From an uncultured bacterium (GTDB lineage: Bacteria > Patescibacteriota > Saccharimonadia > UBA4664), in assembly GCA_963720265.1 (NCBI GenBank), contig CAVRET010000002.1, positions 200,704 through 264,703 of the forward strand: 64,000 nucleotides of DNA, given 5' to 3'. The notes beneath the pieces were generated by a model. That model saw nothing but the letters and a program-made list of their open reading frames with translations, was not told the origin of the DNA and searched no databases. This document shows, one piece after another, positions 1-64,000 of this stretch (position 1 is the stretch's first letter; each line of letters opens with the position of its first letter). A program made the position numbers and the translations under genes.

Positions 1-120
1 CGGGAACAGGCCCTCACCCATCAGCAGCTTAGCCGCCGCCTTCTCGCTCTCGGCCTGCACTTCGGCTTTTACAATCTCGCCTGTCTCGCTCCGATGAGCA
101 CTGTATACGAACGTTAGCAC
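1..120 (-). CDS. pilC: Partial N-terminus of a PilC/GspF-family pilus platform protein; the C-terminus runs off the window start.
   Basis: The minus strand has an open frame from a GTG at 120 to position 1. It translates as MLTFVYSAHRSETGEIVKAEVQAESEKAAAKLLMGEGLFP, which matches the GspF/PilC N-terminal pattern (F-Y-A-x-D/R-x-G...G-x-x-x-A-x-S). It lies downstream of pilT. Confidence 0.45.
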   Translation of the reverse strand, partial: MLTFVYSAHRSETGEIVKAEVQAESEKAAAKLLMGEGLFP

Positions 121-128
121 AGTGTCGC

Positions 129-1223
129 CTAACCTCTCATCAATCGATCAAGCTCTTGCAAATCGACCGCAAAATTTTTGGCTTCGTCATAGGAAATTTT
201 GCCCTGCTGGACGAGCGATACGAGCTGCCGGTCCATGCTCTGCATGCCATATTCGGCACCGGTCTGAATGGCCGCGTCAATCTGGTGGGTTTTGCCCTCA
301 CGAATGATATTGCGCACCGCACTGGTTACTACCAAAATCTCCGACGCCACCGTCCGACCGCCGCCGATCATCGGCACTAACCGCTGCGAGCAAATCGCCT
401 GCAGCATGCCCGCCAGCTGCACCCGGATCTGCTGCTGCTGGTGCGGAGGGAACACGTCAATCATACGGTCGATGCTCTGCGCCGCCGAGTTGGTATGCAA
501 GGTCGCGAGTACCAAGTGGCCGGTTTCAGCAATCGTCACAGCTGCCGCAATGGTTTCCAGATCGCGCATCTCACCGATCAGCACGACATCCGGGTCCTGA
601 CGCAAGCTCGACCGCAGCGCCGCCGCAAAGGAGTAGGTGTCATAGTGAATTTCGCGCTGTACCACAATGCTCTTCTTGCTCGAGTGCGCGTACTCAATGG
701 GATCCTCGATCGTAAGGATGTGAACAGCCTTTTCCGAATTAATCTTGTCCACCATGGCAGCGAGAGTGGTCGACTTGCCCGAACCAGTCGGCCCTGTCAC
801 GAGCACGAGGCCGCGTGGAAACTTGGTAAACTCAGTCATAACTTTCGGCATAGCCAGATCTTCCAACGTGCGAATCTTCGCCGGAATAAGCCGCAAAGCC
901 GCCGCCAAGTTACCGCGCTCGTGGAAAGCATTGACCCGGAATCGACCGTAATTGCCAAACGCAAACGAAAAGTCGACCTCTTTATCCTTAACCAAGATTT
1001 CCTTCTGGTCATCGTCCAGAATCGAGAATACCAACTTCTCTACATCGGCTGGCTCCAGCGGAAACCCATTGTCTATCGGCTGCAGCGCCCCATCAATACG
1101 CAACATTGGCGGCAGGCCTACCTGCAAGTGCAAGTCAGAACCATCCAGCCGGATTACTTCTTCCAGCATCAACTCAATTTTGAGTGCACTTCGCTCCACG
1201 TCACCTCTAACTATTGTCATCAT
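129..1223 (-). CDS. pilT: Twitching-motility ATPase PilT, the type IV pilus retraction ATPase.
   Basis: 364 aa. Walker A GPTGSGKSTT, Asp box, His box and the AIRNLIREGKTHQI motif are typical of PilT. Confidence 0.9.
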   Translation of the reverse strand: MMTIVRGDVERSALKIELMLEEVIRLDGSDLHLQVGLPPMLRIDGALQPIDNGFPLEPADVEKLVFSILDDDQKEILVKDKEVDFSFAFGNYGRFRVNAFHERGNLAAALRLIPAKIRTLEDLAMPKVMTEFTKFPRGLVLVTGPTGSGKSTTLAAMVDKINSEKAVHILTIEDPIEYAHSSKKSIVVQREIHYDTYSFAAALRSSLRQDPDVVLIGEMRDLETIAAAVTIAETGHLVLATLHTNSAAQSIDRMIDVFPPHQQQQIRVQLAGMLQAICSQRLVPMIGGGRTVASEILVVTSAVRNIIREGKTHQIDAAIQTGAEYGMQSMDRQLVSLVQQGKISYDEAKNFAVDLQELDRLMRG

Positions 1224-1378
1224 TAAAGCACAAGGGCTATGGGATTGTACACTCCCAGCAACCGGAGCCCTAGCATTGGCTTTTTTCTCCAGATAGTATA
1301 AGATAACCGTTACCTCGCGTGGACACGGGTATAGTCCACGTGCAGAAGTTCTCTGACCATTCCGACCCGGAGATCACT

Positions 1379-1984
1379 ATGATTCCATCCGCACTCAGGG
1401 TCCCCCCGCTATTCTTGGGACCAAGAGCCGTCCGAGAATATCTCGGCGTCGCAGGCGTGCTAATGCTCATCGGGCTTGTCACAATGTGTTTCCCGAAGAA
1501 CAGTACTCGTCCGAAAATCCGAGCAGGAAGAGCACTACTACCACACAAGCGCCTTATGCTTGGCGCCGCCAACCTAGCCGCGTTTACTCTTGCGGCCGCG
1601 TACCTGGACCGATGCGTCGCTGGCAACCAAACCGGAGGCGGGTGGCTGCTGGTGGTAGCCGTGTTCGTCGGCCTCGGCCTGACCTGTCTGACCATCAAGA
1701 CCCTAATTGTTGGTGCCAACTACTTTCACGGCAGGAGACAGCCGCTCTGGATCGGTGCCTTTGCCTGTGCTGCGGTGGTGGCCACGATGTTGGGCGACGT
1801 TGCCCAAGATTGCGGCTACTTCTCCCAGCCCCAAGTACTGCCGCTGGAGAATATTGGACATCTAGTTCAATATTGGAGTGCCTGGGTCGCTGTGCTGCTG
1901 CTTGGGGCACTCGTGCTCATGCCGATGGGTAGTTTCTTCATCACCCTCACGGGCAACAATGAAACGGCTTCCAACCACGGATAG
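1379..1984 (+). CDS. Hypothetical polytopic membrane protein (the track ORF starts at 1319; the internal ATG at 1379 is the likely start).
   Basis: About 5 hydrophobic segments. The ATG at 1379 is preceded by GGAGA 7 nt upstream. The track start codon falls inside an inverted repeat (1318-1340), so it is less plausible. Confidence 0.5.
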   Translation: MIPSALRVPPLFLGPRAVREYLGVAGVLMLIGLVTMCFPKNSTRPKIRAGRALLPHKRLMLGAANLAAFTLAAAYLDRCVAGNQTGGGWLLVVAVFVGLGLTCLTIKTLIVGANYFHGRRQPLWIGAFACAAVVATMLGDVAQDCGYFSQPQVLPLENIGHLVQYWSAWVAVLLLGALVLMPMGSFFITLTGNNETASNHG

Positions 1985-2022
1985 GCCCGGCCGCGGACAA
2001 GCGGCTAAAAGGAGGCGAGGAC

Positions 2023-2325
2023 ATGCCGCAGTTTCCGAAACATGATGACAGACTGAAGATCCTCGATCGCCTGCACACCCTCGGTACAACCGCGACCGGC
2101 AACGTGATGTCATCCATCGCACGCGACATTCGCACCCACCCCAATGGCGGTCCGAACTGGCTCAACCTCTGTCGGCGGTTGGATGACGAGGGTGTCGTAG
2201 AGGTAACGTGGAACACGCAGCGGAGAACCGACGTCAAGGGCATCGCGCTCACCCGAGCAGGCCTAGAGATTCTGCGGATCGAGGCCAACCACGTCTGCAC
2301 ACCGACCTGTATTCCGACGGAATGA
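2023..2325 (+). CDS. Hypothetical small protein, possibly a winged-helix regulator.
   Basis: Strong SD AAAGGAGG with a 7-nt spacer. 100 aa. Followed by a GC hairpin terminator. Confidence 0.45.
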   Translation: MPQFPKHDDRLKILDRLHTLGTTATGNVMSSIARDIRTHPNGGPNWLNLCRRLDDEGVVEVTWNTQRRTDVKGIALTRAGLEILRIEANHVCTPTCIPTE

Positions 2326-2336
2326 ACTTCCACACC

Positions 2337-2366
2337 CGGCCGGCCCCGTACGTGAGGGGCCGGCCG
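2337..2366. terminator. GC-rich hairpin (11-bp stem CGGCCGGCCCC / GGGGCCGGCCG) between the convergent 2023..2325 gene and pilB.
   Basis: The stem-loop can be read directly; an A/U-rich tract follows it on the + strand. Confidence 0.55.
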
Positions 2367-2378
2367 CGGATTTGAATT

Positions 2379-4151
2379 TTACGAGTCTGCTGCCACCCGC
2401 GCTACTTCTTCAAGCGTAGTCTCGCCGTTGAGGGCCTTAAAATAACCGTCTTGTTTCATCGTTAACATGCCGTCTTTGGTAGCCTGATCTTGCACCATGT
2501 TGGTCGTCGAGTGGCCTGAAAGCAATTGTTCCATATCCGGTGTCATGGCGAACACCTCGTAAATTCCAATCCGGCCGCGATATCCGCGCACGCAGCGCTT
2601 GCAGCCCACTGCCTTCCACAGTTTGTACGACGGATCCTCGGCCAGTGGCACGGTGTCATAACCCACATCTTTCTGCGCTTTCGTAGTCTCAGCCTTCGTT
2701 TTTGGCAATACCTGGCCCAACGTCTCGTGGATCGAATCAGTCTCAGCCTGGCTGGTAGTGTATTCTTCACGGCAGTTGTCGCACAGCTTACGCACCAGGC
2801 GTTGACCAATCACCGTATTGATCGTGCTTGCGATCAAAAACGGCTCAATCCCCATATCCAGCAGCCGCGGCAGCACGCCGGCCGCCGAATTAGTGTGAAT
2901 CGTCGTCAGCACCACGTGGCCGGTCAATGCTGCCTGCACCGCCAAATCCGCCGTCTCCTTGTCACGAATCTCCCCCACCAGCACCACATTGGGGTCCTGT
3001 CGCAAGATGCTGCGCAGCCCGTTGGCAAACGTTAGGCCCACATCACCATTAACCTGGATTTGGTTGATGCCGTCCATCTTATACTCAACCGGATCCTCCA
3101 GTGTCACGATGTTAATACTTACATCCTTCAGCTCTTGGACGATCGCATACAGCGTGGTCGACTTACCTGAGCCGGTTGGACCGGTCGAAAGCGTCATTCC
3201 ATGCGGCCTGTTAATACCTGCGGTGATCAACCGAAACGCCCTTCCCCGAAAGCCCAGAGCCTCCAAAGTGAGAATGCTCGAATCCTTGTCGAGCAACCGA
3301 ATCACCACTTGCTCACCCCACACTACCGGCGAAATCGCGATGCGCAAATCAATCTCGCGGCCGTTCGAACTAATCTGGAATTGCCCGTCCTGTGGAATTC
3401 GGTGTTCATCAATGCGTAAGTTGGACAAAATTTTTATACGCGAAATTAAGGCTGGTTCGATGCTCTTGGGCAACGTCATCGCTTCCTGCAAAATGCCATC
3501 AATCCGGTACCTAATCTTCAATTCTTTCTCACGCGGCTCAATGTGAATATCCGATGCCCGGCTCTGCGCCGCGTAGTCCAAAATCGCATTCAACGCCCGC
3601 GTGATCGGCGCGTCCTGGACCAGATTCTCCATGGCTTTGGCATTCTTCGCCTCAACCTTGGGATGATCATTAACATTCGCCACATCAATAGCTGATGCCA
3701 CATCCGCCGCCACATCGCTCCGAAACTGCCCCAGCACATGGTCGATCGATGCCCGCGACGCCAAATACACGGTGATCGTATGGCCCATTTTGCGGCTCAG
3801 GAAGTCCACGGCCTGGATATTGGTCGGGTCAAGCATCCCCACGGCCAACCGCCCCTGTTGCAGGCCAAACGGTATGGCCATATACGTTTCCGCCGTGTCC
3901 TTATCCAGCAACTCAGTCACTTCTGACCCCACTGTGAGGTTCGTCAGGTTGGCATATGGCACACCCATGGCCTTAGCCGACACACGAGTCAAATCCTCCT
4001 CGCTCACCAGGTTTTTTTCGGCAATGTAAGCAATAAGCGGCATCGACGACTTCAACGCCTCGGTCCGGGCTGTCTCCAGGGCGTCCGCGGTCATCAAGTT
4101 GCTTTCGAGCAACAACTCTTCAATTCGGTGCTGGCTCTCAACCGATAGCAT
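2379..4151 (-). CDS. pilB: Type IV pilus assembly ATPase PilB (GspE family).
   Basis: 590 aa. Has the N-terminal GSPII domain, Walker A GPTGSGKSTT, and the tetracysteine motif CDNC...CKRC. Confidence 0.92.
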   Translation of the reverse strand: MLSVESQHRIEELLLESNLMTADALETARTEALKSSMPLIAYIAEKNLVSEEDLTRVSAKAMGVPYANLTNLTVGSEVTELLDKDTAETYMAIPFGLQQGRLAVGMLDPTNIQAVDFLSRKMGHTITVYLASRASIDHVLGQFRSDVAADVASAIDVANVNDHPKVEAKNAKAMENLVQDAPITRALNAILDYAAQSRASDIHIEPREKELKIRYRIDGILQEAMTLPKSIEPALISRIKILSNLRIDEHRIPQDGQFQISSNGREIDLRIAISPVVWGEQVVIRLLDKDSSILTLEALGFRGRAFRLITAGINRPHGMTLSTGPTGSGKSTTLYAIVQELKDVSINIVTLEDPVEYKMDGINQIQVNGDVGLTFANGLRSILRQDPNVVLVGEIRDKETADLAVQAALTGHVVLTTIHTNSAAGVLPRLLDMGIEPFLIASTINTVIGQRLVRKLCDNCREEYTTSQAETDSIHETLGQVLPKTKAETTKAQKDVGYDTVPLAEDPSYKLWKAVGCKRCVRGYRGRIGIYEVFAMTPDMEQLLSGHSTTNMVQDQATKDGMLTMKQDGYFKALNGETTLEEVARVAADS

Positions 4152-4177
4152 CTACCCCACCACCTCTCTCGAGCTCT

Positions 4178-4441
4178 CTACGGCCCAAATGGAGTGTTAT
4201 TCCCAAGCCCAGTCAAATCAACTGGCGGGCTATAATCAAACACCTGGTTCGTATCGCTCAATTGGGTCACCGCGTCTTGGTCAAACTGGGCTGGAATTAC
4301 GCCAATTTTTTCAACCGTGACGGTTGAGGTCTTCGCGCCGCTGGTTTTCTTTGGCGCCAGCACTTCAATGTAAGCCACATAACCAGTAACAAGCAATATC
4401 GCCACCGCGGCCACGAGCATTATCACATCTTTTTTCTTCAT
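4178..4441 (-). CDS. Small single-pass membrane protein translationally coupled to pilO; possibly a PilP-like accessory protein.
   Basis: Its ATG at 4441 overlaps the pilO stop (ATGA-type overlap). It has an N-terminal transmembrane helix. Confidence 0.4.
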   Translation of the reverse strand: MKKKDVIMLVAAVAILLVTGYVAYIEVLAPKKTSGAKTSTVTVEKIGVIPAQFDQDAVTQLSDTNQVFDYSPPVDLTGLGNNTPFGP

Positions 4442-5145
4442 TTGATCGTCTCCGTCCCAAACGGCCATTGGGCCGCCGCCTGGTAGTAGGTCTCAATATT
4501 AACCACGCCGCTTAAGGATGGGCCACCGCCGGTAATCTGAATTCCCACAACCCGCATCGGCCGCGCCGAAAGCTCAACCTCGCCAAGAAGCTTTTGCAGG
4601 CTCGTGTAGGTGCCGGTAAAGTCCATCGCGAACTGATATGTCTGCGGCGTTGGCGGCATATCGGCACCGGGAGTACCACTAACCGGCGTCCCCGCTGACA
4701 CACTGGTTGTCGCCGGCGAGGTCGATGTGGCCGAAGTTGACGTAGAGGTAGTGCCGGACGCCACACTATCCGGATTGACCGTCGGCGTTACCGACTTAAC
4801 CGTCACGCCTGCGCTATTCCCCATGCTCTCAAGCGCTACGATCAGGCTTGGCAGGTCAGGCGTTACAGGCAACGCATCGGAAAGCACGGTTCCCTGCTTG
4901 CCAAGTACTAAGTAGGCATCAACAAGTTTGGGGGCGTTGCTCACATCAGTGCTAAGCTGGTTCACGGCCGCAGATTTTGCTTTTACCACATTGCTGTCAC
5001 GCAGGATCGAGGTAATCAAGAGTCTGCCTACTAGGCCGGTAATACCTACAACCAGAAGGGAAACGAGGACAAACACAATAACAAAATTGTTACCGGAAAG
5101 TTGTGTGCCAGTATTTTTATTGGTTGCCATTACTGACCACTCCAC
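4438..5145 (-). CDS. pilO: PilO-like pilus assembly protein.
   Basis: N-terminal transmembrane helix, a coiled-coil region, a Ser/Thr-rich linker, and its position after pilN. Confidence 0.6.
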   Translation of the reverse strand: MEWSVMATNKNTGTQLSGNNFVIVFVLVSLLVVGITGLVGRLLITSILRDSNVVKAKSAAVNQLSTDVSNAPKLVDAYLVLGKQGTVLSDALPVTPDLPSLIVALESMGNSAGVTVKSVTPTVNPDSVASGTTSTSTSATSTSPATTSVSAGTPVSGTPGADMPPTPQTYQFAMDFTGTYTSLQKLLGEVELSARPMRVVGIQITGGGPSLSGVVNIETYYQAAAQWPFGTETIK

Positions 5146-5710
5146 TGCTCAATATTGCTGATAGGGTAAAGGTTACGCCCTGTCCCGGTGTGTAATCCAA
5201 CTGTCCGATCTGCACGTTTGAAAAGTACGGCATATTGGTCGGAGATGCCCCCGTACCGACCGTCACATTCGAATCTGCCAAGGCTCTAGCCAATTTTGCC
5301 ACTGCCGCATATGTCTGCCCGGTTCCTTCAATCGTCAGGTTGTTCTGGGCGTCAACTTGCAGCGAGTTCAGCGTGACCGCGGTTGGATCCGACGCGCTGT
5401 AGGCCTGCAGAAACTTGGTTATATATACCCGCTGGCCATACAGCGACGGCAACGATGCCAGGTGCTCCTCAGCGGTATAAGCGCTCAGCAAATTCGGCAC
5501 TGCCCTGAGTGTTTGCTCCTTTTGGTTAATCGTGTTCGAATCACGGCTAATAATGATCTTTTGCCCACCTTCATAGATCGACAGCAAGACGAGCAAACCA
5601 CCACAGACCACCCAAATTGAAACCGACACGCCGGTTACCAGCTGACGCCTTCGCCCTTCGCGCAACTTCGCCTGTCGAATATCCGGCAAAAGGTTGATCA
5701 GAATACTCAT
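5117..5710 (-). CDS. pilN: PilN pilus assembly protein.
   Basis: N-terminal INLLP motif followed by a single transmembrane helix, which is the hallmark of PilN. Confidence 0.75.
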   Translation of the reverse strand: MSILINLLPDIRQAKLREGRRRQLVTGVSVSIWVVCGGLLVLLSIYEGGQKIIISRDSNTINQKEQTLRAVPNLLSAYTAEEHLASLPSLYGQRVYITKFLQAYSASDPTAVTLNSLQVDAQNNLTIEGTGQTYAAVAKLARALADSNVTVGTGASPTNMPYFSNVQIGQLDYTPGQGVTFTLSAILSSGVVSNGNQ

Positions 5711-6855
5711 TACATGCTCCCCCGGCCGGCTAATCCGACTGCCGCAGCGTAACCGCTCGACAATCCCAATAGCTTCTCTTGCAATGCCGCCGGGTACGAG
5801 ACGTTGATCCAGGCATTACCAAATTCCACCGGCAAGCCTGTCGAATTAGCCAAAAACGGCCCCAGCTCAGGCAAGCTCGAGGTATCACCGGTCACCACCA
5901 ATTTCTCGAGCTTAACGTCCGGATAGCGACCGTTGAAGTATTTGGCCGACCGTTCCACCTCACTCACGAGATTCTCCAGTACCGGCTTGATCGCCTTAAA
6001 CACCTGGCCCTCCAACTTTGACTGGGTAAGCCCAAATTTGTAGGTAAACTGCGTCGCTTGCACTTCATCAAGGCCCAATTTTTGCGCCACTGCCCGCACC
6101 AGCGTCATACCTCCCACCGCCACCGACCGGATCAGCCGCGGCGAACTGTTCCACACAATCGAGACATCAGTATCAAGCGAGCCAAAGTCCACAATCACCA
6201 CCGCCAGTGCACTCGGTGGCACCAACGCCCGTGCCACTGCCGTCGAGTTGGCCTCCAGGGCCAAGGGCTCCAGCCCGGCGTGCTCAACAATCTCAACGTA
6301 CTTATCCACCACCGAATTCGGGGCCGCCGCCAGCAACACTTCAAGCTGTTGGCCGTCCTTACTCTGGTCTATCACGGCCCAATCTAATTTGACCTGGTCA
6401 AGTTGCATTGGAATATATTGCTCAGCTTGGTACCGGATCGCTTTTGCCAGCTGCACATTGTCCAGCTTCGGGGTCGTAATCACCGTTGCGAACAGCTTGC
6501 TCGCCGGCAAACCCACCACCACATCCTTAGCCGTAATCCGGTTCTCGCGGACTAACTGGCGAACCAGCTCCGACACTTTCTCCTGATCCATTTTCGAATC
6601 GCTCAAACTAAGATTTGTCGGTAACGGCAAGGCTCCATAGGCAACCAACGGGGGATGCGTCCCACCTCTCCGTAGCTGGACCAATCGAATCGCTGTAGAC
6701 CCGATATCAAGACCAAAAAACTCAGTGTCTTTTACAAACAGTCCCATTGGTGCTAGCTTACCATAACCATTTTGACAGTGAAATACCCCACTAAAACAAC
6801 GGCGGCCGTTCCCCTTGTCCCTCAAGCGACGACCCGTTATCGCTGGCCTCATCAA
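5710..6855 (-). CDS. pilM: PilM, an actin-like pilus assembly ATPase (the likely start is the internal Met near 6747).
   Basis: FFGLDIGSTAIRLVQL actin-fold phosphate-1 motif. The overlap with the upstream ORF argues for the internal start. Confidence 0.8.
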   Translation of the reverse strand: MMRPAITGRRLRDKGNGRRCFSGVFHCQNGYGKLAPMGLFVKDTEFFGLDIGSTAIRLVQLRRGGTHPPLVAYGALPLPTNLSLSDSKMDQEKVSELVRQLVRENRITAKDVVVGLPASKLFATVITTPKLDNVQLAKAIRYQAEQYIPMQLDQVKLDWAVIDQSKDGQQLEVLLAAAPNSVVDKYVEIVEHAGLEPLALEANSTAVARALVPPSALAVVIVDFGSLDTDVSIVWNSSPRLIRSVAVGGMTLVRAVAQKLGLDEVQATQFTYKFGLTQSKLEGQVFKAIKPVLENLVSEVERSAKYFNGRYPDVKLEKLVVTGDTSSLPELGPFLANSTGLPVEFGNAWINVSYPAALQEKLLGLSSGYAAAVGLAGRGSM

Positions 6856-9436
6856 AGAATTGTGGCGGGTTGAGGTAAAGCTCTGGGTTAAGGGTAATTT
6901 GCTCAGCGACTTGCTGGCCGGCTGATCCCGGCCCCAGCCGGCTAAACAAGATGTTTTGCGCCATCAAGAAGCCGTTCACATCGAGCACCGGACTCGTCAC
7001 ACCGCATGGCGAATCCGGAGACGCAGCCAGTCCGCAGGTATTAATCGTTCCATCGGCAAACAAATAGGCGTCTACCTGGGTGACCGAACTAAGAATGTCA
7101 ATATTGCCGCCCGCAATCACACCCAGCGACGGAATTGTACAACTGGAAACAGTCGAGCAATTACCGCCATTGACCGTGTTGTCTATTGCCAACGTACCAT
7201 TCACCACCACTCTGGCCGACGGCACCACGAGCGTAATCTTGTTGCTAATCGTGCCGGAGATATCCAGCTCACCCCCACCCTGGAAGTAGTACAGCCCGCT
7301 CTTGCCCGTAGCGCTCCAAGTCGTTGGTGATGCACTTACACCAATTGTCTGGATACCGCCACCACCACTAGCATAGTAATCATTCGCAACCGTCAATAGA
7401 TCTGGACGACAGACTGACGCATAGCCACCGTTACTCCCAATCTTGAGGTCGTCAGCACCACCGCTATTACTGGCGAAGTTCTGGATCGTACCCGACGCCG
7501 ACAGCACGTACTCGTCTTCTGAGGCCGCAAAGCCGCTGCCCGTGATACTGCCCGTCGACAGGGCCTGGCCACATAGTCCCCCGCCCGCGTGCACATCGCC
7601 GTTCTGGCCAACAATTGCCGGAAAGCTTTTTGAGCTTTTAACCGTATAACATACTTGGTTAGTGCCATTGGCCGGACCTGGATTGGCCCCTGTTACTGGA
7701 GCTATCGTGTCGCTAAAGCAAAACACGGTACCGTCAGCAACAGTCGACGCTATGGTATACCCAAAAACGACTTTGGGCACAACGCTCCCCCCATCTATGG
7801 TCGTATTAGCCGGTATCGACTGATTGAGATTCCCCTGCGGCGTCGCATCCGGTGTAATATCCGTGGCAACGCACGCCGCCCCATTTTCCGTACAGGTTGG
7901 CACCGTAGTTGCTACCGGGCCGTTGCTAGGACCAGAGTTCGAACCGTCAACATTGAACTCTACATGCAGGTCAGCCGGCTGCGAAACATCCAATTGCTGT
8001 CCGGCAGTCTTGCCGTCCGCTATATCAATATTCGATGAGTAATTGTAGCCGCAAGTTATAGCATAGTTAATCGAGTCATACGGTATCCACATTTGTATGT
8101 TGTGAGCGTTAGTCGGAGGATCTTGTCCCGCTGTCCCCTCAAAATAAGCGTCAACATTGTGCCAAATCCATTGATACTTATAGCCTGGTTGAGCCGTGAA
8201 ATTCACCTCACGATAGTCCTGGAATCCGCCGATATTATTCACCGCGCCAACGCCGTTCGCATTAGTGCCTGTGGCAGGAAGAGGGTTGCCGGGCAGATTT
8301 TGCTGACCAAATCCCGTAGAACCTCCGGGCATCGTCTCAACCAGGGAGCGTACCCCCGTCGGAGAAACACCGAATAGCTGAAAACTATTGGCAATGTCCG
8401 AGCCCGACGGGCTCCACGGATTGGCAGTCGGGTATGCAGTGTTTGCATTACCGTCATGGCCCGGATTATTGGTGACATCGGAACTGTCACCGTTTTTCCA
8501 GCGAATAGTCGCGGTCTCAGGCGAGGTTAGGGTGCATGGAGGCGCAAAATCAGTCTCAACGTTTTGAATGTCATAGTCTACACCCGTGCCAATGTCGTGC
8601 ATGGTAAACGAACCGAAGGTTGGGTATGTACCGGTACCGGTGACACCATTTTGAGCCCAGTAACCCACATTGTCCTGGGCCTGCGGGGTTTGCACGAGAT
8701 ACGCGTGCAAACGGGTCGTCCCAAACGCGGGCGGCGGCGGAACCAGGGGATTCTGACAGTCGGCAGTTAGTGCGGAAGGACAATTCCCCCATCTGGCTCT
8801 CATCAAAACAACGTAGTAATTGGTACGTGCTGATAACGCTGTCCCAGCCAGAGGCAGATTGATGTTACCGGTCCAAGTACCAGATCCAACGCCCGTGGCA
8901 CGGGTAATGGCAGGATTGTTAAAATCTTTCCCCGTCTGGCCGTCAATCGTATAAATCAACGAGGTGGGATTTTCGTTCGCATCGGTGTTGTAGAAGTCAT
9001 ACAGCACCTGATCGTTGGTATCGTCCGGAATACCGGGGAACGGACATGAGCCTCCGTGCTCGACCATACTCCAGTCGCCGCCTGCGACATACTGGTCACA
9101 CTCAAAGGGCATGTTAAAAAGTTTCAAGATTCCAAGCCCGGCATCGGCAGGGGAAAAATAGAGCTTCACCCACGTCACAGGTGATTCAATTAGCGTCTTG
9201 GGGCTAGTGCTTTCCGTGATAGCCAGACTCTCCTGGTCACTGTTGCCAGGTCCGCCGAAAGTACCGGGCTGGCCGGCCGGTGACGGAAGCTGGGTTGCAC
9301 CCGCCGCCAGTACCTTCTTGGGCGTACCCAAAATATCCAGGCCTCCCGAAACCGCGCCAACCACGACTAACAATGCCATGGCAACAAAAGCTGCCTTGTG
9401 CCGGTCTCTCCATCTCGGTTGCTCTACTCGGGGCAT
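6791..9436 (-). CDS. Large (881 aa) N-terminally anchored secreted or surface protein, rich in Gly/Thr/Asn; first gene of the pilM-N-O operon.
   Basis: It has a transmembrane/signal segment, low-complexity beta-rich composition, and sits where a secretin or adhesin would be expected; it does not resemble PilQ. Confidence 0.5.
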   Translation of the reverse strand: MPRVEQPRWRDRHKAAFVAMALLVVVGAVSGGLDILGTPKKVLAAGATQLPSPAGQPGTFGGPGNSDQESLAITESTSPKTLIESPVTWVKLYFSPADAGLGILKLFNMPFECDQYVAGGDWSMVEHGGSCPFPGIPDDTNDQVLYDFYNTDANENPTSLIYTIDGQTGKDFNNPAITRATGVGSGTWTGNINLPLAGTALSARTNYYVVLMRARWGNCPSALTADCQNPLVPPPPAFGTTRLHAYLVQTPQAQDNVGYWAQNGVTGTGTYPTFGSFTMHDIGTGVDYDIQNVETDFAPPCTLTSPETATIRWKNGDSSDVTNNPGHDGNANTAYPTANPWSPSGSDIANSFQLFGVSPTGVRSLVETMPGGSTGFGQQNLPGNPLPATGTNANGVGAVNNIGGFQDYREVNFTAQPGYKYQWIWHNVDAYFEGTAGQDPPTNAHNIQMWIPYDSINYAITCGYNYSSNIDIADGKTAGQQLDVSQPADLHVEFNVDGSNSGPSNGPVATTVPTCTENGAACVATDITPDATPQGNLNQSIPANTTIDGGSVVPKVVFGYTIASTVADGTVFCFSDTIAPVTGANPGPANGTNQVCYTVKSSKSFPAIVGQNGDVHAGGGLCGQALSTGSITGSGFAASEDEYVLSASGTIQNFASNSGGADDLKIGSNGGYASVCRPDLLTVANDYYASGGGGIQTIGVSASPTTWSATGKSGLYYFQGGGELDISGTISNKITLVVPSARVVVNGTLAIDNTVNGGNCSTVSSCTIPSLGVIAGGNIDILSSVTQVDAYLFADGTINTCGLAASPDSPCGVTSPVLDVNGFLMAQNILFSRLGPGSAGQQVAEQITLNPELYLNPPQFFDEASDNGSSLEGQGERPPLF

Positions 9437-9550
9437 TTACATCAACTTCCGCTAGAACTAACGATAAAGTACTTACGCTTGGTGCACAAGCTTGCCCTAG
9501 CCCAAACCCCTCGTCCGCGCTAAAATATTTCGGATAACCTGGATTCCACT

Positions 9551-10627
9551 ATGCTCTCTCTCGCCATCGTCGGCCTACCCAATGTCGGCAAATCAACCCT
9601 CTTCAACGCCCTCACCAAAAACGACGTGCTGGCAGCAAACTATCCGTTCGCAACGATCGAGCCCAACACCGGCATCGTACCTCTCCCCGATCCACGCCTC
9701 GCCAAATTATCCGTGCTCTATAACGGCGCCCCTATCGTCCCGGCGCCGGTCATGTTCGTGGATGTAGCCGGACTTGTGCGCGGGGCCAGCACCGGCCAAG
9801 GCTTGGGCAACAAGTTCCTCGCCCACATCCGCGAGAGCCAGGCCATTGTGCAGGTCGTGCGCGTATTTGACGACCCCAACGTTGTCCATGTCGACGGCGC
9901 GCCCGAGCCCCTGCGCGACCTCGAAACCATTAACGCCGAGCTCATTTTGGCCGACCTTGCCACCATCGACCGCCGGCTCGAACACCTGAGCAGCGAGCTC
10001 AAGCGCGATCCCAAACTCCGCCCTTTACACGATCTGCTGGACGACACCCGCGACCGATTAAACGGTGGCGCATTAGCAGGGTCATTCCTCACCGAGGACG
10101 ACCGCAATCAGCTTGCTGAGCTCCAACTTCTCACGGCCAAACCGTTCATCATCGTATATAACCTTGATGAGAGCCAGCTCGAGAATACGTCCCTCAAGCA
10201 ACAACTCGAAGACCTTGTGGCACCGGCGCCGGCTATCTTTCTTTGCGCAAAGGTTGAGGCCGAGCTAGTTGACTTAGACGAAGCCGAGGCGCATGAACTC
10301 CTCGCCTCGCTCGGTCAAACTCAGTCCGGCCTCGACCAGCTAGCACAAGCCGGCTTTCACGCTCTCGGCCTCCAAACCTTCCTCACCGCAGGCCAAAAAG
10401 AAGTCCGTGCCTGGACTATTCCGCAAGGCGCCACCGCCCCCGAAGCTGCCGGTGTTATTCACACTGACTTTCAAAAAGGCTTTATCAAAGCTGAAATCGT
10501 TTCTTATAACGACCTCGTTGCCACCGGCTCCTTGCCGGCCGCCAGGGCCGCAGGCAAAGCCCGCCTGGAAGGCAAAGATTACATCATGCAAGACGGCGAC
10601 GTCGCCGAGTTCCGCTTTAACAACTAA
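9551..10627 (+). CDS. ychF: Ribosome-binding ATPase YchF/Ola1.
   Basis: G1 motif GLPNVGKST, a TGS domain at the C-terminus, 358 aa. Confidence 0.92.
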
Positions 10628-10633
10628 ATGAAC

Positions 10634-11197
10634 CTACTTGGCACGCTCCAGGTATGTACCGCTCAGCGTATTAACCTTAATCCGATCGCCTTCGTTCACG
10701 AATAGCGGCACCATCACCTCTACTCCAGTCTCAACCGTAGCCGGCTTGAGTGCCGTGGTAGCCGTATCACCGCGCACACCCGGCTCCGTATGGATCACGG
10801 CCAGATACACCGCATTCGGCATCTCCAGACCAATCACCCGGTCGCGAAAGTTAAGCAGCGTCACGGTCTGGCCATCTGCCAGCCATTTTGCTTGCTCGCC
10901 GAGCGTATCCGAGCTCACCGTCTGCTGCTCATATGTCTCACCGTTCATAAAGACCATGTCAGTACCGTCGCGATAGAGCAGCTGCATGTTTGTGCGTGCG
11001 ACTTCCGCCGGCGTTATCTTGTCCGCCGATCGAAATGATCGCTCAAGCACACCGCCATTGAGCAAGTTTTTTATACGCACTTGCACGACTGCCCCTCCGC
11101 GCCCCATGGCCTTATGGGTATATTCGGTTACACGATATGGCACACCATCGAGTTCAATCATTGTACCAATTTTTAGATCAGTGTGCCCGAGCACCAT
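10634..11197 (-). CDS. efp: Elongation factor P (the likely start is MVLGHTD...; the track ORF is longer).
   Basis: KOW domain plus two OB domains; GDxxxT motif; lies in an operon with rpsR. Confidence 0.85.
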   Translation of the reverse strand: MVLGHTDLKIGTMIELDGVPYRVTEYTHKAMGRGGAVVQVRIKNLLNGGVLERSFRSADKITPAEVARTNMQLLYRDGTDMVFMNGETYEQQTVSSDTLGEQAKWLADGQTVTLLNFRDRVIGLEMPNAVYLAVIHTEPGVRGDTATTALKPATVETGVEVMVPLFVNEGDRIKVNTLSGTYLERAK

Positions 11198-11198
11198 G

Positions 11199-11417
11199 CT
11201 AGCGCACCACAAATGGCAGCAATGCAATGTGGCGAGCGCGCTTCAGAGCCACCGCCACCCGCCGCTGATGCCGCAGGCAATTACCAGTGCGCTTACGCGA
11301 TTCGATCTTGCCGTAACTCGACAGATACCGTTGCAGCAGCTTCACATCCTTGTAGTCAACATAGTCAACCTTTTCGGCACAGAAGCGGCAGACTTTCTTG
11401 GAATAAAAATTAGCCAT
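11199..11417 (-). CDS. rpsR: 30S ribosomal protein S18.
   Basis: CRFC...DYKDV...[12 protein letters not shown]. Confidence 0.9.
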
Positions 11418-11435
11418 GTTCGTTCCTTTACTTCC

Positions 11436-11888
11436 CTAGAATGGGATGTCATCGAGATTAATGTTTTGATTTGAGTCGAGATCCTGAATAACAACATCGT
11501 CAGATTTGGCAGCCGGCTTAGCCGCGCCGTGAGCATCAGTGCCCGCCCCGGCAGCGCCCGGTGCGTCCAGAAAGTTAACATCAGAAGCCACAATTTCGGT
11601 CCGCTGGCGCTTAACGCCATCCTTTTCCCAGCTCTGAGTTTGAAGCCGCCCCACCACCATTACCTTGCGTCCTTTGGCCAAATACTGTGCCGCCAGCTCG
11701 CCGAGCTTTCCCCAAGCAACGATTTCGTGATACTCAACCGCCTCCTTACGCTCACCGCTCGCATCAAGCCACGTCCGGTTGGTCGCCACAGCAAACGACG
11801 CCACCTGCTGGCCGCTGGGTGTAGACCGCAGCTCCGGGTCGCGGGTCAGATTGCCCATTATAATCGCCTGGTTAAAACTCTTGGCCAT
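11436..11888 (-). CDS. ssb: Single-stranded DNA-binding protein.
   Basis: OB fold and an acidic tail ending in DDIPF. Confidence 0.92.
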   Translation of the reverse strand: MAKSFNQAIIMGNLTRDPELRSTPSGQQVASFAVATNRTWLDASGERKEAVEYHEIVAWGKLGELAAQYLAKGRKVMVVGRLQTQSWEKDGVKRQRTEIVASDVNFLDAPGAAGAGTDAHGAAKPAAKSDDVVIQDLDSNQNINLDDIPF

Positions 11889-12298
11889 TACTCTCGTCCC
11901 TCCTCATTGCTATCAGCTGCCTCGGCCTCAGCCTTGGCACTCACCTTTTGGGTGCCCGATTTCTCGGGCACCAGCTTGTCGCCGGCGGGTTTGTCGGCCG
12001 AGCGCGGTTTGAATTCATTATGCACTACCAAAATATGACGCACCACTTCTTCGGTTATCAACAGTGAACGCTCAAGTTCATTAACGCCACTGGTCGGAAG
12101 CTGAATCTCAAAGTAAACGTAAATGGCAAAATCCTGGCGCGCAATTCGATACGCCAAGCGTTTCTTGCCCCAGTTATCGGTTCGTGTTACTTTGCCGCCA
12201 GCCGCCTGTACCAGGCCTTCAATTTTAGCGATCGGCGTCTCCACGTCGATTTCAAGATCAGGGTGCAATAGCACCATGAGTTCGTATGTTTTTTGCAT
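11888..12298 (-). CDS. rpsF: 30S ribosomal protein S6 (start at MQKTYEL).
   Basis: S6 fold signature; conserved rpsF-ssb-rpsR gene order; acidic C-terminal tail. Confidence 0.85.
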   Translation of the reverse strand: MQKTYELMVLLHPDLEIDVETPIAKIEGLVQAAGGKVTRTDNWGKKRLAYRIARQDFAIYVYFEIQLPTSGVNELERSLLITEEVVRHILVVHNEFKPRSADKPAGDKLVPEKSGTQKVSAKAEAEAADSNEEGRE

Positions 12299-12456
12299 AC
12301 TGTTCCTTTCTCTGGAAACCCAGGCATCTGCCGAGGCTGCGCCCAAACGAAGAAAGCTCGCCTAGACGCAAAAAGGTTAGTTAATAAGCGTGGTAAGTAT
12401 AGGCCAAAATACACTCCCGGTCAACACACGGCTCTGATATAGACTACAATGATGCC

Positions 12457-12987
12457 ATGCAGGTTTTAGTCAGTCACCTGATGAATCTTCCCATCGTCAG
12501 CCTTCAAACCGGCGAAACGGTTGCCTTTGCCAACGAGCCCATCATCGACATGGCTAAACTCGAGGTTGTTGCCCTACATTGCTCAATCCCCCACCAGCGA
12601 CCGACACTGGCTCTGCTCGCTCGCGACATCCGGCAGTTAACGGCCGAGTATCTGCTTATTGACAGCGAAGATGAACTGATCGACCCTGACGAGGTAGTGC
12701 GACTGACGACACTCGTCAAAGCCGGCTTTAGTCCGCTTGAGAAGCCAGTGGTCTCAGACCTTGGGCGAAGGCTGGGCCGTACTGACGACTACGCAATTAA
12801 CCTCGAGACCAATCGCATCCAAAAGCTCTATATCCGCTCGCATGGCATGAGAGCCTGGATCAAAGCAGAGCTTACTATTGACCGCGCCCAGATCGTCGAC
12901 GTCACTCCACACCACATTGTCGTGCGTGACTCAGCTCTGGCAGCATCAATTTTGCCACCTGAAGCGATTCCTGATAGTTCCACCTAG
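12457..12987 (+). CDS. Hypothetical protein, possibly with tandem PRC-barrel-like domains.
   Basis: 176 aa with two similar halves. TACAAT lies 6 nt upstream of the ATG, consistent with a leaderless transcript. Confidence 0.4.
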   Translation: MQVLVSHLMNLPIVSLQTGETVAFANEPIIDMAKLEVVALHCSIPHQRPTLALLARDIRQLTAEYLLIDSEDELIDPDEVVRLTTLVKAGFSPLEKPVVSDLGRRLGRTDDYAINLETNRIQKLYIRSHGMRAWIKAELTIDRAQIVDVTPHHIVVRDSALAASILPPEAIPDSST

Positions 12988-13105
12988 AATTGCTTGAACA
13001 ACCATGCTCATTGCGCTAAGCTTTTGGGAGATAGAGGTATCTTGTGTTAATTATTCTCCTTTGGGCCATCGCGTTCGTTCTAGCGTACCGATTGGTCACC
13101 GCCAA

Positions 13106-13735
13106 CTAGTCGTTCCCGGCGCTGTCGCTACTCGACTCCTGCGAGATACGCCTCGCAACATCATAGGAATAGCCCTGCCGCATCAGGTAATCCAGCAGTT
13201 TACGTGGATCAGTGTACTGAGGCAACTTGCGCTTCTTGGCCGCCAGCGCTGTGGCAGCTGCAACTTCAGCATCGTCATCAACCTCGGCTAATGTAGCCTC
13301 AACATCGCTACGCCCAACGCCTTTAGCCAGTAGCTCTTGTGCGAGAACCCGCCTGCTTCGCGGCCGCAAGGCTTGCCGATCAGCCACCCAAGCGGCGGCA
13401 AATTTCTGATCATCCACCATCCCAATTTGCTCAAGCCGTTCAACGGCAAATGCGGCATCTTCGTCTGTGAAAGCTTTGCGCCGCAAATAATCAACAACCT
13501 CTCGCCGACTCCGCGGTCGCACACTCAAGTAGCGAACAGCGGCGATGTAAGCCTTGGCCTGAGCTGATGCCACTTGGTACTGGGCAACCTCGGCTGCCGT
13601 GAGCTCCTGGCCAACCAGAAGCGCTGCAGAGCTCAATTGGATATCGGTGAGAGAAAACGAGTAGTGTCCATCTACGTACACACTGTAACGACCCTCTGCT
13701 CTCCGCTGTTTTTTGATGTCCGTTACGATCGACAC
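13106..13735 (-). CDS. recX: Regulatory protein RecX.
   Basis: Three-helix repeat architecture with basic patches; immediately downstream of recA. Confidence 0.8.
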   Translation of the reverse strand: MSIVTDIKKQRRAEGRYSVYVDGHYSFSLTDIQLSSAALLVGQELTAAEVAQYQVASAQAKAYIAAVRYLSVRPRSRREVVDYLRRKAFTDEDAAFAVERLEQIGMVDDQKFAAAWVADRQALRPRSRRVLAQELLAKGVGRSDVEATLAEVDDDAEVAAATALAAKKRKLPQYTDPRKLLDYLMRQGYSYDVARRISQESSSDSAGND

Positions 13736-13759
13736 TATCTTGCACCTACCCGGTCGGCC

Positions 13760-14869
13760 CTAGGCACTTTGAGCTAGCTTACGAATGCTCTTGTCCAGCT
13801 CCTCCACCAACTCCGGCCGGTCCTTAACATACTGCTTAGCTGCCTCACGCCCCTGCCCAATCTTCTCATCTTTGTACGAATACCAAGCACCGGTTTTTTG
13901 TACCAAGCCATGCTTCACCGCGAGGTCGATGAGATCCCCGGCCACCGAGATACCTTCGTTAAACATGATGTCAAACTCAGCCACCTTAAACGGCGCCGCT
14001 ACCTTATTCTTCACCACCTTAACCTTCACGTGCTTCCCGATCGATGTGTCTCCATCCTTGATCTGCTCTGAGCCGCGAATATCCATCCGTACCGATGCGT
14101 AGTACTTAAGCGCCTGCCCACCGGCCGTTGTCTCAGGGTTACCAAACATAACACCGATCTTAAGCCGCAGTTGGTTCAAAAATACCACCGTCGTCTTGCT
14201 CTTTGAGATCACGCCGGTCAGTTTGCGCAGTGCTTGAGACATCAGCCGTGCTTGCAGACCCACATGCGCATCGCCCATGTCACCCTCAATTTCCGCGCGT
14301 GGCACCAGTGCCGCTACCGAATCCACCACGATAATATCGACCGCCGACGACCGCACGAGCGTCTCGGTAATTTCAAGTGCCTGCTCACCGGTGTCAGGCT
14401 GGGAAATCAAGAGCGTCCCCAAATCAACCCCAATCCGGGCCGCGTAATCAGGATCCAGCGCGTGCTCGGCATCAACGAATGCTGCCACTCCACCACGCTT
14501 TTGCACCTCTGCCACTGCATGCAGCGCCAATGTCGTCTTGCCGCTCGATTCCGGCCCATAAATCTCAATGATCCGCCCTTGCGGTAAGCCGCCACCAAGT
14601 GCCAAATCGAGCGATAATGAGCCAGTCGGAATCGTCGCCACGTCAATCTTGTGGCCTTCGCCCAACTTCATAATCGAGCCGGCACCAAACTGCTTCTCAA
14701 TCTGCTCTACAGCCAGATCAATCGCCTTCATCCGCGCTGCTTGCTCACCAGACGTCTTCTTCTCGTCCACCGCTGGCTTGTTGGTCTTAGACCCCGTCGG
14801 TGCCTGCTTGCCGTCCACCGGCTTAGTTACCTCATCCACTGCGGACTTCTCCAATACTTCAGTGCTCAT
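13760..14869 (-). CDS. recA: Recombinase RecA with an N-terminal extension of about 40 aa.
   Basis: Walker [10 protein letters not shown], the L1/L2 loops, and the RecA core. Confidence 0.95.
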
Positions 14870-14939
14870 TGTATCGTCCTTTGATCTGGTTATCTATATA
14901 CCAATCATGATAACCGAACAAATTCCGTAAATCAACTGC

Positions 14940-15443
14940 CTACCGCAAATTTTGAAAATCCAGCGGAAAATCGAGGTCCTGTGCGCGCAAAACCGTCATT
15001 ACACCCTGCAAATCGTCCTTGCTCGCACTTGATACCCGCACGCTGTCTCCCTGAATCTGCGCCTTCACCTTCGGGTACTTCTCGCGAATTACGCGTGTTA
15101 ATTGCTTGGCCTTATCCTGGTCCAGTCCGCGCTTAAACCCAATCTGCCAACGCGTCACCTTACCACTCTCAGCCGGCTCCCGGCTCGTGTCCAAAATCTT
15201 GAGCGAAAGCCCCCGTCGCACCAGCTTGCTCTGAAGCACATCAAGCACCGACTGCACCTGGTTGCGGCTGTCGCCCTCAATCGCCACGCCGTTTTTACCG
15301 TCGCCCCAATCCAAGCTCGCCGCCGTACCTTTAAAATCAAACCGAGTGCCAAGCTCACGCTGCGCCTGCTCTACCGCATTCGTCATCTCACTCATCTCGA
15401 AATCGCTCACCACATCGAATGAAAAATCCTTCGCCATCTCCAC
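14940..15443 (-). CDS. yajQ: YajQ-family (UPF0234) nucleotide-binding protein.
   Basis: Strong colinear similarity to the YajQ pattern (FDFKG...KAQIQGD.VRV...KDDLQ). Confidence 0.8.
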   Translation of the reverse strand: MEMAKDFSFDVVSDFEMSEMTNAVEQAQRELGTRFDFKGTAASLDWGDGKNGVAIEGDSRNQVQSVLDVLQSKLVRRGLSLKILDTSREPAESGKVTRWQIGFKRGLDQDKAKQLTRVIREKYPKVKAQIQGDSVRVSSASKDDLQGVMTVLRAQDLDFPLDFQNLR

Positions 15444-15455
15444 TCCTTGTCGGCT

Positions 15456-15905
15456 TTAGTCTACCACAAGCAGGTGCTTATTCCGGTCAAAGTATGCCGC
15501 AATGTTTGGAAACACGCGCCGCTTCAATTCATCAAAATCAACCCACTCAGCTACTTCATCTGCTTCTTGCGGAACCCCCGCTCCGCCAGCCGGCCGCGAC
15601 AGCCACAAATGCACCCGAATTGGCTGTCCCGTTTCACCGTGCGGATAGGTCAAATCCGGCAACGGTTTAACAACGTCCACGTCATAGCCAGTCTCCTCGC
15701 GTGCTTCGCGTATTGCAGCCTCCCGAAACGTCTCGCCCAGCTCTACGTGACCCTTTGGTAAACCCCAAGGCCTGGACGACTTCCGGTTCGTGACCAGCAA
15801 ATACTGGCCCTCTCGATTCACCATCACAAAACCACCCTTCTCAATCTCGCCGTAAGCATTGGTCACACCACGAGGATCCACATTCATCGGGCCAAAGTCA
15901 CTCAC
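15456..15905 (-). CDS. NUDIX hydrolase.
   Basis: Nudix box GLPKGHVELGETFREAAIREAREETG. Confidence 0.8.
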   Translation of the reverse strand: MSDFGPMNVDPRGVTNAYGEIEKGGFVMVNREGQYLLVTNRKSSRPWGLPKGHVELGETFREAAIREAREETGYDVDVVKPLPDLTYPHGETGQPIRVHLWLSRPAGGAGVPQEADEVAEWVDFDELKRRVFPNIAAYFDRNKHLLVVD

Positions 15906-16882
15906 GGAATCACCGTACTCACGGCAAAATCCTGGCCGCGCCGAATCTCGCCCTCGCTGCCCAGTGGCGACAGTGTCTTATTTGCGACCACGCTGTTCGT
16001 CACCGTCACACTCGTAGCCCCAGCGTTCCCAGTCGTAATATTGACATCATTCTTACCGGTAAACACCTGGCTCGTACCAGCCACAAACGTCCCACTAAAT
16101 GCCGGCTGGCCGTCGACGGTCACCACTAGCGCCGTTGTCTCACTCACCTTAATCGCCACGGCCACGCCGCTAAACGTTGCTGTTGGTACCTGCGCCGTCG
16201 TACTACTCACCGGCGGCAATTTCGCGAGCACATTCCTCACTACCGTCGTCTGCTTACCAAGCTTGCTATCCGACGTAATCCGGATTGTGTTCAAGCCGTT
16301 CTGCAACGCTACCTTCTCACTAAAATTCCCGTTCGTATCACTCAAAATCGGCGACTGATCAACGCTCACGTCCGTGCCCGGCGTCGTATGCCCGCTGACC
16401 GTGATGACCGATCCATTAATCGTCTCGTCCCCGGCCGGCGCTGTCACACTCAAATTCGGCGCCGCAGCCAGCGACGACAGTTGCCATAGCAAATACCCGA
16501 TGATCCCGGCCGCCGCCGCTCCTGCAACCAAAACCCAAGCGATCTGCCCAGTGAATACCAACCGCGGGGGCCGCTCCAGCGTCGGCCTTTTCGTTTCCCC
16601 AGCCGCCACGCCGCCCCGGTCTTTGGCATAGGCCCGAGCAATTGCCTCACCGTCCAGCCCCAAATGATTCGCGTAATGCTGCACAAATCCACGCGAATAG
16701 ATGTCATTCGGCAGACTCGAATAATCACCCGATTCCAGCGCAGTCAAAAATTTGCCCCGAATCTTGGTATCAAGCTCCACCTGCGCCAAACTCAAACGTA
16801 GCGCCTGCCGCCTGGCTTTCAGTTGCGGACCAACTTTACCCACATCTAGTTTTTCTTGCTTGGGTTGTGATTCCTCAGACAT
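15902..16882 (-). CDS. rodZ: RodZ-like cytoskeletal protein (XRE-type HTH, transmembrane helix, Ser/Thr-rich C-terminal DUF4115-like domain).
   Basis: N-terminal HTH LSLAQVELDTKIRGKFLTALESGDYSSLPNDIYSRGFV, a single transmembrane helix, and a beta-rich C-terminus. Confidence 0.6.
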   Translation of the reverse strand: MSEESQPKQEKLDVGKVGPQLKARRQALRLSLAQVELDTKIRGKFLTALESGDYSSLPNDIYSRGFVQHYANHLGLDGEAIARAYAKDRGGVAAGETKRPTLERPPRLVFTGQIAWVLVAGAAAAGIIGYLLWQLSSLAAAPNLSVTAPAGDETINGSVITVSGHTTPGTDVSVDQSPILSDTNGNFSEKVALQNGLNTIRITSDSKLGKQTTVVRNVLAKLPPVSSTTAQVPTATFSGVAVAIKVSETTALVVTVDGQPAFSGTFVAGTSQVFTGKNDVNITTGNAGATSVTVTNSVVANKTLSPLGSEGEIRRGQDFAVSTVIP

Positions 16883-16990
16883 ACCCCCATTTTACTAGTA
16901 AGGCACAGGCGCATACTACAGGCGCTCTACATTTTGCGTCCGCCTTATGGTTTAATTGTGACTCGCACCTAGATATTCGGAGAGGAATAC

Positions 16991-17461
16991 ATGCCGCAAC
17001 TAGCACGGTACGGGCCAAACGCGCTCTCCGTGGCGCGCATCATCATGGGAGTAGGCGTCTGCATCCTGATTACGCGTCACGATTGGAAACTAGCAGCCTG
17101 GATTTTTTCGATCGCTGCTGTTACCGACCTCGCCGACGGCCGGCTCGCTCGCCACCTTGGGGTTTCGAGCATTTTGGGCGGCCGGCTCGACAAACTCGGT
17201 GACTTCGCTCTCGTCGGAGGTACTGTCATCGGGTTCTGGCTAACCAAGCTCGTGTCTACGGCCACCATCATCCAAATGAGCCTAATCGTAGTCGCGACGT
17301 TCAGTCTTGCCTGGCTGCTGCAAAGACGAGAGGACGCTAGTTACAAGGACGCTGACGCCCACAATGAACCGCCCACCGGAATGGCCAGACTAATCCGCGG
17401 CGCATTCGCCGGAGTGATCGTGCTCCTAGCAATATGGATATTTATCTACGCCTACCGTTAG
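16991..17461 (+). CDS. CDP-alcohol phosphatidyltransferase (PgsA-like).
   Basis: Signature D-G-x2-A-R-x8-G-x3-D-x3-D (DLADGRLARHLGVSSILGGRLDKLGD). Confidence 0.75.
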   Translation: MPQLARYGPNALSVARIIMGVGVCILITRHDWKLAAWIFSIAAVTDLADGRLARHLGVSSILGGRLDKLGDFALVGGTVIGFWLTKLVSTATIIQMSLIVVATFSLAWLLQRREDASYKDADAHNEPPTGMARLIRGAFAGVIVLLAIWIFIYAYR

Positions 17462-17499
17462 GTGCCGACGCAAATCCTCTATCTTCGCGGGTGGAGGCA

Positions 17500-17553
17500 G
17501 GGAGCTCAAAAGCTCCCCAACCTAAAAGCTCAAATGAAATTTGAGCTTTTAGG
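17500..17553. terminator. Two adjacent hairpins between the convergent pgsA-like gene and ftsK: GGGAGCTcaaaAGCTCCC (17500-17517) and a 15-bp perfect stem CCTAAAAGCTCAAAT-gaa-ATTTGAGCTTTTAGG (17521-17553).
   Basis: The perfect inverted repeats can be read directly; there is a U-rich flank on the minus strand. Confidence 0.6.
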
Positions 17554-17592
17554 TTGGTATCAACACGGGATTACATACCCAATCAGTGTGAA

Positions 17593-19893
17593 TCAGTCAT
17601 CGTAGGGCTCGGCCGGACGCATCACTTCGTCCTCACGAGCTGGAGCCCAGGCCGTCGCGGAACCGTTCGCAGCACTCGCCGACGGAGCATCTCCGTTGCC
17701 ACCCCGCACCTGATCCAGGCTCGAGATCAAAACGTCGCGCGGTCTGGCCCCATCCGCCGGACCAATAATGCCGCGCTCCTCCAGCAAATCCAGTAACCGC
17801 GCCGCCCGCGCGTAGCCGATTCGCAGACGCCGCTGTAGCATGCTCGCACTCGCCTTGCCGGCTCGGAACACCGCTTCAGCCGCCTCATCAAACATGTCGT
17901 CATCCGGCTCGCCAAAATCACCGCCACCCCCACCGACCGTCTTACCGCCGATCGTCACCTTTTGCGCGAGTACATCCTCGTTATAACTCGGCGGCCGCTC
18001 CGCCCGCAAAAAGTCCGTCACCGACTTGGTCTCTTTCTCATCCACAAACACGCCTTGGATACGTCGCGGCTTAATCATCTCTGGGCTCACAAACAGCATG
18101 TCGCCCTTGCCGAGCAGCTTCTCCGCTCCCATCTGGTCCAAAATCGTGCGCGAGTCAATTTGGCTAGCCACACTAAACGCCAACCGCGCCGGAATGTTGG
18201 CCTTGATAATGCCCGTGATCACATCCACGCTCGGCCGCTGCGTCGCTAGCACCAAATGAATGCCGACCGCCCGCGCCATTTGCGCCAGCCGCACAATCAA
18301 GCCCTCTACCTCAGCGGCCGCCATCACCATCAGATCCGCCAACTCATCAATCACGATCACGATATATGGCATCGCATCTTCCTTGTGCGCGCCGTTGTAC
18401 TCGACGATATTGCGGTTGCCCACCTCAGCCAGCAGCTTATACCGCCGCTCCATTTCCGCCACTGCCCATTTCAGCGCCGAAATGCACTTTTCCGGCTCCA
18501 CAATCACGGGTGTCAAAAGGTGTGGAATGTCATTGTAAAGCCCAAGTTCCACCCGTTTTGGGTCTACCAAAATCAGCTTCATCTCCTCGGGCGAATTGCG
18601 GTATAGGAGACTCGTTAAGAGCGCGTTAATCATCACCGACTTACCAGACCCAGTGGCGCCCGCAATCATCATGTGCGGCATCTTGGCCAGATCCGCCGTC
18701 ATCGGCGTGCCACTCACGTCGCGTCCCAGCACAAACGACAACGGCGTCTTTTGCTCCATCACTTCTTTTGAGCTCAACACATCGCGCAGCCTCACGGTCG
18801 CAATAGCCTTATTCGGCAACTCTACGCCCACCGCCGACTTGCCCGGAATCGGCGCCTCAATGCGAATCGGGTGCGCTGCCAAACTCAATGCCAGATTTGT
18901 ATCGAGCCCGGTAATCTTCGTCAGCTTTACGCCAGCCGGCGGTGTAAACGTATACTGCGTCACCGTCGGCCCAACGTTCACCTCCCCCATCGTCACACTA
19001 ATGCCAAAGCTTTCGAGCGTCTGCTGAATCACTCGTGCATTGTGCTTCACGTCGCCGGCATCAGCCTTGGTGCTCGTAGCAGCTAGCAAATCCAGATTCG
19101 GCGGCGTCCACGCCTCCTCAGCATTAGCCGTAAGCGCGTGCGGCGCATCCGGCGGCTGGCCGGGACCGGCCGGCGCCACTGGTGCTGGTCTGCGCATGCC
19201 CAAATTGAGCGGCCCCCGAATTGGCAACGCATTCGTCACTGCCCCGGCCGGCGCCCCAGAGTTGTCATTGACCTTCAGATCAAATTCACCGGCCTCATCC
19301 TCCACCGGCTCTTCACCCGGCTTTTTCTCCTTGGTGAAGCCGGCAAACATGACTTTAAGCAGGTTGCCCAAATTCATTTGCGTACCCAGGATCAAACCAA
19401 TGCCAACCAGCGCCACCAGCACAATGCTAGCCGCCAGCCGATTAAGTACCATAAGCATTGCGCCTGATAATCCATAGCCAACAATTCCGCCGCCGTTGCC
19501 GGCCTGAGCCGTAGATTGCGTCGCTCTCGGATTCACACCTACCGCAAGTAGCGCCGCCATGCCAGCGAGCACTAGCAGAAAACCAAAGTAATTGATACCG
19601 CGTACCGCATACTTTTCCGGCTGAAACAGCATCCATGCCAGCGCGCCAAATACGATCGGCGACAGAAAGGCCGCGTATCCCACTACCAGCCGCGCACTAT
19701 GGAACAGGCCGGTTACAAACGTCCCGCCCACACTAAACGCACCGAGCAGCAACAGCAACGCAACTGCCGCCAGTACCAGAGCCGAAATTTCCCGCTGAGC
19801 ATCGGCCGGTAGCTTACGCTCCGCTCGAACCGGCTTTTTGGCCTTAGGTTCGGCTTTGCTCTTCGATTTTTTGGTGACTTTCTTCTTCGGCAT
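17593..19893 (-). CDS. ftsK: DNA translocase FtsK/SpoIIIE.
   Basis: N-terminal transmembrane segments, a Pro/Ala linker, an ATPase domain with GATGSGKS, and a C-terminal gamma winged helix. Confidence 0.92.
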   Translation of the reverse strand: MPKKKVTKKSKSKAEPKAKKPVRAERKLPADAQREISALVLAAVALLLLLGAFSVGGTFVTGLFHSARLVVGYAAFLSPIVFGALAWMLFQPEKYAVRGINYFGFLLVLAGMAALLAVGVNPRATQSTAQAGNGGGIVGYGLSGAMLMVLNRLAASIVLVALVGIGLILGTQMNLGNLLKVMFAGFTKEKKPGEEPVEDEAGEFDLKVNDNSGAPAGAVTNALPIRGPLNLGMRRPAPVAPAGPGQPPDAPHALTANAEEAWTPPNLDLLAATSTKADAGDVKHNARVIQQTLESFGISVTMGEVNVGPTVTQYTFTPPAGVKLTKITGLDTNLALSLAAHPIRIEAPIPGKSAVGVELPNKAIATVRLRDVLSSKEVMEQKTPLSFVLGRDVSGTPMTADLAKMPHMMIAGATGSGKSVMINALLTSLLYRNSPEEMKLILVDPKRVELGLYNDIPHLLTPVIVEPEKCISALKWAVAEMERRYKLLAEVGNRNIVEYNGAHKEDAMPYIVIVIDELADLMVMAAAEVEGLIVRLAQMARAVGIHLVLATQRPSVDVITGIIKANIPARLAFSVASQIDSRTILDQMGAEKLLGKGDMLFVSPEMIKPRRIQGVFVDEKETKSVTDFLRAERPPSYNEDVLAQKVTIGGKTVGGGGGDFGEPDDDMFDEAAEAVFRAGKASASMLQRRLRIGYARAARLLDLLEERGIIGPADGARPRDVLISSLDQVRGGNGDAPSASAANGSATAWAPAREDEVMRPAEPYDD

Positions 19894-19932
19894 ACACCGG
19901 CATTATATCAGACCGTAAGGGTAATACGCCGC

Positions 19933-20595
19933 TCAGTCGCCCGCCCGACGTTCCCGAATTTCCGCGTTATGCCGCATCGCAATATCCGAAAAAGCCTGAA
20001 TCCCCTCGCTCAAATTCGCCGGATCTGCGCTCAAGGCCACGAATTCGATCCGCGGCAAATAATCTTCAATCAATCCGACTGCGAACCCTTCACCGGCAAG
20101 TCGCAGCCTAGCCCGCTCATCCATGGCCGCGAGATCTCGCGCGCTCAGCTCCCGCCCCTGTATGTCAATCAATCGCAATGCCGTCTGAAGCGCCAGCGAT
20201 GCCTCGTAGCGCGCCCCGGCGCTATATTCCCAGCCCGGTGCCAACGCGACCTCCAGGCAATAGCTCCGAATCGTCTCTTCCCAAAACGCCATGTAGTCTG
20301 CTTGAGTCCACTCGGCCACATACAGTTCGCCCGGGTTAATGACCACCCGCCGCCCATCCAGCCGACGCACCATTTGGGCAAACTTGTGCGCTTCGCGCTC
20401 GTTCGGGCCGAGCACACGTTCGCGATACTCCTGAGCAAATCGCTCCCGCAGGTTATCTTTGCTCACCCCAAGTTCCTGCATGAGTTGGAGATCACGGTAA
20501 CCAGTACTAATCGGCGCGCTCAAATATGTCACGCCGGTTTGTGCTCCCACGACCTGCATTAATTTCAGCCCAAATTCGGTTCCGGATGTAATCAT
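19933..20595 (-). CDS. Hypothetical protein.
   Basis: 220 aa with coding-like codon usage and no recognisable motif. Confidence 0.45.
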   Translation of the reverse strand: MITSGTEFGLKLMQVVGAQTGVTYLSAPISTGYRDLQLMQELGVSKDNLRERFAQEYRERVLGPNEREAHKFAQMVRRLDGRRVVINPGELYVAEWTQADYMAFWEETIRSYCLEVALAPGWEYSAGARYEASLALQTALRLIDIQGRELSARDLAAMDERARLRLAGEGFAVGLIEDYLPRIEFVALSADPANLSEGIQAFSDIAMRHNAEIRERRAGD

Positions 20596-20650
20596 AGCTG
20601 CCTTAGCCTAACAGAATCGCAATTAGTACCTGATTTCGCAAGCACGAGCA

Positions 20651-21253
20651 CTACCGAATGAGCGAAAGAAGCTGAGCACGAAACTGCACTGCTCCTCCGT
20701 GCGACGGGTGCCGCACTTTATCGGCTGGCACACCCACGACCGACAAGCTGGTTGCTGCAACGTTACCCATCGCCACTACCCGCGCCGGCTCCACTGTCTC
20801 AAGTAGTCCGCCCAAAATCTCCCCGCCAATTGCCACTTCGTCGTGCTTTGGTGCACGGTTTGAAAGTTCATGTCCAAATTGATACGGGTGCAAAGGAAAT
20901 ATCGCCCACGCCAAAACCGGCACACTGAGGTCGTCAAACGTCCTCTGCACGACCGTCGCGGTCGGTTCTCGCCAAATCCGGTCGTCGCGAAAAACTCGCT
21001 CAAATCCGTTAGCCGGCCCACCAAATAATCCCCACCGGTTCATTGGCCCGAGCATAATCGCCTCGCTACCAAATGGCACGCCCGTACGGTATGAGCCCTG
21101 GTATCCGGGCGCCTCCCCAACCAGCAACACCTCCGGATCATGAGCGAGCATCAGCTCAAAGTAGCGTCGCAGATTCGCCAGCCGAATCCGCCCCTCCGGC
21201 GTCCGGTGTGTATACAAATTGTGTACATTTGGCAGGTCTGGCAAAGCGCTCAA
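20651..21253 (-). CDS. Uracil-DNA glycosylase superfamily protein (GEAPG motif A, no Fe-S cysteines).
   Basis: LLVGEAPGYQGSYRTGVPF plus an HP motif B; there are no Cys residues. Confidence 0.55.
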   Translation of the reverse strand: MSALPDLPNVHNLYTHRTPEGRIRLANLRRYFELMLAHDPEVLLVGEAPGYQGSYRTGVPFGSEAIMLGPMNRWGLFGGPANGFERVFRDDRIWREPTATVVQRTFDDLSVPVLAWAIFPLHPYQFGHELSNRAPKHDEVAIGGEILGGLLETVEPARVVAMGNVAATSLSVVGVPADKVRHPSHGGAVQFRAQLLSLIR

Positions 21254-21376
21254 TTTTGTGAGCCAGCTAGCCAGTTGTTGGGCAATTGCAGGAATCTCGG
21301 CATCCCCTTCTTAAGCCAAAGCATTAGCGTATTGAACAGTAAAAGTACTCATGCTCAAATTAACTCGGCACAGTCC

Positions 21377-23386
21377 TCAAACCTCGTTAATCACCGGTAA
21401 AATCATTGGGTTGCGCTTGGTTTTGGCGTATAGCAGATCACCGACCTCATCGCGCAAACGCAGCTTAAACTTCGTCCAGTCAGTCTGCTCTTTCGGGTTA
21501 CGCTTCTCAAACGCCTTACGCACCTCAGCCCGCGCCCGATTTACCAGGTCCTCATTTTCCTTCATGTAGATGAAGCCGCGCGAGATAATATCCGGGCTCG
21601 ATACCAGCCGGCCTGTTTTGCGGCTGACGGTTGCCACAATCATGAGCACACCGTCGGCACCTAGTGCCAGCCGGTCGCGCAGCACCACGCCTTCCACATC
21701 ACCCACGCCGGCGCCGTCAACCATCACCAAACCAGCTGGAATACGCTCGCCTTTGCGTGCAGAAGTTGGCGTCAGCTCCAAGCAGTCGCCGTTGTCCATG
21801 ACAAAGACGTTTGAACGTGGCACGCCGTTCTCTACCGCCGCTTCCGCGCCATACACCATGTGATGGAACTCGCCGTGAATCGGCACATAGTACTTCGGCC
21901 GCACCAGCTTCACCAGGTCACCGACGTCGTCCTTAAAACCATGACCACCGACGTGAACCGGTCCGTGCTGACGCAGCCCTTCGGTCGAACGGGCAAAAAT
22001 CTGCGCACCCTCGCGCATCAGGTTATCCTGCAGGTCAACCACCGCCTTTTCATTACCAGGAATCACACTCGAGCTGAAGATTACGGTGTCACCCGGCTTA
22101 ATCTTCACATTTTGGTGGTCGCCGGTACTCATACGCACCAGAGCCGAATTCTCCTCACCCTGCGAGCCGGTACACAAGATCGTAATCTGGTTATCCGGCA
22201 AATTCACGATATCCTGGACACGCATAAGCAGTCCCGGTGGCACTCTAATGTAGCCCAACTTCACACAAATCTCCACGTTGGTAAGCGTTGAGCGGCCCAC
22301 CAGAGCGAGTTTGCGCCCCGACTTGTATGCAGCATCAATAATCAGCTGAACACGCGTGATAGAGCTCGAGAACGTCGAGATGATGATGCGGTTCTTGGCC
22401 CGTCCAAACAAGTCATCAATTGTCGGCGTCACCGCTCGCTCGCTCACGGTCCGGCCCGGATGGTCACAGCTCGTACTGTCGCTCAGTAGCAGCAGCACTC
22501 CCTCATCGCCCAACTCCTTGAACCGCGCAAAGTCCATGGGCTTCTTATCGAGCGGAGTCGGGTCCGGCCGCCAGTCGCCGGTGTTAATGATCGTGCCGGC
22601 CGGCGTCTTAAGGACTGCCGCGGTCGAATCCGCGATGGTGTGCGTCACCCGCACCAGTTCAAGATTAAAGTTTTGGCCGATCTGCACCCGCTCATGCTTA
22701 TCCGGATCCATCACCACCCAGCGCGGCGTCTGCACCTTAAACTCGCTAATCTGTTTCTCCACGAACGCCAGGCTTAAGCGCGAACCATACACCGGCACTG
22801 GAAACTTTGGGATAATGTAGCCCGATGCGCCCACGTGATCCATGTGGCCGTGCGTAATAACAATAGCTCGCACTTTATGCTTATTACGCTCTAGGTAGGT
22901 TGTGTCAGGGATAATGTAATCCACACCAGGCTGGTTGGCAGTTGGAAAAGCAAAGCCCATATCGATAATGACAATGTCGTTTCCAGACTCAATCGCCATC
23001 ATGTTCTTACCAATCTCACCCAAACCACCGAGCGGCATCACCTTTACCATTGCCTCGCGGGCGGTATAATTGGCCCGGCGCTGCTGGCTGGGCTGCTTTG
23101 ATTGTTGAACGCCGTCTGTACCATTAAAAATGCTCTTATTCACCGGCATCGCGTCAAGTGCCGGCACCAAATCGGTGTGGCTTGGCTGTTGTTGCATGCG
23201 CCGCCGTCCGCCGCCGCGGCCGCTGCCGCCGCCGGACGACTTGGCCGCTGGTTTCACTACTGGCTTGGCTGTCGGCTTATTACTCGACGCAGGTGCCCCA
23301 GTGCGCGGTCGCGCCGGCTGGGATTTAGGGGTTGGTTTATTTACGTTGTTATTTGGTTGCATGTAATCCTTTCTCTTAGGCTGCAA
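21377..23386 (-). CDS. rnj: Ribonuclease J with an N-terminal Lys/Pro/Ala-rich low-complexity extension.
   Basis: Metallo-beta-lactamase HxHxDH (ITHGHMDH), a beta-CASP domain, and an RNase J C-terminal domain. Confidence 0.92.
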   Translation of the reverse strand: MQPKRKDYMQPNNNVNKPTPKSQPARPRTGAPASSNKPTAKPVVKPAAKSSGGGSGRGGGRRRMQQQPSHTDLVPALDAMPVNKSIFNGTDGVQQSKQPSQQRRANYTAREAMVKVMPLGGLGEIGKNMMAIESGNDIVIIDMGFAFPTANQPGVDYIIPDTTYLERNKHKVRAIVITHGHMDHVGASGYIIPKFPVPVYGSRLSLAFVEKQISEFKVQTPRWVVMDPDKHERVQIGQNFNLELVRVTHTIADSTAAVLKTPAGTIINTGDWRPDPTPLDKKPMDFARFKELGDEGVLLLLSDSTSCDHPGRTVSERAVTPTIDDLFGRAKNRIIISTFSSSITRVQLIIDAAYKSGRKLALVGRSTLTNVEICVKLGYIRVPPGLLMRVQDIVNLPDNQITILCTGSQGEENSALVRMSTGDHQNVKIKPGDTVIFSSSVIPGNEKAVVDLQDNLMREGAQIFARSTEGLRQHGPVHVGGHGFKDDVGDLVKLVRPKYYVPIHGEFHHMVYGAEAAVENGVPRSNVFVMDNGDCLELTPTSARKGERIPAGLVMVDGAGVGDVEGVVLRDRLALGADGVLMIVATVSRKTGRLVSSPDIISRGFIYMKENEDLVNRARAEVRKAFEKRNPKEQTDWTKFKLRLRDEVGDLLYAKTKRNPMILPVINEV

Positions 23387-23404
23387 GTAGCAGCAAATTT
23401 ACAT

Positions 23405-24016
23405 TTAAATTTTTTGCAAAATCACCGGTATACGCGCGAAATCAGTCATTAACGTCTCGCGCATACCGCCGTTGTACAAAGCCGCCGCCGGGTGAAACAG
23501 TGGCAGATACACCTGTCCGCCCTTGCGCACCGGCCGGCCGTGGGCCTGGCTAATCTTAAGCTCAGGTAGAAACACGTTCATCGCGTGCCGTCCCAGAAAC
23601 ACCACCAATTTGGGCTGTATTACGGCCAACTGCTGTTCCAGATAAGGCCGAAAAGCTTCTACTTCCCCTGGGCTGGGATCACGATTATCCGGCGGCCGAT
23701 ATTTTACGACATTCGTGATGTAAACGTCATTCCGAGCCATACCTATGCTTGAGAGCATTTCGTTCAGGAATTCCCCGGCCGCACCCACAAACGGCTCACC
23801 CTGCTTGTCCTCATTTGCGCCCGGCGCCTCGCCGATAAACATCACGTCCGCATCCGGGTCACCAACGCCAAACACGAGTTGTGTCGCCCCGGCCTTAAGG
23901 TCTAGCGTCACACTGTCGGCGTCGATCGCCTGCGCAATCTCGGCCAATGCCGCTGCTTTATCAGTTGTCTGTTTGTCCATACACCCTCTGACAATAGGAA
24001 CTTGGGTGGTACGCAT
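23405..24016 (-). CDS. Family-4-like uracil-DNA glycosylase lacking the [4Fe-4S] cysteines (the likely start is MDKQTT...).
   Basis: Motif [23 protein letters not shown]; motif B HPAAALY. Confidence 0.6.
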
Positions 24017-24071
24017 TGCCGCGACCCTTCGGACGACCGCATATTGTGCGGACGCCCTCGTGACGTAGCAA

Positions 24072-26216
24072 TTATTCTTTCTTTGCAGCAGCCTTCATGC
24101 TCAAATTCAGTCGGCCCTGGCCGTCAATCTCCAGCAATCTCACCTGGACCTTGTCACCCAATTTTACCACGTCGCTGACTTTCTCGACGCGCTTATCCGA
24201 AAGCTGCGAGATGTGCACAAGGCCGTCTTTGCCTGGCAAGATGTTCACAAACGCGCCAAATTCCATCAGCTTCACCACCGTACCCGTATACACGCGGCCC
24301 ACTTCCGGGTCTTCGGTCAGGCCGCGAATGATCTCAATCGCCCGTTCCGCCGCCTCGGCATCGGTTGAGCTAATCATTACAAGACCCGAATCTTCGATAT
24401 CAATCTCCACACCGGTCTCAGCTATAATCTTGTTAATCGTCTCACCGCCCTTACCGATCACGGTCGCAATCTTTTCCGGGTTAATCATGAGCTTGGAAAT
24501 GCGCGGCGCGTACGGGCTCATCTCAGCTCGCGGCTTATCAATCACTGAGAGCATTTTCGACATAATATGCGAGCGCCCCTCGTGCGCTTGCGCCAACGCC
24601 GCCTTCATAATCTCAGGCGTAATACCCTTCACCTTAATGTCCATCTGCAGCGCGGTAATGCCGTCTTCAGTCCCGGCCACCTTAAAGTCCATGTCGCCGG
24701 CAAAGTCCTCGGCACCTTGGATATCGCTCAAAATAACGTAATGCTTCGCGTCATCATGATCGGTAACGAGACCCATCGCAATACCGGCCACCGGCTTAAG
24801 GATCGGCACGCCGGCATCCATCAGGCTCAACGTCGAGCCGCACACGCTCGCCATACTCGACGAGCCGTTCTGGCTCAGCACCTCGCTCACGGTCCGAATG
24901 GTATACGGGAAGTCCTCCACCGCCGGAATCACCGGCAGCAGTGCCCGCTCAGCCAGGGCGCCGTGCCCAATCTCGCGCCGCCCAGGGCTGCGCATCGGCT
25001 TCACCTCGCCGCTCGAGTACCCCGGCGCGTTGTAGTGGTGCATGTAGCGCTTGGTGGTGTCCTCTTCCATCGTGTCGATGAGTTGCGCATAGCTGGTCGA
25101 CGCCAGTGTGGTCACGTTCAATACCTGCGTGGTGCCGCGCGTAAACAGCCCCGAGCCATGCGCTCGCGGCAACACGCCCACCTGCATGCTGAGCGGCCGA
25201 ATCTCGGTGGTTTTACGCCCATCCGGCCGGGCGCCGTCTTCCAAGATCGCGCGGCGAATCTCGCGGTCGATCACCTTACCAAACGCCACCTCAATATCAG
25301 CCAGTTCGTAGTCGTTCTCAAACTGTGCCACTGTCTCTTTCTCAAGGTTGCGCAATGCATCATGCCGCTGGTAGTGGTCCTGGTGCCGAATCGCCGGCCC
25401 CAGCTTATCCGCCAGAAAGTCGCCGATAGCGGCCATCAAATCCTCGTCAGCCTTAAACAGCTCGTACGGCTTCTCCTTAGCCCCCAAGGCCTTCACCATC
25501 TCTTCCTGCAGTTTAATGAGTGGCTGGATGCTCTTGTGCGCCAACTCAATAGCCTTAATCATTGTGGCTTCATCTACCTCATTGGCGCCGGCTTCCACCA
25601 TCATAATGGCGTCTTTCGTACCCGCCACGATCAGCTCAAGTTTCGACTCCTTCATCTGCTCTTCGGTCGGAAACGCCACCAGCTCACCGTTGATCAGGCC
25701 GATCTTCACGCCCGCCACCGGCCCCTCAAACGGAGCCCCGCTCAGCATCAGTGCCGCACTCACCGCCGTCATGGCAATGATATTGGGCGCATACTCAAGA
25801 TCCGCGCTAATCACCATCGCCACCGACTGCACATCATGCCGGTAGCCCTTAGGAAATAGCGGCCGGATCGGCCGGTCAATCAGCCTAGCACTCAAGGTCG
25901 CGTGCTCACTCGCCCGGCCTTCGCGCTTAATAAACCGCGAGCCGGAGATCTTACCCGCCGCGTAAAACCGCTCTTCGTAATCAATCAAGAGCGGGAAAAA
26001 ATCGATCCCGTCGCGCGGCTGGTTGCTCACCACAGCCGTACCAAGCACCATCGTGTCGCCGTACCGCACCGTTACCGCGCCGTCAGCCAAAAAGGCCATC
26101 CTGCCGGTCTCAATGGTCAGCTCACGACCACAAAACTCAGTGGTAAATTGCTGAGTCTTCCCCCCAAACGGGTGAATAATATCTTGTTGCATTACTGTCC
26201 TTCTCGGTTGTGGCAA
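24072..26216 (-). CDS. pnp: Polyribonucleotide nucleotidyltransferase (PNPase).
   Basis: Two RNase PH domains plus KH and S1 domains; 714 aa. Confidence 0.95.
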   Translation of the reverse strand: MPQPRRTVMQQDIIHPFGGKTQQFTTEFCGRELTIETGRMAFLADGAVTVRYGDTMVLGTAVVSNQPRDGIDFFPLLIDYEERFYAAGKISGSRFIKREGRASEHATLSARLIDRPIRPLFPKGYRHDVQSVAMVISADLEYAPNIIAMTAVSAALMLSGAPFEGPVAGVKIGLINGELVAFPTEEQMKESKLELIVAGTKDAIMMVEAGANEVDEATMIKAIELAHKSIQPLIKLQEEMVKALGAKEKPYELFKADEDLMAAIGDFLADKLGPAIRHQDHYQRHDALRNLEKETVAQFENDYELADIEVAFGKVIDREIRRAILEDGARPDGRKTTEIRPLSMQVGVLPRAHGSGLFTRGTTQVLNVTTLASTSYAQLIDTMEEDTTKRYMHHYNAPGYSSGEVKPMRSPGRREIGHGALAERALLPVIPAVEDFPYTIRTVSEVLSQNGSSSMASVCGSTLSLMDAGVPILKPVAGIAMGLVTDHDDAKHYVILSDIQGAEDFAGDMDFKVAGTEDGITALQMDIKVKGITPEIMKAALAQAHEGRSHIMSKMLSVIDKPRAEMSPYAPRISKLMINPEKIATVIGKGGETINKIIAETGVEIDIEDSGLVMISSTDAEAAERAIEIIRGLTEDPEVGRVYTGTVVKLMEFGAFVNILPGKDGLVHISQLSDKRVEKVSDVVKLGDKVQVRLLEIDGQGRLNLSMKAAAKKE

Positions 26217-26383
26217 ATACGTGCCAGGGACAAGGGATCAATAAAATTCATCCCAAAGCTCTAACACATATCACGCATCGCCACCTCAGTTGCTAAACCT
26301 GGATGTGCTTCGGGCGTATTATACTATGCCCGTTCCAAAACCCCAAGCCGCCAATACGGCTTCGAATCTTGATTCGGGCCCGG

Positions 26384-26411
26384 CCCTGGTCGCTGCCACA
26401 CGCGACCAGGG
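26384..26411 (-). terminator. 10-bp perfect hairpin (CCCTGGTCGC / GCGACCAGGG) just after the stop of the 26419..27069 gene.
   Basis: The stem-loop can be read directly. Confidence 0.4.
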
Positions 26412-26418
26412 CCGAACT

Positions 26419-27069
26419 CTACTTCGCGGCAGTGGCAGGCGCCCGCAGCGCCATGCCCAGCTGGGCGAGGGCCGACTTGATGTAGTCGACCCGCTTCCCG
26501 CGGCCAAAGGCCGGATTGTCTCGCAGCGTGCTCTCGGGAGTTGCTGCCAGATCATCCAGGGTCAGGATGCGCATGGCGTAAAGCACATCGACAACCGCTT
26601 TAAGCTCGTCGTCTCCGGGAATGTCGTCCCCGTTACGGCTCGCTCGTTGTTCGCGTAGGTCACGCAGAACGCCGACAAGCAATACAATTGGGACCTGGCC
26701 ACGATCAGACGGGGCAGCGTTTCGCCGGGTCAAGTCAGCGACCTGGATCAACACTTCCCAGCCGAGCATCCGCAGGGCTCGTTCCTGCAGCCCACGAATG
26801 TTTGCTGTTCGCGTCCTGAGCGATTCAGCCAGTTCCGATGGAGCCACCAGCATGCCACCGTTAAGGCCGAACCGCCCGATCAGCACGGTCCTGAGGGCGG
26901 GCTCTGGTAGCAGACCAAGCAGCCTGTTTAGGCCGTACAGGTCCAGGCCATAGAATTGCTGCAGGGTGTTGACGGAGATCGTGTGCTTACCCGTCCGCCC
27001 CAACTCGCTGTTGAGCGCATTGAGCAGGTCCAAAGTACAACTTCGCTGGTATCGTTGCACGGGCCACAT
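26419..27069 (-). CDS. Putative regulator that combines a sigma-70 region-4-like HTH with an RNAP alpha-subunit C-terminal-domain-like helix-hairpin-helix (start at the Met preceded by GGAGG).
   Basis: LPEPALRTVLIGRFGLNGGMLVAPSELAESLRTRTANIRGLQERALRMLG resembles sigma region 4.2. The C-terminal LTLDDLAATPESTLRDNPAFGRGKRVDYIKSALAQLG resembles the alpha-CTD. The internal ATG at 27069 has a GGAGG SD with a 5-nt spacer. Confidence 0.5.
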   Translation of the reverse strand: MWPVQRYQRSCTLDLLNALNSELGRTGKHTISVNTLQQFYGLDLYGLNRLLGLLPEPALRTVLIGRFGLNGGMLVAPSELAESLRTRTANIRGLQERALRMLGWEVLIQVADLTRRNAAPSDRGQVPIVLLVGVLRDLREQRASRNGDDIPGDDELKAVVDVLYAMRILTLDDLAATPESTLRDNPAFGRGKRVDYIKSALAQLGMALRAPATAAK

Positions 27070-27186
27070 ACTCGCCTCCAGGCGGTGCTTGATAGGTACG
27101 TTTCCGTTGCTGTCCGGGCTCATCCTACGACAAGCACGGGCAGCAATGAAACATGGTGGCCATTAATGACGAGCCGCTAAGCGAAC

Positions 27187-27453
27187 TTAGCGCCGCAAAT
27201 CGAGCTTCTTCAACACTTCCTGATACTTATCAGGATTGTGACGGCTCAAATAATCGAGCAACGATCGGCGCTTGCCCACCATCTTCAAGAGTCCGCGGCG
27301 CGAATGCTCATCTTTCTTGTGTTCCTGCAAATGCTTGGTTAGCTGCTTAATTTGCTCGGTAAAGATGCCAATCTGGACCTCCGGCGAACCGGTGTCCTTC
27401 TTGTGGCCCTGCAGGCCGGCAATAACCTTCGATTTGGTATCAGGCTTCAACAT
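27187..27453 (-). CDS. rpsO: 30S ribosomal protein S15.
   Basis: Typical S15 sequence ([14 protein letters not shown]...[23 protein letters not shown]). Confidence 0.92.
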
Positions 27454-27459
27454 AACTTG

Positions 27460-27491
27460 AGTATATTATCACTTTTCGGGCGCTCTGGCAA
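27460..27491 (-). promoter_or_regulatory. Putative rpsO promoter: TTGCCA, a 17-nt spacer, TAATAT, then the ATG 9 nt downstream, giving an almost leaderless transcript.
   Basis: The hexamers were read on the minus strand. Confidence 0.45.
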
Positions 27492-28253
27492 GGCCTAAAT
27501 CTGAAAATGCTTGGCTCCGGCCCTGAACCATCGAACAACATGTTCAATACCTCAGGGCCGGGCGCCCCTCCGAGCGCGACGACATTGTCGCGAATCGGAA
27601 GGACGCAGATGAAAAAGCGGGTAGGCCGGATCGGGCCGGCTAATTCCACGTGTAGTAGAAGACGGCATCCATGCCGTCACCTCCTTCCGGAAACCGGAAT
27701 CGATTAGCTAATGACTATCTGCTGGATGTCCCAGTGAGCACGCCGCTGCGTCCAAAGCTGGGATCAGTGGGCCGGTGCGGAGGTACCCAAGCGCCGTCAG
27801 GCAGCAGCTCGCCGGTGTCTTCGAACTGCACGATCCCGTTACATAGCAGGCTCCAACCCTGCTCGGGGTGGCTCACGACCGTGTGCGCGGCCTCCCGGTC
27901 GGGAGCACTGGCCTCCGGGCATGGTGGTGAGTGTGGGCACATAGGAAGAATCTCCTTTTGTGGGTTTGGGCAGAAATCGGATTTCTGCGATTGCCGCTGC
28001 TTGCGGAAGAACTGCCCGCTTACTTCTCAACTTACAGAGACATACCATGTCGCATTCAGCCTGCACTCAGGTTATGAGCACGTGCGAATACGAAGCGGTC
28101 GTCTCACGGCTAATATCATCTCGAGGTCGCATCCTCGCGCTAACATCAATCGTGAGCCGGCCGGGACTTAAGAAGTAAGGTACATCTCAGTTATAAACCT
28201 GTCATACCAATTTAACAATGGCTTGACAATAATATATTGTGCATCTTTTATAC

Positions 28254-28922
28254 TTAAATGTCAACGAGACAAGTTGACACCAGCTCGCGAGTAGCTTCAT
28301 CAAGCACTAATGCGTCAATCAACCGGTACTGTCCAACCTGGGCCCGTACGAGCCCGCCCAGATATGCACCAGTACCAAGTAACCGGCCCAGATCCTCGGC
28401 CAATGTGCGAATATAAGTGCCGCTCGACACGTGAGCCTCCAGCTCCACCACCGGATATTCGTAACGCACAAGCCGGTTTTCATACACCTGTACGAGCCGC
28501 GCCGGCATCGCAACGGTCTCTCCGGCCCGCACGCGCTTATACGCCTCGCGTCCATCAATTTTGATGGCCGAATACGCCGGCGGGACTTGCTCAAGTTCAC
28601 CGGTAAGTGCGGCCAGTGCAGACTCGACCTCAGGCTGCCCCGGCACTCGGTCGCTCACTAGCGTAAGCTCCCCCTCGGCATCGGCCGTCGGGCTGGTAGC
28701 GCCTAGCCGCACCTCGGCAAGATAGCGTTTATCCAACTTGGTCAGCGTCTGAGCCTGCCTACAAGCCGTGCCAAACAACAGCAGCATGAGTCCGCTCGCC
28801 AAAGGATCAAGCGTACCAGCGTGACCAATCTTGCGCACACCCGTGACGCGCCGCAGCCTCCGAATAACGTCAAACGACGTCACGCCAACCGGTTTATCGA
28901 TCAGTAGTAAACCGTTCATCAT
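28254..28922 (-). CDS. truB: tRNA pseudouridine-55 synthase TruB.
   Basis: GVLLIDKP-type start and the catalytic Asp motif GHAGTLDPLASG. Confidence 0.9.
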   Translation of the reverse strand: MMNGLLLIDKPVGVTSFDVIRRLRRVTGVRKIGHAGTLDPLASGLMLLLFGTACRQAQTLTKLDKRYLAEVRLGATSPTADAEGELTLVSDRVPGQPEVESALAALTGELEQVPPAYSAIKIDGREAYKRVRAGETVAMPARLVQVYENRLVRYEYPVVELEAHVSSGTYIRTLAEDLGRLLGTGAYLGGLVRAQVGQYRLIDALVLDEATRELVSTCLVDI

Positions 28923-28934
28923 TGTGATAATACC

Positions 28935-30077
28935 TTAAGCCGAAGAACTTTGGTCCGGCTCAACACTCGGCTGCTGGGCCAACAGCTCAGCCGCGGCTGC
29001 AAAGTCGGCCATAGCCGGCCGAGGCGTCTCCAGTTCGGACTGAGGCTGGTTCGCCGGCTGTGCCTCGTCGACCGACTCGCTTATCTCAATGTGGCCGGGG
29101 TCAATAATCGGCAGTTCCCGTAGCGCCTGGGCCTCAGGCTGAACGTTCGGCTGCGGATGGGGCTTAGGCTGTTGTGGTTGAGCTGCAGGAGCCGTAGCTA
29201 TACCTGGCCGCGCCTCAGCGCGCGGCTCCTGGCGTTGCTGTTCCGGCCGCTGGCCGCCACGATTGCGGTCGCCGCCGGGCCGCTCATTGCTGCGATCACC
29301 ACGCTCCCCTCGGTTATCACGTTCGCGGTACAGCGCCTTTACCACTGCCGGCTGCCGGCCGCCAGCTGCCATCATTTGCGCCGCCACGGTCAAGCTCTTT
29401 GAAGTCGTATGTGCAGCCGTGAAGCGGTCGGTCGCCGCCATGATCCCCATCAGCAGAATCGTTCCAATCTCGGCATCAATTAGCCCGCTTTGCAGGCTCT
29501 CGCTGGTCGCCACCAACATTTCGCATAGGCTCGAAGCATTGCCGTCAATCAAGTTAATTGCGCCGTAACCCTCATTCGAACGATGAAAGTCCAGGTTCAC
29601 CAGCGGAATCCGGTCAAACAAATCCGTATTTTGCTCATAAATGCGATCAATCCGCGCCCGCGTGGGCACGCCCAGAACAATCGCCAGATCATATTCAAAG
29701 CTCGGGGCACCGTAGTCGAACGTCACATCACTCGGCGCAAAGCTCCCTTTTGCCGGGCTAATCAAAATATTGAGCTTGCCGTCGCCCAGTTCGGTCCGCA
29801 GCTTATCCACCTCAGCCTTAGTCACATCCAGTTTGAGAATAAAGTCGCGTAGGCCACCGAGCTGACGTTCTACCGCCGCGCCCTCCAGACCCGCCACCGA
29901 AGCCGGCAGCCCGTCACTAATTACGGCACTCACACGCTTACCAAATTTGCGCAAAATTGCCGCCAATCCAACCACGGCTGCAGCCTGGTCCACACTCGGA
30001 TGCGAGCCGGTTATCAGCAGGATCGTCTCCGCCTGCCGAATCGCCTCAGACGCCTGCTGTTTCGGAGTCAATTCCAT
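28935..30077 (-). CDS. DHH-family phosphoesterase (NrnA-like) with degenerate DHH motifs and an Arg/Pro/Gln-rich C-terminal tail.
   Basis: DHH/DHHA1 architecture with DFH in place of DHH; its position next to truB is conserved in many bacteria. Confidence 0.6.
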   Translation of the reverse strand: MELTPKQQASEAIRQAETILLITGSHPSVDQAAAVVGLAAILRKFGKRVSAVISDGLPASVAGLEGAAVERQLGGLRDFILKLDVTKAEVDKLRTELGDGKLNILISPAKGSFAPSDVTFDYGAPSFEYDLAIVLGVPTRARIDRIYEQNTDLFDRIPLVNLDFHRSNEGYGAINLIDGNASSLCEMLVATSESLQSGLIDAEIGTILLMGIMAATDRFTAAHTTSKSLTVAAQMMAAGGRQPAVVKALYRERDNRGERGDRSNERPGGDRNRGGQRPEQQRQEPRAEARPGIATAPAAQPQQPKPHPQPNVQPEAQALRELPIIDPGHIEISESVDEAQPANQPQSELETPRPAMADFAAAAELLAQQPSVEPDQSSSA

Positions 30078-30145
30078 AGTTCGTATAATCTACCTCATTT
30101 TATCAGTTTTGTCAATAGTAATGCTTATGCTACCATAGGATAATC

Positions 30146-30631
30146 ATGGAGAGGACTCCAGCCACCGGCGTTACCGTCACGTTCACTGCCGTGCACAACG
30201 GCCGATTCCTTTTTGTGCAGCGTCTAGCAGGTGATCCCATTCTCGGTGGCTATTGGTGTTTCCCCGGCGGCAAGCTTGAGGTTGGTGAAACCGTTGCCGC
30301 TGCCATCGAGCGTGAATGCCTGGAAGAGACCGCACTTGCCCTCACCGGCCGCGCCTTTTTCGTTGATTCATATCTGCTCGGCAAACGCCTCGGTCTACAC
30401 TTTGCTGTAGAAGCCACCTCCGACCAGATCAAGCTTGATGAGCTCCAAGATTACGCTTGGGTCAGTTCTGTGACCGACCTCGCCCGCTTTAACCCGCGCA
30501 TTCCCGGAATCGACACCCATCTGCACTACATCATTGACCATCTGGATCGCTTCGAGAACATTGACCGTGATCTAGCCTGGTCCAATCTTGAGCAATTCGA
30601 TCTCGTGGAGCACCGGTTCCTCAACCGCTAG
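30146..30631 (+). CDS. NUDIX hydrolase.
   Basis: Nudix box GGKLEVGETVAAAIERECLEETA. Confidence 0.75.
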   Translation: MERTPATGVTVTFTAVHNGRFLFVQRLAGDPILGGYWCFPGGKLEVGETVAAAIERECLEETALALTGRAFFVDSYLLGKRLGLHFAVEATSDQIKLDELQDYAWVSSVTDLARFNPRIPGIDTHLHYIIDHLDRFENIDRDLAWSNLEQFDLVEHRFLNR

Positions 30632-30706
30632 GGCCTCCACGCGCTAGGCATTTACAAACGCCCCTGGATCAGGTATAGTCCACTGGTATTTTAGGAACCG
30701 CAGGCA

Positions 30707-31195
30707 ATGCCCATCATTAAATCGGCCGTTAAGCGCGCCAAACAGTCCCTCGTCCGCCGCAGCCATAATCTGCAAGTTAAGCGCGCCGTAAAGGCTGACG
30801 TCACTGCCCTTCACACCGCACTCGCTAGCGGTGATGCAGCTGAAATCCAGGCTAAATTATCGGCCGCCTACTCCGAAATTGACCGCGCGGTCGGAAAGCA
30901 CACGTTGCACAAAAACACCGCTGCCCGCCGCAAGAGCCAGCTCGCTCACGCCGTTGCCAAAGCTTCTGGCTCCGAAGCCGTACCGGCCGCTGCCAAAACC
31001 ACCAAGGGCGCCGGCAAAAAGGCTACGGCTGCCAAGACGGGAACGAGGAAGTCCACGGCTAAATCTACTACCGCAACCAAAAACACCGCGGCTAAGAAAC
31101 CAGCTGCCAAAAAACCTGCTACTCCCAAAAAGCCGGCTGCGACCAAAGCCGCCAAGACCGCTCCGAAAGCATCTGATTCCAAAACCGAAAAATAG
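30707..31195 (+). CDS. rpsT: 30S ribosomal protein S20 with a C-terminal Lys/Ala/Thr-rich (histone-H1-like) extension of about 75 aa.
   Basis: N-terminal MPIIKSAVKRAKQSLVRRSHN... is typical S20; the tail contains AKKPAAKKPATPKKPAA repeats. Confidence 0.8.
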   Translation: MPIIKSAVKRAKQSLVRRSHNLQVKRAVKADVTALHTALASGDAAEIQAKLSAAYSEIDRAVGKHTLHKNTAARRKSQLAHAVAKASGSEAVPAAAKTTKGAGKKATAAKTGTRKSTAKSTTATKNTAAKKPAAKKPATPKKPAATKAAKTAPKASDSKTEK

Positions 31196-31203
31196 CCTTA
31201 CCC

Positions 31204-31787
31204 ATGGCTACCCGGCCTATCACTCACAACCAAGATCTCACGTTTACCGCCACGCTCCATGGCCAGGAGCTGGCGTTTCTTCGACCTGGGGCCTATTTAG
31301 CCCCAAAGGCGTTGACGAAGGCACCCGGCTGCTGGCAAATCACCTAGAAGTAGCACCCAACGCCATAGCCCTCGATCTCGGCTGCGGCTACGGCCCGTTA
31401 GGCCTCACCATCGCCAAGCTCGCGCCTGAAGGGCAAGTGCATATGGTTGACAAAGACTTCGTGGCTGTCGAATACGCGGCCAAGAATGCCGAGCTCAACC
31501 ATCTTGCAAACACCAAAACCTACCTCTCAAACGGCTTCTCGCATGTCCCGGTTGAGCTCAAATTCGATCTCATCGCCTCCAACCTCCCGGCCAAGATCTC
31601 CGGCGAACTCCTCGAGATTTTCTTGTCCGACGCTCACGCGCGCCTCAAACCTAGCGGCCGGCTCTACGTCGTAACCATTTCCGGCCTCAAAGATTACATC
31701 AAGCGCCACCTCACCACTACCTTCGGTAATTACGATAAACTCGCCCAATCCAAAACCTACACCACGGCATGTGCTCAGAAAAATTAA
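31204..31787 (+). pseudogene. Class I SAM methyltransferase (MTS/RsmC-like small domain) interrupted by a frameshift near 31291-31293.
   Basis: Frame 1 from the ATG at 31204 gives ...LTFTATLHGQELAFLRPGAY. Frame 0 continues FSPKGVDEGTRLLANHL...LDLGCGYGPLG...DLIASNLP. Removing 2 nt restores the consensus RPGVFSP. The 318-aa track ORF (30831..31787) is this gene plus an alternate-frame read-through of the rpsT tail. Confidence 0.55.
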
Positions 31788-32015
31788 AAACCGACAGCAA
31801 GTCACAAGCAGCCAAAAAAGAAAGGGCGGCCGTTACTCTGGGTAGAGATAACGACCGCGGGGTCAAGCAGAAGCTGGAAGCTTCCGCATGAATGTGTAAT
31901 TCCGGCATAACGCTAGAAGTACAACGATGAAGGGGGTGGGAAGGGACTGGCATCGCGGCGTAAAGAGAAATCGCTTTGAGATGCCTATCGGTCGGGTACG
32001 CTTGGGCGAAACCTT

Positions 32016-32087
32016 GGTGTCGCGCCGAATGGTTTGCGCATGGGCAAATTCATCGGTGTCGCGCCAAGTGGTTCGCGTTATGGCAAA
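32016..32087. repeat. Two 33-nt imperfect direct repeats spaced 39 nt apart (GGTGTCGCGCCGAATGGTTTGCGCATGGGCAAA / GGTGTCGCGCCAAGTGGTTCGCGTTATGGCAAA) in the 500-bp intergenic region upstream of the TrmB-like gene.
   Basis: Direct comparison of the two copies. Confidence 0.7.
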
Positions 32088-32296
32088 GCCGGGGCCGATC
32101 GGGCTCCATGCGCGCTACGGGTGACACCCTGCCGCGATGGTGGTCCGGTTCCCGGGTTTTTCTTCCCTTGTCTGGGTGCTGGCGAGGTGCGACCTCGCTA
32201 CATTCATTGTGTCAGGCCATAAATTTTTTGGAACAGCAAATGGCATCATTTTATTGACAAAGATCGTACCCAAAAATAAACAATGGAGCGAGTATA

Positions 32297-33058
32297 ATGA
32301 CATACATGAACAACCGTACGGCACTCCGGCAACTCGGTCTCACTACGACCGAGGCCGCTATTTATGAAGCGCTCCTCGTAAGCGGTTCCACTTCGATCCG
32401 CTCGCTCGCTGATGCCGCCGGCATCAACCGCGGTACCACCTATGACACACTCAAGCATTTGGCCGAGATCGGCCTGGTCGCGCACGTGCGCAAAGGCGAG
32501 CGCAACAAGTACCACGCCGAGTCGCCGGAGCGCCTGCGCGGACTCCTCGACGACCGCCGCCGCTCATTGCAACAAGCCGAAGGCACGGCCAGGGACCTCA
32601 TTCCCAGCCTGCTCGCCCTTGGCGGCCTCCGCGGCGACGAGCCCAAAGCTCGTTTTTACGAAGATGACGACGGCATTGTGCTCATCCTGCGCGACGTCTT
32701 AAAAACCGCAGCCCTACTCCACCCTCGCGAGTACTACGCCTACTCCTCCCGCGCGCTACGCAAGTACCTCTACCGCCGCTTCCCTAATTTCACCCGCCGG
32801 CGAATTCAGGAAGACATTTTTGTGAAAGTTATTGCTGCCGGCGCCGGTGGTGAGCCGGATGCCAAATCCGAGCGGCGTTGGATCGCCGAGCCTGGTGCCG
32901 CCGGGCTTTCGAGCTACATCTTAATTTATGGCCCCAAAGTCGCGCTCATCTCAGTCGCGGCCGACGAAACGCCTTATGGTGTTGTCATCGAGGAGACCGG
33001 CGTTGCTGCTATGCAAAAACTCTTATTCGACACTCTATGGTCCCATCTGAAGGCGTAG
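32297..33058 (+). CDS. TrmB-family transcriptional regulator (the likely leaderless start is the ATG at 32306).
   Basis: N-terminal wHTH LGLTTTEAAIYEALLVSGSTSIRSLADAAGINRGTTYDTLKHLAEIGLV. TATAAT at 32293-32298 lies 7 nt upstream of the 32306 ATG. Confidence 0.65.
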   Translation: MTYMNNRTALRQLGLTTTEAAIYEALLVSGSTSIRSLADAAGINRGTTYDTLKHLAEIGLVAHVRKGERNKYHAESPERLRGLLDDRRRSLQQAEGTARDLIPSLLALGGLRGDEPKARFYEDDDGIVLILRDVLKTAALLHPREYYAYSSRALRKYLYRRFPNFTRRRIQEDIFVKVIAAGAGGEPDAKSERRWIAEPGAAGLSSYILIYGPKVALISVAADETPYGVVIEETGVAAMQKLLFDTLWSHLKA

Positions 33059-33067
33059 AATAGAGCC

Positions 33068-33280
33068 ATGCCAAAATCACCGCCTGATCCCTTGCGCGCC
33101 CGTCTGTTTGACCTCACGGCCGACATTGAGCGGCACACGGCCGGTTTACGCGATTTCGCAGTCGTACCCGGCAACGCCTGGCTGGCTAAATCCGAGCATC
33201 AGGCGCTTATGAACCTGCTCGCCGATCTCGAAACCTTACTCGAAGACATTAAACAAGCCGACGTCGAGGCCGGTTACTAA
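33068..33280 (+). CDS. Small hypothetical protein (70 aa).
   Basis: It follows the TrmB-like gene after 9 nt and has a weak SD. Confidence 0.3.
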   Translation: MPKSPPDPLRARLFDLTADIERHTAGLRDFAVVPGNAWLAKSEHQALMNLLADLETLLEDIKQADVEAGY

Positions 33281-33315
33281 TGAAGGAATTGACGCCATCA
33301 CCTTTGGTGGGCTAG

Positions 33316-34248
33316 TTAAAAAAGCGCGGCCACCTGCCAGATGAGTTGCTCCACCGCCGCTTCGGCCGGTTTGCGACCGGTTTTAATATTGAATTCGCAC
33401 TCTGTCGCCAATGTATAAGCACCCGTAAGCGCAGGCTCGGTCACGCGGCCGCGCATTGCCGCCATTTTACTTGCCACAAACGGGCTCATGCCCGCCGTCT
33501 GCGCCAGTTCCGCTGGGCTCATCCCGGCCGGTGCGGTTTTCGCCAACAGCAAATTACGCAGCTGCCATTGGATCATGGTGAGCACATAGATTTCACTTTG
33601 CTTTTGCGCCAGCAGCCCGCGGTATTGCGTCATTGCCGGGCTGCTTCGGCCATCCGTCATCGCTTCCACCAGATCAAAGATCGACCGCTCCACACTCGGC
33701 ATCACCAGGCTGTGCACGTTCGCGACACTCACAGTTGGGTCAAAATTCACAAGCTTCTGAATCTCTTCGCCTAAACGCCACTGATCCTCACCGGCGAGAT
33801 CAACCAGCTCGCGCGCCGCCGCCGCATCCAAGGTACCACCCAGCCGCCCGGCCTCAGCCCGCAGCCAAGCCAATAATTTCGAACCGGTGAGCTGGTCAAA
33901 CTTCACTACCTTGTCCGCGGTTTTAAGCGCCTTAAAGCCGGCCGTGCGCTGGTCCACTTCCCGCTCCACAAATACCGCCACGGTAGAGCTCGGTACCTTG
34001 GCCAACAACCCGCCCAACTTTCCGGCCACCGCCTTATTAGCCGCCGCACCCTCGATAATCACGAGCCGGCTCGACGCCAAAAACGGTACTGCCTCCAAGG
34101 TAGCTGTCAGCTCCTGTGCGTTTGTTGCCGCCCCATCGAGCCGCACCAACTCCAAATCCGACCCGGCCTTAGCCACGTACGCCTGCATCATTTGTGCCAC
34201 CTGCTGCCTCAGCGCGTACGCATTCTGTCCGTAAAAAAACAGCGTCAT
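33316..34248 (-). CDS. holA: DNA polymerase III delta subunit.
   Basis: N-terminal LFFYGQNAY motif and overall length/architecture of HolA. Confidence 0.65.
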   Translation of the reverse strand: MTLFFYGQNAYALRQQVAQMMQAYVAKAGSDLELVRLDGAATNAQELTATLEAVPFLASSRLVIIEGAAANKAVAGKLGGLLAKVPSSTVAVFVEREVDQRTAGFKALKTADKVVKFDQLTGSKLLAWLRAEAGRLGGTLDAAAARELVDLAGEDQWRLGEEIQKLVNFDPTVSVANVHSLVMPSVERSIFDLVEAMTDGRSSPAMTQYRGLLAQKQSEIYVLTMIQWQLRNLLLAKTAPAGMSPAELAQTAGMSPFVASKMAAMRGRVTEPALTGAYTLATECEFNIKTGRKPAEAAVEQLIWQVAALF

Positions 34249-34259
34249 AACCGACGGCC

Positions 34260-34760
34260 TCAGACCTGAGTTAGCCGTTTGAATTGGTCATAATCAAACT
34301 TCACCGTCGGGTTGGAGGCCGCAAGCGTAATGTAAATCTCCGGCTTGAACTCAGGCCGGTTAACGGCAGCTATCACAAACCCTGATAGCGGTAGGCTAAA
34401 ATGTGCCGTGTTGGGCGGTATCACTACACCGTCGCCCGGTACTACCATATGTTCCTCGCCTCCGACAAATACCCTCCCGGACCCGACAAGACCAATGTAA
34501 AACTCCCAGTTGTCCGGTGGGTGGTAATGCGGCTCAGCGTAGGCTAACCCCCGCATATCGGCGATTGCCAAGCTCTCATTTGGCCGGCCGGAGTGAACGT
34601 CTAGCTCATATAACACACCGCAGCCCGTATGCTTTGGGCTCACGTCTGCGACCAGCATCTGCCAATCGCGGATATTACTACAATACGCCCGCCAAGCTGA
34701 CAGGAGTTCTTGGATATCTGCTGATTGCATTGCCATCATAGTTCTATTCCAAGATAGCAC
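34260..34760 (-). CDS. Cupin-domain protein.
   Basis: Cupin motifs HYHPPDNWEFYIGLVGSG and PPNTAHF. Confidence 0.6.
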   Translation of the reverse strand: MLSWNRTMMAMQSADIQELLSAWRAYCSNIRDWQMLVADVSPKHTGCGVLYELDVHSGRPNESLAIADMRGLAYAEPHYHPPDNWEFYIGLVGSGRVFVGGEEHMVVPGDGVVIPPNTAHFSLPLSGFVIAAVNRPEFKPEIYITLAASNPTVKFDYDQFKRLTQV

Positions 34761-35619
34761 GGCGGCGTGTCCGGCCCGGTAGTATTTGGCATTTCGGGCA
34801 AATGTGTGTACCTCGCCCGACCACCCTCAACTTCTCAATCAGCACATCCGGGTGCACCCGACACGGCTGGCCTTCGCACCGAAACACTCGCGCGATCGAC
34901 AAATAGTCGCCTTTCCCGCCAAGTGCGTTCACATAATGCGCGAAACTCGTACCCCCGTGCTCCATGCCCAGCGCCATAATTTCGCGCAAAGCCACAAACA
35001 GCCGCTTTACCTCCGCCGGTTTCAAGCTGCCCGCAAGCCGCGCCGGGTGCAATCGCGCCAGGTTGAGCGACTCATCTGCATAAATGTTGCCGATACCGGC
35101 CACCACCGCCTGGTCCAAGATCACCGCTTTCACCGGAGCTCGGGCGTGCCGTTCCAGTTGCGCCGCCAGGTACTTTACGGTAAATGCATCACCCAGCACC
35201 TCCGGCCCCATGCGCGCCACCAAGCCATCCAGCTCTACCTCGCCAGTCGGCACCACCTTAATCCAGCCAAATTTGCGCTGGTCGTTAAAAAATAGCCTGT
35301 CACTACTTGCAAACGTAAATGTCATTCGCGTCGAGCGATCCGGCAAGCCGGCGGCCATACTGTCGGTAGGATGTCCGCCGGCCAGCCGCTCGCCATCCGC
35401 TTGCACCAACACCATTTGCCCCGTCATCTTGAGGTGAAATAGCATTGAAAAGCCATTATTCAAATCCCACACCAGCACTTTGCCACGTCTTCGTACTCGC
35501 GCAACACCTGCGCCCACAATCCGGTTTCCGTCCATGCCGTCCACCTGCACAATCGTTTGCCCGACCAGATGCTGCGCCAGCCCTAATCGAATTGTCTCTA
35601 CCTCCGGTCCTTCTGGCAT
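34744..35619 (-). CDS. mutM: Formamidopyrimidine-DNA glycosylase (Fpg/MutM); start at MPEGPEVE.
   Basis: N-terminal PEGPEVE catalytic motif, an H2TH domain, and a C-terminal zinc finger C-x2-C-x16-C-x2-C. Confidence 0.85.
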   Translation of the reverse strand: MPEGPEVETIRLGLAQHLVGQTIVQVDGMDGNRIVGAGVARVRRRGKVLVWDLNNGFSMLFHLKMTGQMVLVQADGERLAGGHPTDSMAAGLPDRSTRMTFTFASSDRLFFNDQRKFGWIKVVPTGEVELDGLVARMGPEVLGDAFTVKYLAAQLERHARAPVKAVILDQAVVAGIGNIYADESLNLARLHPARLAGSLKPAEVKRLFVALREIMALGMEHGGTSFAHYVNALGGKGDYLSIARVFRCEGQPCRVHPDVLIEKLRVVGRGTHICPKCQILPGRTRRRAILE

Positions 35620-35732
35620 ACAAATGTAGTTTAAAGGATTACTACTGGCCACGAACCTTCCAAAATATACAAAAATATGGTACAGTAGAGAAGTCCAAGT
35701 GAGCTCAAGTGACGATCTTCGCGGGGTGAAAC

Positions 35733-36008
35733 ATGAGCCCGCCTCCTGATTCGAGACATAGTCCAGAGGTCGCAAAAGCGATCCGCCAGCACCGAGTAGT
35801 CAACAACCTGATCCCCACCGCCATTTCGGCAATCGGGCTGAACATAATTCTATGGATACTGACTGCCAACTGGCACACGACACTCTGGGTGATTGTCTCA
35901 AGCTGTTTTACCGTGATGTCAGTCGGCTTCATTAGTATCACGTTGCGCATCTCCAAGAGAGCCTCTCGAGTGGTCCCTGCGTATAGGGCGTTCGATGACG
36001 CAAACTGA
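35733..36008 (+). CDS. Small hypothetical membrane protein (2 transmembrane helices).
   Basis: It has hydrophobic helices and a GGGTG-like SD. The overlapping minus-strand ORF 35705..36055 is Cys/Arg-rich and judged less likely. Confidence 0.3.
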   Translation: MSPPPDSRHSPEVAKAIRQHRVVNNLIPTAISAIGLNIILWILTANWHTTLWVIVSSCFTVMSVGFISITLRISKRASRVVPAYRAFDDAN

Positions 36009-36185
36009 TGACGCGAACACCGTAGCCGACAATGCAACACCGAACGACGGCCCAACAGCCGCCGGCCCTCTCAAGCGCCGGCGGCTTGCCATGTTAATCC
36101 GCTCAAGCTGGAGATTCGCCTAAAGCCTCTCCACTACCCGTCCACTACACTAAGAAACCGTAAGTAAGGTAAAGGAGGAGCTATC

Positions 36186-36434
36186 ATGGCCGAGAACCAC
36201 CCGCGCGCAAACGAAATTACAAAATCCTTAAAAGGCGTTGATTACCCGGCGACAGGAGCGGAACTGCGTCAGCACGCTGAGGACAGCCAATTCGCCGCCG
36301 ACGTCAAAGGCTTCTTTGAGCACATCCCGAGCGACAAAGAGTACGTCAGCCCGGTTGAAGTCGAGAAAGACTATGGCAAATACGCCTCTGGCGAGCAAAT
36401 TGAGATGATGGACGACCTCGATAAAGCCGCCTAG
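36186..36434 (+). CDS. DUF2795-family protein.
   Basis: Perfect SD AAAGGAGG; LKGVDYPATGAELRQHAED matches the DUF2795 signature; followed by an intrinsic terminator. Confidence 0.7.
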   Translation: MAENHPRANEITKSLKGVDYPATGAELRQHAEDSQFAADVKGFFEHIPSDKEYVSPVEVEKDYGKYASGEQIEMMDDLDKAA

Positions 36435-36445
36435 CTGGGGAAAAG

Positions 36446-36468
36446 CGGCCCTCCGGGGCCGTTTTTTT
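36446..36468. terminator. Intrinsic terminator (CGGCCC-uccg-GGGCCG followed by T7) shared by the convergent DUF2795 gene and polA.
   Basis: Hairpin followed by a T-run on the + strand and an A-run/hairpin/U-rich stretch on the minus strand. Confidence 0.7.
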
Positions 36469-36469
36469 A

Positions 36470-39241
36470 TTACAGCTCGCCCCAGTTTTTACCCACGGCC
36501 GTGTCCACTACCAACGGCACACCAAGGTCAATCACACCGCCCATCGTTTCCTCGAGCAGCTTGGCCACGGCCGTGCCTTTAGCCTCCGGCGCTTCCACGA
36601 TCAGCTCATCGTGAATCTGTAGCAATAGCCCGCAATCATCGTCCAGCTTGCGATCAACTGCAATCATGGCCAGTTTGTAGATCTCGGCTGCAGCACCCTG
36701 CAGCGGCAGGTTAATCACCACCCGCTCAGTTGCACTCCGTATCTGGTAATTGGTCGACCGGATTTCCGGAAACGCGTGCCGCCGGCCAAATATCGTCTCA
36801 ATGTACAAATTGTCATAAGCAAACTTCTTCAGGTCGTCTAGGTATGTCCGCACCTTGGGTCGCGCCATAAAGTAGCGGTCAATAAACTCTTGCGCCTGTT
36901 CCATCGGCATACCGGTGGCGACACTCAGCCCATGTGGGCTCATGCCATACAGCACACCAAAATTAATGGTCTTAGCCGCCGCCCGCTGCTCTTTTGTTAC
37001 CGCGTCCAGTGGCACTTCAAAGAGTTCCGCCGCCGTCTGCGCATGCAGATCAAGTCCCTGTTTAAATGTCTCGATCATATTCTCGTCACCACTCAAGGCT
37101 GCCGCCACCCGCAGTTCGATCTGCGAATAATCCCCGCTCACCAACACCCGGCCCTTGGGTGCCACAAAACACGTGCGGATTTCACGCCCCATCTCGGTCC
37201 GGACCGGAATATTCATGAGATTGGGCTTGCTTGAGCTCAGTCGCCCAGATGGCACAATCACCTGGCTAAAACTCGTATGCACGCGCCCATCCGGCCCGAC
37301 CTGGCCCGGCAGGGCATCTGCGTATGTATTTTTGAGCTTATCAAGCTCGCGGTATTCCATGATGAGACCAACAATCGGGTGAGCATCGCGCAGTTTCTCC
37401 AGCTCCCCGGCCGCTGTCGACCAGCCGGTCTTGCCCTTCTTCACGCCAGCCGTGGTAAGTCCCAGCCGACCATACAAAATTTGCCCCAATTGCGCCGGAC
37501 TACCCAAATTAAATTCTTCGCCTGCCAGCTCGTAAATCTGGCTTTTGAGCTCACCAATCCGGCCGCTCAATCGCCGTCCAAATTTCTCAAGTGCGGCCGT
37601 ATCCAGCTCAATCCCGCGCAGCTCCATATCGCCGAGTACCGGAATCAGCGGCCATTCCACTTCGGTTGCCAGCCGCTCCATGCTCCAGCCGTAGGCGTTT
37701 GGAGTACTAAACTCTGCCAACTGCCCACGCAAACGCTCGTACAGTCGCCAGGCCATATCGGCGTCCTCAGCTGCATAGGTTGTAGCGTGCTCGATCAGTG
37801 TTTTATCAAACGTGGTTTCGTGTTTACCCGCACCGATCAGCTCAGAAATCGGAATCATTTCAATGCCCAGCTCGTGAAACGCCAAACCATCAAGCGATTG
37901 CGCCCGGCCGAGCGAGTTGAGCAAAAACGCCGCCACCATGGTATCAAACACAATCCCGCGCACGTGCACCCCACACTGGGCCAGCACTTCGTAGTCAAAC
38001 TTCAGATTGTGCCCGACTTTACCAATCGCCTTATTCTCGAACACGGGCCGCAAAGCTCTCACCACCTCGTCATGCGCTAGCTGAGTCCCCTGGACATGCC
38101 CCACCGGCACGTAGAACGCCTCGCCTTCGTGAAAGCTCACGCTTAAGCCCACGAGCTTAGCCGTCATAGTGTCTACGCCGGTTGTCTCAGTGTCAAACGC
38201 AAACACCTCTTGTCGGTTCAAGCTCTCCACCAGCTTTTCCAGCTCAGCCGGTGTTGTCACCGACCGATAGTTGGCGCCTGCCAAATGTGTCCGCTCTTTC
38301 TTAACCGCCGCTTCACCATCGCCAAACAACGTCGGCGCCCCAGCCGGCTGTGCCTCTGTCGCCGCCGGCGCGCCCGGTAGTCTTGCAAGCAACCCGTGCC
38401 GGAAGTCCAGTCGCCGGAACAGGTCGTCAAGCTCATCGCGCCGGTATTGCCCAATTCGTGCCGCATCCAGGTCCAACTCCAAGTCCATATCGCACTTAAT
38501 CACGCTCAATGCTCGGCTCATATAAGCCATGTCCTTGCCGACCCGCAGCTTCTCTCCTACGCTCCCGCTAATCTCGTCGACATGCTCATAAATGCCGTCG
38601 AGCGTCTTGTATTCAGCCAGCAGCTTCTGCGCACCCTTATCGCCGATCCCAGATACGCCCGGAATGTTGTCGCTCGTATCACCCACCAGCGCTTTGTAAT
38701 CAATAAATTGCGCCGGCGTCAGCCCGTACTTTTCGCGCATTTTCGCCAGGTCATAGCGCGTCGGCTCCATGCCCCGCGGATTAAACATGTCCACCACCGT
38801 CTTCTGGTCCACCAGCTGCAGCTGGTCGCGGTCGCCGGTCGCGATCACAATGTTCAAATCTCCGCGTGCTTCAGCCTTGCGCGCAAGCGTACCAATAATA
38901 TCATCGGCCTCGTAGTTCTCCGCCTCAACAAACGGCAATCCCAGAGCGCGCACCAGTTCCTTCGTTGGCTCGATCTGCACTCTCAGCTCGTCATCCATCT
39001 TTTTGCGCGTCGCCTTGTAGCCCGCGTACATTTCATTGCGAAACGTCTTGGCCGACTTGTCCCAGGCCACAATCACATAATCCGGCTTCAGGCTCTCCAG
39101 CACCTTAACCATAATCGTGAGAAACCCATACACCGCGTTCGTCGGCTCACCGTCTTTATTGGAAAGGTGCGGAATCGCATGGTACCCGCGGTGAAACACC
39201 GCCGACCCGTCTACCAACACCAACAGTGGTTGCTTGCTCAT
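36470..39241 (-). CDS. polA: DNA polymerase I (5'-3' exonuclease, 3'-5' exonuclease and polymerase domains).
   Basis: 923 aa. N-terminal exonuclease motifs, and the polymerase motifs RRAAKTINFGVLYG and HDELIVE. Confidence 0.95.
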   Translation of the reverse strand: MSKQPLLVLVDGSAVFHRGYHAIPHLSNKDGEPTNAVYGFLTIMVKVLESLKPDYVIVAWDKSAKTFRNEMYAGYKATRKKMDDELRVQIEPTKELVRALGLPFVEAENYEADDIIGTLARKAEARGDLNIVIATGDRDQLQLVDQKTVVDMFNPRGMEPTRYDLAKMREKYGLTPAQFIDYKALVGDTSDNIPGVSGIGDKGAQKLLAEYKTLDGIYEHVDEISGSVGEKLRVGKDMAYMSRALSVIKCDMDLELDLDAARIGQYRRDELDDLFRRLDFRHGLLARLPGAPAATEAQPAGAPTLFGDGEAAVKKERTHLAGANYRSVTTPAELEKLVESLNRQEVFAFDTETTGVDTMTAKLVGLSVSFHEGEAFYVPVGHVQGTQLAHDEVVRALRPVFENKAIGKVGHNLKFDYEVLAQCGVHVRGIVFDTMVAAFLLNSLGRAQSLDGLAFHELGIEMIPISELIGAGKHETTFDKTLIEHATTYAAEDADMAWRLYERLRGQLAEFSTPNAYGWSMERLATEVEWPLIPVLGDMELRGIELDTAALEKFGRRLSGRIGELKSQIYELAGEEFNLGSPAQLGQILYGRLGLTTAGVKKGKTGWSTAAGELEKLRDAHPIVGLIMEYRELDKLKNTYADALPGQVGPDGRVHTSFSQVIVPSGRLSSSKPNLMNIPVRTEMGREIRTCFVAPKGRVLVSGDYSQIELRVAAALSGDENMIETFKQGLDLHAQTAAELFEVPLDAVTKEQRAAAKTINFGVLYGMSPHGLSVATGMPMEQAQEFIDRYFMARPKVRTYLDDLKKFAYDNLYIETIFGRRHAFPEIRSTNYQIRSATERVVINLPLQGAAAEIYKLAMIAVDRKLDDDCGLLLQIHDELIVEAPEAKGTAVAKLLEETMGGVIDLGVPLVVDTAVGKNWGEL

Positions 39242-39285
39242 ATATCTTATTGTAGCTCATTTAAGCGTATTATTTCGTAAAAATA

Positions 39286-39314
39286 TTGACAAATGTTTAA
39301 AGCTGTGCTAATAT
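39286..39314 (+). promoter_or_regulatory. Consensus sigma-70-type promoter: TTGACA, a 17-nt spacer, TAATAT.
   Basis: TTGACA at 39286-39291, spacer of exactly 17 nt, TAATAT at 39309-39314. It is divergent from polA (which has TACAAT 7 nt before its ATG). Confidence 0.6.
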
Positions 39315-39320
39315 GTATTA

Positions 39321-39717
39321 ATCCCGTTGCGAGGCGCCACACTTCGAGGCAATCCAGTCTCGAGTGAACGCAATCGGAGCGCCGAGCCCTGTATTTTGGG
39401 GCGATGAGTCTGCACTCGTTTCTTCGGCCGCATAGCGACCAAGAGTCACGCAGTGCAAGGAAGTTCACAAAGCCGGGCATAACGCGCGCTGCGCGGTCCG
39501 CACCCTTTACTGAGGCGTAGTCCTCCCGATGACCGGCCCGTTTCGCATTCTGCGGACGGTTCTGCCGGATGGTTGTCCATGTTCCTTTCGTTCATGTGGG
39601 CACTCGACGCCCCTCGTTTCACCCCCCCCACACAGCTGGGGACCGTGTCGCGCGTGCGACACGGTCCCCAGCGACACCCAACTTGCACGATCCCCCAGCC
39701 AACGGCTGGTATTTTTT
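39321..39717 (+). ncRNA. Candidate non-coding structured RNA of about 400 nt, class unknown, bounded by a consensus promoter and an intrinsic terminator.
   Basis: No ORF has an RBS. It contains a 16-bp perfect hairpin (39636-39671), other stems, and a terminator CCAGCC-aac-GGCTGG followed by TATTTTTT (39695-39717). No RNase P, tmRNA or SRP signature motifs were found. Confidence 0.4.
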
Positions 39718-39771
39718 GCCCTTACGAAGCTCATAGCCAATACCGTCAATCCGCAGTAAAACGCCTCTTAT

Positions 39772-40833
39772 CTATAGCGATTGCTTCCAAAAAGCAGTCG
39801 TTCGCTGCAAAAATAACGCCAGGTTCTCCGAGCTTGCTAGTTGGTGGTCGTCTCCCGAATAGGTATAAAGCGTCACCGTCTTGTGCGCCTTCGCGAGCGC
39901 GCTATCAAGTTCGCTTGAAAACGTATACGGCACCACGCTGTCATCCAGGTCTGCGTCAATCTGTACCGGTCCGTGCGCGCCACTCACATAAGTAATGGCC
40001 GACGCTTCGTTCCAAAAACCGGGGTCGCTCTTGGGCGTGCCATACTGCTGTGTCAATGCCTGCAACTCGGCCTGCACAGCAGTTGCCGGTTGGTCATTTG
40101 GCGCCGGCGAGTTCGGCCAATTATAAAACAGATCGTACATCGACCCTACCACGCCGTTTACCAACACCGTCGCCGCTACATTCTGGCTAATAACGGCCAC
40201 ATTCAACGCCACGTGTCCGCCCATACTGTGACCGACCAGTCCAATGTGGGCCGGATTAATCGCCGGATTAGCCCGCAATGATGCAATCAGGTTCATCACG
40301 TCATAGGTATAATCCGGGTCCCAATGCCCGCTCACAGCGCTGCCACCGCTGTCGCCGTTGCCGCGCAAATCCGGCTGCACCACCACAAAGCCGGCCTGCG
40401 CCCAGGGCCCAATCCAGCTCGTGTAGGCATCGGATACTGTATTGTATTCAGCCGGGTCAATATACCCGTGCACGAGCACAATCACCGGCCAACCACCCTT
40501 TGGCATCGACCCATCCGGCTGAGCCCAATATGCATACTCGGTCAAGCCGTCCGAGGTAAATGTCACCACCTTAGCCGAGTAGCCGCCATACATTCCCACC
40601 TGTCGACTCGTTGTAATTGCGCTCGCCGTGTACTCCCGTGTCCGCATGGCCGGGATCGTAATTGGATTGAGGGCCGGTGTCTGGCTCGGCTGAACCGACG
40701 CCGAAGGACGCGCTGTTGTCTGCCCGGCCACCGGCGCCAGCTCCTGTCGCCTAGAGGCCCCCACGGCCGCAGCCGTCAGAATTACGACCACTACGGCTAG
40801 TAACACGTCATGTCGGCCAAACCGGCGCTTCAT
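39772..40833 (-). CDS. Secreted or membrane-anchored alpha/beta-hydrolase (S9 / dienelactone-hydrolase-like).
   Basis: N-terminal transmembrane/signal segment; nucleophile elbow GHSMGG; 353 aa. Confidence 0.75.
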   Translation of the reverse strand: MKRRFGRHDVLLAVVVVILTAAAVGASRRQELAPVAGQTTARPSASVQPSQTPALNPITIPAMRTREYTASAITTSRQVGMYGGYSAKVVTFTSDGLTEYAYWAQPDGSMPKGGWPVIVLVHGYIDPAEYNTVSDAYTSWIGPWAQAGFVVVQPDLRGNGDSGGSAVSGHWDPDYTYDVMNLIASLRANPAINPAHIGLVGHSMGGHVALNVAVISQNVAATVLVNGVVGSMYDLFYNWPNSPAPNDQPATAVQAELQALTQQYGTPKSDPGFWNEASAITYVSGAHGPVQIDADLDDSVVPYTFSSELDSALAKAHKTVTLYTYSGDDHQLASSENLALFLQRTTAFWKQSL

Positions 40834-40957
40834 ACGTCAACCCTAACCCGTAATTAGGAAACCGCAAAGCTCAACCCTTAGTTGAACACTCCGATTCTCT
40901 CAGGAGTCGCGGCCACCTGCGTGGCCGCGACTCCTGCCGTGTCACCCTCCTTGCTCG

Positions 40958-41291
40958 TCAATGTGATGCCGCCACTGCCGCCAGCGCCCGGCTGCTGGAC
41001 TCACCGATCAGGACACCGACAATGACCCGCCTGCCAAACCAGACCACAGTCTTCACATACTGGAAGACGTACTCCCGCAGTCCCAGCGCACCCGGACCAT
41101 ATACGACGTACCGGTCTTCCTCCGCCCAGCCGAAGCGGGCGTAGGCTGGAGTGCCATCACCCCGTTTCATGAGCTTGTTGTCGGCCGGATCCCAGGCTGC
41201 CACTATCGGGCTGCCACCGGGGGTACGCCGCAATGCGACCCACACTCGATTGTCCGTCGCCTCGACCTTGCTAACGTCTGCGCTTGCCATC
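40958..41291 (-). CDS. Small hypothetical protein (about 111 aa, start MASADVSK...).
   Basis: SD AGGAGGGTGAGG immediately upstream of the ATG; a paralog of the adjacent small gene. Confidence 0.5.
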
Positions 41292-41319
41292 CTCACCCTC
41301 CTATTCGCCGTTCCGGCGG

Positions 41320-41622
41320 TCATGTCGCCAGTATTCCGCCGGTTTCGTTGTCCGCAGCAGCCGGTAGGGTCAGCATGCCGACGATGATCGTCGTGCCGCC
41401 GGTCCCGACCAGTCGCTGCTTGAGCCGGAGCGCCACCTGAACCTGACGCCAGTCCAATACGCTGAAAACGTCGTCTCCCAGGTCCTCCCACGAGAAACCG
41501 GAGTAGTCGCGTTCGTCCTCGGCCACCAGGCCACCGCTGTCATCTTCGGCCCAGGGAACAACAACTTTGACGCCGCGATTCCTCTGCAGGGCCACTATCT
41601 GCGGCCCGCTCGGATTGGGCAT
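41320..41622 (-). CDS. Small hypothetical protein (about 100 aa, start MPNPSGPQ...).
   Basis: SD GGAGGAGG with a 6-nt spacer. It shares the GxP-IVA...WAE(D/E)D pattern with the 40958..41291 product. Confidence 0.5.
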   Translation of the reverse strand: MPNPSGPQIVALQRNRGVKVVVPWAEDDSGGLVAEDERDYSGFSWEDLGDDVFSVLDWRQVQVALRLKQRLVGTGGTTIIVGMLTLPAAADNETGGILAT

Positions 41623-41734
41623 AACGTGCCTCCTCCCAACGCGGATGCTGTCGTACCGTAACACATTTAATCAAAAAAGTCTACATAACCAACGAGGAGC
41701 CAGCTGGCTCCTCGTTGGTTATTCCTCGTACTAC

Positions 41735-43369
41735 TTAGGTTGACGGACGAGTATCAATAACGCGCGCCGGATGCAGCCGTGCGGTCCGGCTGGTATAAAT
41801 ATCATCCACTAGCCGAGCACGGCTCGCTGACACTGCCGCCAGCTCCGTACTCGCACCGGCAATTGCCGGCACCGCTTCAGCCTCCACCTCTTGCGCTTCG
41901 CGGACCTCAGCCCGATTGGGCCTGCGGGCCTTAATCACCACGGCAGCCACCAGACTCGCCGTCACGGCAAACAGTGCCGCGGCCGCAAATCCCCGTTGGA
42001 ACCCGTGTACCAGCGCCGCCGGCACCGCTGCCGCCAGCACTGCCTTGGCCGCGAGCGGGTTTGTAGCACTTGCCGCAGCCGAGGCCGCGTTCGCCAGATC
42101 GGTTTTCGTCACTGACGTCGACACCACACTTAGCACCGCAAGCCCTATCGCCCCGCCAATCTGTTGCCCCGTATTAAGCAGCCCCGAAACCAGCCCCGAT
42201 TCCTCTTGGGATGTGCCGGTCGTGGTCACAATCGTAGTCGTCACAAACACCGCCGCCATACCCGCTGCCATCAAGGCCACGCCCGGGAAAATGTCAGTCC
42301 AATAACTAGCATGCACCGGAAGCCGAGCAAAGTACGCCAGCCCTGCCGCCACCACCAGCGGCGCTATCACCAAGATAGGCTTGGGATTGATCTTGCCAAT
42401 AAACCGTGACAAAACTCCTGCTACGACGATCAGTATGAGGGTAAATGGCACATCCGCCACACCGGTCATGGTCGGCGAATAGCGCAGAATCTGCTGCAGG
42501 TAAATCGACAGGTAAAAGAACATCCCAAATATGGCCGCCGGCATCAGCAACTGAATAGTCGTGCCGCCGCTCACATTCCGCCGCTTAAAGATACTCAACT
42601 TGATGAGCGGCTGCTTGCGCAACAGCTCATTCACAATAAACAGGATCATTAACACGGCCGACAACCCAAACGCACCCAGCGTCACGTCATTGCCCCAGCC
42701 CTTGGTCGGCACCTGCGCCAACGCGTACACCAGGCTCATTAAGCTCCCGGTCACCGTCACCGCACCGGCAATATCCATGCTCGTCCGCGCGGTCGGCAAA
42801 CTCTTGGGCACAAACCTCAGGGAAAGGATCAGTACCACAATCGCAATCGGTACGTTAATAAAGAAGATCCAGCGCCAGTCCACGTACTGGGTCAGCAGGC
42901 CGCCAAGCAAGAGTCCAACTGCTCCGCCACCGCCGGCCACCATGCTCCATAGTCCCAGCGCCCGGTTGCGCTCCTGCCCCTCCTTAAAGATCGTCAGCAC
43001 CAGCGACAGCGCAGATGGTGCCAGCAGCGCCCCGCCCAGTCCTTGCAGCGCCCTAAATGTCACGAGCATAGCCGGGCTTTGCGAAAACCCACCAATCAGC
43101 GACGCCGACGCAAATAACGCCACACCGGCCATAAAGATCCGACGCCGGCCAAACAAATCAGCCAACCGCCCACCGAGCAGCAAGAAACCGCCAAACACGA
43201 GCGCATAGGCCGTTACCACCCACTGTAATTGCGACGCGTTTGTAAAACCAAGCGCCTTTTGGATCGCGGGTAGGGCCACGTTTACGATCGTAGCGTCCAA
43301 AATCACCATAAACTGCGCTGCGGCTAGTACCGCCAGCGCCAATCCCTTATGTTTCACAGCCTCAATCAT
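41735..43369 (-). CDS. MFS transporter, DHA2 (EmrB/QacA) drug-efflux family with 14 transmembrane segments.
   Basis: 544 aa; MFS motif A GRLADLFGRRR; 14 hydrophobic segments. Confidence 0.88.
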   Translation of the reverse strand: MIEAVKHKGLALAVLAAAQFMVILDATIVNVALPAIQKALGFTNASQLQWVVTAYALVFGGFLLLGGRLADLFGRRRIFMAGVALFASASLIGGFSQSPAMLVTFRALQGLGGALLAPSALSLVLTIFKEGQERNRALGLWSMVAGGGGAVGLLLGGLLTQYVDWRWIFFINVPIAIVVLILSLRFVPKSLPTARTSMDIAGAVTVTGSLMSLVYALAQVPTKGWGNDVTLGAFGLSAVLMILFIVNELLRKQPLIKLSIFKRRNVSGGTTIQLLMPAAIFGMFFYLSIYLQQILRYSPTMTGVADVPFTLILIVVAGVLSRFIGKINPKPILVIAPLVVAAGLAYFARLPVHASYWTDIFPGVALMAAGMAAVFVTTTIVTTTGTSQEESGLVSGLLNTGQQIGGAIGLAVLSVVSTSVTKTDLANAASAAASATNPLAAKAVLAAAVPAALVHGFQRGFAAAALFAVTASLVAAVVIKARRPNRAEVREAQEVEAEAVPAIAGASTELAAVSASRARLVDDIYTSRTARLHPARVIDTRPST

Positions 43370-43482
43370 GTGCGTCTCCCGTGCTCAAACTTATTTTGCT
43401 ATTCAGATATTTATTATTACTGAATGTAGTATATCTCAATGTTTGAGGTTGTCAAATATTTAATACGTAGTACAATGAAGAC
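43370..43482. promoter_or_regulatory. AT-rich divergent marR/MFS control region with the palindrome ATTCAG-N13-CTGAAT (43401-43425) and a marR promoter TTGTCA-16-TACAAT with the ATG 6 nt downstream.
   Basis: Read directly from the sequence. Confidence 0.6.
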
Positions 43483-43905
43483 ATGAATATCACGTCTGAA
43501 CAAGTCTGCCAGGATTTACTGGGTTTAATCGGCCGCATCAAGACGAGCCTTGCCAGTCTCTCCGAAAAATACGACCTTACCATCATGCAGGTCCACGCGC
43601 TCTATGCGATCTCACAAGGTGACGCCACCATGGGCCAAGTTGCAACCACCCTGCACTGTGACGCCTCAAACGTTACCGGTATCGTCGACCGCCTGGTGGC
43701 CGGCCACCTCATTACCCGCCAGGAAGGCACCCAGGACCGCCGCACCAAGACCCTCCAGCTCACCGATAAGGGCCACGCCGCCGTAAATGACATCTACGCA
43801 AATCTCCCCGCCCAACTCGGCTGCAGCCGCTTAAGCGACGACGAGCGCACCACCCTCCACGGTATCGTTACCAAACTCATCGCCGACGCGCCGGTTAAGG
43901 CCTAA
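43483..43905 (+). CDS. MarR-family transcriptional regulator.
   Basis: wHTH typical of MarR; divergent from the MFS efflux gene. Confidence 0.85.
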   Translation: MNITSEQVCQDLLGLIGRIKTSLASLSEKYDLTIMQVHALYAISQGDATMGQVATTLHCDASNVTGIVDRLVAGHLITRQEGTQDRRTKTLQLTDKGHAAVNDIYANLPAQLGCSRLSDDERTTLHGIVTKLIADAPVKA

Positions 43906-44045
43906 AAACAACAAAGACCAGAGGTCTCAATAATTCTCGATATTTGAATGCTCAGGTCTCCGCAGGAGCACGAACCCTATCTAACGGGTCCGGGCTCCTG
44001 GGCATAATGTATCTCGAGCGGTCTAGTTGAGTCCGAACTACAAGG

Positions 44046-44399
44046 CTAGATGGCGCCCGTGTAGGCTTTCACAGCCCCCAATTGCTTGCGAAACTCAGAC
44101 CATTGCGCGTCGGCCGAAGCTCTCACGCCCTTCCATGCCACACCTGCAGACGGAAGCCGCGCCTCAGTCTCCCTTGCCTGCTCAGCGTGGACCAGAGTGA
44201 GAAACAGCGCTCGCACGGCATTCGCGGCCTGTTCGGCGAGTTCGTAGGCACCGACGACAGTCGAATCCGCCGCTGCCATGTCACCGACCTGCATGAGTAT
44301 GGCCCTGAGCCGTTCGTCGAGCGCGGTAGCGACGAACCGAATTGCCGGGACACGAATCACGCTACGCTTGGATGCAGCCGCCTCACCAATGTAAAACAA
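44046..44399 (-). CDS. Hypothetical Ala-rich protein (weak call).
   Basis: GC-rich ORF of 117 aa with no motif. Confidence 0.25.
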   Translation of the reverse strand: MFYIGEAAASKRSVIRVPAIRFVATALDERLRAILMQVGDMAAADSTVVGAYELAEQAANAVRALFLTLVHAEQARETEARLPSAGVAWKGVRASADAQWSEFRKQLGAVKAYTGAI

Positions 44400-44456
44400 G
44401 CCTGCACGAAATTGTCGCGAAGCTCACCTCCGTCGAACCTGCGAACACGCAACACC

Positions 44457-44753
44457 TTACGTTTCTTCCATGTAATCTGCAACTATATTAACAATTTGTT
44501 GGACTTGAGGTGAGCAATTCTTGAACCAGACACAATCATACATGTCATCGCCATATTTCCTGATTGCTTCACTTATCAACGCATGCACAAAGGACTGGGT
44601 CGCTCCCGTGATTCCCTGAAAGTCTAGAGTGATGTCGCCACCTTTTTTAAGCACCGGAAAGATTTCATTTATCCGCAAATCCCGGGCCACATCCTTATTC
44701 TCTGCAAACTGACCAGTTAACCGAAGCAATTTTATTGTTTTCATTGTCCTCAA
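44457..44753 (-). CDS. DUF4325 / STAS-like domain protein (anti-sigma-antagonist-like fold).
   Basis: 98 aa. DFQGITGATQSFVHAL resembles the STAS phospho-loop. It lies 3 nt downstream of the GHKL ATPase gene. Confidence 0.6.
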   Translation of the reverse strand: MRTMKTIKLLRLTGQFAENKDVARDLRINEIFPVLKKGGDITLDFQGITGATQSFVHALISEAIRKYGDDMYDCVWFKNCSPQVQQIVNIVADYMEET

Positions 44754-44756
44754 GGG

Positions 44757-45740
44757 TTATATAAAATGCGGACGCTTGTAGCGAGCCTTTCTTCGCTCCC
44801 GCACTGCCGACGAGTAGGCTTTTCTAATCTCCTCCAGGAGGGAAGCAAACTCGCCAATTTTATCTAGAGAAATATCAATCGCCACCAGAGTCCCTTGCAG
44901 AAAAGGTGCCTCGTTAGTTGACGCATGCCTATCTTTGTTAGGATCAGCGTTCAAGCGAATTAACCTTACGTCTGGTCGACGCTTGAGCAAACGGTATACG
45001 CCGCTACCGCTGTAAATCATGAAATAGTCCCTGGTTAGCATCGCGATAGACTTCACAAAGAACAAACCTGCCCCAGCGTTCTCAGCAGTACCCCCCTCCC
45101 TAGTGGTTGTGCCGGATACTCCTGGAACCAAGGCCCACTTTATGGCATCAAGGTCAGACCGCGTGTGATTCGCCCAAACCTTAGCCATTGACTGACGAAT
45201 GCCAATGCCTGTATCGCAAATACCTAAGCGAATAACGTTTGAGTCCTGATAGTACTGAGCAGCAACGATAGCCCCATTTTCGGAATGGGAGTGCTCCAAC
45301 ACATTTCTTACTAGCTCGCCTACCGTGTATTTAATAGCATCGGCCTGAGATGGCTGGGCTTGGAGATGAAGCAGCGGCACAATATCGGATATAAACCTGG
45401 TTTGCTCAATTTGAGACTTAATTTGGGTCAACGGAATGAAGCGACCTGCGGGCTCATGACGCGTAATACTGAAAGGTGAGTCTACCCGAAGGATTTTGAA
45501 CAGCTGCATTCTGTCGAGATAATGGCCTGAGCGTGCTTTTATCTCATCAAAAAGGATTGATTCGAGCTTAACATTGAGACCAAGAGCAGCAACTAAAGTT
45601 AGGATGGCAGGATGCACACTTATCCATTTATCGTTAGTTGTCACCTCTAGCCTTGTTGGCTCTGAGGTATCAAGAAAGCGCAAAAATGAATCAATGTTCC
45701 GCAAATAATCGTTATTAGACAGGTGGACCTTCATAAGCAC
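44757..45740 (-). CDS. GHKL-superfamily ATPase (HATPase_c) with an N-terminal domain of about 130 aa of unknown function.
   Basis: N-box ELVRNVLEH, G1 box DTGIGI, G2 box GAGL. The ATG at 45734 or the GTG at 45740 could be the start. Confidence 0.65.
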   Translation of the reverse strand: MLMKVHLSNNDYLRNIDSFLRFLDTSEPTRLEVTTNDKWISVHPAILTLVAALGLNVKLESILFDEIKARSGHYLDRMQLFKILRVDSPFSITRHEPAGRFIPLTQIKSQIEQTRFISDIVPLLHLQAQPSQADAIKYTVGELVRNVLEHSHSENGAIVAAQYYQDSNVIRLGICDTGIGIRQSMAKVWANHTRSDLDAIKWALVPGVSGTTTREGGTAENAGAGLFFVKSIAMLTRDYFMIYSGSGVYRLLKRRPDVRLIRLNADPNKDRHASTNEAPFLQGTLVAIDISLDKIGEFASLLEEIRKAYSSAVRERRKARYKRPHFI

Positions 45741-45751
45741 TATTTTACCAG

Positions 45752-45829
45752 TAGGTTACGTTCTCAGTCAATACGTAACCTACCGGGTAAGAACCACTAG
45801 GTTACATAATTTCGCAGAACGTAACCTAG
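45752..45829. promoter_or_regulatory. Two similar palindromes, TAGGTTACG-N13-CGTAACCTA (45752-45782) and CTAGGTTAC-N15-GTAACCTAG (45797-45829), directly upstream of the GHKL ATPase gene; candidate operators.
   Basis: The inverted repeats can be read directly. Related GTTACGA motifs recur at 47069-47181. Confidence 0.55.
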
Positions 45830-45993
45830 AGGCAACGACGCGATCGTAAGCAGAACCCATACTGAGCCAGTACAAACCAGAAACTACGCGTTCAACCATT
45901 AACCGTGATAATGCTTACTACTCGATCCGGATGAGCTGTTGTGGCTGAACAAAGGCATAAACGTTTGATCTTCCATTTAGCCCGCGCTAATTC

Positions 45994-47058
45994 CTACTTG
46001 CTATCGGCGTTTTCGTCCATGTCACGCGGTGGAAAGAAGTAGCTAACCGAAGAATCCGCCAGCTGATCCAAAAACAGCTCTCGGAGGTTCGCGAGTGAGC
46101 CTTGTTCATAGAACAAGATCAGTGCGGCCTTATAAGCCTCGATATCCACACTCCGGTATGACAGTGGCGGAAAGCCGTAGGCTAGCAAAACAGCGTTAGC
46201 GAGCAGGCGTGACGTACGCTTATTACCATCAACAAATGCTTGAAGATACGGCAACAGTACCAGGCACGCCATAGCCTTCTCGAGTGGCTGTTCTAACCCA
46301 TTGATCGTATCAATTGCATCACGCATATAGGTATTAAGCTCAGCCTGACTGGCGGGCGGAATGTACACCGTACCCGTAATACCCACCGGCTCGTTGCGCA
46401 GTCCAAACTGCACCTCCAAGCCCTCGACCAGCAACTGATGAATCTCCTCGATCTTACCCTTGGTAAGCATCCGGTAATCCTCCGGGTGCTCCCAGATGTA
46501 ATCAAAGGCTTTTTTGTGATTTAAAATCATCACCGCTTCAAAGTGTTCGTGGCCCGGTGCTTCTTTGGCATCTTGCAGTAGTCGCTCCGTATCGAGCAAC
46601 GTATATGTATTCCCCTCGATCTTTGAGCTCTTCCAACTCAGTTCAATTACAAACCGCTCTCGTTCTTTTTGTGCACTAACAGTATTACCTAGCTCTTGCC
46701 GCCGCTTTACGCCGATTTGGATACCTGTAGGTACGTCGAAAATCGTGCCACGGATAGTTTTAAACAAATCGGGCTCAATGTGCCTGTAGCGGGCCTGGCG
46801 CTGATCTGGTTCCTGGGCTAGATACGCTTTAGCATCCCAAACGACCGCTGTTTTCCCTTTCCCAGTGATGGCATAGACGGTCGCTCGGGCCTCTCCATAC
46901 GTCTCAACATATCCCTGGTCTACTAGCTGGCCGAGCTCACGAATTGTATTAATCCGGCTCTCCCCTGTCGCCTGCTGGATGGCAACACGAGCCAGCTTGT
47001 CGAAGGTGGCAAGCAAACGCAGAATTTTCTTAGAACGATCAGTTATCGTAACATTCAT
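45994..47058 (-). CDS. Fic/DOC-family protein with an N-terminal wHTH and a degenerate Fic motif (QAFVDGNKR instead of HPFx[DE]GNGR).
   Basis: Fic fold; motif ...LPYLQAFVDGNKRTSRLLANAVL; 354 aa. Confidence 0.75.
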   Translation of the reverse strand: MNVTITDRSKKILRLLATFDKLARVAIQQATGESRINTIRELGQLVDQGYVETYGEARATVYAITGKGKTAVVWDAKAYLAQEPDQRQARYRHIEPDLFKTIRGTIFDVPTGIQIGVKRRQELGNTVSAQKERERFVIELSWKSSKIEGNTYTLLDTERLLQDAKEAPGHEHFEAVMILNHKKAFDYIWEHPEDYRMLTKGKIEEIHQLLVEGLEVQFGLRNEPVGITGTVYIPPASQAELNTYMRDAIDTINGLEQPLEKAMACLVLLPYLQAFVDGNKRTSRLLANAVLLAYGFPPLSYRSVDIEAYKAALILFYEQGSLANLRELFLDQLADSSVSYFFPPRDMDENADSK

Positions 47059-47328
47059 ATACTAGTATCGTAGCACGAGTGTTACGATTAGGCAACGCTT
47101 TTGTTACGATTTAGACATTTCGTGACACGTACGGCCCAGAATCATAACATATTGATACGAATAAGCATCTTAAATGTTACGAAGCCAATGCACGCTAACC
47201 ACATGAATTTACACCGTTATAGTCCGCAACTCTGTAAGCCAACCGGATGCAATCTCGGTCCAATACCAAAAAGGGAGTCCTAGGCTCATCTTGGTCGCAC
47301 GTTCTGCACCCATCTGTATAATGTGCGC

Positions 47329-48063
47329 ATGAAGATCATCCAATTAAACCTCTGGCTGGGCCACATCCTTGATGCCGCCCTCGCCTATATCGACCGCGAA
47401 AACCCCGACGTTCTCTGCGCCCAGGAAGTTAATAGTGCCGAGCATGGCTACGGGCTGTTCGCCTCATACCAAACCCACCAGCGGATGTCTGAGCTCTTCC
47501 CGTACCAGTTCTTCGCGCCCACCTATTCATACCAAGCTCTCGGAGAAACAGTTCAGTATGGCAATGCCATCTACTCTCAACTCCCGCTCGAAAACACCTC
47601 GGTCACATTTACAGCCGGGGCTTACAAAGACAACCGCACTATAGGCAGTCGTGGCTTCGAAATCCGCAATCTCCAAGTCTGCGAAGTCAACCATGGAGAT
47701 GGGGTACTCACCATCGCCAACCACCACGGGTATCACACTCCGAGTCCTGAGGACACCGCCGACACCATCGCGTCGATGCACCAGACTGCCAAACGGCTGC
47801 GGCAAGTCAAAACTCCGCTGGTATTATGTGGCGACATGAACGCAGGCCCCACCAGCCGCACGCTCGCCCAACTGGAGCCTTTGGGGCTTCGTAACCTCAC
47901 CGTCGAACATCACATCACCCATACCCTTTCGAGCGTCCACCGGATCAAGGCCGGCGCGGTGAGTGACTACATCCTCGTGAGCCCTAACCTCACCGTTACT
48001 GGGTTCCATGAAGCCAACGAGATAGTGTCCGATCACAAAGCGCTCGCGCTCACACTAGCTTAA
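47329..48063 (+). CDS. Endonuclease/exonuclease/phosphatase (EEP) family protein (the track start is GTG at 47323; the ATG at 47329 is the likely leaderless start).
   Basis: EEP motifs including the C-terminal SDH. TATAAT at 47317-47322 lies 6 nt before the ATG. Confidence 0.7.
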   Translation: MKIIQLNLWLGHILDAALAYIDRENPDVLCAQEVNSAEHGYGLFASYQTHQRMSELFPYQFFAPTYSYQALGETVQYGNAIYSQLPLENTSVTFTAGAYKDNRTIGSRGFEIRNLQVCEVNHGDGVLTIANHHGYHTPSPEDTADTIASMHQTAKRLRQVKTPLVLCGDMNAGPTSRTLAQLEPLGLRNLTVEHHITHTLSSVHRIKAGAVSDYILVSPNLTVTGFHEANEIVSDHKALALTLA

Positions 48064-48084
48064 TAATCATCTGCCGATCAACCA

Positions 48085-48112
48085 AAGAAGCACCCCAAAA
48101 GAGGTGCTTCTT
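48085..48112. terminator. 10-bp hairpin AAGAAGCACC / GGTGCTTCTT between the convergent EEP gene and rpoD.
   Basis: The inverted repeat can be read directly. Confidence 0.5.
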
Positions 48113-48138
48113 GAGTTTCGTACGTAATCGAGCCGAAA

Positions 48139-49260
48139 CTACCGCAAGTAATCGCGCAGCTTCTTTGACTCGCGGTGCTTGCGCAGCTTCGCCAGCGCTT
48201 TGGCTTCAATCTGGCGGATGCGCTCACGCGTCACGCCAAATTCCTGCCCCACCTCTTCCAAGGTGTGCGAACGGCCGTCTTCCAGCCCAAACCGCATACG
48301 CAAAATCTTTTGCTCGCGCGGGGTCAGCAGCTGTAGTACTGCATTCACGTGCTCCTTTAAGAGCTGATGTGTCGCCGCTTCCTCGGGTGTGAGCGAATCC
48401 TCATCGGCAATAAAGTCGCCCAGCAAGGAATCCTCTTCTTCGCCCACCGGCGCTTCGAGCGAGACAATGTCCTGCTTTATCTTTAAGATGTGATTGACCT
48501 TATCAACGTCCATCTCCATCTCGGCCGCAATCTCTTCCGGCAGCGGCTCGCGGCCCAATTCCTGCACCAACCTGCGTTGCGTGCGGATCAGCTTGTTAAT
48601 CGTCTCCACCATGTGCACTGGAATACGAATCGTGCGGGCTTGGTCCGCAATCGCGCGCGTAATCGCCTGCCGGATCCACCATGTTGCGTAGGTCGAAAAT
48701 TTAAAGCCTTTCGTGTAGTCAAATTTCTCCACTGCGCGCAGCAGTCCGGTGTTGCCTTCCTGAATCAGATCCAGCAAATCGAGCCCGCGACCAATGTACT
48801 TCTTGGCAATCGACACTACCAGCCGCATGTTGGCCTCGGCCATCGCGTCCTTAGCCGCCTTATCACCGTTCGCAATCCGCTTGGCCAGCGCCACTTCCTG
48901 CTCGCTGGTCAAAAGTGGAATCTTACCGATCTCACGCAAATATAGCCGCACCGAGTCGTCGGCAATGTCTTTGTTGTAATCGTCAGCCGTCGCCGCCTCG
49001 GCCTCAGCGTCATCTTCCTCTGTCGCCGCGTCCCAGATCAGCGCATCTTTCTGATCCGTAATTTCAATACCCTGCTCCAACAGCACGGCATAGAGCTCAT
49101 CAAGCTCTTCCAAATTTTCCTCAGCTTCAGGCAAGGCCCCCGCAATTTCTTGCTGGGTCACATAACCCTGCTCTTTGCCTTTCGCTAGCAAACGCTCAAT
49201 CTCGGGCGAGTATCCGCTCGAGCGATCCAGCGTTTCTTCCTCAACAGCTTTTTTCGCCAC
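48139..49260 (-). CDS. rpoD: RNA polymerase sigma factor RpoD/SigA, a short form without the region-1.1 extension.
   Basis: Regions 1.2, 2, 3 and 4; [27 protein letters not shown]. Confidence 0.95.
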
Positions 49261-49263
49261 TCG

Positions 49264-51048
49264 TTACACCTCCTGATCCAATAATGTTTGATACTTACGC
49301 AACAAATCACGCACCAAAGGTGCGTCACCTCTCTCTTCGGCTTCGCGCAAGGCCCGACTTAAATGTTGCTTCTGATCCTGATTCGAACTAATTTGCAGCC
49401 TTCTCGCCAGCCCGAATGCCTCGAAACTGCGGTCTGCAGGAGCGAAAGCTTCATACTCTTGCTCGCCCCGTAACAATAATATATTAACGTAATCTGACAG
49501 CTCAGTCAATGCTCCGGCAATGGATGCCACCGGTTCCCGCCGATGTTCTCGTACCGCCTCAAACACCGCCCGCCGCCGCTCACCGGAAAAAGCCTCAGCC
49601 GTTAAATCATCCAGGCAGATCCGCGCTACAGGCTCAAGCAGCACCAAGCCCAGCAGCGACTCCTCCAGAACTTGCCTAGCCCCAGGCTTACCTTCAGTTT
49701 GTACAACTGCCCGGCGGCTTGGCTGATCATCGGGACGCTCACGGCTTGCCATATCCGCTCGCGGCCGGGCACCAAGACTCACCGACTGCGCCAATTTAGC
49801 CCGCACCGCTTCCTCGCCCGTCCCAGTCTTTTCCGCCAACAGTTTTACATAGTGGTCCTGTTCCACCGGATCACCCAGCCGCCGCAAACTCGCCGCCAAA
49901 CGGTCAGTATATCCACGCTTGCCAACACCGGAGCTCAGATCATAATCGCGTTCGAACCGGTCAAACAGATAATCCACAATGTACTTCGCCCCAGCAATCG
50001 CCCGCTCCCAAGCCGCCACATCCTTCTTGATGAGCTCATCAGCATCCTTGAATCCCTCCGGCAGTTCAACCATGCGCAAACTAAGCCCCAGCGTTTGCCC
50101 CAGCTCGATCGCCCGCTCCGTCGCCGCCAGCCCCGCACGGTCCGAGTCGAACGCCAGCTTCACATTCTTCGTCAGCTTGCTCAAATTCCGCAAATGCTCA
50201 AGCGTCAGCGCCGTCCCACTCGTCGCCACCACCGGTTTCACCCCAGCTTGGTGGGATGTCACCACATCCATTTGCCCTTCTACCAGCACCACCTCATCAC
50301 GCGTCCGTATCGCTTCCCGTGCCATGTGCCATCCAAAAATCGCTTGAGACTTATCAAATAACGGCGTCTGCGGCGTGTTCAAATACTTCGGCTCACCGTC
50401 ATCGAGCACCCGTCCGGTAAACGCAATCGGCCGCCCCTCCCTGTCCCCAATCGGAAACATTATCCGCCCGCGAAACAGGTCATAAATCGTATTGCGTCCC
50501 TGCTTCTGGCCGGCCAGCCCGGCCTGCAATAATTCTTTGGATGTAAAGCCGCTCTTTAGCAAAAATCCCGTTAATGCATCCCACGAATCCGGTGCATACC
50601 CAATCCCAAATTCCCTTACCGTCTCACGCGTCAATCCCCGCTTCTTCGCCACATACTCAATCGCCGTCTTATTAGCCGCCAAGCTCGCCTGAAAATATCG
50701 CACCGCCAGCGCATGTGCCTCCTCCAGCCGCTCGCGTAACCGCTTGGCCGCCCCGCCGTCACTCTTGCGCTCCTTTAGTTCGACCCCGGCTTTGCGCGCC
50801 AAAATCTCCAGCGCCTCGCGAAACTCTACCCCCTCCATCTTCATGACAAAGCTAAACATATCGCCGCCTTCGCCACAGCCGAAGCAATGGTAAATCCCCT
50901 TCTCAGGGCTGACCATAAAGCTCGCTGTCTTCTCCTGGTGAAACGGGCACGGCGCCTTCAAATTCCGCCCCGCCTGCTTCAATGGCACGTACGCCCCCAC
51001 CACCTCGGTAATCTCCAGCCGGCTCTTGACCTCCGCGACCTCATCCAT
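49264..51048 (-). CDS. dnaG: DNA primase DnaG.
   Basis: Zinc-binding domain CPFHQEKTASF...CFGCGEGG and a TOPRIM domain. Confidence 0.93.
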   Translation of the reverse strand: MDEVAEVKSRLEITEVVGAYVPLKQAGRNLKAPCPFHQEKTASFMVSPEKGIYHCFGCGEGGDMFSFVMKMEGVEFREALEILARKAGVELKERKSDGGAAKRLRERLEEAHALAVRYFQASLAANKTAIEYVAKKRGLTRETVREFGIGYAPDSWDALTGFLLKSGFTSKELLQAGLAGQKQGRNTIYDLFRGRIMFPIGDREGRPIAFTGRVLDDGEPKYLNTPQTPLFDKSQAIFGWHMAREAIRTRDEVVLVEGQMDVVTSHQAGVKPVVATSGTALTLEHLRNLSKLTKNVKLAFDSDRAGLAATERAIELGQTLGLSLRMVELPEGFKDADELIKKDVAAWERAIAGAKYIVDYLFDRFERDYDLSSGVGKRGYTDRLAASLRRLGDPVEQDHYVKLLAEKTGTGEEAVRAKLAQSVSLGARPRADMASRERPDDQPSRRAVVQTEGKPGARQVLEESLLGLVLLEPVARICLDDLTAEAFSGERRRAVFEAVREHRREPVASIAGALTELSDYVNILLLRGEQEYEAFAPADRSFEAFGLARRLQISSNQDQKQHLSRALREAEERGDAPLVRDLLRKYQTLLDQEV

Positions 51049-51096
51049 ATTTCAATTATACGCCGCATCTGAAACTTATACGAACAAAAGGCGAAA

Positions 51097-52110
51097 CTAA
51101 GCCAAATTGCTCCAGCGCAAATCCGGCCGAAACGTTTCGATTAGCCGCGCCGTCACACCAACCGTCCGCTCGGCCGAGGGGTGAGCCACAAAGGCCTCCA
51201 AATCGGCCCGCTTGTGGCTATCCGACGTTACCAGGTCAAACACTCCGTAGCGCCCAGCTAACTCGCGCGTTTCGGCCGCCTCCGCGCTCACGTCGCGCTG
51301 CATAATTACATTCACGTTCTCACTTTCGAGCCCGTCTAGGCCGCCGGCGGCCAAAATCGCTTCCAGCTCGTCCTTGGTCATCTTCGCAAGTTCCAAATAC
51401 CAATGCGCCGCCACAGCGAACCCGCCGGCCTCACGAATCAGCTTGACTGTCTCGTTATAGCCCAGCAACGTGCCAAAATCGGCCGTTTTCGGTGTCGGCT
51501 TAAACGCATCACCTCCCATAAACAGCGTATACGGATACTGGTTGGGCCCGTCTGCCATCATGAGGTCGTACTTAGCTTGCAGTGCCGCATCGTGCTCGGC
51601 CGCCTGCTGCATCGCTTCGCGCAGCCTCTCCATCAATGCTTGGTTTTGTGGTTTTGCCAGCACGGCTTTCACCAAATGCGGCTTGCCGATATTGCGCGAT
51701 GTCGCCGCCGCTCGCACGTCACTCTCGGTCACATCAAAGCCCACGCTTTGTAAATGCCTTACATACGTGCGCATGCGTTCCACTCGGCTGTGCTCAGCTG
51801 CGGCGCAGAACTCGACCAGCGCGCGGTTCTTGATATCCACAAACAGGCCCAAAATGTGCACGCTGCCCTTGTCCCGGCCGCCCGGCGCCCAAGCCGACAG
51901 CTCGACGCCAATCATCCATTTCACCGGTCCGTTGTAGTCGCGCAACTGTCGGATTACCGACTGATTCGGCAGCGTATCGTGATCAGTAAACGCCATCACC
52001 CCGATGCCCGACTCCTGAGCATCCTTAAGTGATTGCACATGCGTCTGCACGCCGTCCGAGATAACAGTGTGATTGTGTAACGATTCAAATTTGAGCTCTG
52101 CCATGTCCAA
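51097..52110 (-). CDS. PHP-domain metal-dependent phosphoesterase.
   Basis: N-terminal HNHTVISDG (HxH) and further PHP His/Asp motifs. Confidence 0.7.
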   Translation of the reverse strand: MDMAELKFESLHNHTVISDGVQTHVQSLKDAQESGIGVMAFTDHDTLPNQSVIRQLRDYNGPVKWMIGVELSAWAPGGRDKGSVHILGLFVDIKNRALVEFCAAAEHSRVERMRTYVRHLQSVGFDVTESDVRAAATSRNIGKPHLVKAVLAKPQNQALMERLREAMQQAAEHDAALQAKYDLMMADGPNQYPYTLFMGGDAFKPTPKTADFGTLLGYNETVKLIREAGGFAVAAHWYLELAKMTKDELEAILAAGGLDGLESENVNVIMQRDVSAEAAETRELAGRYGVFDLVTSDSHKRADLEAFVAHPSAERTVGVTARLIETFRPDLRWSNLA

Positions 52111-52170
52111 TATCGTATCATTCGTGAAAGTTTGACCGGGCCGTGGGGAGCATGCTCCCCACGGCCCCAG

Positions 52171-52560
52171 CTAATCATCTTCACTGTACACGCCAGCTTC
52201 TTCGATCTGCAGAACCAACTCTTCGACCAGCGCACGAATGTCTGGTGACCGGCTTCGTTTCCGGACGAGCCGTACCAAGCGCAAAGCGATGTCGACAATC
52301 TCCTCACCGGCGACCAGCTTGGCGATCGCCTCTTCGTCCGACACCAACGTCAGAAGTTCCAGCAGATTTTCAGCCTGTTCGCGTACAACTGACGCCAAGG
52401 CTGTCCGTCCGCCAGGAATATAGAGCTGGTTGCTGCCGGCAGCGTCCTGTATCCAGTATCCTGAGTCAGCCGCATCCACGACGCGGGCACCGGAATAGCC
52501 GCCCACTCCCTGGCACACGCTAGCAAGCAGTTGGCCGAACGAAGGGGTAAAAGTTTGCAT
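52171..52560 (-). CDS. Hypothetical acidic protein.
   Basis: 129 aa with a weak SD, downstream of the mutY-like gene. Confidence 0.35.
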   Translation of the reverse strand: MQTFTPSFGQLLASVCQGVGGYSGARVVDAADSGYWIQDAAGSNQLYIPGGRTALASVVREQAENLLELLTLVSDEEAIAKLVAGEEIVDIALRLVRLVRKRSRSPDIRALVEELVLQIEEAGVYSEDD

Positions 52561-52606
52561 CCGCTCACCACATTTCTCACTCGATAGCAGGCGTAGTGTA
52601 GTTATA

Positions 52607-53392
52607 TCACACTCGGTAACGTCCGACGTGCATGGTCACGAAGCCCTCTTTCATAAGCGCCGCGACGACCGTTTCAAGTCTTGAATCATCAATACCCAAC
52701 TCCTCGAGCGTCTTCGGGCCTGCAAGCAGCCGTCGCAACACCTCGCCACGCAGTTGCCGCGTGCTCCCCTCAAAGCGCGATTGCACACTATAATGCCGGC
52801 TACGCCGGTTCGGGTTTGGCACCTGCCTGCCCAACGCCACCCCGTAATCCATCAATGCCCAGTACCACTCTCGTGGTCGCGGCCGGTCAAGTGTCACTTC
52901 CACCAGCGGCCGCAGTGCGTCATCGCCCACGTTATTACTGTCAGCAAAAAACTCATGCAAAAACACCCGCCGGATATTTGTCTCAATAAAGACTACCGGC
53001 AGATCGTACGCAAACGCCACGATACTCCCGGCCGTATTTGGCCCGATCCCGGGCAGCTGTACCAGTTGCTCCGGTGCCCTAGGCGGCTCGCCACCAAACT
53101 CGCCCATCACCATACCGGCCGCCTTCCGCAACCACAGCGCCCGCCGGTTATAACCCAGTCCCTGCCACTCCGCTAAAACCTCGGCCGCACTTGCCTGCGC
53201 AAGCTCCGCAAACCCCGGCCAGCGCTCGAGCCACCTTTGCCAGCGCCCCAACACCCGGCTCACCTGCGTCTGCTGCAACATCACTTCGCTCACGAACACG
53301 CCATATGGTGTCACGTACACCCGCCATGGCAGATCGTGCCGGCCATGCTCGTGGTAATACTGCCAAACTCTATCTCGAAACTCTTCCATCAC
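52607..53392 (-). CDS. mutY: MutY-like adenine DNA glycosylase (HhH-GPD) without the [4Fe-4S] cysteine cluster, and with a non-NUDIX C-terminal domain.
   Basis: LPWRVYVTPYGVFVSEVMLQQTQVSRVL...GLGYNRRA...LPGIGPNTAGSIVAFAY. There are no Cys residues where the FCL motif is expected. Confidence 0.7.
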   Translation of the reverse strand: MMEEFRDRVWQYYHEHGRHDLPWRVYVTPYGVFVSEVMLQQTQVSRVLGRWQRWLERWPGFAELAQASAAEVLAEWQGLGYNRRALWLRKAAGMVMGEFGGEPPRAPEQLVQLPGIGPNTAGSIVAFAYDLPVVFIETNIRRVFLHEFFADSNNVGDDALRPLVEVTLDRPRPREWYWALMDYGVALGRQVPNPNRRSRHYSVQSRFEGSTRQLRGEVLRRLLAGPKTLEELGIDDSRLETVVAALMKEGFVTMHVGRYRV

Positions 53393-53408
53393 ATGCGATT
53401 ATAGCCAT

Positions 53409-53783
53409 TTGACGGCATTATCGGACACCTCTACAGTACAGACTAAGCAAAAGCGCAACCCGCGCAAAGCTCGCACGATAGTCGGAGGGAGCCTCGTGGC
53501 ACGAGAAGAACGCACTATCACGGTATGCGACTGCCATCTTGCACGTCACCCCAAGCCCAAAGACTGGCGTGTAGGCAGCAAGTACCACTTTAGTCGCGGC
53601 CATGCGCATTACGAGATTGACCTCTGCGCTGAATGCAGCCCCGAATTTCTGCAAACTGACGACAAAGGGCGTTACGTAAAATACGCCCGTCGCGTCAGAA
53701 GCGGTCTACGGAGCCGGCTCCGCCGCTTCGGCCCCATTCTGGGACCATCGTCCGTCCCACGGGTCGCCCGCGGCTTGGTCTAA
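53409..53783 (+). CDS. Hypothetical basic protein with a C-x-C...C-x2-C zinc-ribbon-like motif.
   Basis: ORF of 124 aa. The track start overlaps the mutY-like gene region, so the true start may be internal. Confidence 0.3.
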   Translation: MTALSDTSTVQTKQKRNPRKARTIVGGSLVAREERTITVCDCHLARHPKPKDWRVGSKYHFSRGHAHYEIDLCAECSPEFLQTDDKGRYVKYARRVRSGLRSRLRRFGPILGPSSVPRVARGLV

Positions 53784-53875
53784 CCGCTCCTCTGTTCCAT
53801 CCATCAGGCGCCTCTAGCGGCCGTTCCCACTGCTAGAGGCGCCGCTTCATGTTCGAATCAAACCAATATTGGTGC

Positions 53876-54316
53876 TCAGCTCGACTTAAATTCGAGCGCG
53901 CATGAGTTCACGCAATAATGCTTCCCGCCCTTATCCTTTACCATTGGGTCGCCTTCAAATAAGTGCCCCAGATGCGCCCCGCATCGTGCGCACACAACCT
54001 CGGTGCGCTTCATAAACATTGAATTATCCGGCCGCAGCTCAACCCGGCCCTCAGCGGCCTCAGCCCAAAACGCCGGCCAGCCCACTAGTCCCGGCAATGT
54101 GCTCTCAAATTTCGTGTTGCTCTTAAACAGCTCCTGCCCACACGCCGCGCAACGGTACACCCCATCGGCGTCGTTACTCACGTATCTCCCCGTGCCCGGC
54201 GCTTCGGTTCCTTTCTCGCGCATCACATGGTACTGCTCTGGAGTCAACTTTTCCCGCCAGTACGAGTCCGGCATATTCTTCAAGTCACTTTGCTTCACGT
54301 CATCGCTCATGTTCAT
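53876..54316 (-). CDS. msrB: Peptide-methionine (R)-S-oxide reductase MsrB.
   Basis: Two CxxC zinc motifs and the catalytic RCGAHLGHLF. Confidence 0.9.
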   Translation of the reverse strand: MNMSDDVKQSDLKNMPDSYWREKLTPEQYHVMREKGTEAPGTGRYVSNDADGVYRCAACGQELFKSNTKFESTLPGLVGWPAFWAEAAEGRVELRPDNSMFMKRTEVVCARCGAHLGHLFEGDPMVKDKGGKHYCVNSCALEFKSS

Positions 54317-55094
54317 TCTCCTTCATCATCTCGCTCGCTCCCGCTTGCGCCATGGCATACAGTTCCCGCATCGCCTGTGCAATTTGTGGGCTTTCAATAA
54401 TTGTACCGATCGTTTCATCACCGAACGAGATAAACGACACCTTGTTGCCATACACGTTAATCTCGACCGGCGCCGTATAGGCCTGGGCCGGATGCCACGT
54501 TACCGTGCGCTTTAGCCGGTCGTCGTTCGCCGCTGCCCAAGTCATTGCGCCGGGCAAGGCCGGCGCCAGCAGCCTCGAATGAACATTCAACGCCGCCCGC
54601 TGGTCTAAATACTTGGCCAGTACTGTCCCCGGCCGATCCGCGTTGCCAAAATGTTCCTGGTCAGCCGTTGTTCGCACCACATCTACCTCTAAGCCCGTGC
54701 GCAGGATATCTTCATACAACTTCTCAAGACCCTCGCTGCCCTCAAAAAATCGCACCCCCGGCTTACCACGATAGGTGTAGTAATAGCTGAGCAAATTCGG
54801 CAGCGCCTCGCGGTAGGCCCGCTCAGTTTCGGCTAGCTCCCGCTGCCGCCCAGCCAAAAATTTTTCCAGGGCGCTCGGGCTCGCGGGCTCATACGTCTGC
54901 TTCTTTGCCCCCGCCTGCTTCACCGCTAGCCCCACTTCCTCAAGTCGGGCTAGCGCCATATAGGCCGTCGTCCGGCTCTCATCGATCCGCCTCGCCAGCT
55001 GCGGCGGCGTTAAGCTGCCGGCCTTCACGAGCACAACGTATGTCTTCGCCTGCGCTGAAGTCAGGCCCATTTGGACCAGTAGCTCTGGATTCAT
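54300..55094 (-). CDS. TrmB-like transcriptional regulator.
   Basis: N-terminal wHTH MGLTSAQAKTYVVLVKAGSLTPPQLARRIDESRTTAYMALARLEEVGL. Confidence 0.55.
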   Translation of the reverse strand: MNPELLVQMGLTSAQAKTYVVLVKAGSLTPPQLARRIDESRTTAYMALARLEEVGLAVKQAGAKKQTYEPASPSALEKFLAGRQRELAETERAYREALPNLLSYYYTYRGKPGVRFFEGSEGLEKLYEDILRTGLEVDVVRTTADQEHFGNADRPGTVLAKYLDQRAALNVHSRLLAPALPGAMTWAAANDDRLKRTVTWHPAQAYTAPVEINVYGNKVSFISFGDETIGTIIESPQIAQAMRELYAMAQAGASEMMKENEHER

Positions 55095-55181
55095 ATGTTC
55101 ATTCTATTGATCAATGTTAGAAATGTACAGTTCAAATGTGACACAAATTTAAACTCATTAAGACAGTCTTGATACACGTTA

Positions 55182-56098
55182 ACCTGAGTCTCAAAACCCC
55201 TGGACCACCAAAGTAAAAAGACGCTAGGCTGTCCTTGTTACGTCGACAAAAACAAACAAGGAAATAGCAAATGCGTCTTTTACGTGCTCATCATATCGTC
55301 AAACTGGTTGAGGTGGTAGATAGCTTCTTTCCGAGGCAGCCGGCAAATCCCCTGGGCGGCCGCCCCGTCATCTTGCACCAAAATGAGTGCGTTGCCCTAC
55401 TGGTATTTAGCTGCCTGGTAGCCCCGCAACGCACCCTCAAGGGTGTATATATCTGGTCCCAAACGTATTATTACCGCCGGTTCCACTTGCCCAGTTACCA
55501 ATCGTGGGTCCGTAAATGCCACCTGGCTCTGCCTCAGATGCTCATCATGCTCGACCAGTTGTTGGTCAAGGACGCGCCTCTCGTCTTCATGGACTCAACC
55601 ATGCTTGAGGTCTGCAAGCTAGTCCGGGCCGACCGGCACAAAGTCGCCCAAGGAGTGGCCGACTTTGGTATGAACCACCAAGGGTGGCATTTTGGTTTTA
55701 AGCTCCATGCCAGCTGCGCCGCCAACGGCAGTCTGTGCGCCATCTGGTTTACGCCGGCCAATGAGAGTGACTCGCAGCAAATACCACATTTGGTCAACGA
55801 CGCAACTGTCATTGCCGTGGGTGACGGTGGTTACCTGGCCAAAGTCATGAGCAAGAAGATGTGGGATCTGCACCAGACCTACATACTGGCTCCCGCTCGA
55901 CGCAACCAGAAGCAGCCCATGGCCAGCTGGCAGGGCCTCCTGCTTCGCAGGCGGCCCAAGGTTGAATGCACCTTTGACTACCTAAAAGAACATTTGAACC
56001 TCGTCAGCTCATTTCCGCGAAGTGTCATGGGCTACTTCGTTCACTATGTCCGCATTCTGCTCAGCTACCAGCTGATGTGGGGGTTTTGAGACTCAGGT
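55182..56098 (+). mobile_element. Intact IS982-family insertion sequence (917 bp) with perfect 19-bp terminal inverted repeats ACCTGAGTCTCAAAACCCC and a 6-bp target-site duplication ACGTTA.
   Basis: Left inverted repeat at 55182-55200; right inverted repeat at 56080-56098 (its reverse complement is identical); flanking ACGTTA at 55176-55181 and 56099-56104. Confidence 0.75.
55271..56089 (+). CDS. IS982-family DDE transposase.
   Basis: FMDSTMLEVC...GWHFGFKLHAS...IAVGDGGYLAK match the IS982 DDE-region signatures. The stop codon lies inside the right inverted repeat. Confidence 0.75.
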   Translation: MRLLRAHHIVKLVEVVDSFFPRQPANPLGGRPVILHQNECVALLVFSCLVAPQRTLKGVYIWSQTYYYRRFHLPSYQSWVRKCHLALPQMLIMLDQLLVKDAPLVFMDSTMLEVCKLVRADRHKVAQGVADFGMNHQGWHFGFKLHASCAANGSLCAIWFTPANESDSQQIPHLVNDATVIAVGDGGYLAKVMSKKMWDLHQTYILAPARRNQKQPMASWQGLLLRRRPKVECTFDYLKEHLNLVSSFPRSVMGYFVHYVRILLSYQLMWGF

Positions 56099-56223
56099 AC
56101 GTTAGTATTGACATTTTCGAGCAAAAGAAGTATTATTATCAATGTCGATCGGGAACGCCTCGGCGACAACTAATCGCTTGTCGCACCTAATTACTTGAAT
56201 GATCGCCAACCAGGGAGGCCGTC

Positions 56224-56589
56224 ATGGCAGACCAAACCCCCTACACCTCGGACGATATCGACCGCGGGCTCGCTGCGATTCGTCCTGACTACTACGAGCC
56301 GCCGGTCGAAATGGACTTGCGCGGACTCGACGCCGCGACCAGGGCACTCGGCTTGACCTACGGCTTCGACCGTTGGCAAGACGCCCGGGTCATGGCCAAC
56401 AACCGACGTCTGGTCGAAACCGCGCGGGAGCACTGGAATGAAGTCGGTCATCCGACCGACGACTTCCTGCGCCACACGCTCGGCGAGGACGAGAGCGCGG
56501 TCCGCCACCGTCATCTGCTCGAACGTGCCCACCCCGACTGCGCCAGGTGCGCGGACAAGGTTGCGCTCCTCCAGGGGGACGCAACCTGA
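56224..56589 (+). CDS. Hypothetical protein (121 aa).
   Basis: SD GGGAGG with a 6-nt spacer; no known motif. Confidence 0.5.
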   Translation: MADQTPYTSDDIDRGLAAIRPDYYEPPVEMDLRGLDAATRALGLTYGFDRWQDARVMANNRRLVETAREHWNEVGHPTDDFLRHTLGEDESAVRHRHLLERAHPDCARCADKVALLQGDAT

Positions 56590-56669
56590 GCAAGAAGCCC
56601 CGGCCACCCACTACCAAGTGGGCCCGGGGCTATCACGTCCAAATCAGGGCCCGGACATAGGAGCTTCAC

Positions 56670-57440
56670 ATGACATTTGGCGTTGTAATTGTCGGCCTAG
56701 TTGGCGACCTCGACGTACGCTCGGCGATTCGTCGCAGCGGCGGCAATCCTGCAACAGCCGACATCCGTGAAGTTAATGTCGACGTCTTCAGCCGTCTCGG
56801 CGACGGCCTCGACATTGGCCTCGACTTGCCCGGCGTTGCGGTCGTCGTGTTCTCGGTTGAGGGCTATCGCCACCTGACAGTGTCAACCTTTTCCCAAACG
56901 GCATACCCGTCGCGCTCCCAGCTCTTCGAAAGCTATTCCCAGCGGCACGCTACTGGATTGGAGCTCCGGCCTGTCCTTCCGAGATCTACGTTCCACCACC
57001 GGTTGGCGCATCGTAGGGAGGCGATTATGGGATTCATTCTCGCGGTCGGCGATGTCGGCGAGCACCGCCTGATATCACTCATCCGGCAATACTACCGGCA
57101 CGCCGTTGAGATTGCCCATGTAGACGTGGACACGTTCGACGGGTTTGCGCCTCATTTCGCCGAGGTAAAACCGCAGTCAGCACCGCTGCCCGATGCGGCA
57201 GAGGAATCCCTGCCACAGGTGATCTCCCCGGCGGCATTGGACAACTGGGTGCGGTCACACCTCGGGGTAGTTCGCTCCGAAGTGGTGCTCGTTGTTCTTA
57301 CCAACACGGCTATGGCGAAACTGAGGGCATCGAACATAACAGTAGGCATGTTCTACGCCTGCTTTTCGGACACGCCGCAGTCGCAGTTCGTGGTTGTCAA
57401 AGCTGTAGTCAACCTCAGCCTTGACAACTACGAGCCATAG
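56670..57440 (+). CDS. Hypothetical protein (256 aa).
   Basis: SD AGGAG; no known motif. Confidence 0.5.
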   Translation: MTFGVVIVGLVGDLDVRSAIRRSGGNPATADIREVNVDVFSRLGDGLDIGLDLPGVAVVVFSVEGYRHLTVSTFSQTAYPSRSQLFESYSQRHATGLELRPVLPRSTFHHRLAHRREAIMGFILAVGDVGEHRLISLIRQYYRHAVEIAHVDVDTFDGFAPHFAEVKPQSAPLPDAAEESLPQVISPAALDNWVRSHLGVVRSEVVLVVLTNTAMAKLRASNITVGMFYACFSDTPQSQFVVVKAVVNLSLDNYEP

Positions 57441-57530
57441 CCATTACGCCCGCCGTGAGCTCACAATCACGGCAGCCCCGGCCCACCGCAAGGTGGTAAC
57501 CGGGGTTCGTCATGTTTAAGCAATAATTCC

Positions 57531-57620
57531 TGGCGGAGAGGGCGGGATTCGAACCCGCGATGGAGTTGCCCCCATACTCGCTTTCCAAGCGAGCGCACTC
57601 GGCCACTATGCGACCTCTCC
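57531..57620 (-). tRNA. tRNA-Ser (anticodon GGA), 90 nt with a long variable arm and an encoded CCA.
   Basis: Reverse complement GGAGAGG...CUCGC-UUGGAAA-GCGAG...GGUUCGAAUCC...CCUCUCCGCCA; a clean cloverleaf. Confidence 0.9.
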
Positions 57621-57762
57621 GTGGCAGGCCTGCGTGCCCGCGACCGGCATATTATACCGTTCCAGCCTCAAATTGACTAATTACAACTTCACCATTAACA
57701 TAAAACGCCAGGTTATCGGAAGACAAAAGGACTACCGAAACCCCGTCTACTAAGGAACCGCC

Positions 57763-58083
57763 ATGTCCGACGAAACTGCTGCCGACAAGCGCATCGATAT
57801 GTTTCGCTTCATGCTTGACCTGGCGCTCGGGCTCGAGCCGCCGCCCTACGCCCGCAGTTCGGAAGCACTCGCCGAATGGGTCTTCCAACTCCCCAACCCG
57901 GCGCAGATCGCGGCTCACCTGTTCACCGCTATCACCGACCCTTCACGGCCCGAAGCGGACCGGTGTACTCTGGCCGAGTTCCTGCGAGACAACCGCAGCG
58001 GGCCAGCCGCCCCACCCGAGTTCGCCAAGCTCTTCGACAACGCCGAAGAGGTCTGGGAAGCTCTCCGGCCGCGACGAGCATAA
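57763..58083 (+). CDS. Hypothetical protein (106 aa).
   Basis: ORF with a weak SD and coding-like composition. Confidence 0.4.
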   Translation: MSDETAADKRIDMFRFMLDLALGLEPPPYARSSEALAEWVFQLPNPAQIAAHLFTAITDPSRPEADRCTLAEFLRDNRSGPAAPPEFAKLFDNAEEVWEALRPRRA

Positions 58084-58226
58084 GCCGGCACGAAGGCCCG
58101 ACTCATGAAGCCGCATTTCGCCCTGCGAAGTGCGGCTTCGCCATTCTAGTGCTAAGCTAAAACACCTCGGTGTTACCGAGCCTAAAATGACCGAATTTAC
58201 CATCAAAAAGCTGGCCGGACAAAGAC

Positions 58227-58823
58227 TCACGAACGCTTAGCTACAACTAGTACCACTGCCGCTGAGAAACAAAGGCAGCCCACAAAGACGAGCCAACCCT
58301 CCGCAAAAGAGGACTGCGTAATATTCGCGGCGAGCACAAATAGACGGTACTGAGCCTGCATCAGTAGCCACGCGGCAGCACCCGCAAGCAGCGAGCCAAA
58401 AACTGGGAACCGACGGAAAACCGACGCGATCGCCATCCCCGCCAGCACAATCAGGCTGAAACTAAAAACCATCGGCAATAATACGTGCGTAAGCACCAGA
58501 CCCGTATTGCGGTAAATCACAGCGGTTAGTACCTCAGGCCCAGCCACCACAACGGTCATCACAAACCACAAGAAATATATCGGCCGCTTCCCGGCCAGTA
58601 TGATTATCTGCTTATTCGAAACAAAAGCGTGTTCCGCCCGTTTAAGCAACCAACCCAAAAGCAAGCCTACTAACACCGGGAGTAGGTACCAGGCCGACAC
58701 GTTAAACCGGTTAAGCGAGTAGATCGCTAGCAAACTCCACAGCACGGTAACCGCAATGGTCCAATCGCTGCCAATCAGAAACTTATACCAAAAACGATAA
58801 AACGCTACCAAATACTGCTTCAC
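58227..58823 (-). CDS. Hypothetical polytopic membrane protein.
   Basis: About 5 transmembrane segments; 4-nt overlap with the upstream membrane protein gene. Confidence 0.55.
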   Translation of the reverse strand: MKQYLVAFYRFWYKFLIGSDWTIAVTVLWSLLAIYSLNRFNVSAWYLLPVLVGLLLGWLLKRAEHAFVSNKQIIILAGKRPIYFLWFVMTVVVAGPEVLTAVIYRNTGLVLTHVLLPMVFSFSLIVLAGMAIASVFRRFPVFGSLLAGAAAWLLMQAQYRLFVLAANITQSSFAEGWLVFVGCLCFSAAVVLVVAKRS

Positions 58824-59587
58824 CTTCGCACCACCCGCTTAAAGGCCGCGTTTCGGCTCAGCCGGTCGATAAAAAACAGGCTTAAGAGAACGTAGAACAA
58901 CAGTATGCCCCAGACTGCAGCATCCCCATGCGGCCAATACACACCTAGACCTTTCACGGCATAGTAGGTACCAAAGGTCGTCAGCAGAATCCCGACCACC
59001 AATTTCATGGCGTTCTCCGGAACATGCGCCAGCGGCCGATGGGCAATGAGACCCAGCGCTACAATGACGGCTAGGGCTGCCAAGGCCGAAATAATACCTA
59101 GATGAAGATCATGCTGAGAAACACCAAACGTTATAATGATAAAGATCACTTCCAATCCTTCCAGCAACACGCCCTTGTAGGCTGCCACAAAAGCATACCA
59201 ATCAATTGGCTCGCCCTTCATAAAGCGAGCCTTCGCCGCGGCGCTGCTGACCTTGTTAAACTCTACGTCTTCGTCCCGGCTTGGGAGTAACGACGCAAAG
59301 CGCAAGATTGCCTTCTTCATCCATTGGATGCCAAAGATCAGCAGTAATGCACCCAGAATCAGCCAGAGCCGCTGCAAGTTTGGGCTTGATTCATCAGAAA
59401 TCCTCATCAAAGAGGCACCGAAAACCGCTATTACAGCTGCCAGCGTCAGTATGGCCGCACCCGTTGCGAGCAAAACCGACTTCCAGCCTCGTGTGAGTCC
59501 CAACGCCAACACGATTGTCAGGGCCTCGATCATCTCAACCAAACAAGCGATAAAAACCGTCAAACCCAAGAAGACAGCATGGCCCAT
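58820..59587 (-). CDS. Hypothetical polytopic membrane protein (two internally similar halves).
   Basis: About 6 transmembrane segments with an internal repeat-like organisation. Confidence 0.55.
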   Translation of the reverse strand: MGHAVFLGLTVFIACLVEMIEALTIVLALGLTRGWKSVLLATGAAILTLAAVIAVFGASLMRISDESSPNLQRLWLILGALLLIFGIQWMKKAILRFASLLPSRDEDVEFNKVSSAAAKARFMKGEPIDWYAFVAAYKGVLLEGLEVIFIIITFGVSQHDLHLGIISALAALAVIVALGLIAHRPLAHVPENAMKLVVGILLTTFGTYYAVKGLGVYWPHGDAAVWGILLFYVLLSLFFIDRLSRNAAFKRVVRR

Positions 59588-59665
59588 ACGACGATCTTAG
59601 CAAACCTTAACCGCCATCAACGCGCCAAAGGCCCCTGTGCCGACCAGACGTGCTAAGCTAAAACC

Positions 59666-60490
59666 ATGAACGTTATCGAGTTACGCAAAGTTGGCAAGAC
59701 CTTCACCGATCGTGAAGAACCAACCGTTGCTCTACACGACGTTGATTTGGCCATCGCACCTGGCGAATTTGTCGCCATAATCGGTCCATCCGGCTCAGGC
59801 AAGAGTACACTCATGAATGTACTCGGCCTGCTCGACGTGCCGACTGAGGGCGAATATCTGCTCGACGGTCAGGTGGTATCAAAGCTTCGCGATCGCAAAC
59901 TTGCCCGCCTTCGCCGCGGCAAAATCGGCTTCGTATTCCAAAGCTTTAATCTGCTACCGCGCCTCAGCGTGCTGGGCAATGTTGAGCTGCCCATGATCTA
60001 CGCCGGCCTTCGCTCCCGCAAGCGCCGCCAGCGCGCCCTTGAGCTGCTAGGACTTGTCCACCTCGAAGACCGGGCCGGCTACAAGCCCCGCCAGATCTCA
60101 GGCGGTCAAACCCAAAGGGTTGCCATCGCCCGCGCACTCGCCAATGAGCCCAGCCTAATCCTGGCCGACGAGCCCACCGGCAATCTCGATTCCAAGGCCT
60201 CGGCTGACGTCATTGACGAACTACGCCGCCTCAATCGTGAAACCGGTGCCACTATTGTCATCGTGACCCATAATCCCGACATTGCCCGACTCACCGACCG
60301 CACCGTAACTGTCCGCGACGGTGCCGTTGTCAGCGATCATGCCAACCCCAGCCGTCACGAGACGCACACTGCACACACCGCGCCGCCGGCCGACGAACAC
60401 ACACCCGAAGCCGCCCATAGCTCCGGGCGGTCGAGTGCGGCTGGCAGCAACGTAATTGATTTGCGTAGCCACAAGGCGGATGACCAATGA
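59666..60490 (+). CDS. ABC transporter ATP-binding protein (MacB/LolD type) with a C-terminal tail.
   Basis: Walker A GPSGSGKST, the ABC signature SGGQTQRVAIARAL, and Walker B ILADEPTGNLD. Confidence 0.9.
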   Translation: MNVIELRKVGKTFTDREEPTVALHDVDLAIAPGEFVAIIGPSGSGKSTLMNVLGLLDVPTEGEYLLDGQVVSKLRDRKLARLRRGKIGFVFQSFNLLPRLSVLGNVELPMIYAGLRSRKRRQRALELLGLVHLEDRAGYKPRQISGGQTQRVAIARALANEPSLILADEPTGNLDSKASADVIDELRRLNRETGATIVIVTHNPDIARLTDRTVTVRDGAVVSDHANPSRHETHTAHTAPPADEHTPEAAHSSGRSSAAGSNVIDLRSHKADDQ

Positions 60491-61728
60491 TTATGCTCTG
60501 GGAAAATTTCAAAATGGCGCTTTTGAGCCTCTCCAGTGCCAAACTCCGTTCACTCCTAACCATGCTTGGCATTATTATCGGCGTCGCAGCCGTGGTCTCA
60601 ATTCTTGCCATCGGTGACGGCGTCAAGGCATCGGTCCAAGACCAGATTACCGGCGTAGTCAACGCCAACGCCCTCGCCATCACATCAGGCAACACGGGTT
60701 CAAGTGCCGGCGAAGCAAAGAAAGGTGGAGCAAATCCCAGTTCATCGCTCGGCGCCTCTACGCTCACAACCAGTGACATCACCGCGCTCCAAACAGTGCC
60801 TCACATCTCCGCCGTTGCTCCCATCAGCCTCGTTTCCGGAATTATTGCTAACGGTTCCACTGAGTCGAGCGACGCCTTGTTGCTTGCAACCACACCCGCC
60901 TTCTCCGCCACTCAAACCCTCAAGTTCGCTCACGGCCGCTTCCTTGAAACCACAGATAACAACAAACAAGTCGTAGTACTTGGCGGGCAGCTTAGCCAGG
61001 ATCTTTTCGGCACCACCAATCCAGTCGGCAAAACCGTTACTATCCGCAATCTTCCATTCACGGTCATCGGCGTGCTCCAAACGTCAGACTCATCCGCCTC
61101 CAGCCTGACCGGCTCCAATTTCGACAACGCTGCCTACATGCCGTTTGATACTGCCAAAATTTTTACCGCCGGCGCCCCACCGCAAATCTTGAGAATTCTG
61201 GCTCAAGTTGATGAAACCAGTAACGTTAACTCTACAGCTACGGCTGCAAAAAAAGCCCTGCTCGTAACCCACGGCGGCCAAGACGACTTCACCGTCCTGA
61301 CGCAAAAAGACATCCTTTCTACGGTCGACACCGTGCTCAGTCTGCTCACCGACTTCATCGTTGCCATTGCCTCAATTAGCTTGCTTGTCGGCGGCATCGG
61401 TATCATGAACATCATGCTGGTATCAGTCACCGAGCGCACGCGCGAAATCGGTCTGCGCAAAGCCCTCGGCGCAACCTCAAGCACTGTGCTGTCGCAGTTT
61501 CTGATCGAGGCAATCGTACTCAGCCTCATCGGCGGAGGCTTGGGCATTCTCGCTGCCGTCGGCCTTGCCAAAGGCGTTGGCAAAGCCGCCAAGATTACAC
61601 CGGTCTTCACACCCGACGCTATTACTCTGGCAGTCGGCGTGTCTGCCGCGGTTGGCATCATCTTCGGTTTCGCACCCGCGGTTAAGGCTGCCAGAAAGCG
61701 TCCGATTCAAGCGCTCAAGGCCGAATAA
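60487..61728 (+). CDS. ABC transporter permease, FtsX/MacB type.
   Basis: N-terminal transmembrane helix, a large periplasmic-like domain, and a C-terminal 3-transmembrane FtsX domain; the start codon overlaps the ATPase stop. Confidence 0.88.
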   Translation: MIMLWENFKMALLSLSSAKLRSLLTMLGIIIGVAAVVSILAIGDGVKASVQDQITGVVNANALAITSGNTGSSAGEAKKGGANPSSSLGASTLTTSDITALQTVPHISAVAPISLVSGIIANGSTESSDALLLATTPAFSATQTLKFAHGRFLETTDNNKQVVVLGGQLSQDLFGTTNPVGKTVTIRNLPFTVIGVLQTSDSSASSLTGSNFDNAAYMPFDTAKIFTAGAPPQILRILAQVDETSNVNSTATAAKKALLVTHGGQDDFTVLTQKDILSTVDTVLSLLTDFIVAIASISLLVGGIGIMNIMLVSVTERTREIGLRKALGATSSTVLSQFLIEAIVLSLIGGGLGILAAVGLAKGVGKAAKITPVFTPDAITLAVGVSAAVGIIFGFAPAVKAARKRPIQALKAE

Positions 61729-61739
61729 GGAGTATTTCA

Positions 61740-62207
61740 ATGGACAAACACGACCCCAAGCTCGCGAAATTTCTGGCTACCGTCGACCGTTCGCAATTCT
61801 CCATCGACGGCTATCAACAACGCGTCGAAAAACCCTGGGGCTACGAATTACTACTCGAAACCCCAGGCAGCCCTTACACCTCAAAAATCATGCATATCAA
61901 AGCTGGCGCTCGCGAGTCCCTCCAGGTTCACGACTCCAAGACCGAAACTTACACCATCTTGAGCGGCCGCGCCGCCCTCCTGCAAGAGGACCAGCATGGT
62001 GAAATGGTTGACTGCGAGCTCAAACCTGGCGTTGGTTACACCACCCAGGTCGGACAAAAACACCGGCTTGTCGGCATCACCGATTGCGACATCTTCGAGG
62101 CCTCAACCCCCGAAACCGGCACCACCTGGCGCCTTGAGGACGATTATCATCGCGGCGACGAAACTGAAGCCATACGCCAAGAGCCCAACCGCGGCTGGAA
62201 GGGCTAG
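61740..62207 (+). CDS. Cupin-domain protein (mannose-6-phosphate-isomerase-like small cupin).
   Basis: KPWGYELLL...LQVHDSKTETYTILSG...GQKHRL. Confidence 0.65.
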   Translation: MDKHDPKLAKFLATVDRSQFSIDGYQQRVEKPWGYELLLETPGSPYTSKIMHIKAGARESLQVHDSKTETYTILSGRAALLQEDQHGEMVDCELKPGVGYTTQVGQKHRLVGITDCDIFEASTPETGTTWRLEDDYHRGDETEAIRQEPNRGWKG

Positions 62208-62218
62208 GGCTCTCTAAC

Positions 62219-62830
62219 CTAGTCGCCCACAATCTCCAGGCCGCCGGCGTCCACGTTCCCCACTTCCTTATAGCGCGGGTTGCGCACAAGCGCCGGCTTG
62301 TCGTTGTATTCGACCACATAAAACGCAAACCCACGCATCTGCTCCACCAGCGAATAATCCGCGTGCCCGGGCCAACCCGCCGGATCGCTGTCGTCGAAAT
62401 TCACGGGTGAATCGTCGGCTGTCACAAAGTAGGTTGAGCCTACATTCAAAGCCAAGTGGGCAGGACCGGCCGGCATAAACTGGCTGTCACCCGCTTTCAC
62501 CCGGCGAACCTTAAATTCGGCCACCCGGTCCGGTATCAACTTGCCGTTTTGCTCTTCCAGTTTCTGCGATAACAGCACACCTTCTCCATACAAAATCCAG
62601 TAGGTTTCGCTGATATCGCCCACGTGATAGTGCCCAAACGTCTTAATATACTCCCCGCCGACGGTACCCGGCTCCCACACGGTAATGTTCTTTTGGTCCA
62701 CACCGCCGCGAATCATGTAATAGTGCACCGACGGCCCAGGAGCATCGGGGTGCATCAATACCGGCTGCATCGCCTCATGCGTACGCGTTGCTTGGTGCTT
62801 GGGCACGTTAGTAAAATCAATCTGCATCAC
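62219..62830 (-). CDS. Probable cupin-type glucose-6-phosphate isomerase (cPGI).
   Basis: TFGHYH and surrounding cupin motifs resemble the archaeal/bacterial cupin PGI family. Confidence 0.5.
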   Translation of the reverse strand: MMQIDFTNVPKHQATRTHEAMQPVLMHPDAPGPSVHYYMIRGGVDQKNITVWEPGTVGGEYIKTFGHYHVGDISETYWILYGEGVLLSQKLEEQNGKLIPDRVAEFKVRRVKAGDSQFMPAGPAHLALNVGSTYFVTADDSPVNFDDSDPAGWPGHADYSLVEQMRGFAFYVVEYNDKPALVRNPRYKEVGNVDAGGLEIVGD

Positions 62831-62852
62831 AACCTCCGTCCATCAGTCTCAA

Positions 62853-63497
62853 TTATCGCACATCACAGACCCACAGCATGAAAGGCGCCCCGGCAGTTAT
62901 GCTTGCCGAGGCCGCCGGGGTGGTGTCACGCCGGACACCTACCCCACCCTCTGATTGTAGTAACCCTTTCCGGTTAGCCAGTGCAGCCAACACAGCAGCA
63001 TGCCGCTCGGCGTGGAACTTACACAGGAAGAGCTCACCTTGCTCCAGTTCAACCCGCACGGCGGCCGTGGCCGAACAGCGATCACAGAGGTCATCATCGG
63101 TAAGCAACGGATCGTCGGTTGGGGCAACCGATACACTTGCCGAGATGGCATCCAAGACCAGCTGCACATCAGCCTCACTGCCGAGCGCATAATGTGTGGA
63201 CGAAAAGACCAGCCGCTGCATGGCCGCAACCGCCTGGTCAGTCAGTATATTTGCCCCAAAAGACGCTTGAGCCAGCTGCACGATCTCTAGCAAGCCAACT
63301 CGCCAGCCAGAACTTGTTTCAGCCGTTTCCAGGAGCTGCATTGCCATGACGGATTCGGAGAAGGTGTGGAATTTGAGGTACACCCGCAGCTCAATGATCC
63401 AGGTTAGGATCTGCTTGCGAGCTTGGGCCAGGTAATCGGCTTCCTCTGGCACGCACACTCCTTGATCTCGGGTACAAAAAATCGGCGCACCAGGCAC
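62853..63497 (-). CDS. Hypothetical protein (the start may be an internal Met).
   Basis: ORF of 214 aa containing a CDRC...CKFH putative metal-binding motif. Confidence 0.35.
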   Translation of the reverse strand: MPGAPIFCTRDQGVCVPEEADYLAQARKQILTWIIELRVYLKFHTFSESVMAMQLLETAETSSGWRVGLLEIVQLAQASFGANILTDQAVAAMQRLVFSSTHYALGSEADVQLVLDAISASVSVAPTDDPLLTDDDLCDRCSATAAVRVELEQGELFLCKFHAERHAAVLAALANRKGLLQSEGGVGVRRDTTPAASASITAGAPFMLWVCDVR

Positions 63498-63597
63498 CGA
63501 TACGGGCTAGCCCTCTGTTTCCGCGGTTAAGTTCGGATCGGGTATCAAAGGGCAATCTTACCCTTGATAGTATCCGGCCGGCGTCCAGCCTGTCAAA

Positions 63598-64000
63598 TCA
63601 TGCCAACGCTTGGCGCACATCGTTCCGCAGCAGGTTCAGCCCGCGGCGTGTTACCCAAAAGTCCGCTACCACTTCGCGCGGCACCGACACCTCCAGGTGC
63701 TTGTGCCCATGCTTGCGCTCTGTCAGCGGCCGGTACATCCCGGTCTTTGCATCAATAGTCACCAGTTGTCCGTGCCAGTGCATCACAAAATCATAGCCGG
63801 CCAAATCCTCGTCCAGGGTGCCATACCGCACGTCGCGCAGCTCCGGCAGTCCCTGCAATGCCGCGTGCATTGCCACCTCGCTCACCGCACCGGTAATCTC
63901 ACCCTGCGCCCATGCGTGCCGCCCCTGGGCAGCCCGTCCGAGCCAATCGGTCAGCTCCGCGCGCGAAAAGTTGTGTCCATCTAGCTCAATCAGTCCACGC
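63598..64000 (-). CDS. Hypothetical protein, partial (it continues past the window end; the track shows only the C-terminal 95 aa from an internal GTG).
   Basis: The minus-strand frame has no stop from 64000 down to 63598. Confidence 0.4.
   Translation of the reverse strand, partial: RGLIELDGHNFSRAELTDWLGRAAQGRHAWAQGEITGAVSEVAMHAALQGLPELRDVRYGTLDEDLAGYDFVMHWHGQLVTIDAKTGMYRPLTERKHGHKHLEVSVPREVVADFWVTRRGLNLLRNDVRQALA

Follow-up and report, generated by a model that had tools for sequence, protein, structure and literature searches.

Between rpsO and pnp, in the genome of one uncultured Saccharimonadia bacterium, lies a gene whose 216-aa product appears to combine two small modules of the transcription machinery: a helix-turn-helix (HTH) like that of sigma-70 region 4, and a helix-hairpin-helix (HhH) like that of the C-terminal domain of the RNA polymerase (RNAP) alpha subunit (alpha-CTD). 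An earlier note, made by reading the sequence of the window (the whole 64,000-nucleotide stretch of DNA that was analysed), drew attention to this combination. It raises the questions of whether the gene and its two likenesses are real, how the gene came to stand where it does, and what such a protein might do in its host.

The gene and the gap that holds it

The coding sequence (26419-27069, minus strand) runs from an ATG at 27069 to a stop codon at 26419-26421 and encodes a protein, P0001, that is predicted to be all-helical and has a pI of 9.6. The frame and both peptides quoted from it in the earlier note are exact, and the GGAGG ribosome-binding site claimed for the gene is present at 27075-27079 (minus strand), 5 nt 5' of the ATG. 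An in-frame ATG further upstream (27123) would give an alternative reading of 234 aa; no site comparable to GGAGG was found at that ATG, and the NCBI/ENA entry, located on a 1.108-Mb contig, is the identical 216-aa form. The GC content at codon positions 1, 2 and 3 (0.69/0.45/0.71) follows the same pattern as that of pnp (0.60/0.40/0.71), and no other open frame was found in the gene segment. By its ribosome-binding site, codon-position GC and database record, the open reading frame (ORF) is real. The same gene has also been called on a second assembly, in a contig that is 100% identical over 6645 bp, which is the only additional contig from which it is known.

The neighbouring genes, which share the minus strand and were confirmed by Pfam, are pnp (24072-26216), rpsO (27187-27453), a DUF5999 gene (27715-27942), truB (28254-28922) and a gene for a DHH protein (28935-30077). 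The truB-rpsO-pnp cluster is indeed the conserved neighbourhood that had been described, but the P0001 gene itself is missing from every relative examined: it occurs neither in the loci L002-L005 nor in any of the 80 pnp loci compared. PNPase places the organism in the Saccharimonadales, with L002 (84% identical) as the closest relative. In blastn comparisons, homology ends at the rpsO stop codon and restarts at 26323 (L002) or 26303 (L003), and because homology to both loci breaks there, the approximately 860 bp at 26324-27184, which contain the P0001 gene, are an insertion. In L003, the conserved pnp leader starts about 12 nt from the rpsO stop codon, and truB, rpsO and pnp are tightly packed in L004 and L005. 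In L002 the corresponding stretch measures 674 bp and is unrelated in sequence; it has a promoter-like site of its own and a 128-aa ORF that is likewise unrelated. Whether relatives conserve the gene at this locus, a point that the earlier note had put forward for checking, is thus answered in the negative, and the insertion is lineage-specific.

The composition of the P0001 gene is mildly atypical. Its GC content is 0.61, against 0.564 +/- 0.029 for native ORFs, and its R/(R+K) ratio is 0.82, against 0.58 +/- 0.13, both deviations being smaller than 2 SD; the coding-strand GC skew (0.02) is at the low end for minus-strand genes. A clearer trace of foreign DNA is found in the truB-rpsO gap, in the form of the DUF5999 gene (75 aa, Pfam E 1.9e-32). 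All 151 matches of its product in the plasmid database are actinomycete proteins (146 from Streptomyces) with 57-75% amino acid identity. In the two plasmid loci inspected, DUF5999 is part of a GntR-WhiB-DUF5999-DUF2637 module, of which the window keeps DUF5999 alone, with no remnant of WhiB or another plasmid gene. This gene was probably acquired by horizontal transfer from an actinomycete mobile element, which fits actinomycete hosts. Its presence shows that foreign DNA has entered the truB-rpsO-pnp stretch and, together with the shifts in GC and R/(R+K), gives the P0001 gene a foreign flavour.

Two more specific scenarios were considered and rejected. Co-transfer of the P0001 gene with DUF5999 from Streptomyces plasmids was dismissed because no relative of P0001 is present in two such loci, and a mobile-element signature was dismissed because no direct or inverted repeats flank 26324-27184 and the hairpin sequence is not repeated in the window. 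Both gaps of the cluster differ between the window (27454-28253 and 26324-27184) and L002 (3880-4920 and 5193-5866) and contain unrelated small ORFs; those of L002 comprise two membrane-like ORFs besides the 128-aa ORF, and more distant relatives have tight junctions. Both the truB-rpsO and the rpsO-pnp gap behave as hot spots at which small gene cassettes insert.

With regard to transcription, the promoter scan detected a promoter-like site 5' of rpsO (27463-27491, minus strand; TTGCCA-17-TAATAT with a TG) and none between rpsO and the P0001 gene. A hairpin with a UUCG loop lies across the rpsO stop codon (27174-27194, minus strand; z = -4.0 for 27060-27195) and is not followed by a U-run. 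Its 5' arm consists of the last rpsO codons and the stop codon, and its 3' arm of inserted DNA. A larger RNA structure is predicted at 27062-27161. Given the lack of an intervening promoter and of a U-run at the hairpin, read-through from rpsO is the simplest explanation, and the site upstream of rpsO probably drives a transcript that reads into the P0001 gene. Just past the stop codon of the latter, a hairpin at 26378-26417 (minus strand; inverted repeat I6) has perfect 13-bp arms (26381-26393 and 26402-26414) and an 8-nt loop, and the region folds at z = -5.1. It is followed by a second, terminator-like hairpin that ends in GGGGUUUU (26336-26371, minus strand), fails the T-run rule of the terminator scan and lies just upstream of the -10 box of pnp. 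Flanking hairpins had been proposed on both sides of the gene: the one at 26384-26411 was recovered with its perfect arms, whereas no inverted repeat of at least 11 nt was found at 27150-27175.

The TATAAT -10 box of the pnp promoter (26318-26323, minus strand) is situated at the edge of the insertion and is conserved in L002. The 5' leader of pnp is conserved as well (26217-26305 on the minus strand of the window, 5890-5990 in L002 and 1136-1235 in L003). It combines a long-range CCAGG...CCCTGG pairing with an inner hairpin, GGGAU...AUCCC, that varies in sequence between genomes. The leader matches no Rfam family and could serve the autoregulation of PNPase in Saccharimonadales. Another terminator-like element, a 21-nt inverted repeat with 81% complementarity and a 3-nt loop, is located at 27517-27561, between the DUF5999 ORF and the promoter-like site of rpsO.

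Two domains akin to modules of RNA polymerase

As a whole, P0001 matches no Pfam family at E values up to 10, and every match to a curated model reported here is below the threshold of its family. Individual segments are more informative. The middle domain (aa 47-102; 26764-26931, minus strand; pI 11.8) was compared with sigma factors in several ways. A search of NCBIfam with a 70-aa fragment returned three matches, each to a sigma factor and each at region 4.2 (TIGR02997, E 0.0044; RpoS, 0.056; PRK05949, 0.082), the alignments being confined to the final ~53 positions of these models. Pfam Sigma70_r4 (cut-off 24.1 bits) matched neither the whole protein nor the fragment. When a sigma-4-unit HMM was run over the six-frame translation of the window, rpoD (48139-49260) ranked first and the P0001 ORF second (E 0.007). 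The domain can be aligned in register with region 4 of the RpoD of the same genome (28% identity), and R66-F67-G68-L69, E79, I91-R92 and A98-L99..L102 are kept. A recent duplication of this rpoD region was considered as the source and rejected, as the pairwise BLASTP comparison is insignificant and the identity is so low.

The residues that contact DNA have fared unequally. In E. coli numbering, the -35 base-contact positions R584, E585, R586 and Q589, whose roles we take from established sigma-4/DNA structures, correspond to T88, A89, N90 and G93 in P0001, whereas the phosphate-contact positions R562, R588 and K593 are retained as R66, R92 and R97. Among R584, E585, R586, R588 and Q589, R588 is the only one kept. 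An AlphaFold model computed with an alignment (the target with 11 fragments of RpoD region 4, an alpha-CTD protein and an RpoA) reached a pLDDT of 64-79 over aa 41-110 and 59 overall. All of the top 50 Foldseek matches of this model in the PDB are sigma region 4 (TM up to 0.88, rmsd 1.4-2.1 Å), a result that is partly circular owing to the RpoD rows. The likeness to sigma region 4.2 that had been noticed at about residues 50-100 is above chance, although the curated matches are sub-threshold and Pfam Sigma70_r4 is silent, and the assignment of the domain to the sigma-4 type is very likely correct.

The C-terminal domain (aa 156-209; 26443-26604, minus strand; pI 9.7 for aa 156-216) shows a similar relationship to alpha-CTD. 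When 15 Pfam-confirmed alpha-CTD units and the E. coli alpha-CTD were combined into an HMM, it found a single domain at aa 160-212 with 33.9 bits; among 5000 shuffles of the query, the highest score was 10. The best-scoring HMMs were built from proteins that the P0001 query itself had picked out, and when the score is corrected for the size of the library that supplied the units, the significance is still ~2e-3. Over 51 residues, the domain shares 29-43% identity with the single units, and L163, I168, L174, E179, K198, L201 and L208 are invariant. RNA_pol_A_CTD (PF03118) is the sole Pfam family matched by the C-terminal fragment (11.9 bits, E 0.19; cut-off 23.8); two NCBIfam rpoA models match the fragment at their C-terminal ends (E 0.018 and 0.023); and a PDB sequence search with the whole protein gave a sole match, the CTD of an RpoA chain (5vi8_T, E 0.2, aa 167-213). 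Three independent curated resources (PDB, Pfam and NCBIfam) agree, and we regard the alpha-CTD-type assignment as well supported. The alpha-CTD-like domain of the earlier note is thus likewise above chance, though the curated matches are sub-threshold.

R265 is the key UP-element residue of alpha-CTD. In P0001, the equivalents of R265 and N268 (E. coli numbering) are A158 and D161, and G296 is kept as G189, flanked by basic residues. The "265 determinant" for UP elements (R265, N268, G296 and K298) is thus incomplete, with R265 and N268 replaced.

A more prosaic reading is that P0001 is an ordinary HTH regulator with a generic HhH tail, and that the likenesses reflect shared HTH and HhH motifs instead of descent. 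Besides the sub-threshold scores of all curated matches, it is favoured by TIGR03491 (a RecB-like nuclease HhH region in NCBIfam), which scores as well as rpoA on the C-terminal piece, and by MAFFT, which aligns sigma-4 fragments onto alpha-CTD fragments, so that no single two-domain alignment was obtained. However, no other HTH or HhH family of Pfam matches the protein; the NCBIfam matches of the HTH piece are without exception sigma factors at region 4.2, with the RFGL signature; and the score of the alpha-CTD-unit HMM extends across the whole 52-residue domain. We therefore regard this reading as very improbable.

The remaining parts of P0001 could not be assigned to any family. The N-terminal segment (aa 1-46; 26932-27069, minus strand) is helical and was modelled with a pLDDT <50; its sole Pfam match, to Borrelia_orfA (E 0.054), is weak and was taken as noise. 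The linker (aa 103-155; 26605-26763, minus strand) is acidic (pI 4.7) and helical, with AlphaFold helices at 88-117 and 128-143 of low confidence. For the entire protein, the single-sequence AlphaFold model had a pLDDT of 46 and gave nothing significant in Foldseek, alpha-subunit chains being among the top matches; the alignment-based model reached a pLDDT of 63-73 over aa 151-190. The parts that the earlier note had called absent are absent by Pfam at E values up to 10: Sigma70_r2 has no match (regions 2-3 are absent), and the N-terminal dimerisation and assembly domain of alpha (RNA_pol_A_bac/RNA_pol_L) has none. GerE, the family of LuxR/GerE regulators, is without a match at the same E values. 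Since the defining core-binding parts are absent, P0001 is not a sigma factor, nor is it an alpha subunit.

Relatives across sequence collections

A word-indexed search of 5.8 billion protein clusters returned only P0001 itself. A phmmer search of 1.84 billion representatives yielded three proteins besides the query and no full-length relative: P0002 (E 2.5e-14), with 11 tandem Pfam-confirmed alpha-CTD units; P0003 (E 7e-6), with three such units; and P0004 (E 1.7e-5), with seven Pfam Sigma70_r4 units. These E values are inflated by the summing of repeats, single units or domains scoring 6-17 bits. Profile searches that combined the target with sigma-4 rows (A3) retrieved ordinary RpoD only, and those with alpha-CTD rows (A2) retrieved two alpha-CTD proteins, P0124 and P0125; none of the proteins found has both domains. 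P0001 was unmatched in PHROGs, tblastn against phage and plasmid records gave nothing at E values up to 1, and scans of metagenome and viral contigs gave pattern matches and no relative. No such fusion of sigma-4 and alpha-CTD was found in literature searches. The architecture is hence as unusual as had been suspected, a second example being absent from every collection searched, and the combination of the two domains in one small protein looks new. The case for a new architecture rests on one sequence from one genome.

The metagenomic proteins with tandem units are odd architectures in themselves. P0002 (1031 aa), P0003 (253 aa), P0004 (647 aa) and P0124 (222 aa, one alpha-CTD unit) are singletons in ENA assemblies; a signal-peptide-like N-terminal segment precedes the 11 alpha-CTD units in P0002, and the gene for P0003 (locus L084, 6001-6762) adjoins clpP-clpX-lon and a Sel1-repeat gene.

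This isolation bears on the reading that the gene is a functionless passenger, that is, a recently acquired, decaying or chimeric ORF, unexpressed or unselected, in a gap that tolerates insertions. P0001 is a singleton across all collections searched, its gap is filled with unrelated DNA in the closest relative and is empty in others, functional positions are degraded in both parent domains, and structure confidence is low. On the other hand, a 216-codon frame has stayed intact behind a strong ribosome-binding site at ideal spacing, the GC pattern of the codon positions is clean, hydrophobic cores are retained in both domains, and structured 3' hairpins insulate the gene from the pnp promoter. 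A passenger of this kind appears rather unlikely.

Possible roles and comparison with known systems

The reading we prefer, which we consider to have about an even chance of being right, is that of a lineage-specific or foreign orphan gene that encodes a free-standing DNA-binding regulator. The fold homologies behind it were computed at modest significance, DNA binding and regulation are what we purely infer from them, and the lack of homologues speaks against this reading. According to this proposal, a segment of ~860 bp was inserted into one genome of the Saccharimonadales (candidate phyla radiation), with the rpsO stop codon on one side and the pnp promoter on the other, and its product would be a basic, all-helical protein of 216 aa composed of the N-terminal segment, the sigma-4 HTH, the acidic linker and the alpha-CTD HhH. 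Transcription would probably proceed by read-through from the rpsO promoter and end at the hairpins before the pnp promoter. Most likely, the protein would regulate transcription on its own by binding DNA: the HTH would recognise a separate operator instead of the -35 hexamer, and the HhH domain would add contacts to the backbone or minor groove, or to a protein. DNA binding is compatible with the basic charge of both domains beside an acidic linker and with the retention of the phosphate-contact arginines R66, R92 and R97, and a specificity unlike that of either parent is suggested by the replacement of the -35 contacts and of R265 and N268.

The earlier note had instead suggested an RNAP-associated regulator or adaptor, an idea taken up here as that of an adaptor or decoy; its description of both modules as RNAP-contacting and DNA-binding is an inference from homology. 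The sigma-4 part would then bind the beta-flap tip or partners of sigma-4, and the alpha-CTD part would compete for UP elements or activators, so that the polymerase would be re-programmed or inhibited, as it is by some phage and plasmid factors. Both domains seem to descend from modules that contact partners of RNAP, the loss of base-reading residues with retention of the fold core would be in keeping with a mimic that binds proteins, the gene has the look of an acquired one, and small proteins consisting of sigma-4 only are common in phages. Nevertheless, no relative was found in phage, viral and plasmid collections, and the basic charge of both domains equally fits DNA binding; an adaptor or decoy therefore seems distinctly unlikely. 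A bolder version would make P0001 the first single polypeptide to join sigma-region-4 and alpha-CTD modules and act in trans on RNAP or promoters, gained from mobile DNA by an episymbiotic member of the Saccharimonadales. It must be considered improbable, and the same doubt applies to its possible mode of action, for example that the protein occupies the UP-proximal/-35 region or the beta-flap and thereby mimics the natural pair of sigma-4 and alpha-CTD.

If P0001 is functional, it would imply that the two promoter-proximal recognition modules of RNAP can recombine into a small stand-alone factor. A symbiont whose reduced genome encodes few transcription factors would then possess a regulator, or a mimic of the polymerase, of a new kind. 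The gene is found in one genome only and shows no sign of being conserved, so its value is that of a curiosity and a candidate for a quick biochemical test. The locus also indicates that small cassettes of unrelated genes enter the rpsO-pnp and truB-rpsO gaps in this lineage, and one such cassette clearly comes from actinomycete mobile elements.

Among known systems, region 4 of group-1 sigma-70 factors (4.1-4.2; for example, T. aquaticus sigma-A, PDB 1KU7) shares with P0001 the RFGL motif and the hydrophobic core of the HTH, and identity with solved sigma-4 domains is 22-30%. Unlike sigma-70 factors, P0001 is without regions 1-3, its -35 contacts are replaced, and 114 further residues follow the domain, which in those factors is the end of the protein. 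Small stand-alone Sigma70_r4 proteins of phages, as well as P0004, resemble P0001 in having a sigma-4 HTH without regions 2-3; however, they are without an alpha-CTD-like domain, and no phage sequence matches P0001 significantly. With the CTD of RNAP alpha, aa 156-209 of P0001 have in common four helices and the GxxK/R hairpin (FGRGKR), whereas P0001 is without the N-terminal domain of alpha, scores under the Pfam cut-off, carries Ala and Asp in place of R265 and N268, and has a one-residue insertion in the second hairpin. The tandem alpha-CTD-repeat proteins (P0002, P0003 and P0124) are the nearest sequences to its C-terminal domain, at 29-43% identity per unit, but they are without a sigma-4 part, K-rich, of low GC and from unrelated bacteria, and their kinship with P0001 is at the level of the domain only.

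Follow-up and report, generated by a model that had tools for sequence, protein, structure and literature searches.

Introduction

Predictors of small RNAs (sRNAs) which are based on promoters and terminators look for an orphan promoter followed by a Rho-independent terminator, and their targets are species-specific intergenic candidates. Another type of intergenic element is the I-shaped hairpin, a long-stem, U-tract-poor hairpin at the end of a gene, which has been described for Actinobacteria and mycobacteria. In the literature on non-coding RNAs and leaderless transcription in Saccharibacteria and Patescibacteria we have found nothing usable.

In this work, we have analyzed a stretch of 64,000 nucleotides from an uncultured member of the Saccharimonadia, which we call the window. 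All the features under study are located in a single spacer of 530 nt (39242–39771) between polA and an alpha/beta-hydrolase gene. A previous reading of the same DNA, made from the letters alone (the sequence-only reading), had considered this region as a candidate novel large non-coding RNA. As in an orphan intergenic sRNA gene, the spacer contains an ORF-less promoter which is followed, on the same strand, by an intrinsic terminator. It also contains a long perfect hairpin. The coordinates of these features, as well as those of comparable hairpins in the window, are given in Table 1.

Table 1. Features of the polA-hydrolase spacer, its flanking genes and other perfect hairpins in the window.
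Feature	Position	Strand	Remarks
polA (DNA polymerase I, 923 aa)	36470–39241	-	ORF; one flank of the spacer
polA -10 box TACAAT	39249–39254	-	7 nt before ATG; leaderless-type promoter
sigma-70-type promoter TTGACA-17-(TGc)TAATAT	39286–39314	+	Consensus match, score 10/12
Non-coding body of about 310 nt, C-rich toward its 3' end	39321–39634	+	Fold, codon and protein searches
Bulged 8-bp stem-loop CACUUCGAG...CUCGAGUG	39340–39366	+	Predicted; 5' end of the predicted RNA
C-rich stretch CCUCCC	39523–39528	+	Candidate
C8 run	39622–39629	+	Candidate C-rich stretch; shortly before the long hairpin (5' side), not paired in the predicted fold
Perfect 17-bp GC-rich hairpin, 4-nt loop	39635–39672	both	No U-tract on either strand
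C-rich stretch CCCCC	39690–39694	+	Candidate
Intrinsic terminator CCAGCC-AAC-GGCTGG + TATTTTTT	39695–39717	+	Canonical stem and U-tract
alpha/beta-hydrolase gene (353 aa)	39772–40833	-	Pfam Peptidase_S9, Abhydrolase_6, DLH
Perfect hairpin	40901–40936		21 nt past the preceding small gene
Perfect hairpin	41685–41722		12 nt past the MFS stop codon, followed by T6
Perfect hairpin	52138–52167		Intergenic
Perfect hairpin	17517–17557		Intergenic

The spacer and its surroundings

Both genes which flank the spacer have homologues in other Saccharimonadia. Those of polA, with the Pfam domains 5_3_exonuc_N, DNA_pol_A_exo1 and DNA_pol_A, show 65–87% identity (65–71% in the best species-level genomes), and those of the hydrolase show 60–74%. 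The hydrolase gene is convergent with the transcript predicted for the plus strand. Hydrolase, spacer and polA are found with 100% identity in an independent Logan assembly (L059), so the spacer junction is not an assembly artefact.

The region from polA to rpoD (39242–48138) is a variable accessory block. Its genes correspond to the alpha/beta-hydrolase, two small ORFs, an MFS transporter, MarR, a GHKL-ATPase-like protein, Fic and a nuclease/phosphatase of the EEP family; in the relatives, the rpoD-polA interval has a different content and is shorter. The closest hydrolase homologue (74% identical, in locus L066) adjoins a 920-aa DUF8128/TrwB-like gene (31–2793 of that locus, minus strand); in the sister lineage, there may thus be a link to a conjugative or mobile element.

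Some other regions of the window should be mentioned. The 881-aa ORF at 6791–9436 (minus strand) has a codon usage which is atypical for the window and failed a codon-score gene caller; it may code for a surface or horizontally acquired protein. A region of 1.1 kb located 3' of truB (27124–28253) lacks both an Rfam match and any convincing ORF with 90 aa or more, and a 10/12 promoter (28264–28236, minus strand) is directed into it. The relatives have small genes in the corresponding region, one of them DUF5999. The 272-aa ORF at 55271–56089 (plus strand) is a putative transposase, to judge from its appearance. Finally, in 56108–56589 (plus strand) an 11/12 promoter leads to a 121-aa ORF with a strong Shine-Dalgarno motif and a GC-rich hairpin past its stop codon.

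The polA gene itself has a leaderless-type start. A TACAAT, TATACT or TATAAT box is found 6–8 nt before the ATG of polA in about 15 relatives. Since polA appears to be leaderless, the spacer is not its 5' UTR: The position of the -10 box, 7 nt from the ATG, in a conserved arrangement, rules out this possibility. Leaderless-type starts are common in the window, for example those at 51048, 19893, 16882, 55094, 53392 and 12457. Among the 52 ORFs with at least 150 aa, seven have a -10 box (at least 5/6 matches) which ends 5–9 nt before the start, compared with a background of 0.9%, and a Shine-Dalgarno motif is found in only 12.

Promoter and terminator

The plus-strand promoter divergent from polA is found where the sequence-only reading had placed it. 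It consists of a -35 box TTGACA (39286–39291), a 17-nt spacer, TGc and a -10 box TAATAT (39309–39314), and the predicted transcription start is located around 39320–39322. It is placed back to back with the polA promoter, with about 8 nt between both -35 regions. This promoter had been described as the best sigma-70 match in the window, which it is not: Its score is 10/12, and two sites reach 11/12, 56108–56136 (plus strand) and 43455–43428 (minus strand). It is, according to our scan of the window, the only site which unites a perfect -35 box, a 17-nt spacer and TGn.

Sites with a score of at least 10/12 show a three-fold enrichment in the window (15, 5.0 expected), and those which also have TGn are found twice (0.17 expected). 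Most of the other strong sites are located directly 5' of the genes for MarR, MFS, the 121-aa protein with a Shine-Dalgarno motif, tRNA-Ser and a 380-aa protein. Since strong sites precede real genes or a tRNA in most cases, the sigma-70 consensus is predictive in this organism.

The canonical intrinsic terminator on the plus strand is also present as described, and the A-tract on its other side makes it strand-specific. There are only two strict terminators in 64 kb: this one and the one at 36446–36461 (plus strand), which sits after a real plus-strand gene. The loose terminator pattern shows no local enrichment.

Composition-matched shuffles give an estimate of how often both signals would appear by chance. 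The promoter is found in 3.2% of the AT-rich blocks (89 nt) and a strict terminator in 0.45% of the remainder, which gives 0.032 × 0.0045, about 1.4e-4, for both signals on the same strand of this spacer. The joint chance is about 0.02 when all the spacers and strands in the window are allowed for. Considering this low value, together with the predictive character of the consensus, we accept that the spacer is, or recently was, a transcription unit. Judging from the consensus matches, it is probably transcribed. The proposal of an ORF-less unit divergent from polA, with a good promoter at one end and a good terminator at the other, is supported.

Coding potential

No ORF in the spacer has a usable Shine-Dalgarno motif (5–10 nt from any start codon), and neither AUG nor GUG is found at the predicted transcription start (around 39320–39322). 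Our inspection of the sequence agrees with the previous observation that no ORF between promoter and terminator has a ribosome-binding site.

Codon usage was evaluated with a log-odds model trained with 28 long ORFs. The region 39321–39634 scores between -0.28 and -0.49 bits per codon in all six frames; true gene frames have +0.34 ± 0.18 and off-frames -0.5. The six-frame translation of the spacer has no match in Pfam. The six frames were also joined into one query and compared with 5.8 billion protein clusters, a collection which includes the proteins of the source genome itself, and nothing was found at E ≤ 10. A small protein-coding gene is ruled out by the start signals, the six-frame Pfam search, the protein clusters and the codon score.

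Known RNA families and folding

When the whole window is searched against Rfam 15 with gathering thresholds, only tRNA-Ser is found. In E-value mode (E ≤ 10), the region 39200–39800 only gives meaningless matches of miRNA-hairpin models to the 17-bp stem, in addition to sub-threshold noise. ARAGORN finds no tmRNA, and a gathering search of 11 related loci detects no RNA gene near polA. The spacer does not belong to any known RNA family according to these searches, as had been claimed.

Along its whole length, a structured non-coding RNA is generally expected to fold with a distinctly lower energy than its dinucleotide shuffles. The whole 398-nt region appears to behave in this way, with z = -4.5 on the plus strand and -2.6 on the minus strand. 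When the 17-bp hairpin and the terminator are left out, the 312-nt body (39321–39632) has z = -0.26 on the plus strand and +0.44 on the minus strand. On both strands, sliding windows of 100 nt are significant only if they include the 17-bp hairpin (z of about -5 to -6). Among the remaining ones, the best has z = -2.2, which is unremarkable in 32 tests. As a control, coding windows of polA gave a mean z of -0.36 ± 0.88. Since the body folds like its shuffles, the claim that the region is densely structured is unsupported: All the excess stability is found in windows which hold the 17-bp hairpin.

The smaller stems listed in the sequence-only reading do exist, displaced by 1–3 nt, and the C8 run is also present. 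The bulged stem-loop near the 5' end of the predicted RNA appears in both the minimum-energy and the centroid folds, with a z of only -2.2 for its window.

Long hairpins at gene ends

The hairpin responsible for these values had been described as a 16-bp perfect hairpin at 39636–39671. It is indeed perfect and GC-rich, but it has 17 bp and extends from 39635 to 39672. It is located 99 nt past the stop codon of the hydrolase gene. The window contains four comparable perfect hairpins with 15–19 bp, most of them just 3' of minus-strand genes and most of them devoid of a U-tract. Several relatives (L060, L007, L013, L065, L001 and L003) have perfect hairpins of 11–17 bp directly upstream of the polA promoter, at the end of the preceding gene. 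The recurrence of long perfect hairpins suggests a long-stem terminator style in this lineage.

The hairpin in the spacer has the features expected of a long-stem hairpin at a gene end: a perfect GC-rich stem located past a stop codon, of a type which recurs at gene ends. Because hairpins of this class are found at gene ends, and this one lies 99 nt past the hydrolase stop codon, we read this region as a convergent terminator zone. The hairpin is best read as a terminator-type element, a candidate for both directions. By analogy with the other cases, it most likely ends the convergent hydrolase transcript too; this assignment is based on position and analogy, for a minus strand which has no U-tract.

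Conservation and gene turnover upstream of polA

The spacer was compared by blastn and nhmmer with 81 related loci: 58 genome loci obtained via polA, plus closer relatives obtained by protein search (polA 87%, 75% and 73% identical; hydrolase 74%, 67%, 66%, 62% and 60% identical). The only homologue found is that of the identical strain, L059. The nearest genome in the collections has 87% polA identity, and "not conserved" should be understood as absent at genus-level distance. The sequence-only reading had itself named a lack of conserved sequence or structure in the relatives as evidence against its proposal, and such a lack is what we have found.

The relative with 87% polA identity (L060) is a clear example: Similarity stops 18 nt upstream of the ATG, just past the -10 box, and unrelated DNA is found beyond this point. 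The relative with 75% identity (L061–L064) has an MFS gene, a dubious 165-aa ORF and polA, and the one with 73% (L065) has a purF-like gene, a 138-aa gene and polA. On the other side of the spacer, the resemblance of the relatives with a 74% identical hydrolase (L066 and L079) to the window ends exactly where the stop codon lies. The slot is filled by other, mutually unrelated DNA in L060, L061 and L065.

At least nine relatives have a purF-like amidotransferase gene (GATase_6/7 and Pribosyltran domains) directly upstream of polA. Three of them (L068, L071 and L080) present the order hydrolase, purF-like gene (466 aa), polA. A purF-like gene of 462–466 aa also precedes polA in L001, L003, L006, L008, L012 and L027. 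There is no purF-like homologue in the 64-kb window, where the gene appears to have been lost or relocated. From its position in the relatives, the spacer would occupy the slot of the lost purF-like gene. An all-versus-all comparison of the gaps upstream of polA shows that they only have the purF coding sequence and the start of polA in common. Gaps of 500–1000 nt are also found in this slot in the relatives, and they share no sequence. To judge from these gene orders, the polA-hydrolase slot is prone to rearrangement, and it is rearranged in every relative examined.

The two closest relatives have ORFs 5' of polA (L060, 939–1466, 175 aa; L061, 9494–9991, 165 aa), with no Pfam match, no homologue in the window and an odd composition. 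Both may have been called by mistake in spacers which are non-coding, and in this case the group may often have long gaps without coding sequence upstream of polA. In L003, a bona fide 82-aa ORF (2989–3302, minus strand) with a ribosome-binding site, a terminator and no Pfam annotation is divergent from polA; it is a small gene specific to its lineage. Its promoter, in the same slot, is a consensus TTGACA-17-TATTAT with TGn. As the case of L003 indicates, small units which extend from a promoter to a terminator come and go in this slot; the unit in the window has no such ORF.

A mobile or repeat element has been discarded. No second copy of the spacer is found within the window, and blastn against plasmids and phages gives no true match. 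Seven IMG/VR matches to a 16-mer in a viral scan are chance matches of a single arm, and two exact-pattern scans of metagenomes, with the hairpin and with an internal 21-mer, found nothing.

Discussion

The spacer contains clear transcription signals, it is non-coding, its body has no excess structure and it is not conserved. The reading which we favour, with somewhat more confidence than doubt, is that of an orphan transcription unit, young and specific to its lineage, in a slot prone to rearrangement; its long hairpin would be part of the terminator architecture. A consensus-grade sigma-70 promoter would fire away from the leaderless polA promoter, and its product would be an unstructured, non-coding, C-rich RNA of about 310 nt which would end in a two-hairpin terminator zone. 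The perfect 17-bp hairpin would come first, and most likely it would also serve the hydrolase gene. The second element, a canonical stem with a U-tract, would halt the plus-strand transcript short of the hydrolase gene, which it would otherwise enter in antisense orientation. If it is made, the RNA would have about 350–400 nt and would be young and species-specific, either a by-product of gene turnover or a narrow-range sRNA. This putative RNA is not a conserved, highly structured RNA like RNase P, OLE or GOLLD. A counterpoint should be noted: In a reduced genome of 1.1 Mb, it is somewhat unexpected to find 530 nt which have no function and yet keep strong signals intact, and this leaves room for a real function.

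Such a function might be that of a recent, species-specific regulatory RNA of about 350–400 nt, which acts either in trans via its C-rich tracts or in cis on polA; we consider it unlikely. In the cis variant, competition between the divergent promoters or supercoiling coupling could modulate polA. As for a functional, lineage-specific RNA which acts in trans, a rather doubtful proposal, the C-rich stretches shown in Table 1, possibly unpaired, would pair with target mRNAs at their G-rich ribosome-binding sites, and the 3' hairpins would stabilise the molecule. The idea of a C-rich seed is an analogy with the sRNAs of Firmicutes. The strong, non-random promoter-terminator pair, the non-coding nature of the unit and the C8 run, unpaired in the predicted fold beside a stable 3' hairpin, agree with this proposal. 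A z value near zero is not an argument against it, as base-pairing sRNAs do not need excess global structure. However, the sequence is missing from the closest relatives, 400 nt are a considerable length for a seed-type sRNA, the targets are only hypothetical, and just 12 of 52 genes, about one in four, have a Shine-Dalgarno motif.

The spacer might also have no dedicated transcript at all. The promoter match would then be a by-product of the AT-rich control region of polA, the stem with its T-tract would be there by accident or as an insulator, and the spacer would be rearrangement junk. Shuffling of the AT-rich 89-nt block gives a 10/12 match in 3% of the cases, loose terminator patterns are not enriched locally, and the slot is hypervariable, with gaps in the relatives which share no sequence. 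We nevertheless find this quite improbable in view of the joint chance of promoter and strict same-strand terminator (about 1.4e-4, and about 0.02 window-wide), the rarity of TGn combined with a perfect -35 box and a 17-nt spacer (2 TG sites, 0.17 expected) and the position of comparable sites, mostly 5' of real genes.

It is very unlikely that the spacer corresponds to a decayed gene, either the remnant of a purF-like gene (minus strand) or that of a small plus-strand gene like the one coding for 82 aa in L003, with its signals left as relics. The gene order in L068, L071 and L080 and the absence of a purF-like gene from the window agree with the first possibility, and the unit found in L003, with its promoter, ORF and terminator, is similar in size and orientation. 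The GC skew of 39500–39800 also resembles that of the flanking minus-strand genes. Nevertheless, when the six-frame translation is searched with a profile HMM of 10 purF-like sequences, the best E is about 1.1, and tblastn with all the ORFs of the relatives only gives noise (it dominates one of the outputs, in which 11,000 short queries were compared with a very small database). On these two results we reject a purF-like pseudogene, as they show no residual protein similarity in the slot. In addition, blastn and nhmmer find nothing, no frame keeps a residual codon bias, and intact consensus signals around an unrecognisable body would be odd under neutral decay.

The novel large RNA which was originally proposed, and which would be a structured RNA akin to RNase P, OLE, GOLLD or ROOL, can hardly be maintained: In spite of a length of about 400 nt, a clean promoter and terminator, a z of -4.5 for the whole region and the lack of an Rfam match, which would make it new, all its excess stability comes from one terminator-like perfect 17-bp hairpin, the folded cores of functional RNAs do not typically have perfect stems free of interruptions, and no search has found a homologue, not even in the relatives with an 87% or 75% identical polA, which brings this proposal close to refutation.

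If the unit is real and functional, it would be among the very few candidate regulatory RNAs in CPR/Saccharimonadia, and also an example of de novo birth of an RNA gene at a hot spot of gene turnover. Its present value is mainly cautionary. A promoter-terminator pair and one long hairpin can mimic a large structured RNA, and in this case shuffle controls and a comparison of synteny dispel most of this impression.

How does this locus compare with known systems? The hairpin at 39635–39672 is similar to I-shaped hairpins: It is perfect, GC-rich, devoid of a U-tract and downstream of a stop codon. The 15–19-bp hairpins of the window and the 11–17-bp hairpins upstream of polA in the relatives also resemble this class. 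Unlike its neighbours in the window, which lie 12–21 nt from a stop codon, it is found at 99 nt; unlike I-shaped hairpins, it has a second, canonical terminator next to it on the plus strand, and its role in termination is putative.

RNase P, tmRNA, 6S, SRP, OLE, GOLLD, HEARO, ROOL and raiA only have the size range and a stand-alone promoter and terminator in common with the spacer RNA, which differs from the large non-coding RNAs of Rfam in that it has no covariance-model match, no excess structure in its body and no conservation.

The similarity to intergenic sRNA candidates is closer. The unit is intergenic, with an ORF-less sigma-70 promoter and, a few hundred nt further on, an intrinsic terminator; it is non-coding and belongs to no Rfam family. 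Unlike most of these candidates, it is longer (about 350–400 nt), it is absent even at the genus level, and it is known here from its sequence alone. It may be considered, at most, as an unconserved addition to the orphan intergenic sRNA candidates, which are a familiar class.

Follow-up and report, generated by a model that had tools for sequence, protein, structure and literature searches.

A kinase–STAS gene pair from an uncultured bacterium as a candidate minimal branch of the CapK/VapK family

Kinases that are activated by single-stranded DNA (ssDNA) and phosphorylate a STAS partner constitute the CapK/CapS–VapK/VapS family, which was first reported in 2026 (Chambers et al., EMBO J 2026, PMC13373217). 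CapK and CapS regulate CBASS, Bub, Thoeris and other operons, and DNA damage leads them to de-repress the immune operons beside them; ssDNA of about 20 nt activates CapK, and CapK loci carry palindromic operators of two spacings (PMC13373217). VapKSC, found at 289 loci, combines the kinase VapK and the STAS antitoxin VapS with the PIN toxin VapC, which is inhibited by the C-terminal helix of VapS (residues 94–116) (PMC13373217). The aromatic residue that stacks on ssDNA is W68 in CapK and, by prediction, F54 in VapK, and K237 and K239 of CapK are implicated in ssDNA binding (PMC13373217).

A related gene pair lies in a stretch of 64,000 nt from an uncultured bacterium (hereafter the window). 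The initial annotation had placed three ORFs, coding for a Fic protein, a GHKL ATPase and a DUF4325/STAS-like protein, in a low-GC island at 44457–47058 and had treated them as one candidate module. The three ORFs and their Pfam assignments (GHKL/HATPase_c, DUF4325 and Fic) were confirmed, and the island is a real trough, with a GC content of 0.46 against 0.56 ± 0.03. The grouping was revised: the segment 44457–45832, with the GHKL gene (K) and the STAS gene (S), is probably a self-contained mobile two-gene cassette of the CapK/VapK–CapS/VapS type that acts as the switch proposed below, to which the Fic gene is unrelated. The cassette comprises the following features, in which the residues of K are numbered on the 327-aa mechanical ORF starting at GTG 45740.

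44457–44744, minus strand: S, a single-domain STAS (DUF4325) protein of 95 aa
44757–45734, minus strand: K, the STAS–GHKL kinase gene, 325 aa from the ATG at 45734
44760–44867, minus strand: C-terminal long helix of K with a basic tail (...RERRKARYKRPHFI), aa 292–327, pI 10.3
44868–45353, minus strand: GHKL (Bergerat-fold) kinase domain of K, aa 130–291, with intact ATP-binding motifs
45366–45740, minus strand: N-terminal STAS-type domain of K, aa 1–125, from an AF2 beta-alpha repeat and hhalign to VapK
45742–45771, minus strand: K-S promoter, with -35 box TTGACT (45771–45766), 18-nt spacer and TG-extended -10 box TAAAAT (45747–45742)
45748–45786, no strand: operator-like palindrome B, CCGGTAGGTTACGT-N11-ACGTAACCTACTGG, which brackets the -35 box and abuts the -10 box
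45794–45832, no strand: operator-like palindrome A, TAGGTTAC-N15-GTAACCTA, the other copy, which lies 46 bp upstream of B

The N-terminal region of K, originally regarded as a novel domain, is a STAS domain with which the protein directly begins, no HTH being found in K by Pfam. The hhalign comparison with VapK gave 96.7% and spanned both the STAS and the GHKL domains, while the significant alignment with CapK was limited to the GHKL core. The window K has no direct Pfam match to STAS; its homologue from phage MPV1 scores 25.1 bits against a gathering cutoff of 22.6, and a further sequence (P0251) gives a weak STAS_2 match. That this domain is a duplicate of S was rejected, as hhalign shows no similarity between the two. 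The GHKL domain displays an N-box with E142 and N146 (N146 codon 45303–45305), a G1 box D176xG178xG180 and a G2 box G223-A-G225, and its closest solved structures are the anti-sigma-factor Ser kinases SpoIIAB and RsbW, in line with the likeness first proposed; a profile sequence search of K against the PDB returned SpoIIAB matches alone, all insignificant. W39 of K (codon 45624–45626), invariant in 26/26 sequences, was aligned to F54 of VapK by hhalign and matched to W68 of CapK by eye ('NDKW39ISVH' vs 'GDAW68IDEN'). The CapK lysines K237 and K239 align with the non-basic, variable residues Y164 and D166, so the ligand of K may differ. The C-terminal helix is conserved across all operator classes. 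In a PADLOC v2.0 scan, the match of K was confined to the opening ~200 positions of a single DrmA model (PDLC02567, E 1.6e-14); K has an N-terminal module in common with DrmA and is not a DrmA.

With a pI of 5.3, S is acidic; it ends at residue 95, directly past the last STAS helix; no wHTH was found in this single STAS domain by Pfam, and none of the PADLOC v2.0 models matched it. Its best structural matches are the SpoIIAA/RsbV-type antagonists. The comparison with the sequence of the VapS crystal structure was borderline (E 0.006) and that with CapS non-significant by itself (E 0.15); the alignment of K with VapK, together with the match of S to the VapS structure, places the pair in the CapK/CapS–VapK/VapS family. 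The loop DFQGITGATQS had been likened to the phosphorylatable loop of anti-sigma-factor antagonists, and its T-Q-S is indeed found where STAS helix alpha-2 begins, the place of phosphorylation in SpoIIAA, CapS and VapS. The motif T52-Q53-S54-F55-x-H57 is invariant (98-aa ORF numbering; codons 44600–44592), T52 and S54 being kept in 74/74 partner S proteins, and helix alpha-2 starts at Q53; the T-Q-S loop is the putative phospho-acceptor. S54 aligns with S54 of CapS. However, the HMM alignment places VapS S48 on Q53, and in one natural K-S fusion TTG stands for TQS, so T52 might be the acceptor in place of S54.

The proposal that the GHKL and DUF4325/STAS proteins work as a functional pair was borne out by their neighbourhood. 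S lies directly 3' of K in 82/84 related loci, the two exceptions being truncated contigs; the genes overlap as ATGA in 53/75 unique junctions, and natural K-S fusions exist, from which P0140 was discarded because it looks like a frameshift artefact. The cassette was found in 511 of 185,579 species representatives (~0.3%) from at least 10 phyla of bacteria and archaea, with enrichment in CPR and DPANN, and the K clade comprises 2918 clusters at 90% identity. Copies reside on phages and plasmids, in prophage accessory regions and at variable chromosomal sites, and one duplicated and one decayed copy were seen. The foreign composition, the patchy spread and the phage and plasmid copies agree with the suggested horizontal acquisition of the pair and, with a TIGR01925 score of 17 bits against a cutoff of 135, show that K-S is neither a housekeeping pair nor an ordinary RsbW/SpoIIAB system. 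The sequences of K and S are unusually conserved for a conflict system.

No recurrent third gene or effector was detected by clustering of 1,113 neighbour ORFs or by Pfam and PADLOC on the four nearest genes. Housekeeping genes, lying in either orientation, make up most of the neighbours; the neighbourhood analysis upheld the K-S pair itself and not its co-occurrence with Fic, and defence-type neighbours were sparse (MADS components, DpdE/DrmD helicases, type I R-M specificity subunits and SoFic). PIN-encoding genes account for 2/128 downstream neighbours, none of them in the window, and neither a PP2C phosphatase nor a sigma factor recurs beside K-S, the latter as annotated for the window. 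DNA-metabolism neighbours include PolA in five loci, GyrB in two, RecA in one, and DnaG/RpoD: the dnaG-rpoD genes are upstream of the cassette in the window and four other Saccharibacteria, with rpoD directly before it in L027. A ComEC-like gene follows the Coprococcus-phage K homologue. An Exo_endo_phos gene was dismissed as a partner, being beside K-S in the window and, as a marginally related gene, in L085, and absent elsewhere. The 117-aa ORF 3' of S (44046–44399) has host-like GC, no Pfam match and no counterpart in any examined locus.

Only 7 nt separate the -10 box from the ATG, which suggests a leaderless K mRNA, and the same promoter layout was found in 32/54 bacterial K-S loci. Palindrome A is also present in L089, an 86%-identical relative. 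In archaeal copies a TATA box replaces the σ70 boxes and the palindrome half-sites are kept. A DNA-pattern search with the double palindrome retrieved 35/35 contigs with a K gene (34) or a K remnant (1), while the single 17-mer also occurred on 29 viral contigs without K, where it forms terminator-like hairpins; only the double arrangement is therefore specific for K-S. No further copies of a locus's own operator arm were found within 8 kb at any locus. Among the columns diagnostic of operator class, five of the seven in K fall in the STAS domain and one lies in S, a pattern confounded by phylogeny, and no residue set in either protein clearly tracks the class; nor did Pfam recognise a DNA-binding domain in K or S. 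The palindrome region was also considered as a structured RNA and rejected, since it has no Rfam match and lies upstream of the inferred transcription start.

These results suggest a switch built from four parts: the compact promoter, the Ser/Thr kinase K, the translationally coupled S and the two operator-like palindromes. Before any cue arrives, a product of the cassette itself, be it K, S or a K-S complex, would occupy the palindromes and keep transcription low. The cue would be a nucleic acid, most likely ssDNA that arises when DNA is damaged, a phage replicates or DNA enters the cell, and which by homology with CapK W68 and VapK F54 may bind in the groove between the STAS and GHKL domains of K with W39 stacking on it. 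Using ATP, K would then phosphorylate S where helix alpha-2 begins, on S54 or possibly T52, as in the homologous pairs, and phospho-S would leave its partner. Since neither an effector gene nor a second operator accompanies the cassette and S is devoid of a DNA-binding domain, that partner is most likely K and/or the operator complex. In the most speculative step, the switch would be toxin-antitoxin-like, with S holding in check either K or some activity that depends on K and acts on a universally conserved target. An autoregulated, toxin-antitoxin-like or sensor module is the most likely role of K-S. A bolder version, which we consider possible though on the doubtful side, makes the pair a complete two-protein conflict or addiction module in which K is both sensor and effector with a target that bacteria and archaea share, K and S together form a sequence-specific autorepressor with a non-canonical mode of DNA binding, and leaderless expression with a swappable core promoter (σ70 boxes or a TATA box, placed between operator half-sites that stay fixed) allows movement between domains; in both versions the toxicity of K is conjectural.

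Another explanation, unlikely but with some substance, leaves the kinase–substrate part intact and takes the palindromes as hairpin or cruciform nucleic-acid structures, adopted by single-stranded or supercoiled promoter DNA, that serve as kinase ligand or promoter switch. The inner arm positions co-vary by compensating changes, each showing 3–4 pair types even as K and S stay 55–78% identical, and this free variation fits selection for base-pairing (hairpin/cruciform) at least as well as protein recognition. The missing DNA-binding domain on K and S and the activation of CapK by ~20 nt of ssDNA (PMC13373217) point in the same direction. On the other hand, each arm in the second clade is itself a 17-bp 7-3-7 palindrome, so that two tandem dimer-type sites and not a single hairpin are present there, and the archaeal versions have one full site and a half-site in a different geometry. 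The outer arm positions TACC-N-G / C-N-GGTA do not vary, as would be the case if proteins contacted them. A loop of 10–15 nt disfavours cruciform extrusion.

It is rather improbable that K-S is a domesticated regulator of CPR and DPANN episymbionts, sensing ssDNA and tuning an unlinked conserved process such as recombination/repair or DNA uptake. The very high cross-domain conservation, the CPR/DPANN enrichment, the DNA-metabolism neighbours and the ComEC-like gene speak for it. Opposed to it are the patchiness, the foreign composition, the phage and plasmid locations and the duplicated and decayed copies, and the PolA and RpoD neighbours represent lineage-specific synteny within Saccharibacteria.

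A CapKS-like controller that regulates transcription of an adjoining operon, as the homology to CapK/CapS, the palindromic operators shared with it and the few defence-type neighbours would allow, is decidedly improbable: S is devoid of the wHTH that makes CapS a repressor, no extra operator arm occurs within 8 kb, and the mostly housekeeping neighbours stand in either orientation.

The initial grouping of Fic, GHKL and STAS as one three-component system, with the wHTH-Fic protein binding the K-S palindromes or acting as effector, is very unlikely. The features concerned are as follows.

45994–47058, minus strand: wHTH-Fic protein of the Q-x-F-x-D-G-N-K-R subfamily, outside the cassette
47045–47183, no strand: six ATCGTAACA/TGTTACGAT repeats in an array that lies upstream of the Fic start and extends across it

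In favour of the grouping, the three genes are co-oriented within the GC trough, the Fic protein is the only one nearby with an HTH, a CGTAAC core is common to the Fic repeats (ATCGTAACA) and the arms of the K-S operator (ACGTAACC), a Fic gene lies within two genes upstream of K-S in 2/80 loci (L040 and L076), and a genuine vapKSC locus taken for comparison, on Deinococcus plasmid P5, is preceded by a separate HTH gene. Against it, a relative of the window's Fic occurs in just 2/84 K-S loci (about 2%), and a Fic-like gene of whatever kind lies no more than 8 kb away in 6/80, all with the canonical His and of other subfamilies, so Fic is missing near K-S in more than 90% of loci. The operator class of the window occurs without Fic in L005, L006, L007, L067 and L089. 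The repeat array, distinct from the K-S palindromes and conserved in the sister genome L088, is probably Fic's own control region; in a sister genome Fic is followed by unrelated DNA instead of K-S, and GC3 is 0.55 in Fic vs 0.44–0.48 in K-S. The Fic gene is separate from the K-S cassette. The protein has the Fic fold by Pfam (E 2.9e-13) and retains an S-x-x-x-E-G inhibitory-helix motif, while the AMPylase motif HxFx(D/E)GNGRxxR with its catalytic His is absent. The annotated motif QAFVDGNKR was verified, the active site reading QAFVDGNKRTSR; its description as degenerate holds for the Q and K substitutions and not for local decay, the Q and K being present in 24/24 homologues and the motif being a conserved subfamily signature under purifying selection.

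Finally, classical RsbW/RsbV switching, with K as an anti-sigma factor (e.g. for RpoD, 2.4 kb away) and S as its antagonist, is hardly credible despite the nearest solved structures (SpoIIAB, RsbW and their antagonists) and the dnaG-rpoD genes upstream in five Saccharibacteria including that of the window, because K scores far below the cutoff of the NCBIfam spIIAB model TIGR01925 and has a STAS domain and a tail in addition, the cassette occurs at 54–58% identity with TATA-box promoters in archaea, which have no sigma factors, and rpoD is a neighbour in 5/~80 loci with different operator classes and no recurrent PP2C.

The CapK/VapK pairs described in 2026 join a sensor to an output, either a repressor domain or the VapC toxin, and the clade with the sensor alone is much larger, with about 2,900 clusters at 90% identity and at least 511 species, which include many CPR bacteria and DPANN archaea. 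This raises the question of what a DNA-damage-type kinase switch does with nothing attached. The double palindrome and the leaderless start provide a DNA-level signature by which the cassette can be found without protein searches, and the refitting of the same gene pair with a bacterial or archaeal core promoter is a rare, clean example of adaptation after inter-domain transfer. The Fic gene is removed as a false lead and not a component of the system.

Among known systems, Doc and the class II Fic proteins are related to the window's Fic gene. The Doc motif is HxFxDANKR, with Lys for the second Gly of the Fic motif. The window protein resembles them in its Fic fold, its S-x-x-x-E-G motif and the same Lys, and differs by Gln in place of the catalytic His, an N-terminal wHTH and no antitoxin partner. 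K-S itself recalls type II toxin-antitoxin systems, being two small, translationally coupled genes with a promoter-overlapping palindromic operator, mobile, and with duplicated or decayed copies; it departs from them in having no recognisable toxin fold or DNA-binding antitoxin domain and in sequences far more conserved than those of typical families. SpoIIAB/SpoIIAA and RsbW/RsbV, the best structural matches for K and S, rely on phosphorylation of a STAS Ser where helix alpha-2 starts, as proposed for K-S, but K is twice the size, with its extra STAS domain and tail, the cassette is also archaeal, and no cognate sigma factor or PP2C phosphatase recurs beside it.

The statement that the locus belongs to no named system needs amendment, as CapKS and VapKSC are the closest named ones, while its two-gene form is indeed absent from Chambers et al. 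(PMC13373217). K-S appears from sequence comparison to be an undescribed minimal branch of the CapK/VapK family without the outputs of the CapS wHTH and VapC. Like CapK/CapS, it has a STAS domain before the GHKL domain in the kinase, the gene of a putative STAS substrate directly behind the kinase gene, a conserved Ser with Phe as the next residue where helix alpha-2 begins, and palindromic operators at the promoter with autoregulation as the likely logic; unlike it, K lacks the N-terminal HTH of CapK and its ssDNA lysines, S lacks the CapS wHTH, and no regulated downstream operon or second operator is found within 8 kb. With VapKSC it shares the kinase-then-STAS gene order, a small STAS protein, kinases without an HTH, and an aromatic residue at the predicted ssDNA-stacking position (W39 in K). 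In contrast to VapKSC, there is no VapC/PIN gene, the 95-aa S stops short of the C-terminal inhibitory helix of VapS (94–116), K has an extra basic C-terminal helix of ~25 residues that the 302-aa VapK does not have, and the K clade, with 2918 clusters vs 289 loci, spans archaea and CPR, a range unreported in PMC13373217.

Mapping of the open reading frames (ORFs) bore out the positions proposed for three minus-strand genes in the initial annotation, and the residue numbers of K and S used here follow these ORFs.

44457-44753, minus strand: S, the DUF4325/STAS protein, ORF of 98 aa from TTG
44457-44744, minus strand: S in the public database version, start at M4, 95 aa
44757-45740, minus strand: K, the STAS-GHKL protein, ORF of 327 aa from GTG (start in the public database version M3, ATG at 45734)
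45994-47058, minus strand: Fic, the wHTH-Fic protein, ORF of 354 aa

The Pfam search agreed with the DUF4325 (E 6.8e-9) and Fic (E 2.9e-13) assignments, while the HATPase_c assignment of K was recovered by two HATPase_c models, both under their gathering scores. The NCBIfam scan of the locus proteins gave no match over the cutoffs (spIIAB, 17 bits vs 135). The suspected low-GC island was also recovered, as 44251-47500 (minimum 0.463) is the only stretch of the 64-kb window under the mean minus two standard deviations (mean 0.558, sd 0.027, 1-kb windows). The host belongs to Saccharimonadia (Patescibacteria) and has a high GC content; this placement follows from its RpoD, 67-76% identical to that of Saccharibacteria MAGs. 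GC3 amounts to 0.44 for S, 0.48 for K and 0.55 for Fic, and to 0.64-0.73 for the neighbouring marR, MFS, rpoD, dnaG and Exo_endo_phos genes.

Immediately after S, and also on the minus strand, comes a putative 117-aa ORF (44046-44399) with host-like GC (0.61), for which no match in Pfam, NCBIfam or PADLOC and no counterpart among the loci compared was found. It could be co-transcribed with K-S, because this strand has a single terminator-like site after S, at 43914-43928, and that site lies beyond the ORF. The Exo_endo_phos-family gene in the window (47323-48063) has a marginally similar counterpart (E 5e-5 over 36 aa) beside the distant family member at L085 (1524-2258) and was not found at the remaining loci compared; this adjacency is probably a coincidence.

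Fic, K and S had been proposed to act as one module. Only 2 of 84 K loci contain a relative of the Fic protein in the window, and Fic-like genes of any kind, all with the canonical His, lie within 8 kb of K in 6/80 loci. No recurrent third partner emerged from Pfam and PADLOC searches of two genes on each side at 74 non-redundant loci (PIN 2/128, Fic 2/122, each defence family ≤ 3). The sister genome L088, with a 97.8% identical RpoD, keeps the rpoD-EEP-Fic order of the window, and its Fic has diverged from the window's at synonymous sites as much as RpoD (0.54 vs 0.53); the 187 bp that follow Fic there are unrelated to the Fic-K spacer. Since L088 has unrelated DNA after the shared rpoD-EEP-Fic block, and since the closest relative of K (L089, 86% identical) is preceded by a gene other than the window's, K-S was either inserted beside a resident Fic or lost from L088. 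The neighbourhood counts and these two comparisons do not support the triad as one system and make it a local juxtaposition.

The active site of Fic was rightly described as deviating from the canonical motif; it is no local decay, for the form YLQ(P/A)F(A/V/E/L)DGNKRT(S/A)R and the S-x-x-x-E-G inhibitory-helix motif recur in each of 24 homologues, a sample that includes Actinomycetota and extends to 41% identity, and Fic is under purifying selection (dN/dS 0.08). Judged by its motif, this Fic belongs to a conserved non-canonical subfamily (Q-x-F-x-D-G-N-K-R) without the catalytic His, and the Gln in its place argues against ordinary AMPylation. Its Lys replaces the second Gly as in Doc, whose Fic-type kinase motif is HxFxDANKR. 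The wHTH-Fic subfamily (homologues P0271-P0389) is widespread in Patescibacteria, Actinomycetota and others. A repeat array, also kept in L088, accompanies the gene:

47045-47183: six ATCGTAACA/TGTTACGAT repeats (≤ 1 mismatch, three exact, within 140 bp), ahead of the Fic gene and over its start, one spanning the start codon

This array is probably Fic's own control region, a candidate operator array for wHTH-Fic or for divergent EEP/Fic promoters.

The kinase-STAS pairing, on the other hand, is supported. A DUF4325 gene directly follows K in 82 of 84 loci, and the other two contigs break off no more than ~260 bases after K ends. In 53 of 75 unique junctions an ATGA overlap joins the end of K to the beginning of S, and natural single-chain K+S fusions exist (P0231, P0250, P0251 and P0264). 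The K family comprises 2918 clusters at 90% identity (E ≤ 1e-3) with a very uniform length of ~322 aa, and relatives were found in 511 species (one genome per species). The best 80 of these 511 are 52-78% identical to K and come from Patescibacteria, DPANN and other archaea (16/80), Elusimicrobiota, Omnitrophota, Saganbacteria, Chlamydiae, Planctomycetia, Armatimonadota and Proteobacteria. Purifying selection on K-S is strong (pN 0.10-0.14, synonymous sites saturated). Its composition is foreign in the window, as in half of the remaining loci, and K-S is present on mobile elements: relatives lie in temperate-phage accessory regions beside integrases and on plasmids, and there are a tandem duplicate and a decayed copy.

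In at least five Saccharibacteria genomes (window 48139-51048; L027, L012, L031, L033) the cassette is found downstream of the operon dnaG-rpoD, in L027 immediately behind rpoD. Because operator classes differ among these cassettes and K identities do not follow RpoD identities, the region is suggested to be a recurrent insertion site or one of allelic replacement. At L138:2996-6728 the whole cassette occurs as two tandem copies separated by a 238-aa gene, and a decayed cassette at L135:2105-2300 retains the double operator and promoter, then ~15 K codons and a stop. Marinitoga phage MPV1 (L092:3294-4647) carries a two-gene kinase + DUF4325 pair beside an integrase or repressor, and a candidate pair of this kind in a Francisella prophage, with a 293-aa protein, is placed alike (PMC7924643); such a position is the typical place of accessory genes. 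Coprococcus phage NatCom_10489 (L091:3291-6076) encodes a distant 334-aa K homologue, preceded by a palindrome with 17-nt arms abutting a TATAAT box. The gene after it, instead of an annotated STAS gene, encodes a ComEC-like protein of 539 aa (Competence + Lactamase_B).

Upstream of K, two copies of TAGGTTAC-N15-GTAACCTA stand 46 bp apart, and the 64-kb window contains no additional copy (chance expectation none). The best promoter match has its -35 box TTGACT inside the proximal palindrome, which abuts a TG-extended -10 box TAAAAT ending 7 nt before ATG. Upstream regions of all loci were anchored on the K start and compared with 742 upstream regions of other genes. Palindromes with arms ≥ 10 nt occur in 41/54 unique bacterial loci vs 43/742 background regions, and both sigma-70 boxes in 32/54; in 30 of these 32 the boxes are spaced 17-18 nt apart. 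In 26 of 38 bacterial loci 6-7 nt separate the end of the -10 box from ATG, and the K mRNA is therefore predicted to be leaderless. Among the 16 archaeal loci, a TTTATAAA-type box is located 29-36 nt upstream of ATG in 15, and 13 have at least two of the CCNGGTA/TACCNGG half-sites shared with bacteria (vs 3/742 background). The operator arms fall into the following classes:

TACCAGTAGGTTACGT, the window's own class
TACCAGTAGAGTAC
TACCTGTAGAGCGTG
CTGTCGAGCGTGT
TACCTGTATA… (arm start)
TACCGGGAWTCCCGGTA, each arm itself a 7-3-7 palindrome

Outer arm positions (TACC-N-G / C-N-GGTA) are invariant, and inner positions co-vary, 75% being Watson-Crick vs 46% (maximum 56%) with shuffled partners. A metagenome scan by the double DNA pattern alone returned 35 contigs, with K right after the operator in 34 and a decayed K in one; the double operator is thus specific to the cassette. 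No locus has a further copy within 8 kb of the cassette. The operator thus moves together with the cassette and seems to act on nothing else. A single 17-mer on viral contigs was rejected as an operator, being a terminator-like hairpin. By elimination, the candidate operator is expected to be bound by K, by S or by a complex of the two; no DNA-binding domain is recognisable in either. The palindromes may alternatively act as a hairpin or cruciform, a role with which the very free variation of inner arm positions would be compatible.

The closest described systems are kinase-STAS pairs. CapK (HTH-STAS-GHKL) is activated by ssDNA stacking on W68 and phosphorylates Ser54 of CapS (STAS-wHTH), whereby the CapS dimer is broken and the adjacent immune operon de-repressed; VapK (STAS-GHKL, with F54 equivalent to W68) phosphorylates VapS, a STAS domain with a C-terminal helix, and frees the VapC toxin (Chambers et al., EMBO J 2026, PMC13373217). 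With CapK, CapS and VapK sequences from the source data of that paper, the K profile aligned to VapK over 236 columns and both domains (probability 96.7%, E 4.5e-10), placing the invariant W39 on F54, and to CapK over the GHKL core alone (81.7%). The S profile matched PDB 9z7o, "Escherichia VapS" (E 0.006), and a weak alignment with CapS put the invariant S54 on Ser54 ("ATQSF" vs "TDSSF"). In the predicted structure of K (pLDDT 79.7, pTM 0.82) a beta-alpha domain forms the N-terminal part (1-125) and is followed by the GHKL domain and one long helix at the C-terminus, and the N-domain of the phage MPV1 homologue matches Pfam STAS over the gathering score. The N-terminal region once regarded as novel is accordingly a STAS domain, and these alignments, the structure prediction and the MPV1 match make K-S a probable member of the CapK/VapK-CapS/VapS superfamily, closer to VapK/VapS.

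Positions 49-214 of the PADLOC DrmA model PDLC02567 (1750 positions) match K residues 47-212 (window 45105-45602, E 1.6e-14), a similarity that implies a K-like N-terminal STAS-GHKL module in some DISARM DrmA helicases. Deinococcus gobiensis plasmid P5 (L157:2327-4679) has a genuine vapKSC-type operon (ATP-binding, STAS-like and PIN proteins) with a separate co-oriented HTH regulator gene upstream, which may hint at how HTH-less K/S systems are regulated elsewhere.

K and S are co-translated and together make up an autonomous transcription unit. The ATP-binding motifs of K are intact, a conserved aromatic residue occupies the position of the ssDNA-stacking residue of its relatives, and S has an invariant Thr/Ser at the STAS phospho-site position. 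By homology, a nucleic-acid cue, probably ssDNA, would activate K, which would then phosphorylate S at S54 or possibly T52, an alternative raised by the VapS alignment of the HMM and by a fusion that reads "TTG" for TQS; the architecture suggests that the palindromes mediate autorepression. Because no effector gene, DNA-binding domain on S or regulon in cis was found for K-S, and the function must work in bacteria and archaea alike, the most economical reading, a tentative one, is a toxin-antitoxin-like switch in which S, as long as it is not phosphorylated, would hold back either K or some activity that depends on K and acts on a universal target. Of the initial interpretation, the kinase-STAS pair is supported without Fic, and a conflict or addiction flavour is plausible.

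K lacks the HTH of CapK, and S lacks both the wHTH of CapS and the C-terminal inhibitory helix of VapS. VapKSC includes VapC, whereas no VapC gene accompanies K-S, and K bears ~25 extra residues as a basic tail (pI 10.3) that VapK does not have. Two-gene forms, archaea and CPR are not mentioned by Chambers et al. (PMC13373217), and our literature search found no further paper covering the family. Compared with the forms published in 2026, K-S is minimal, far more widespread and present in both prokaryotic domains, and it carries its own predicted leaderless promoter-operator unit.
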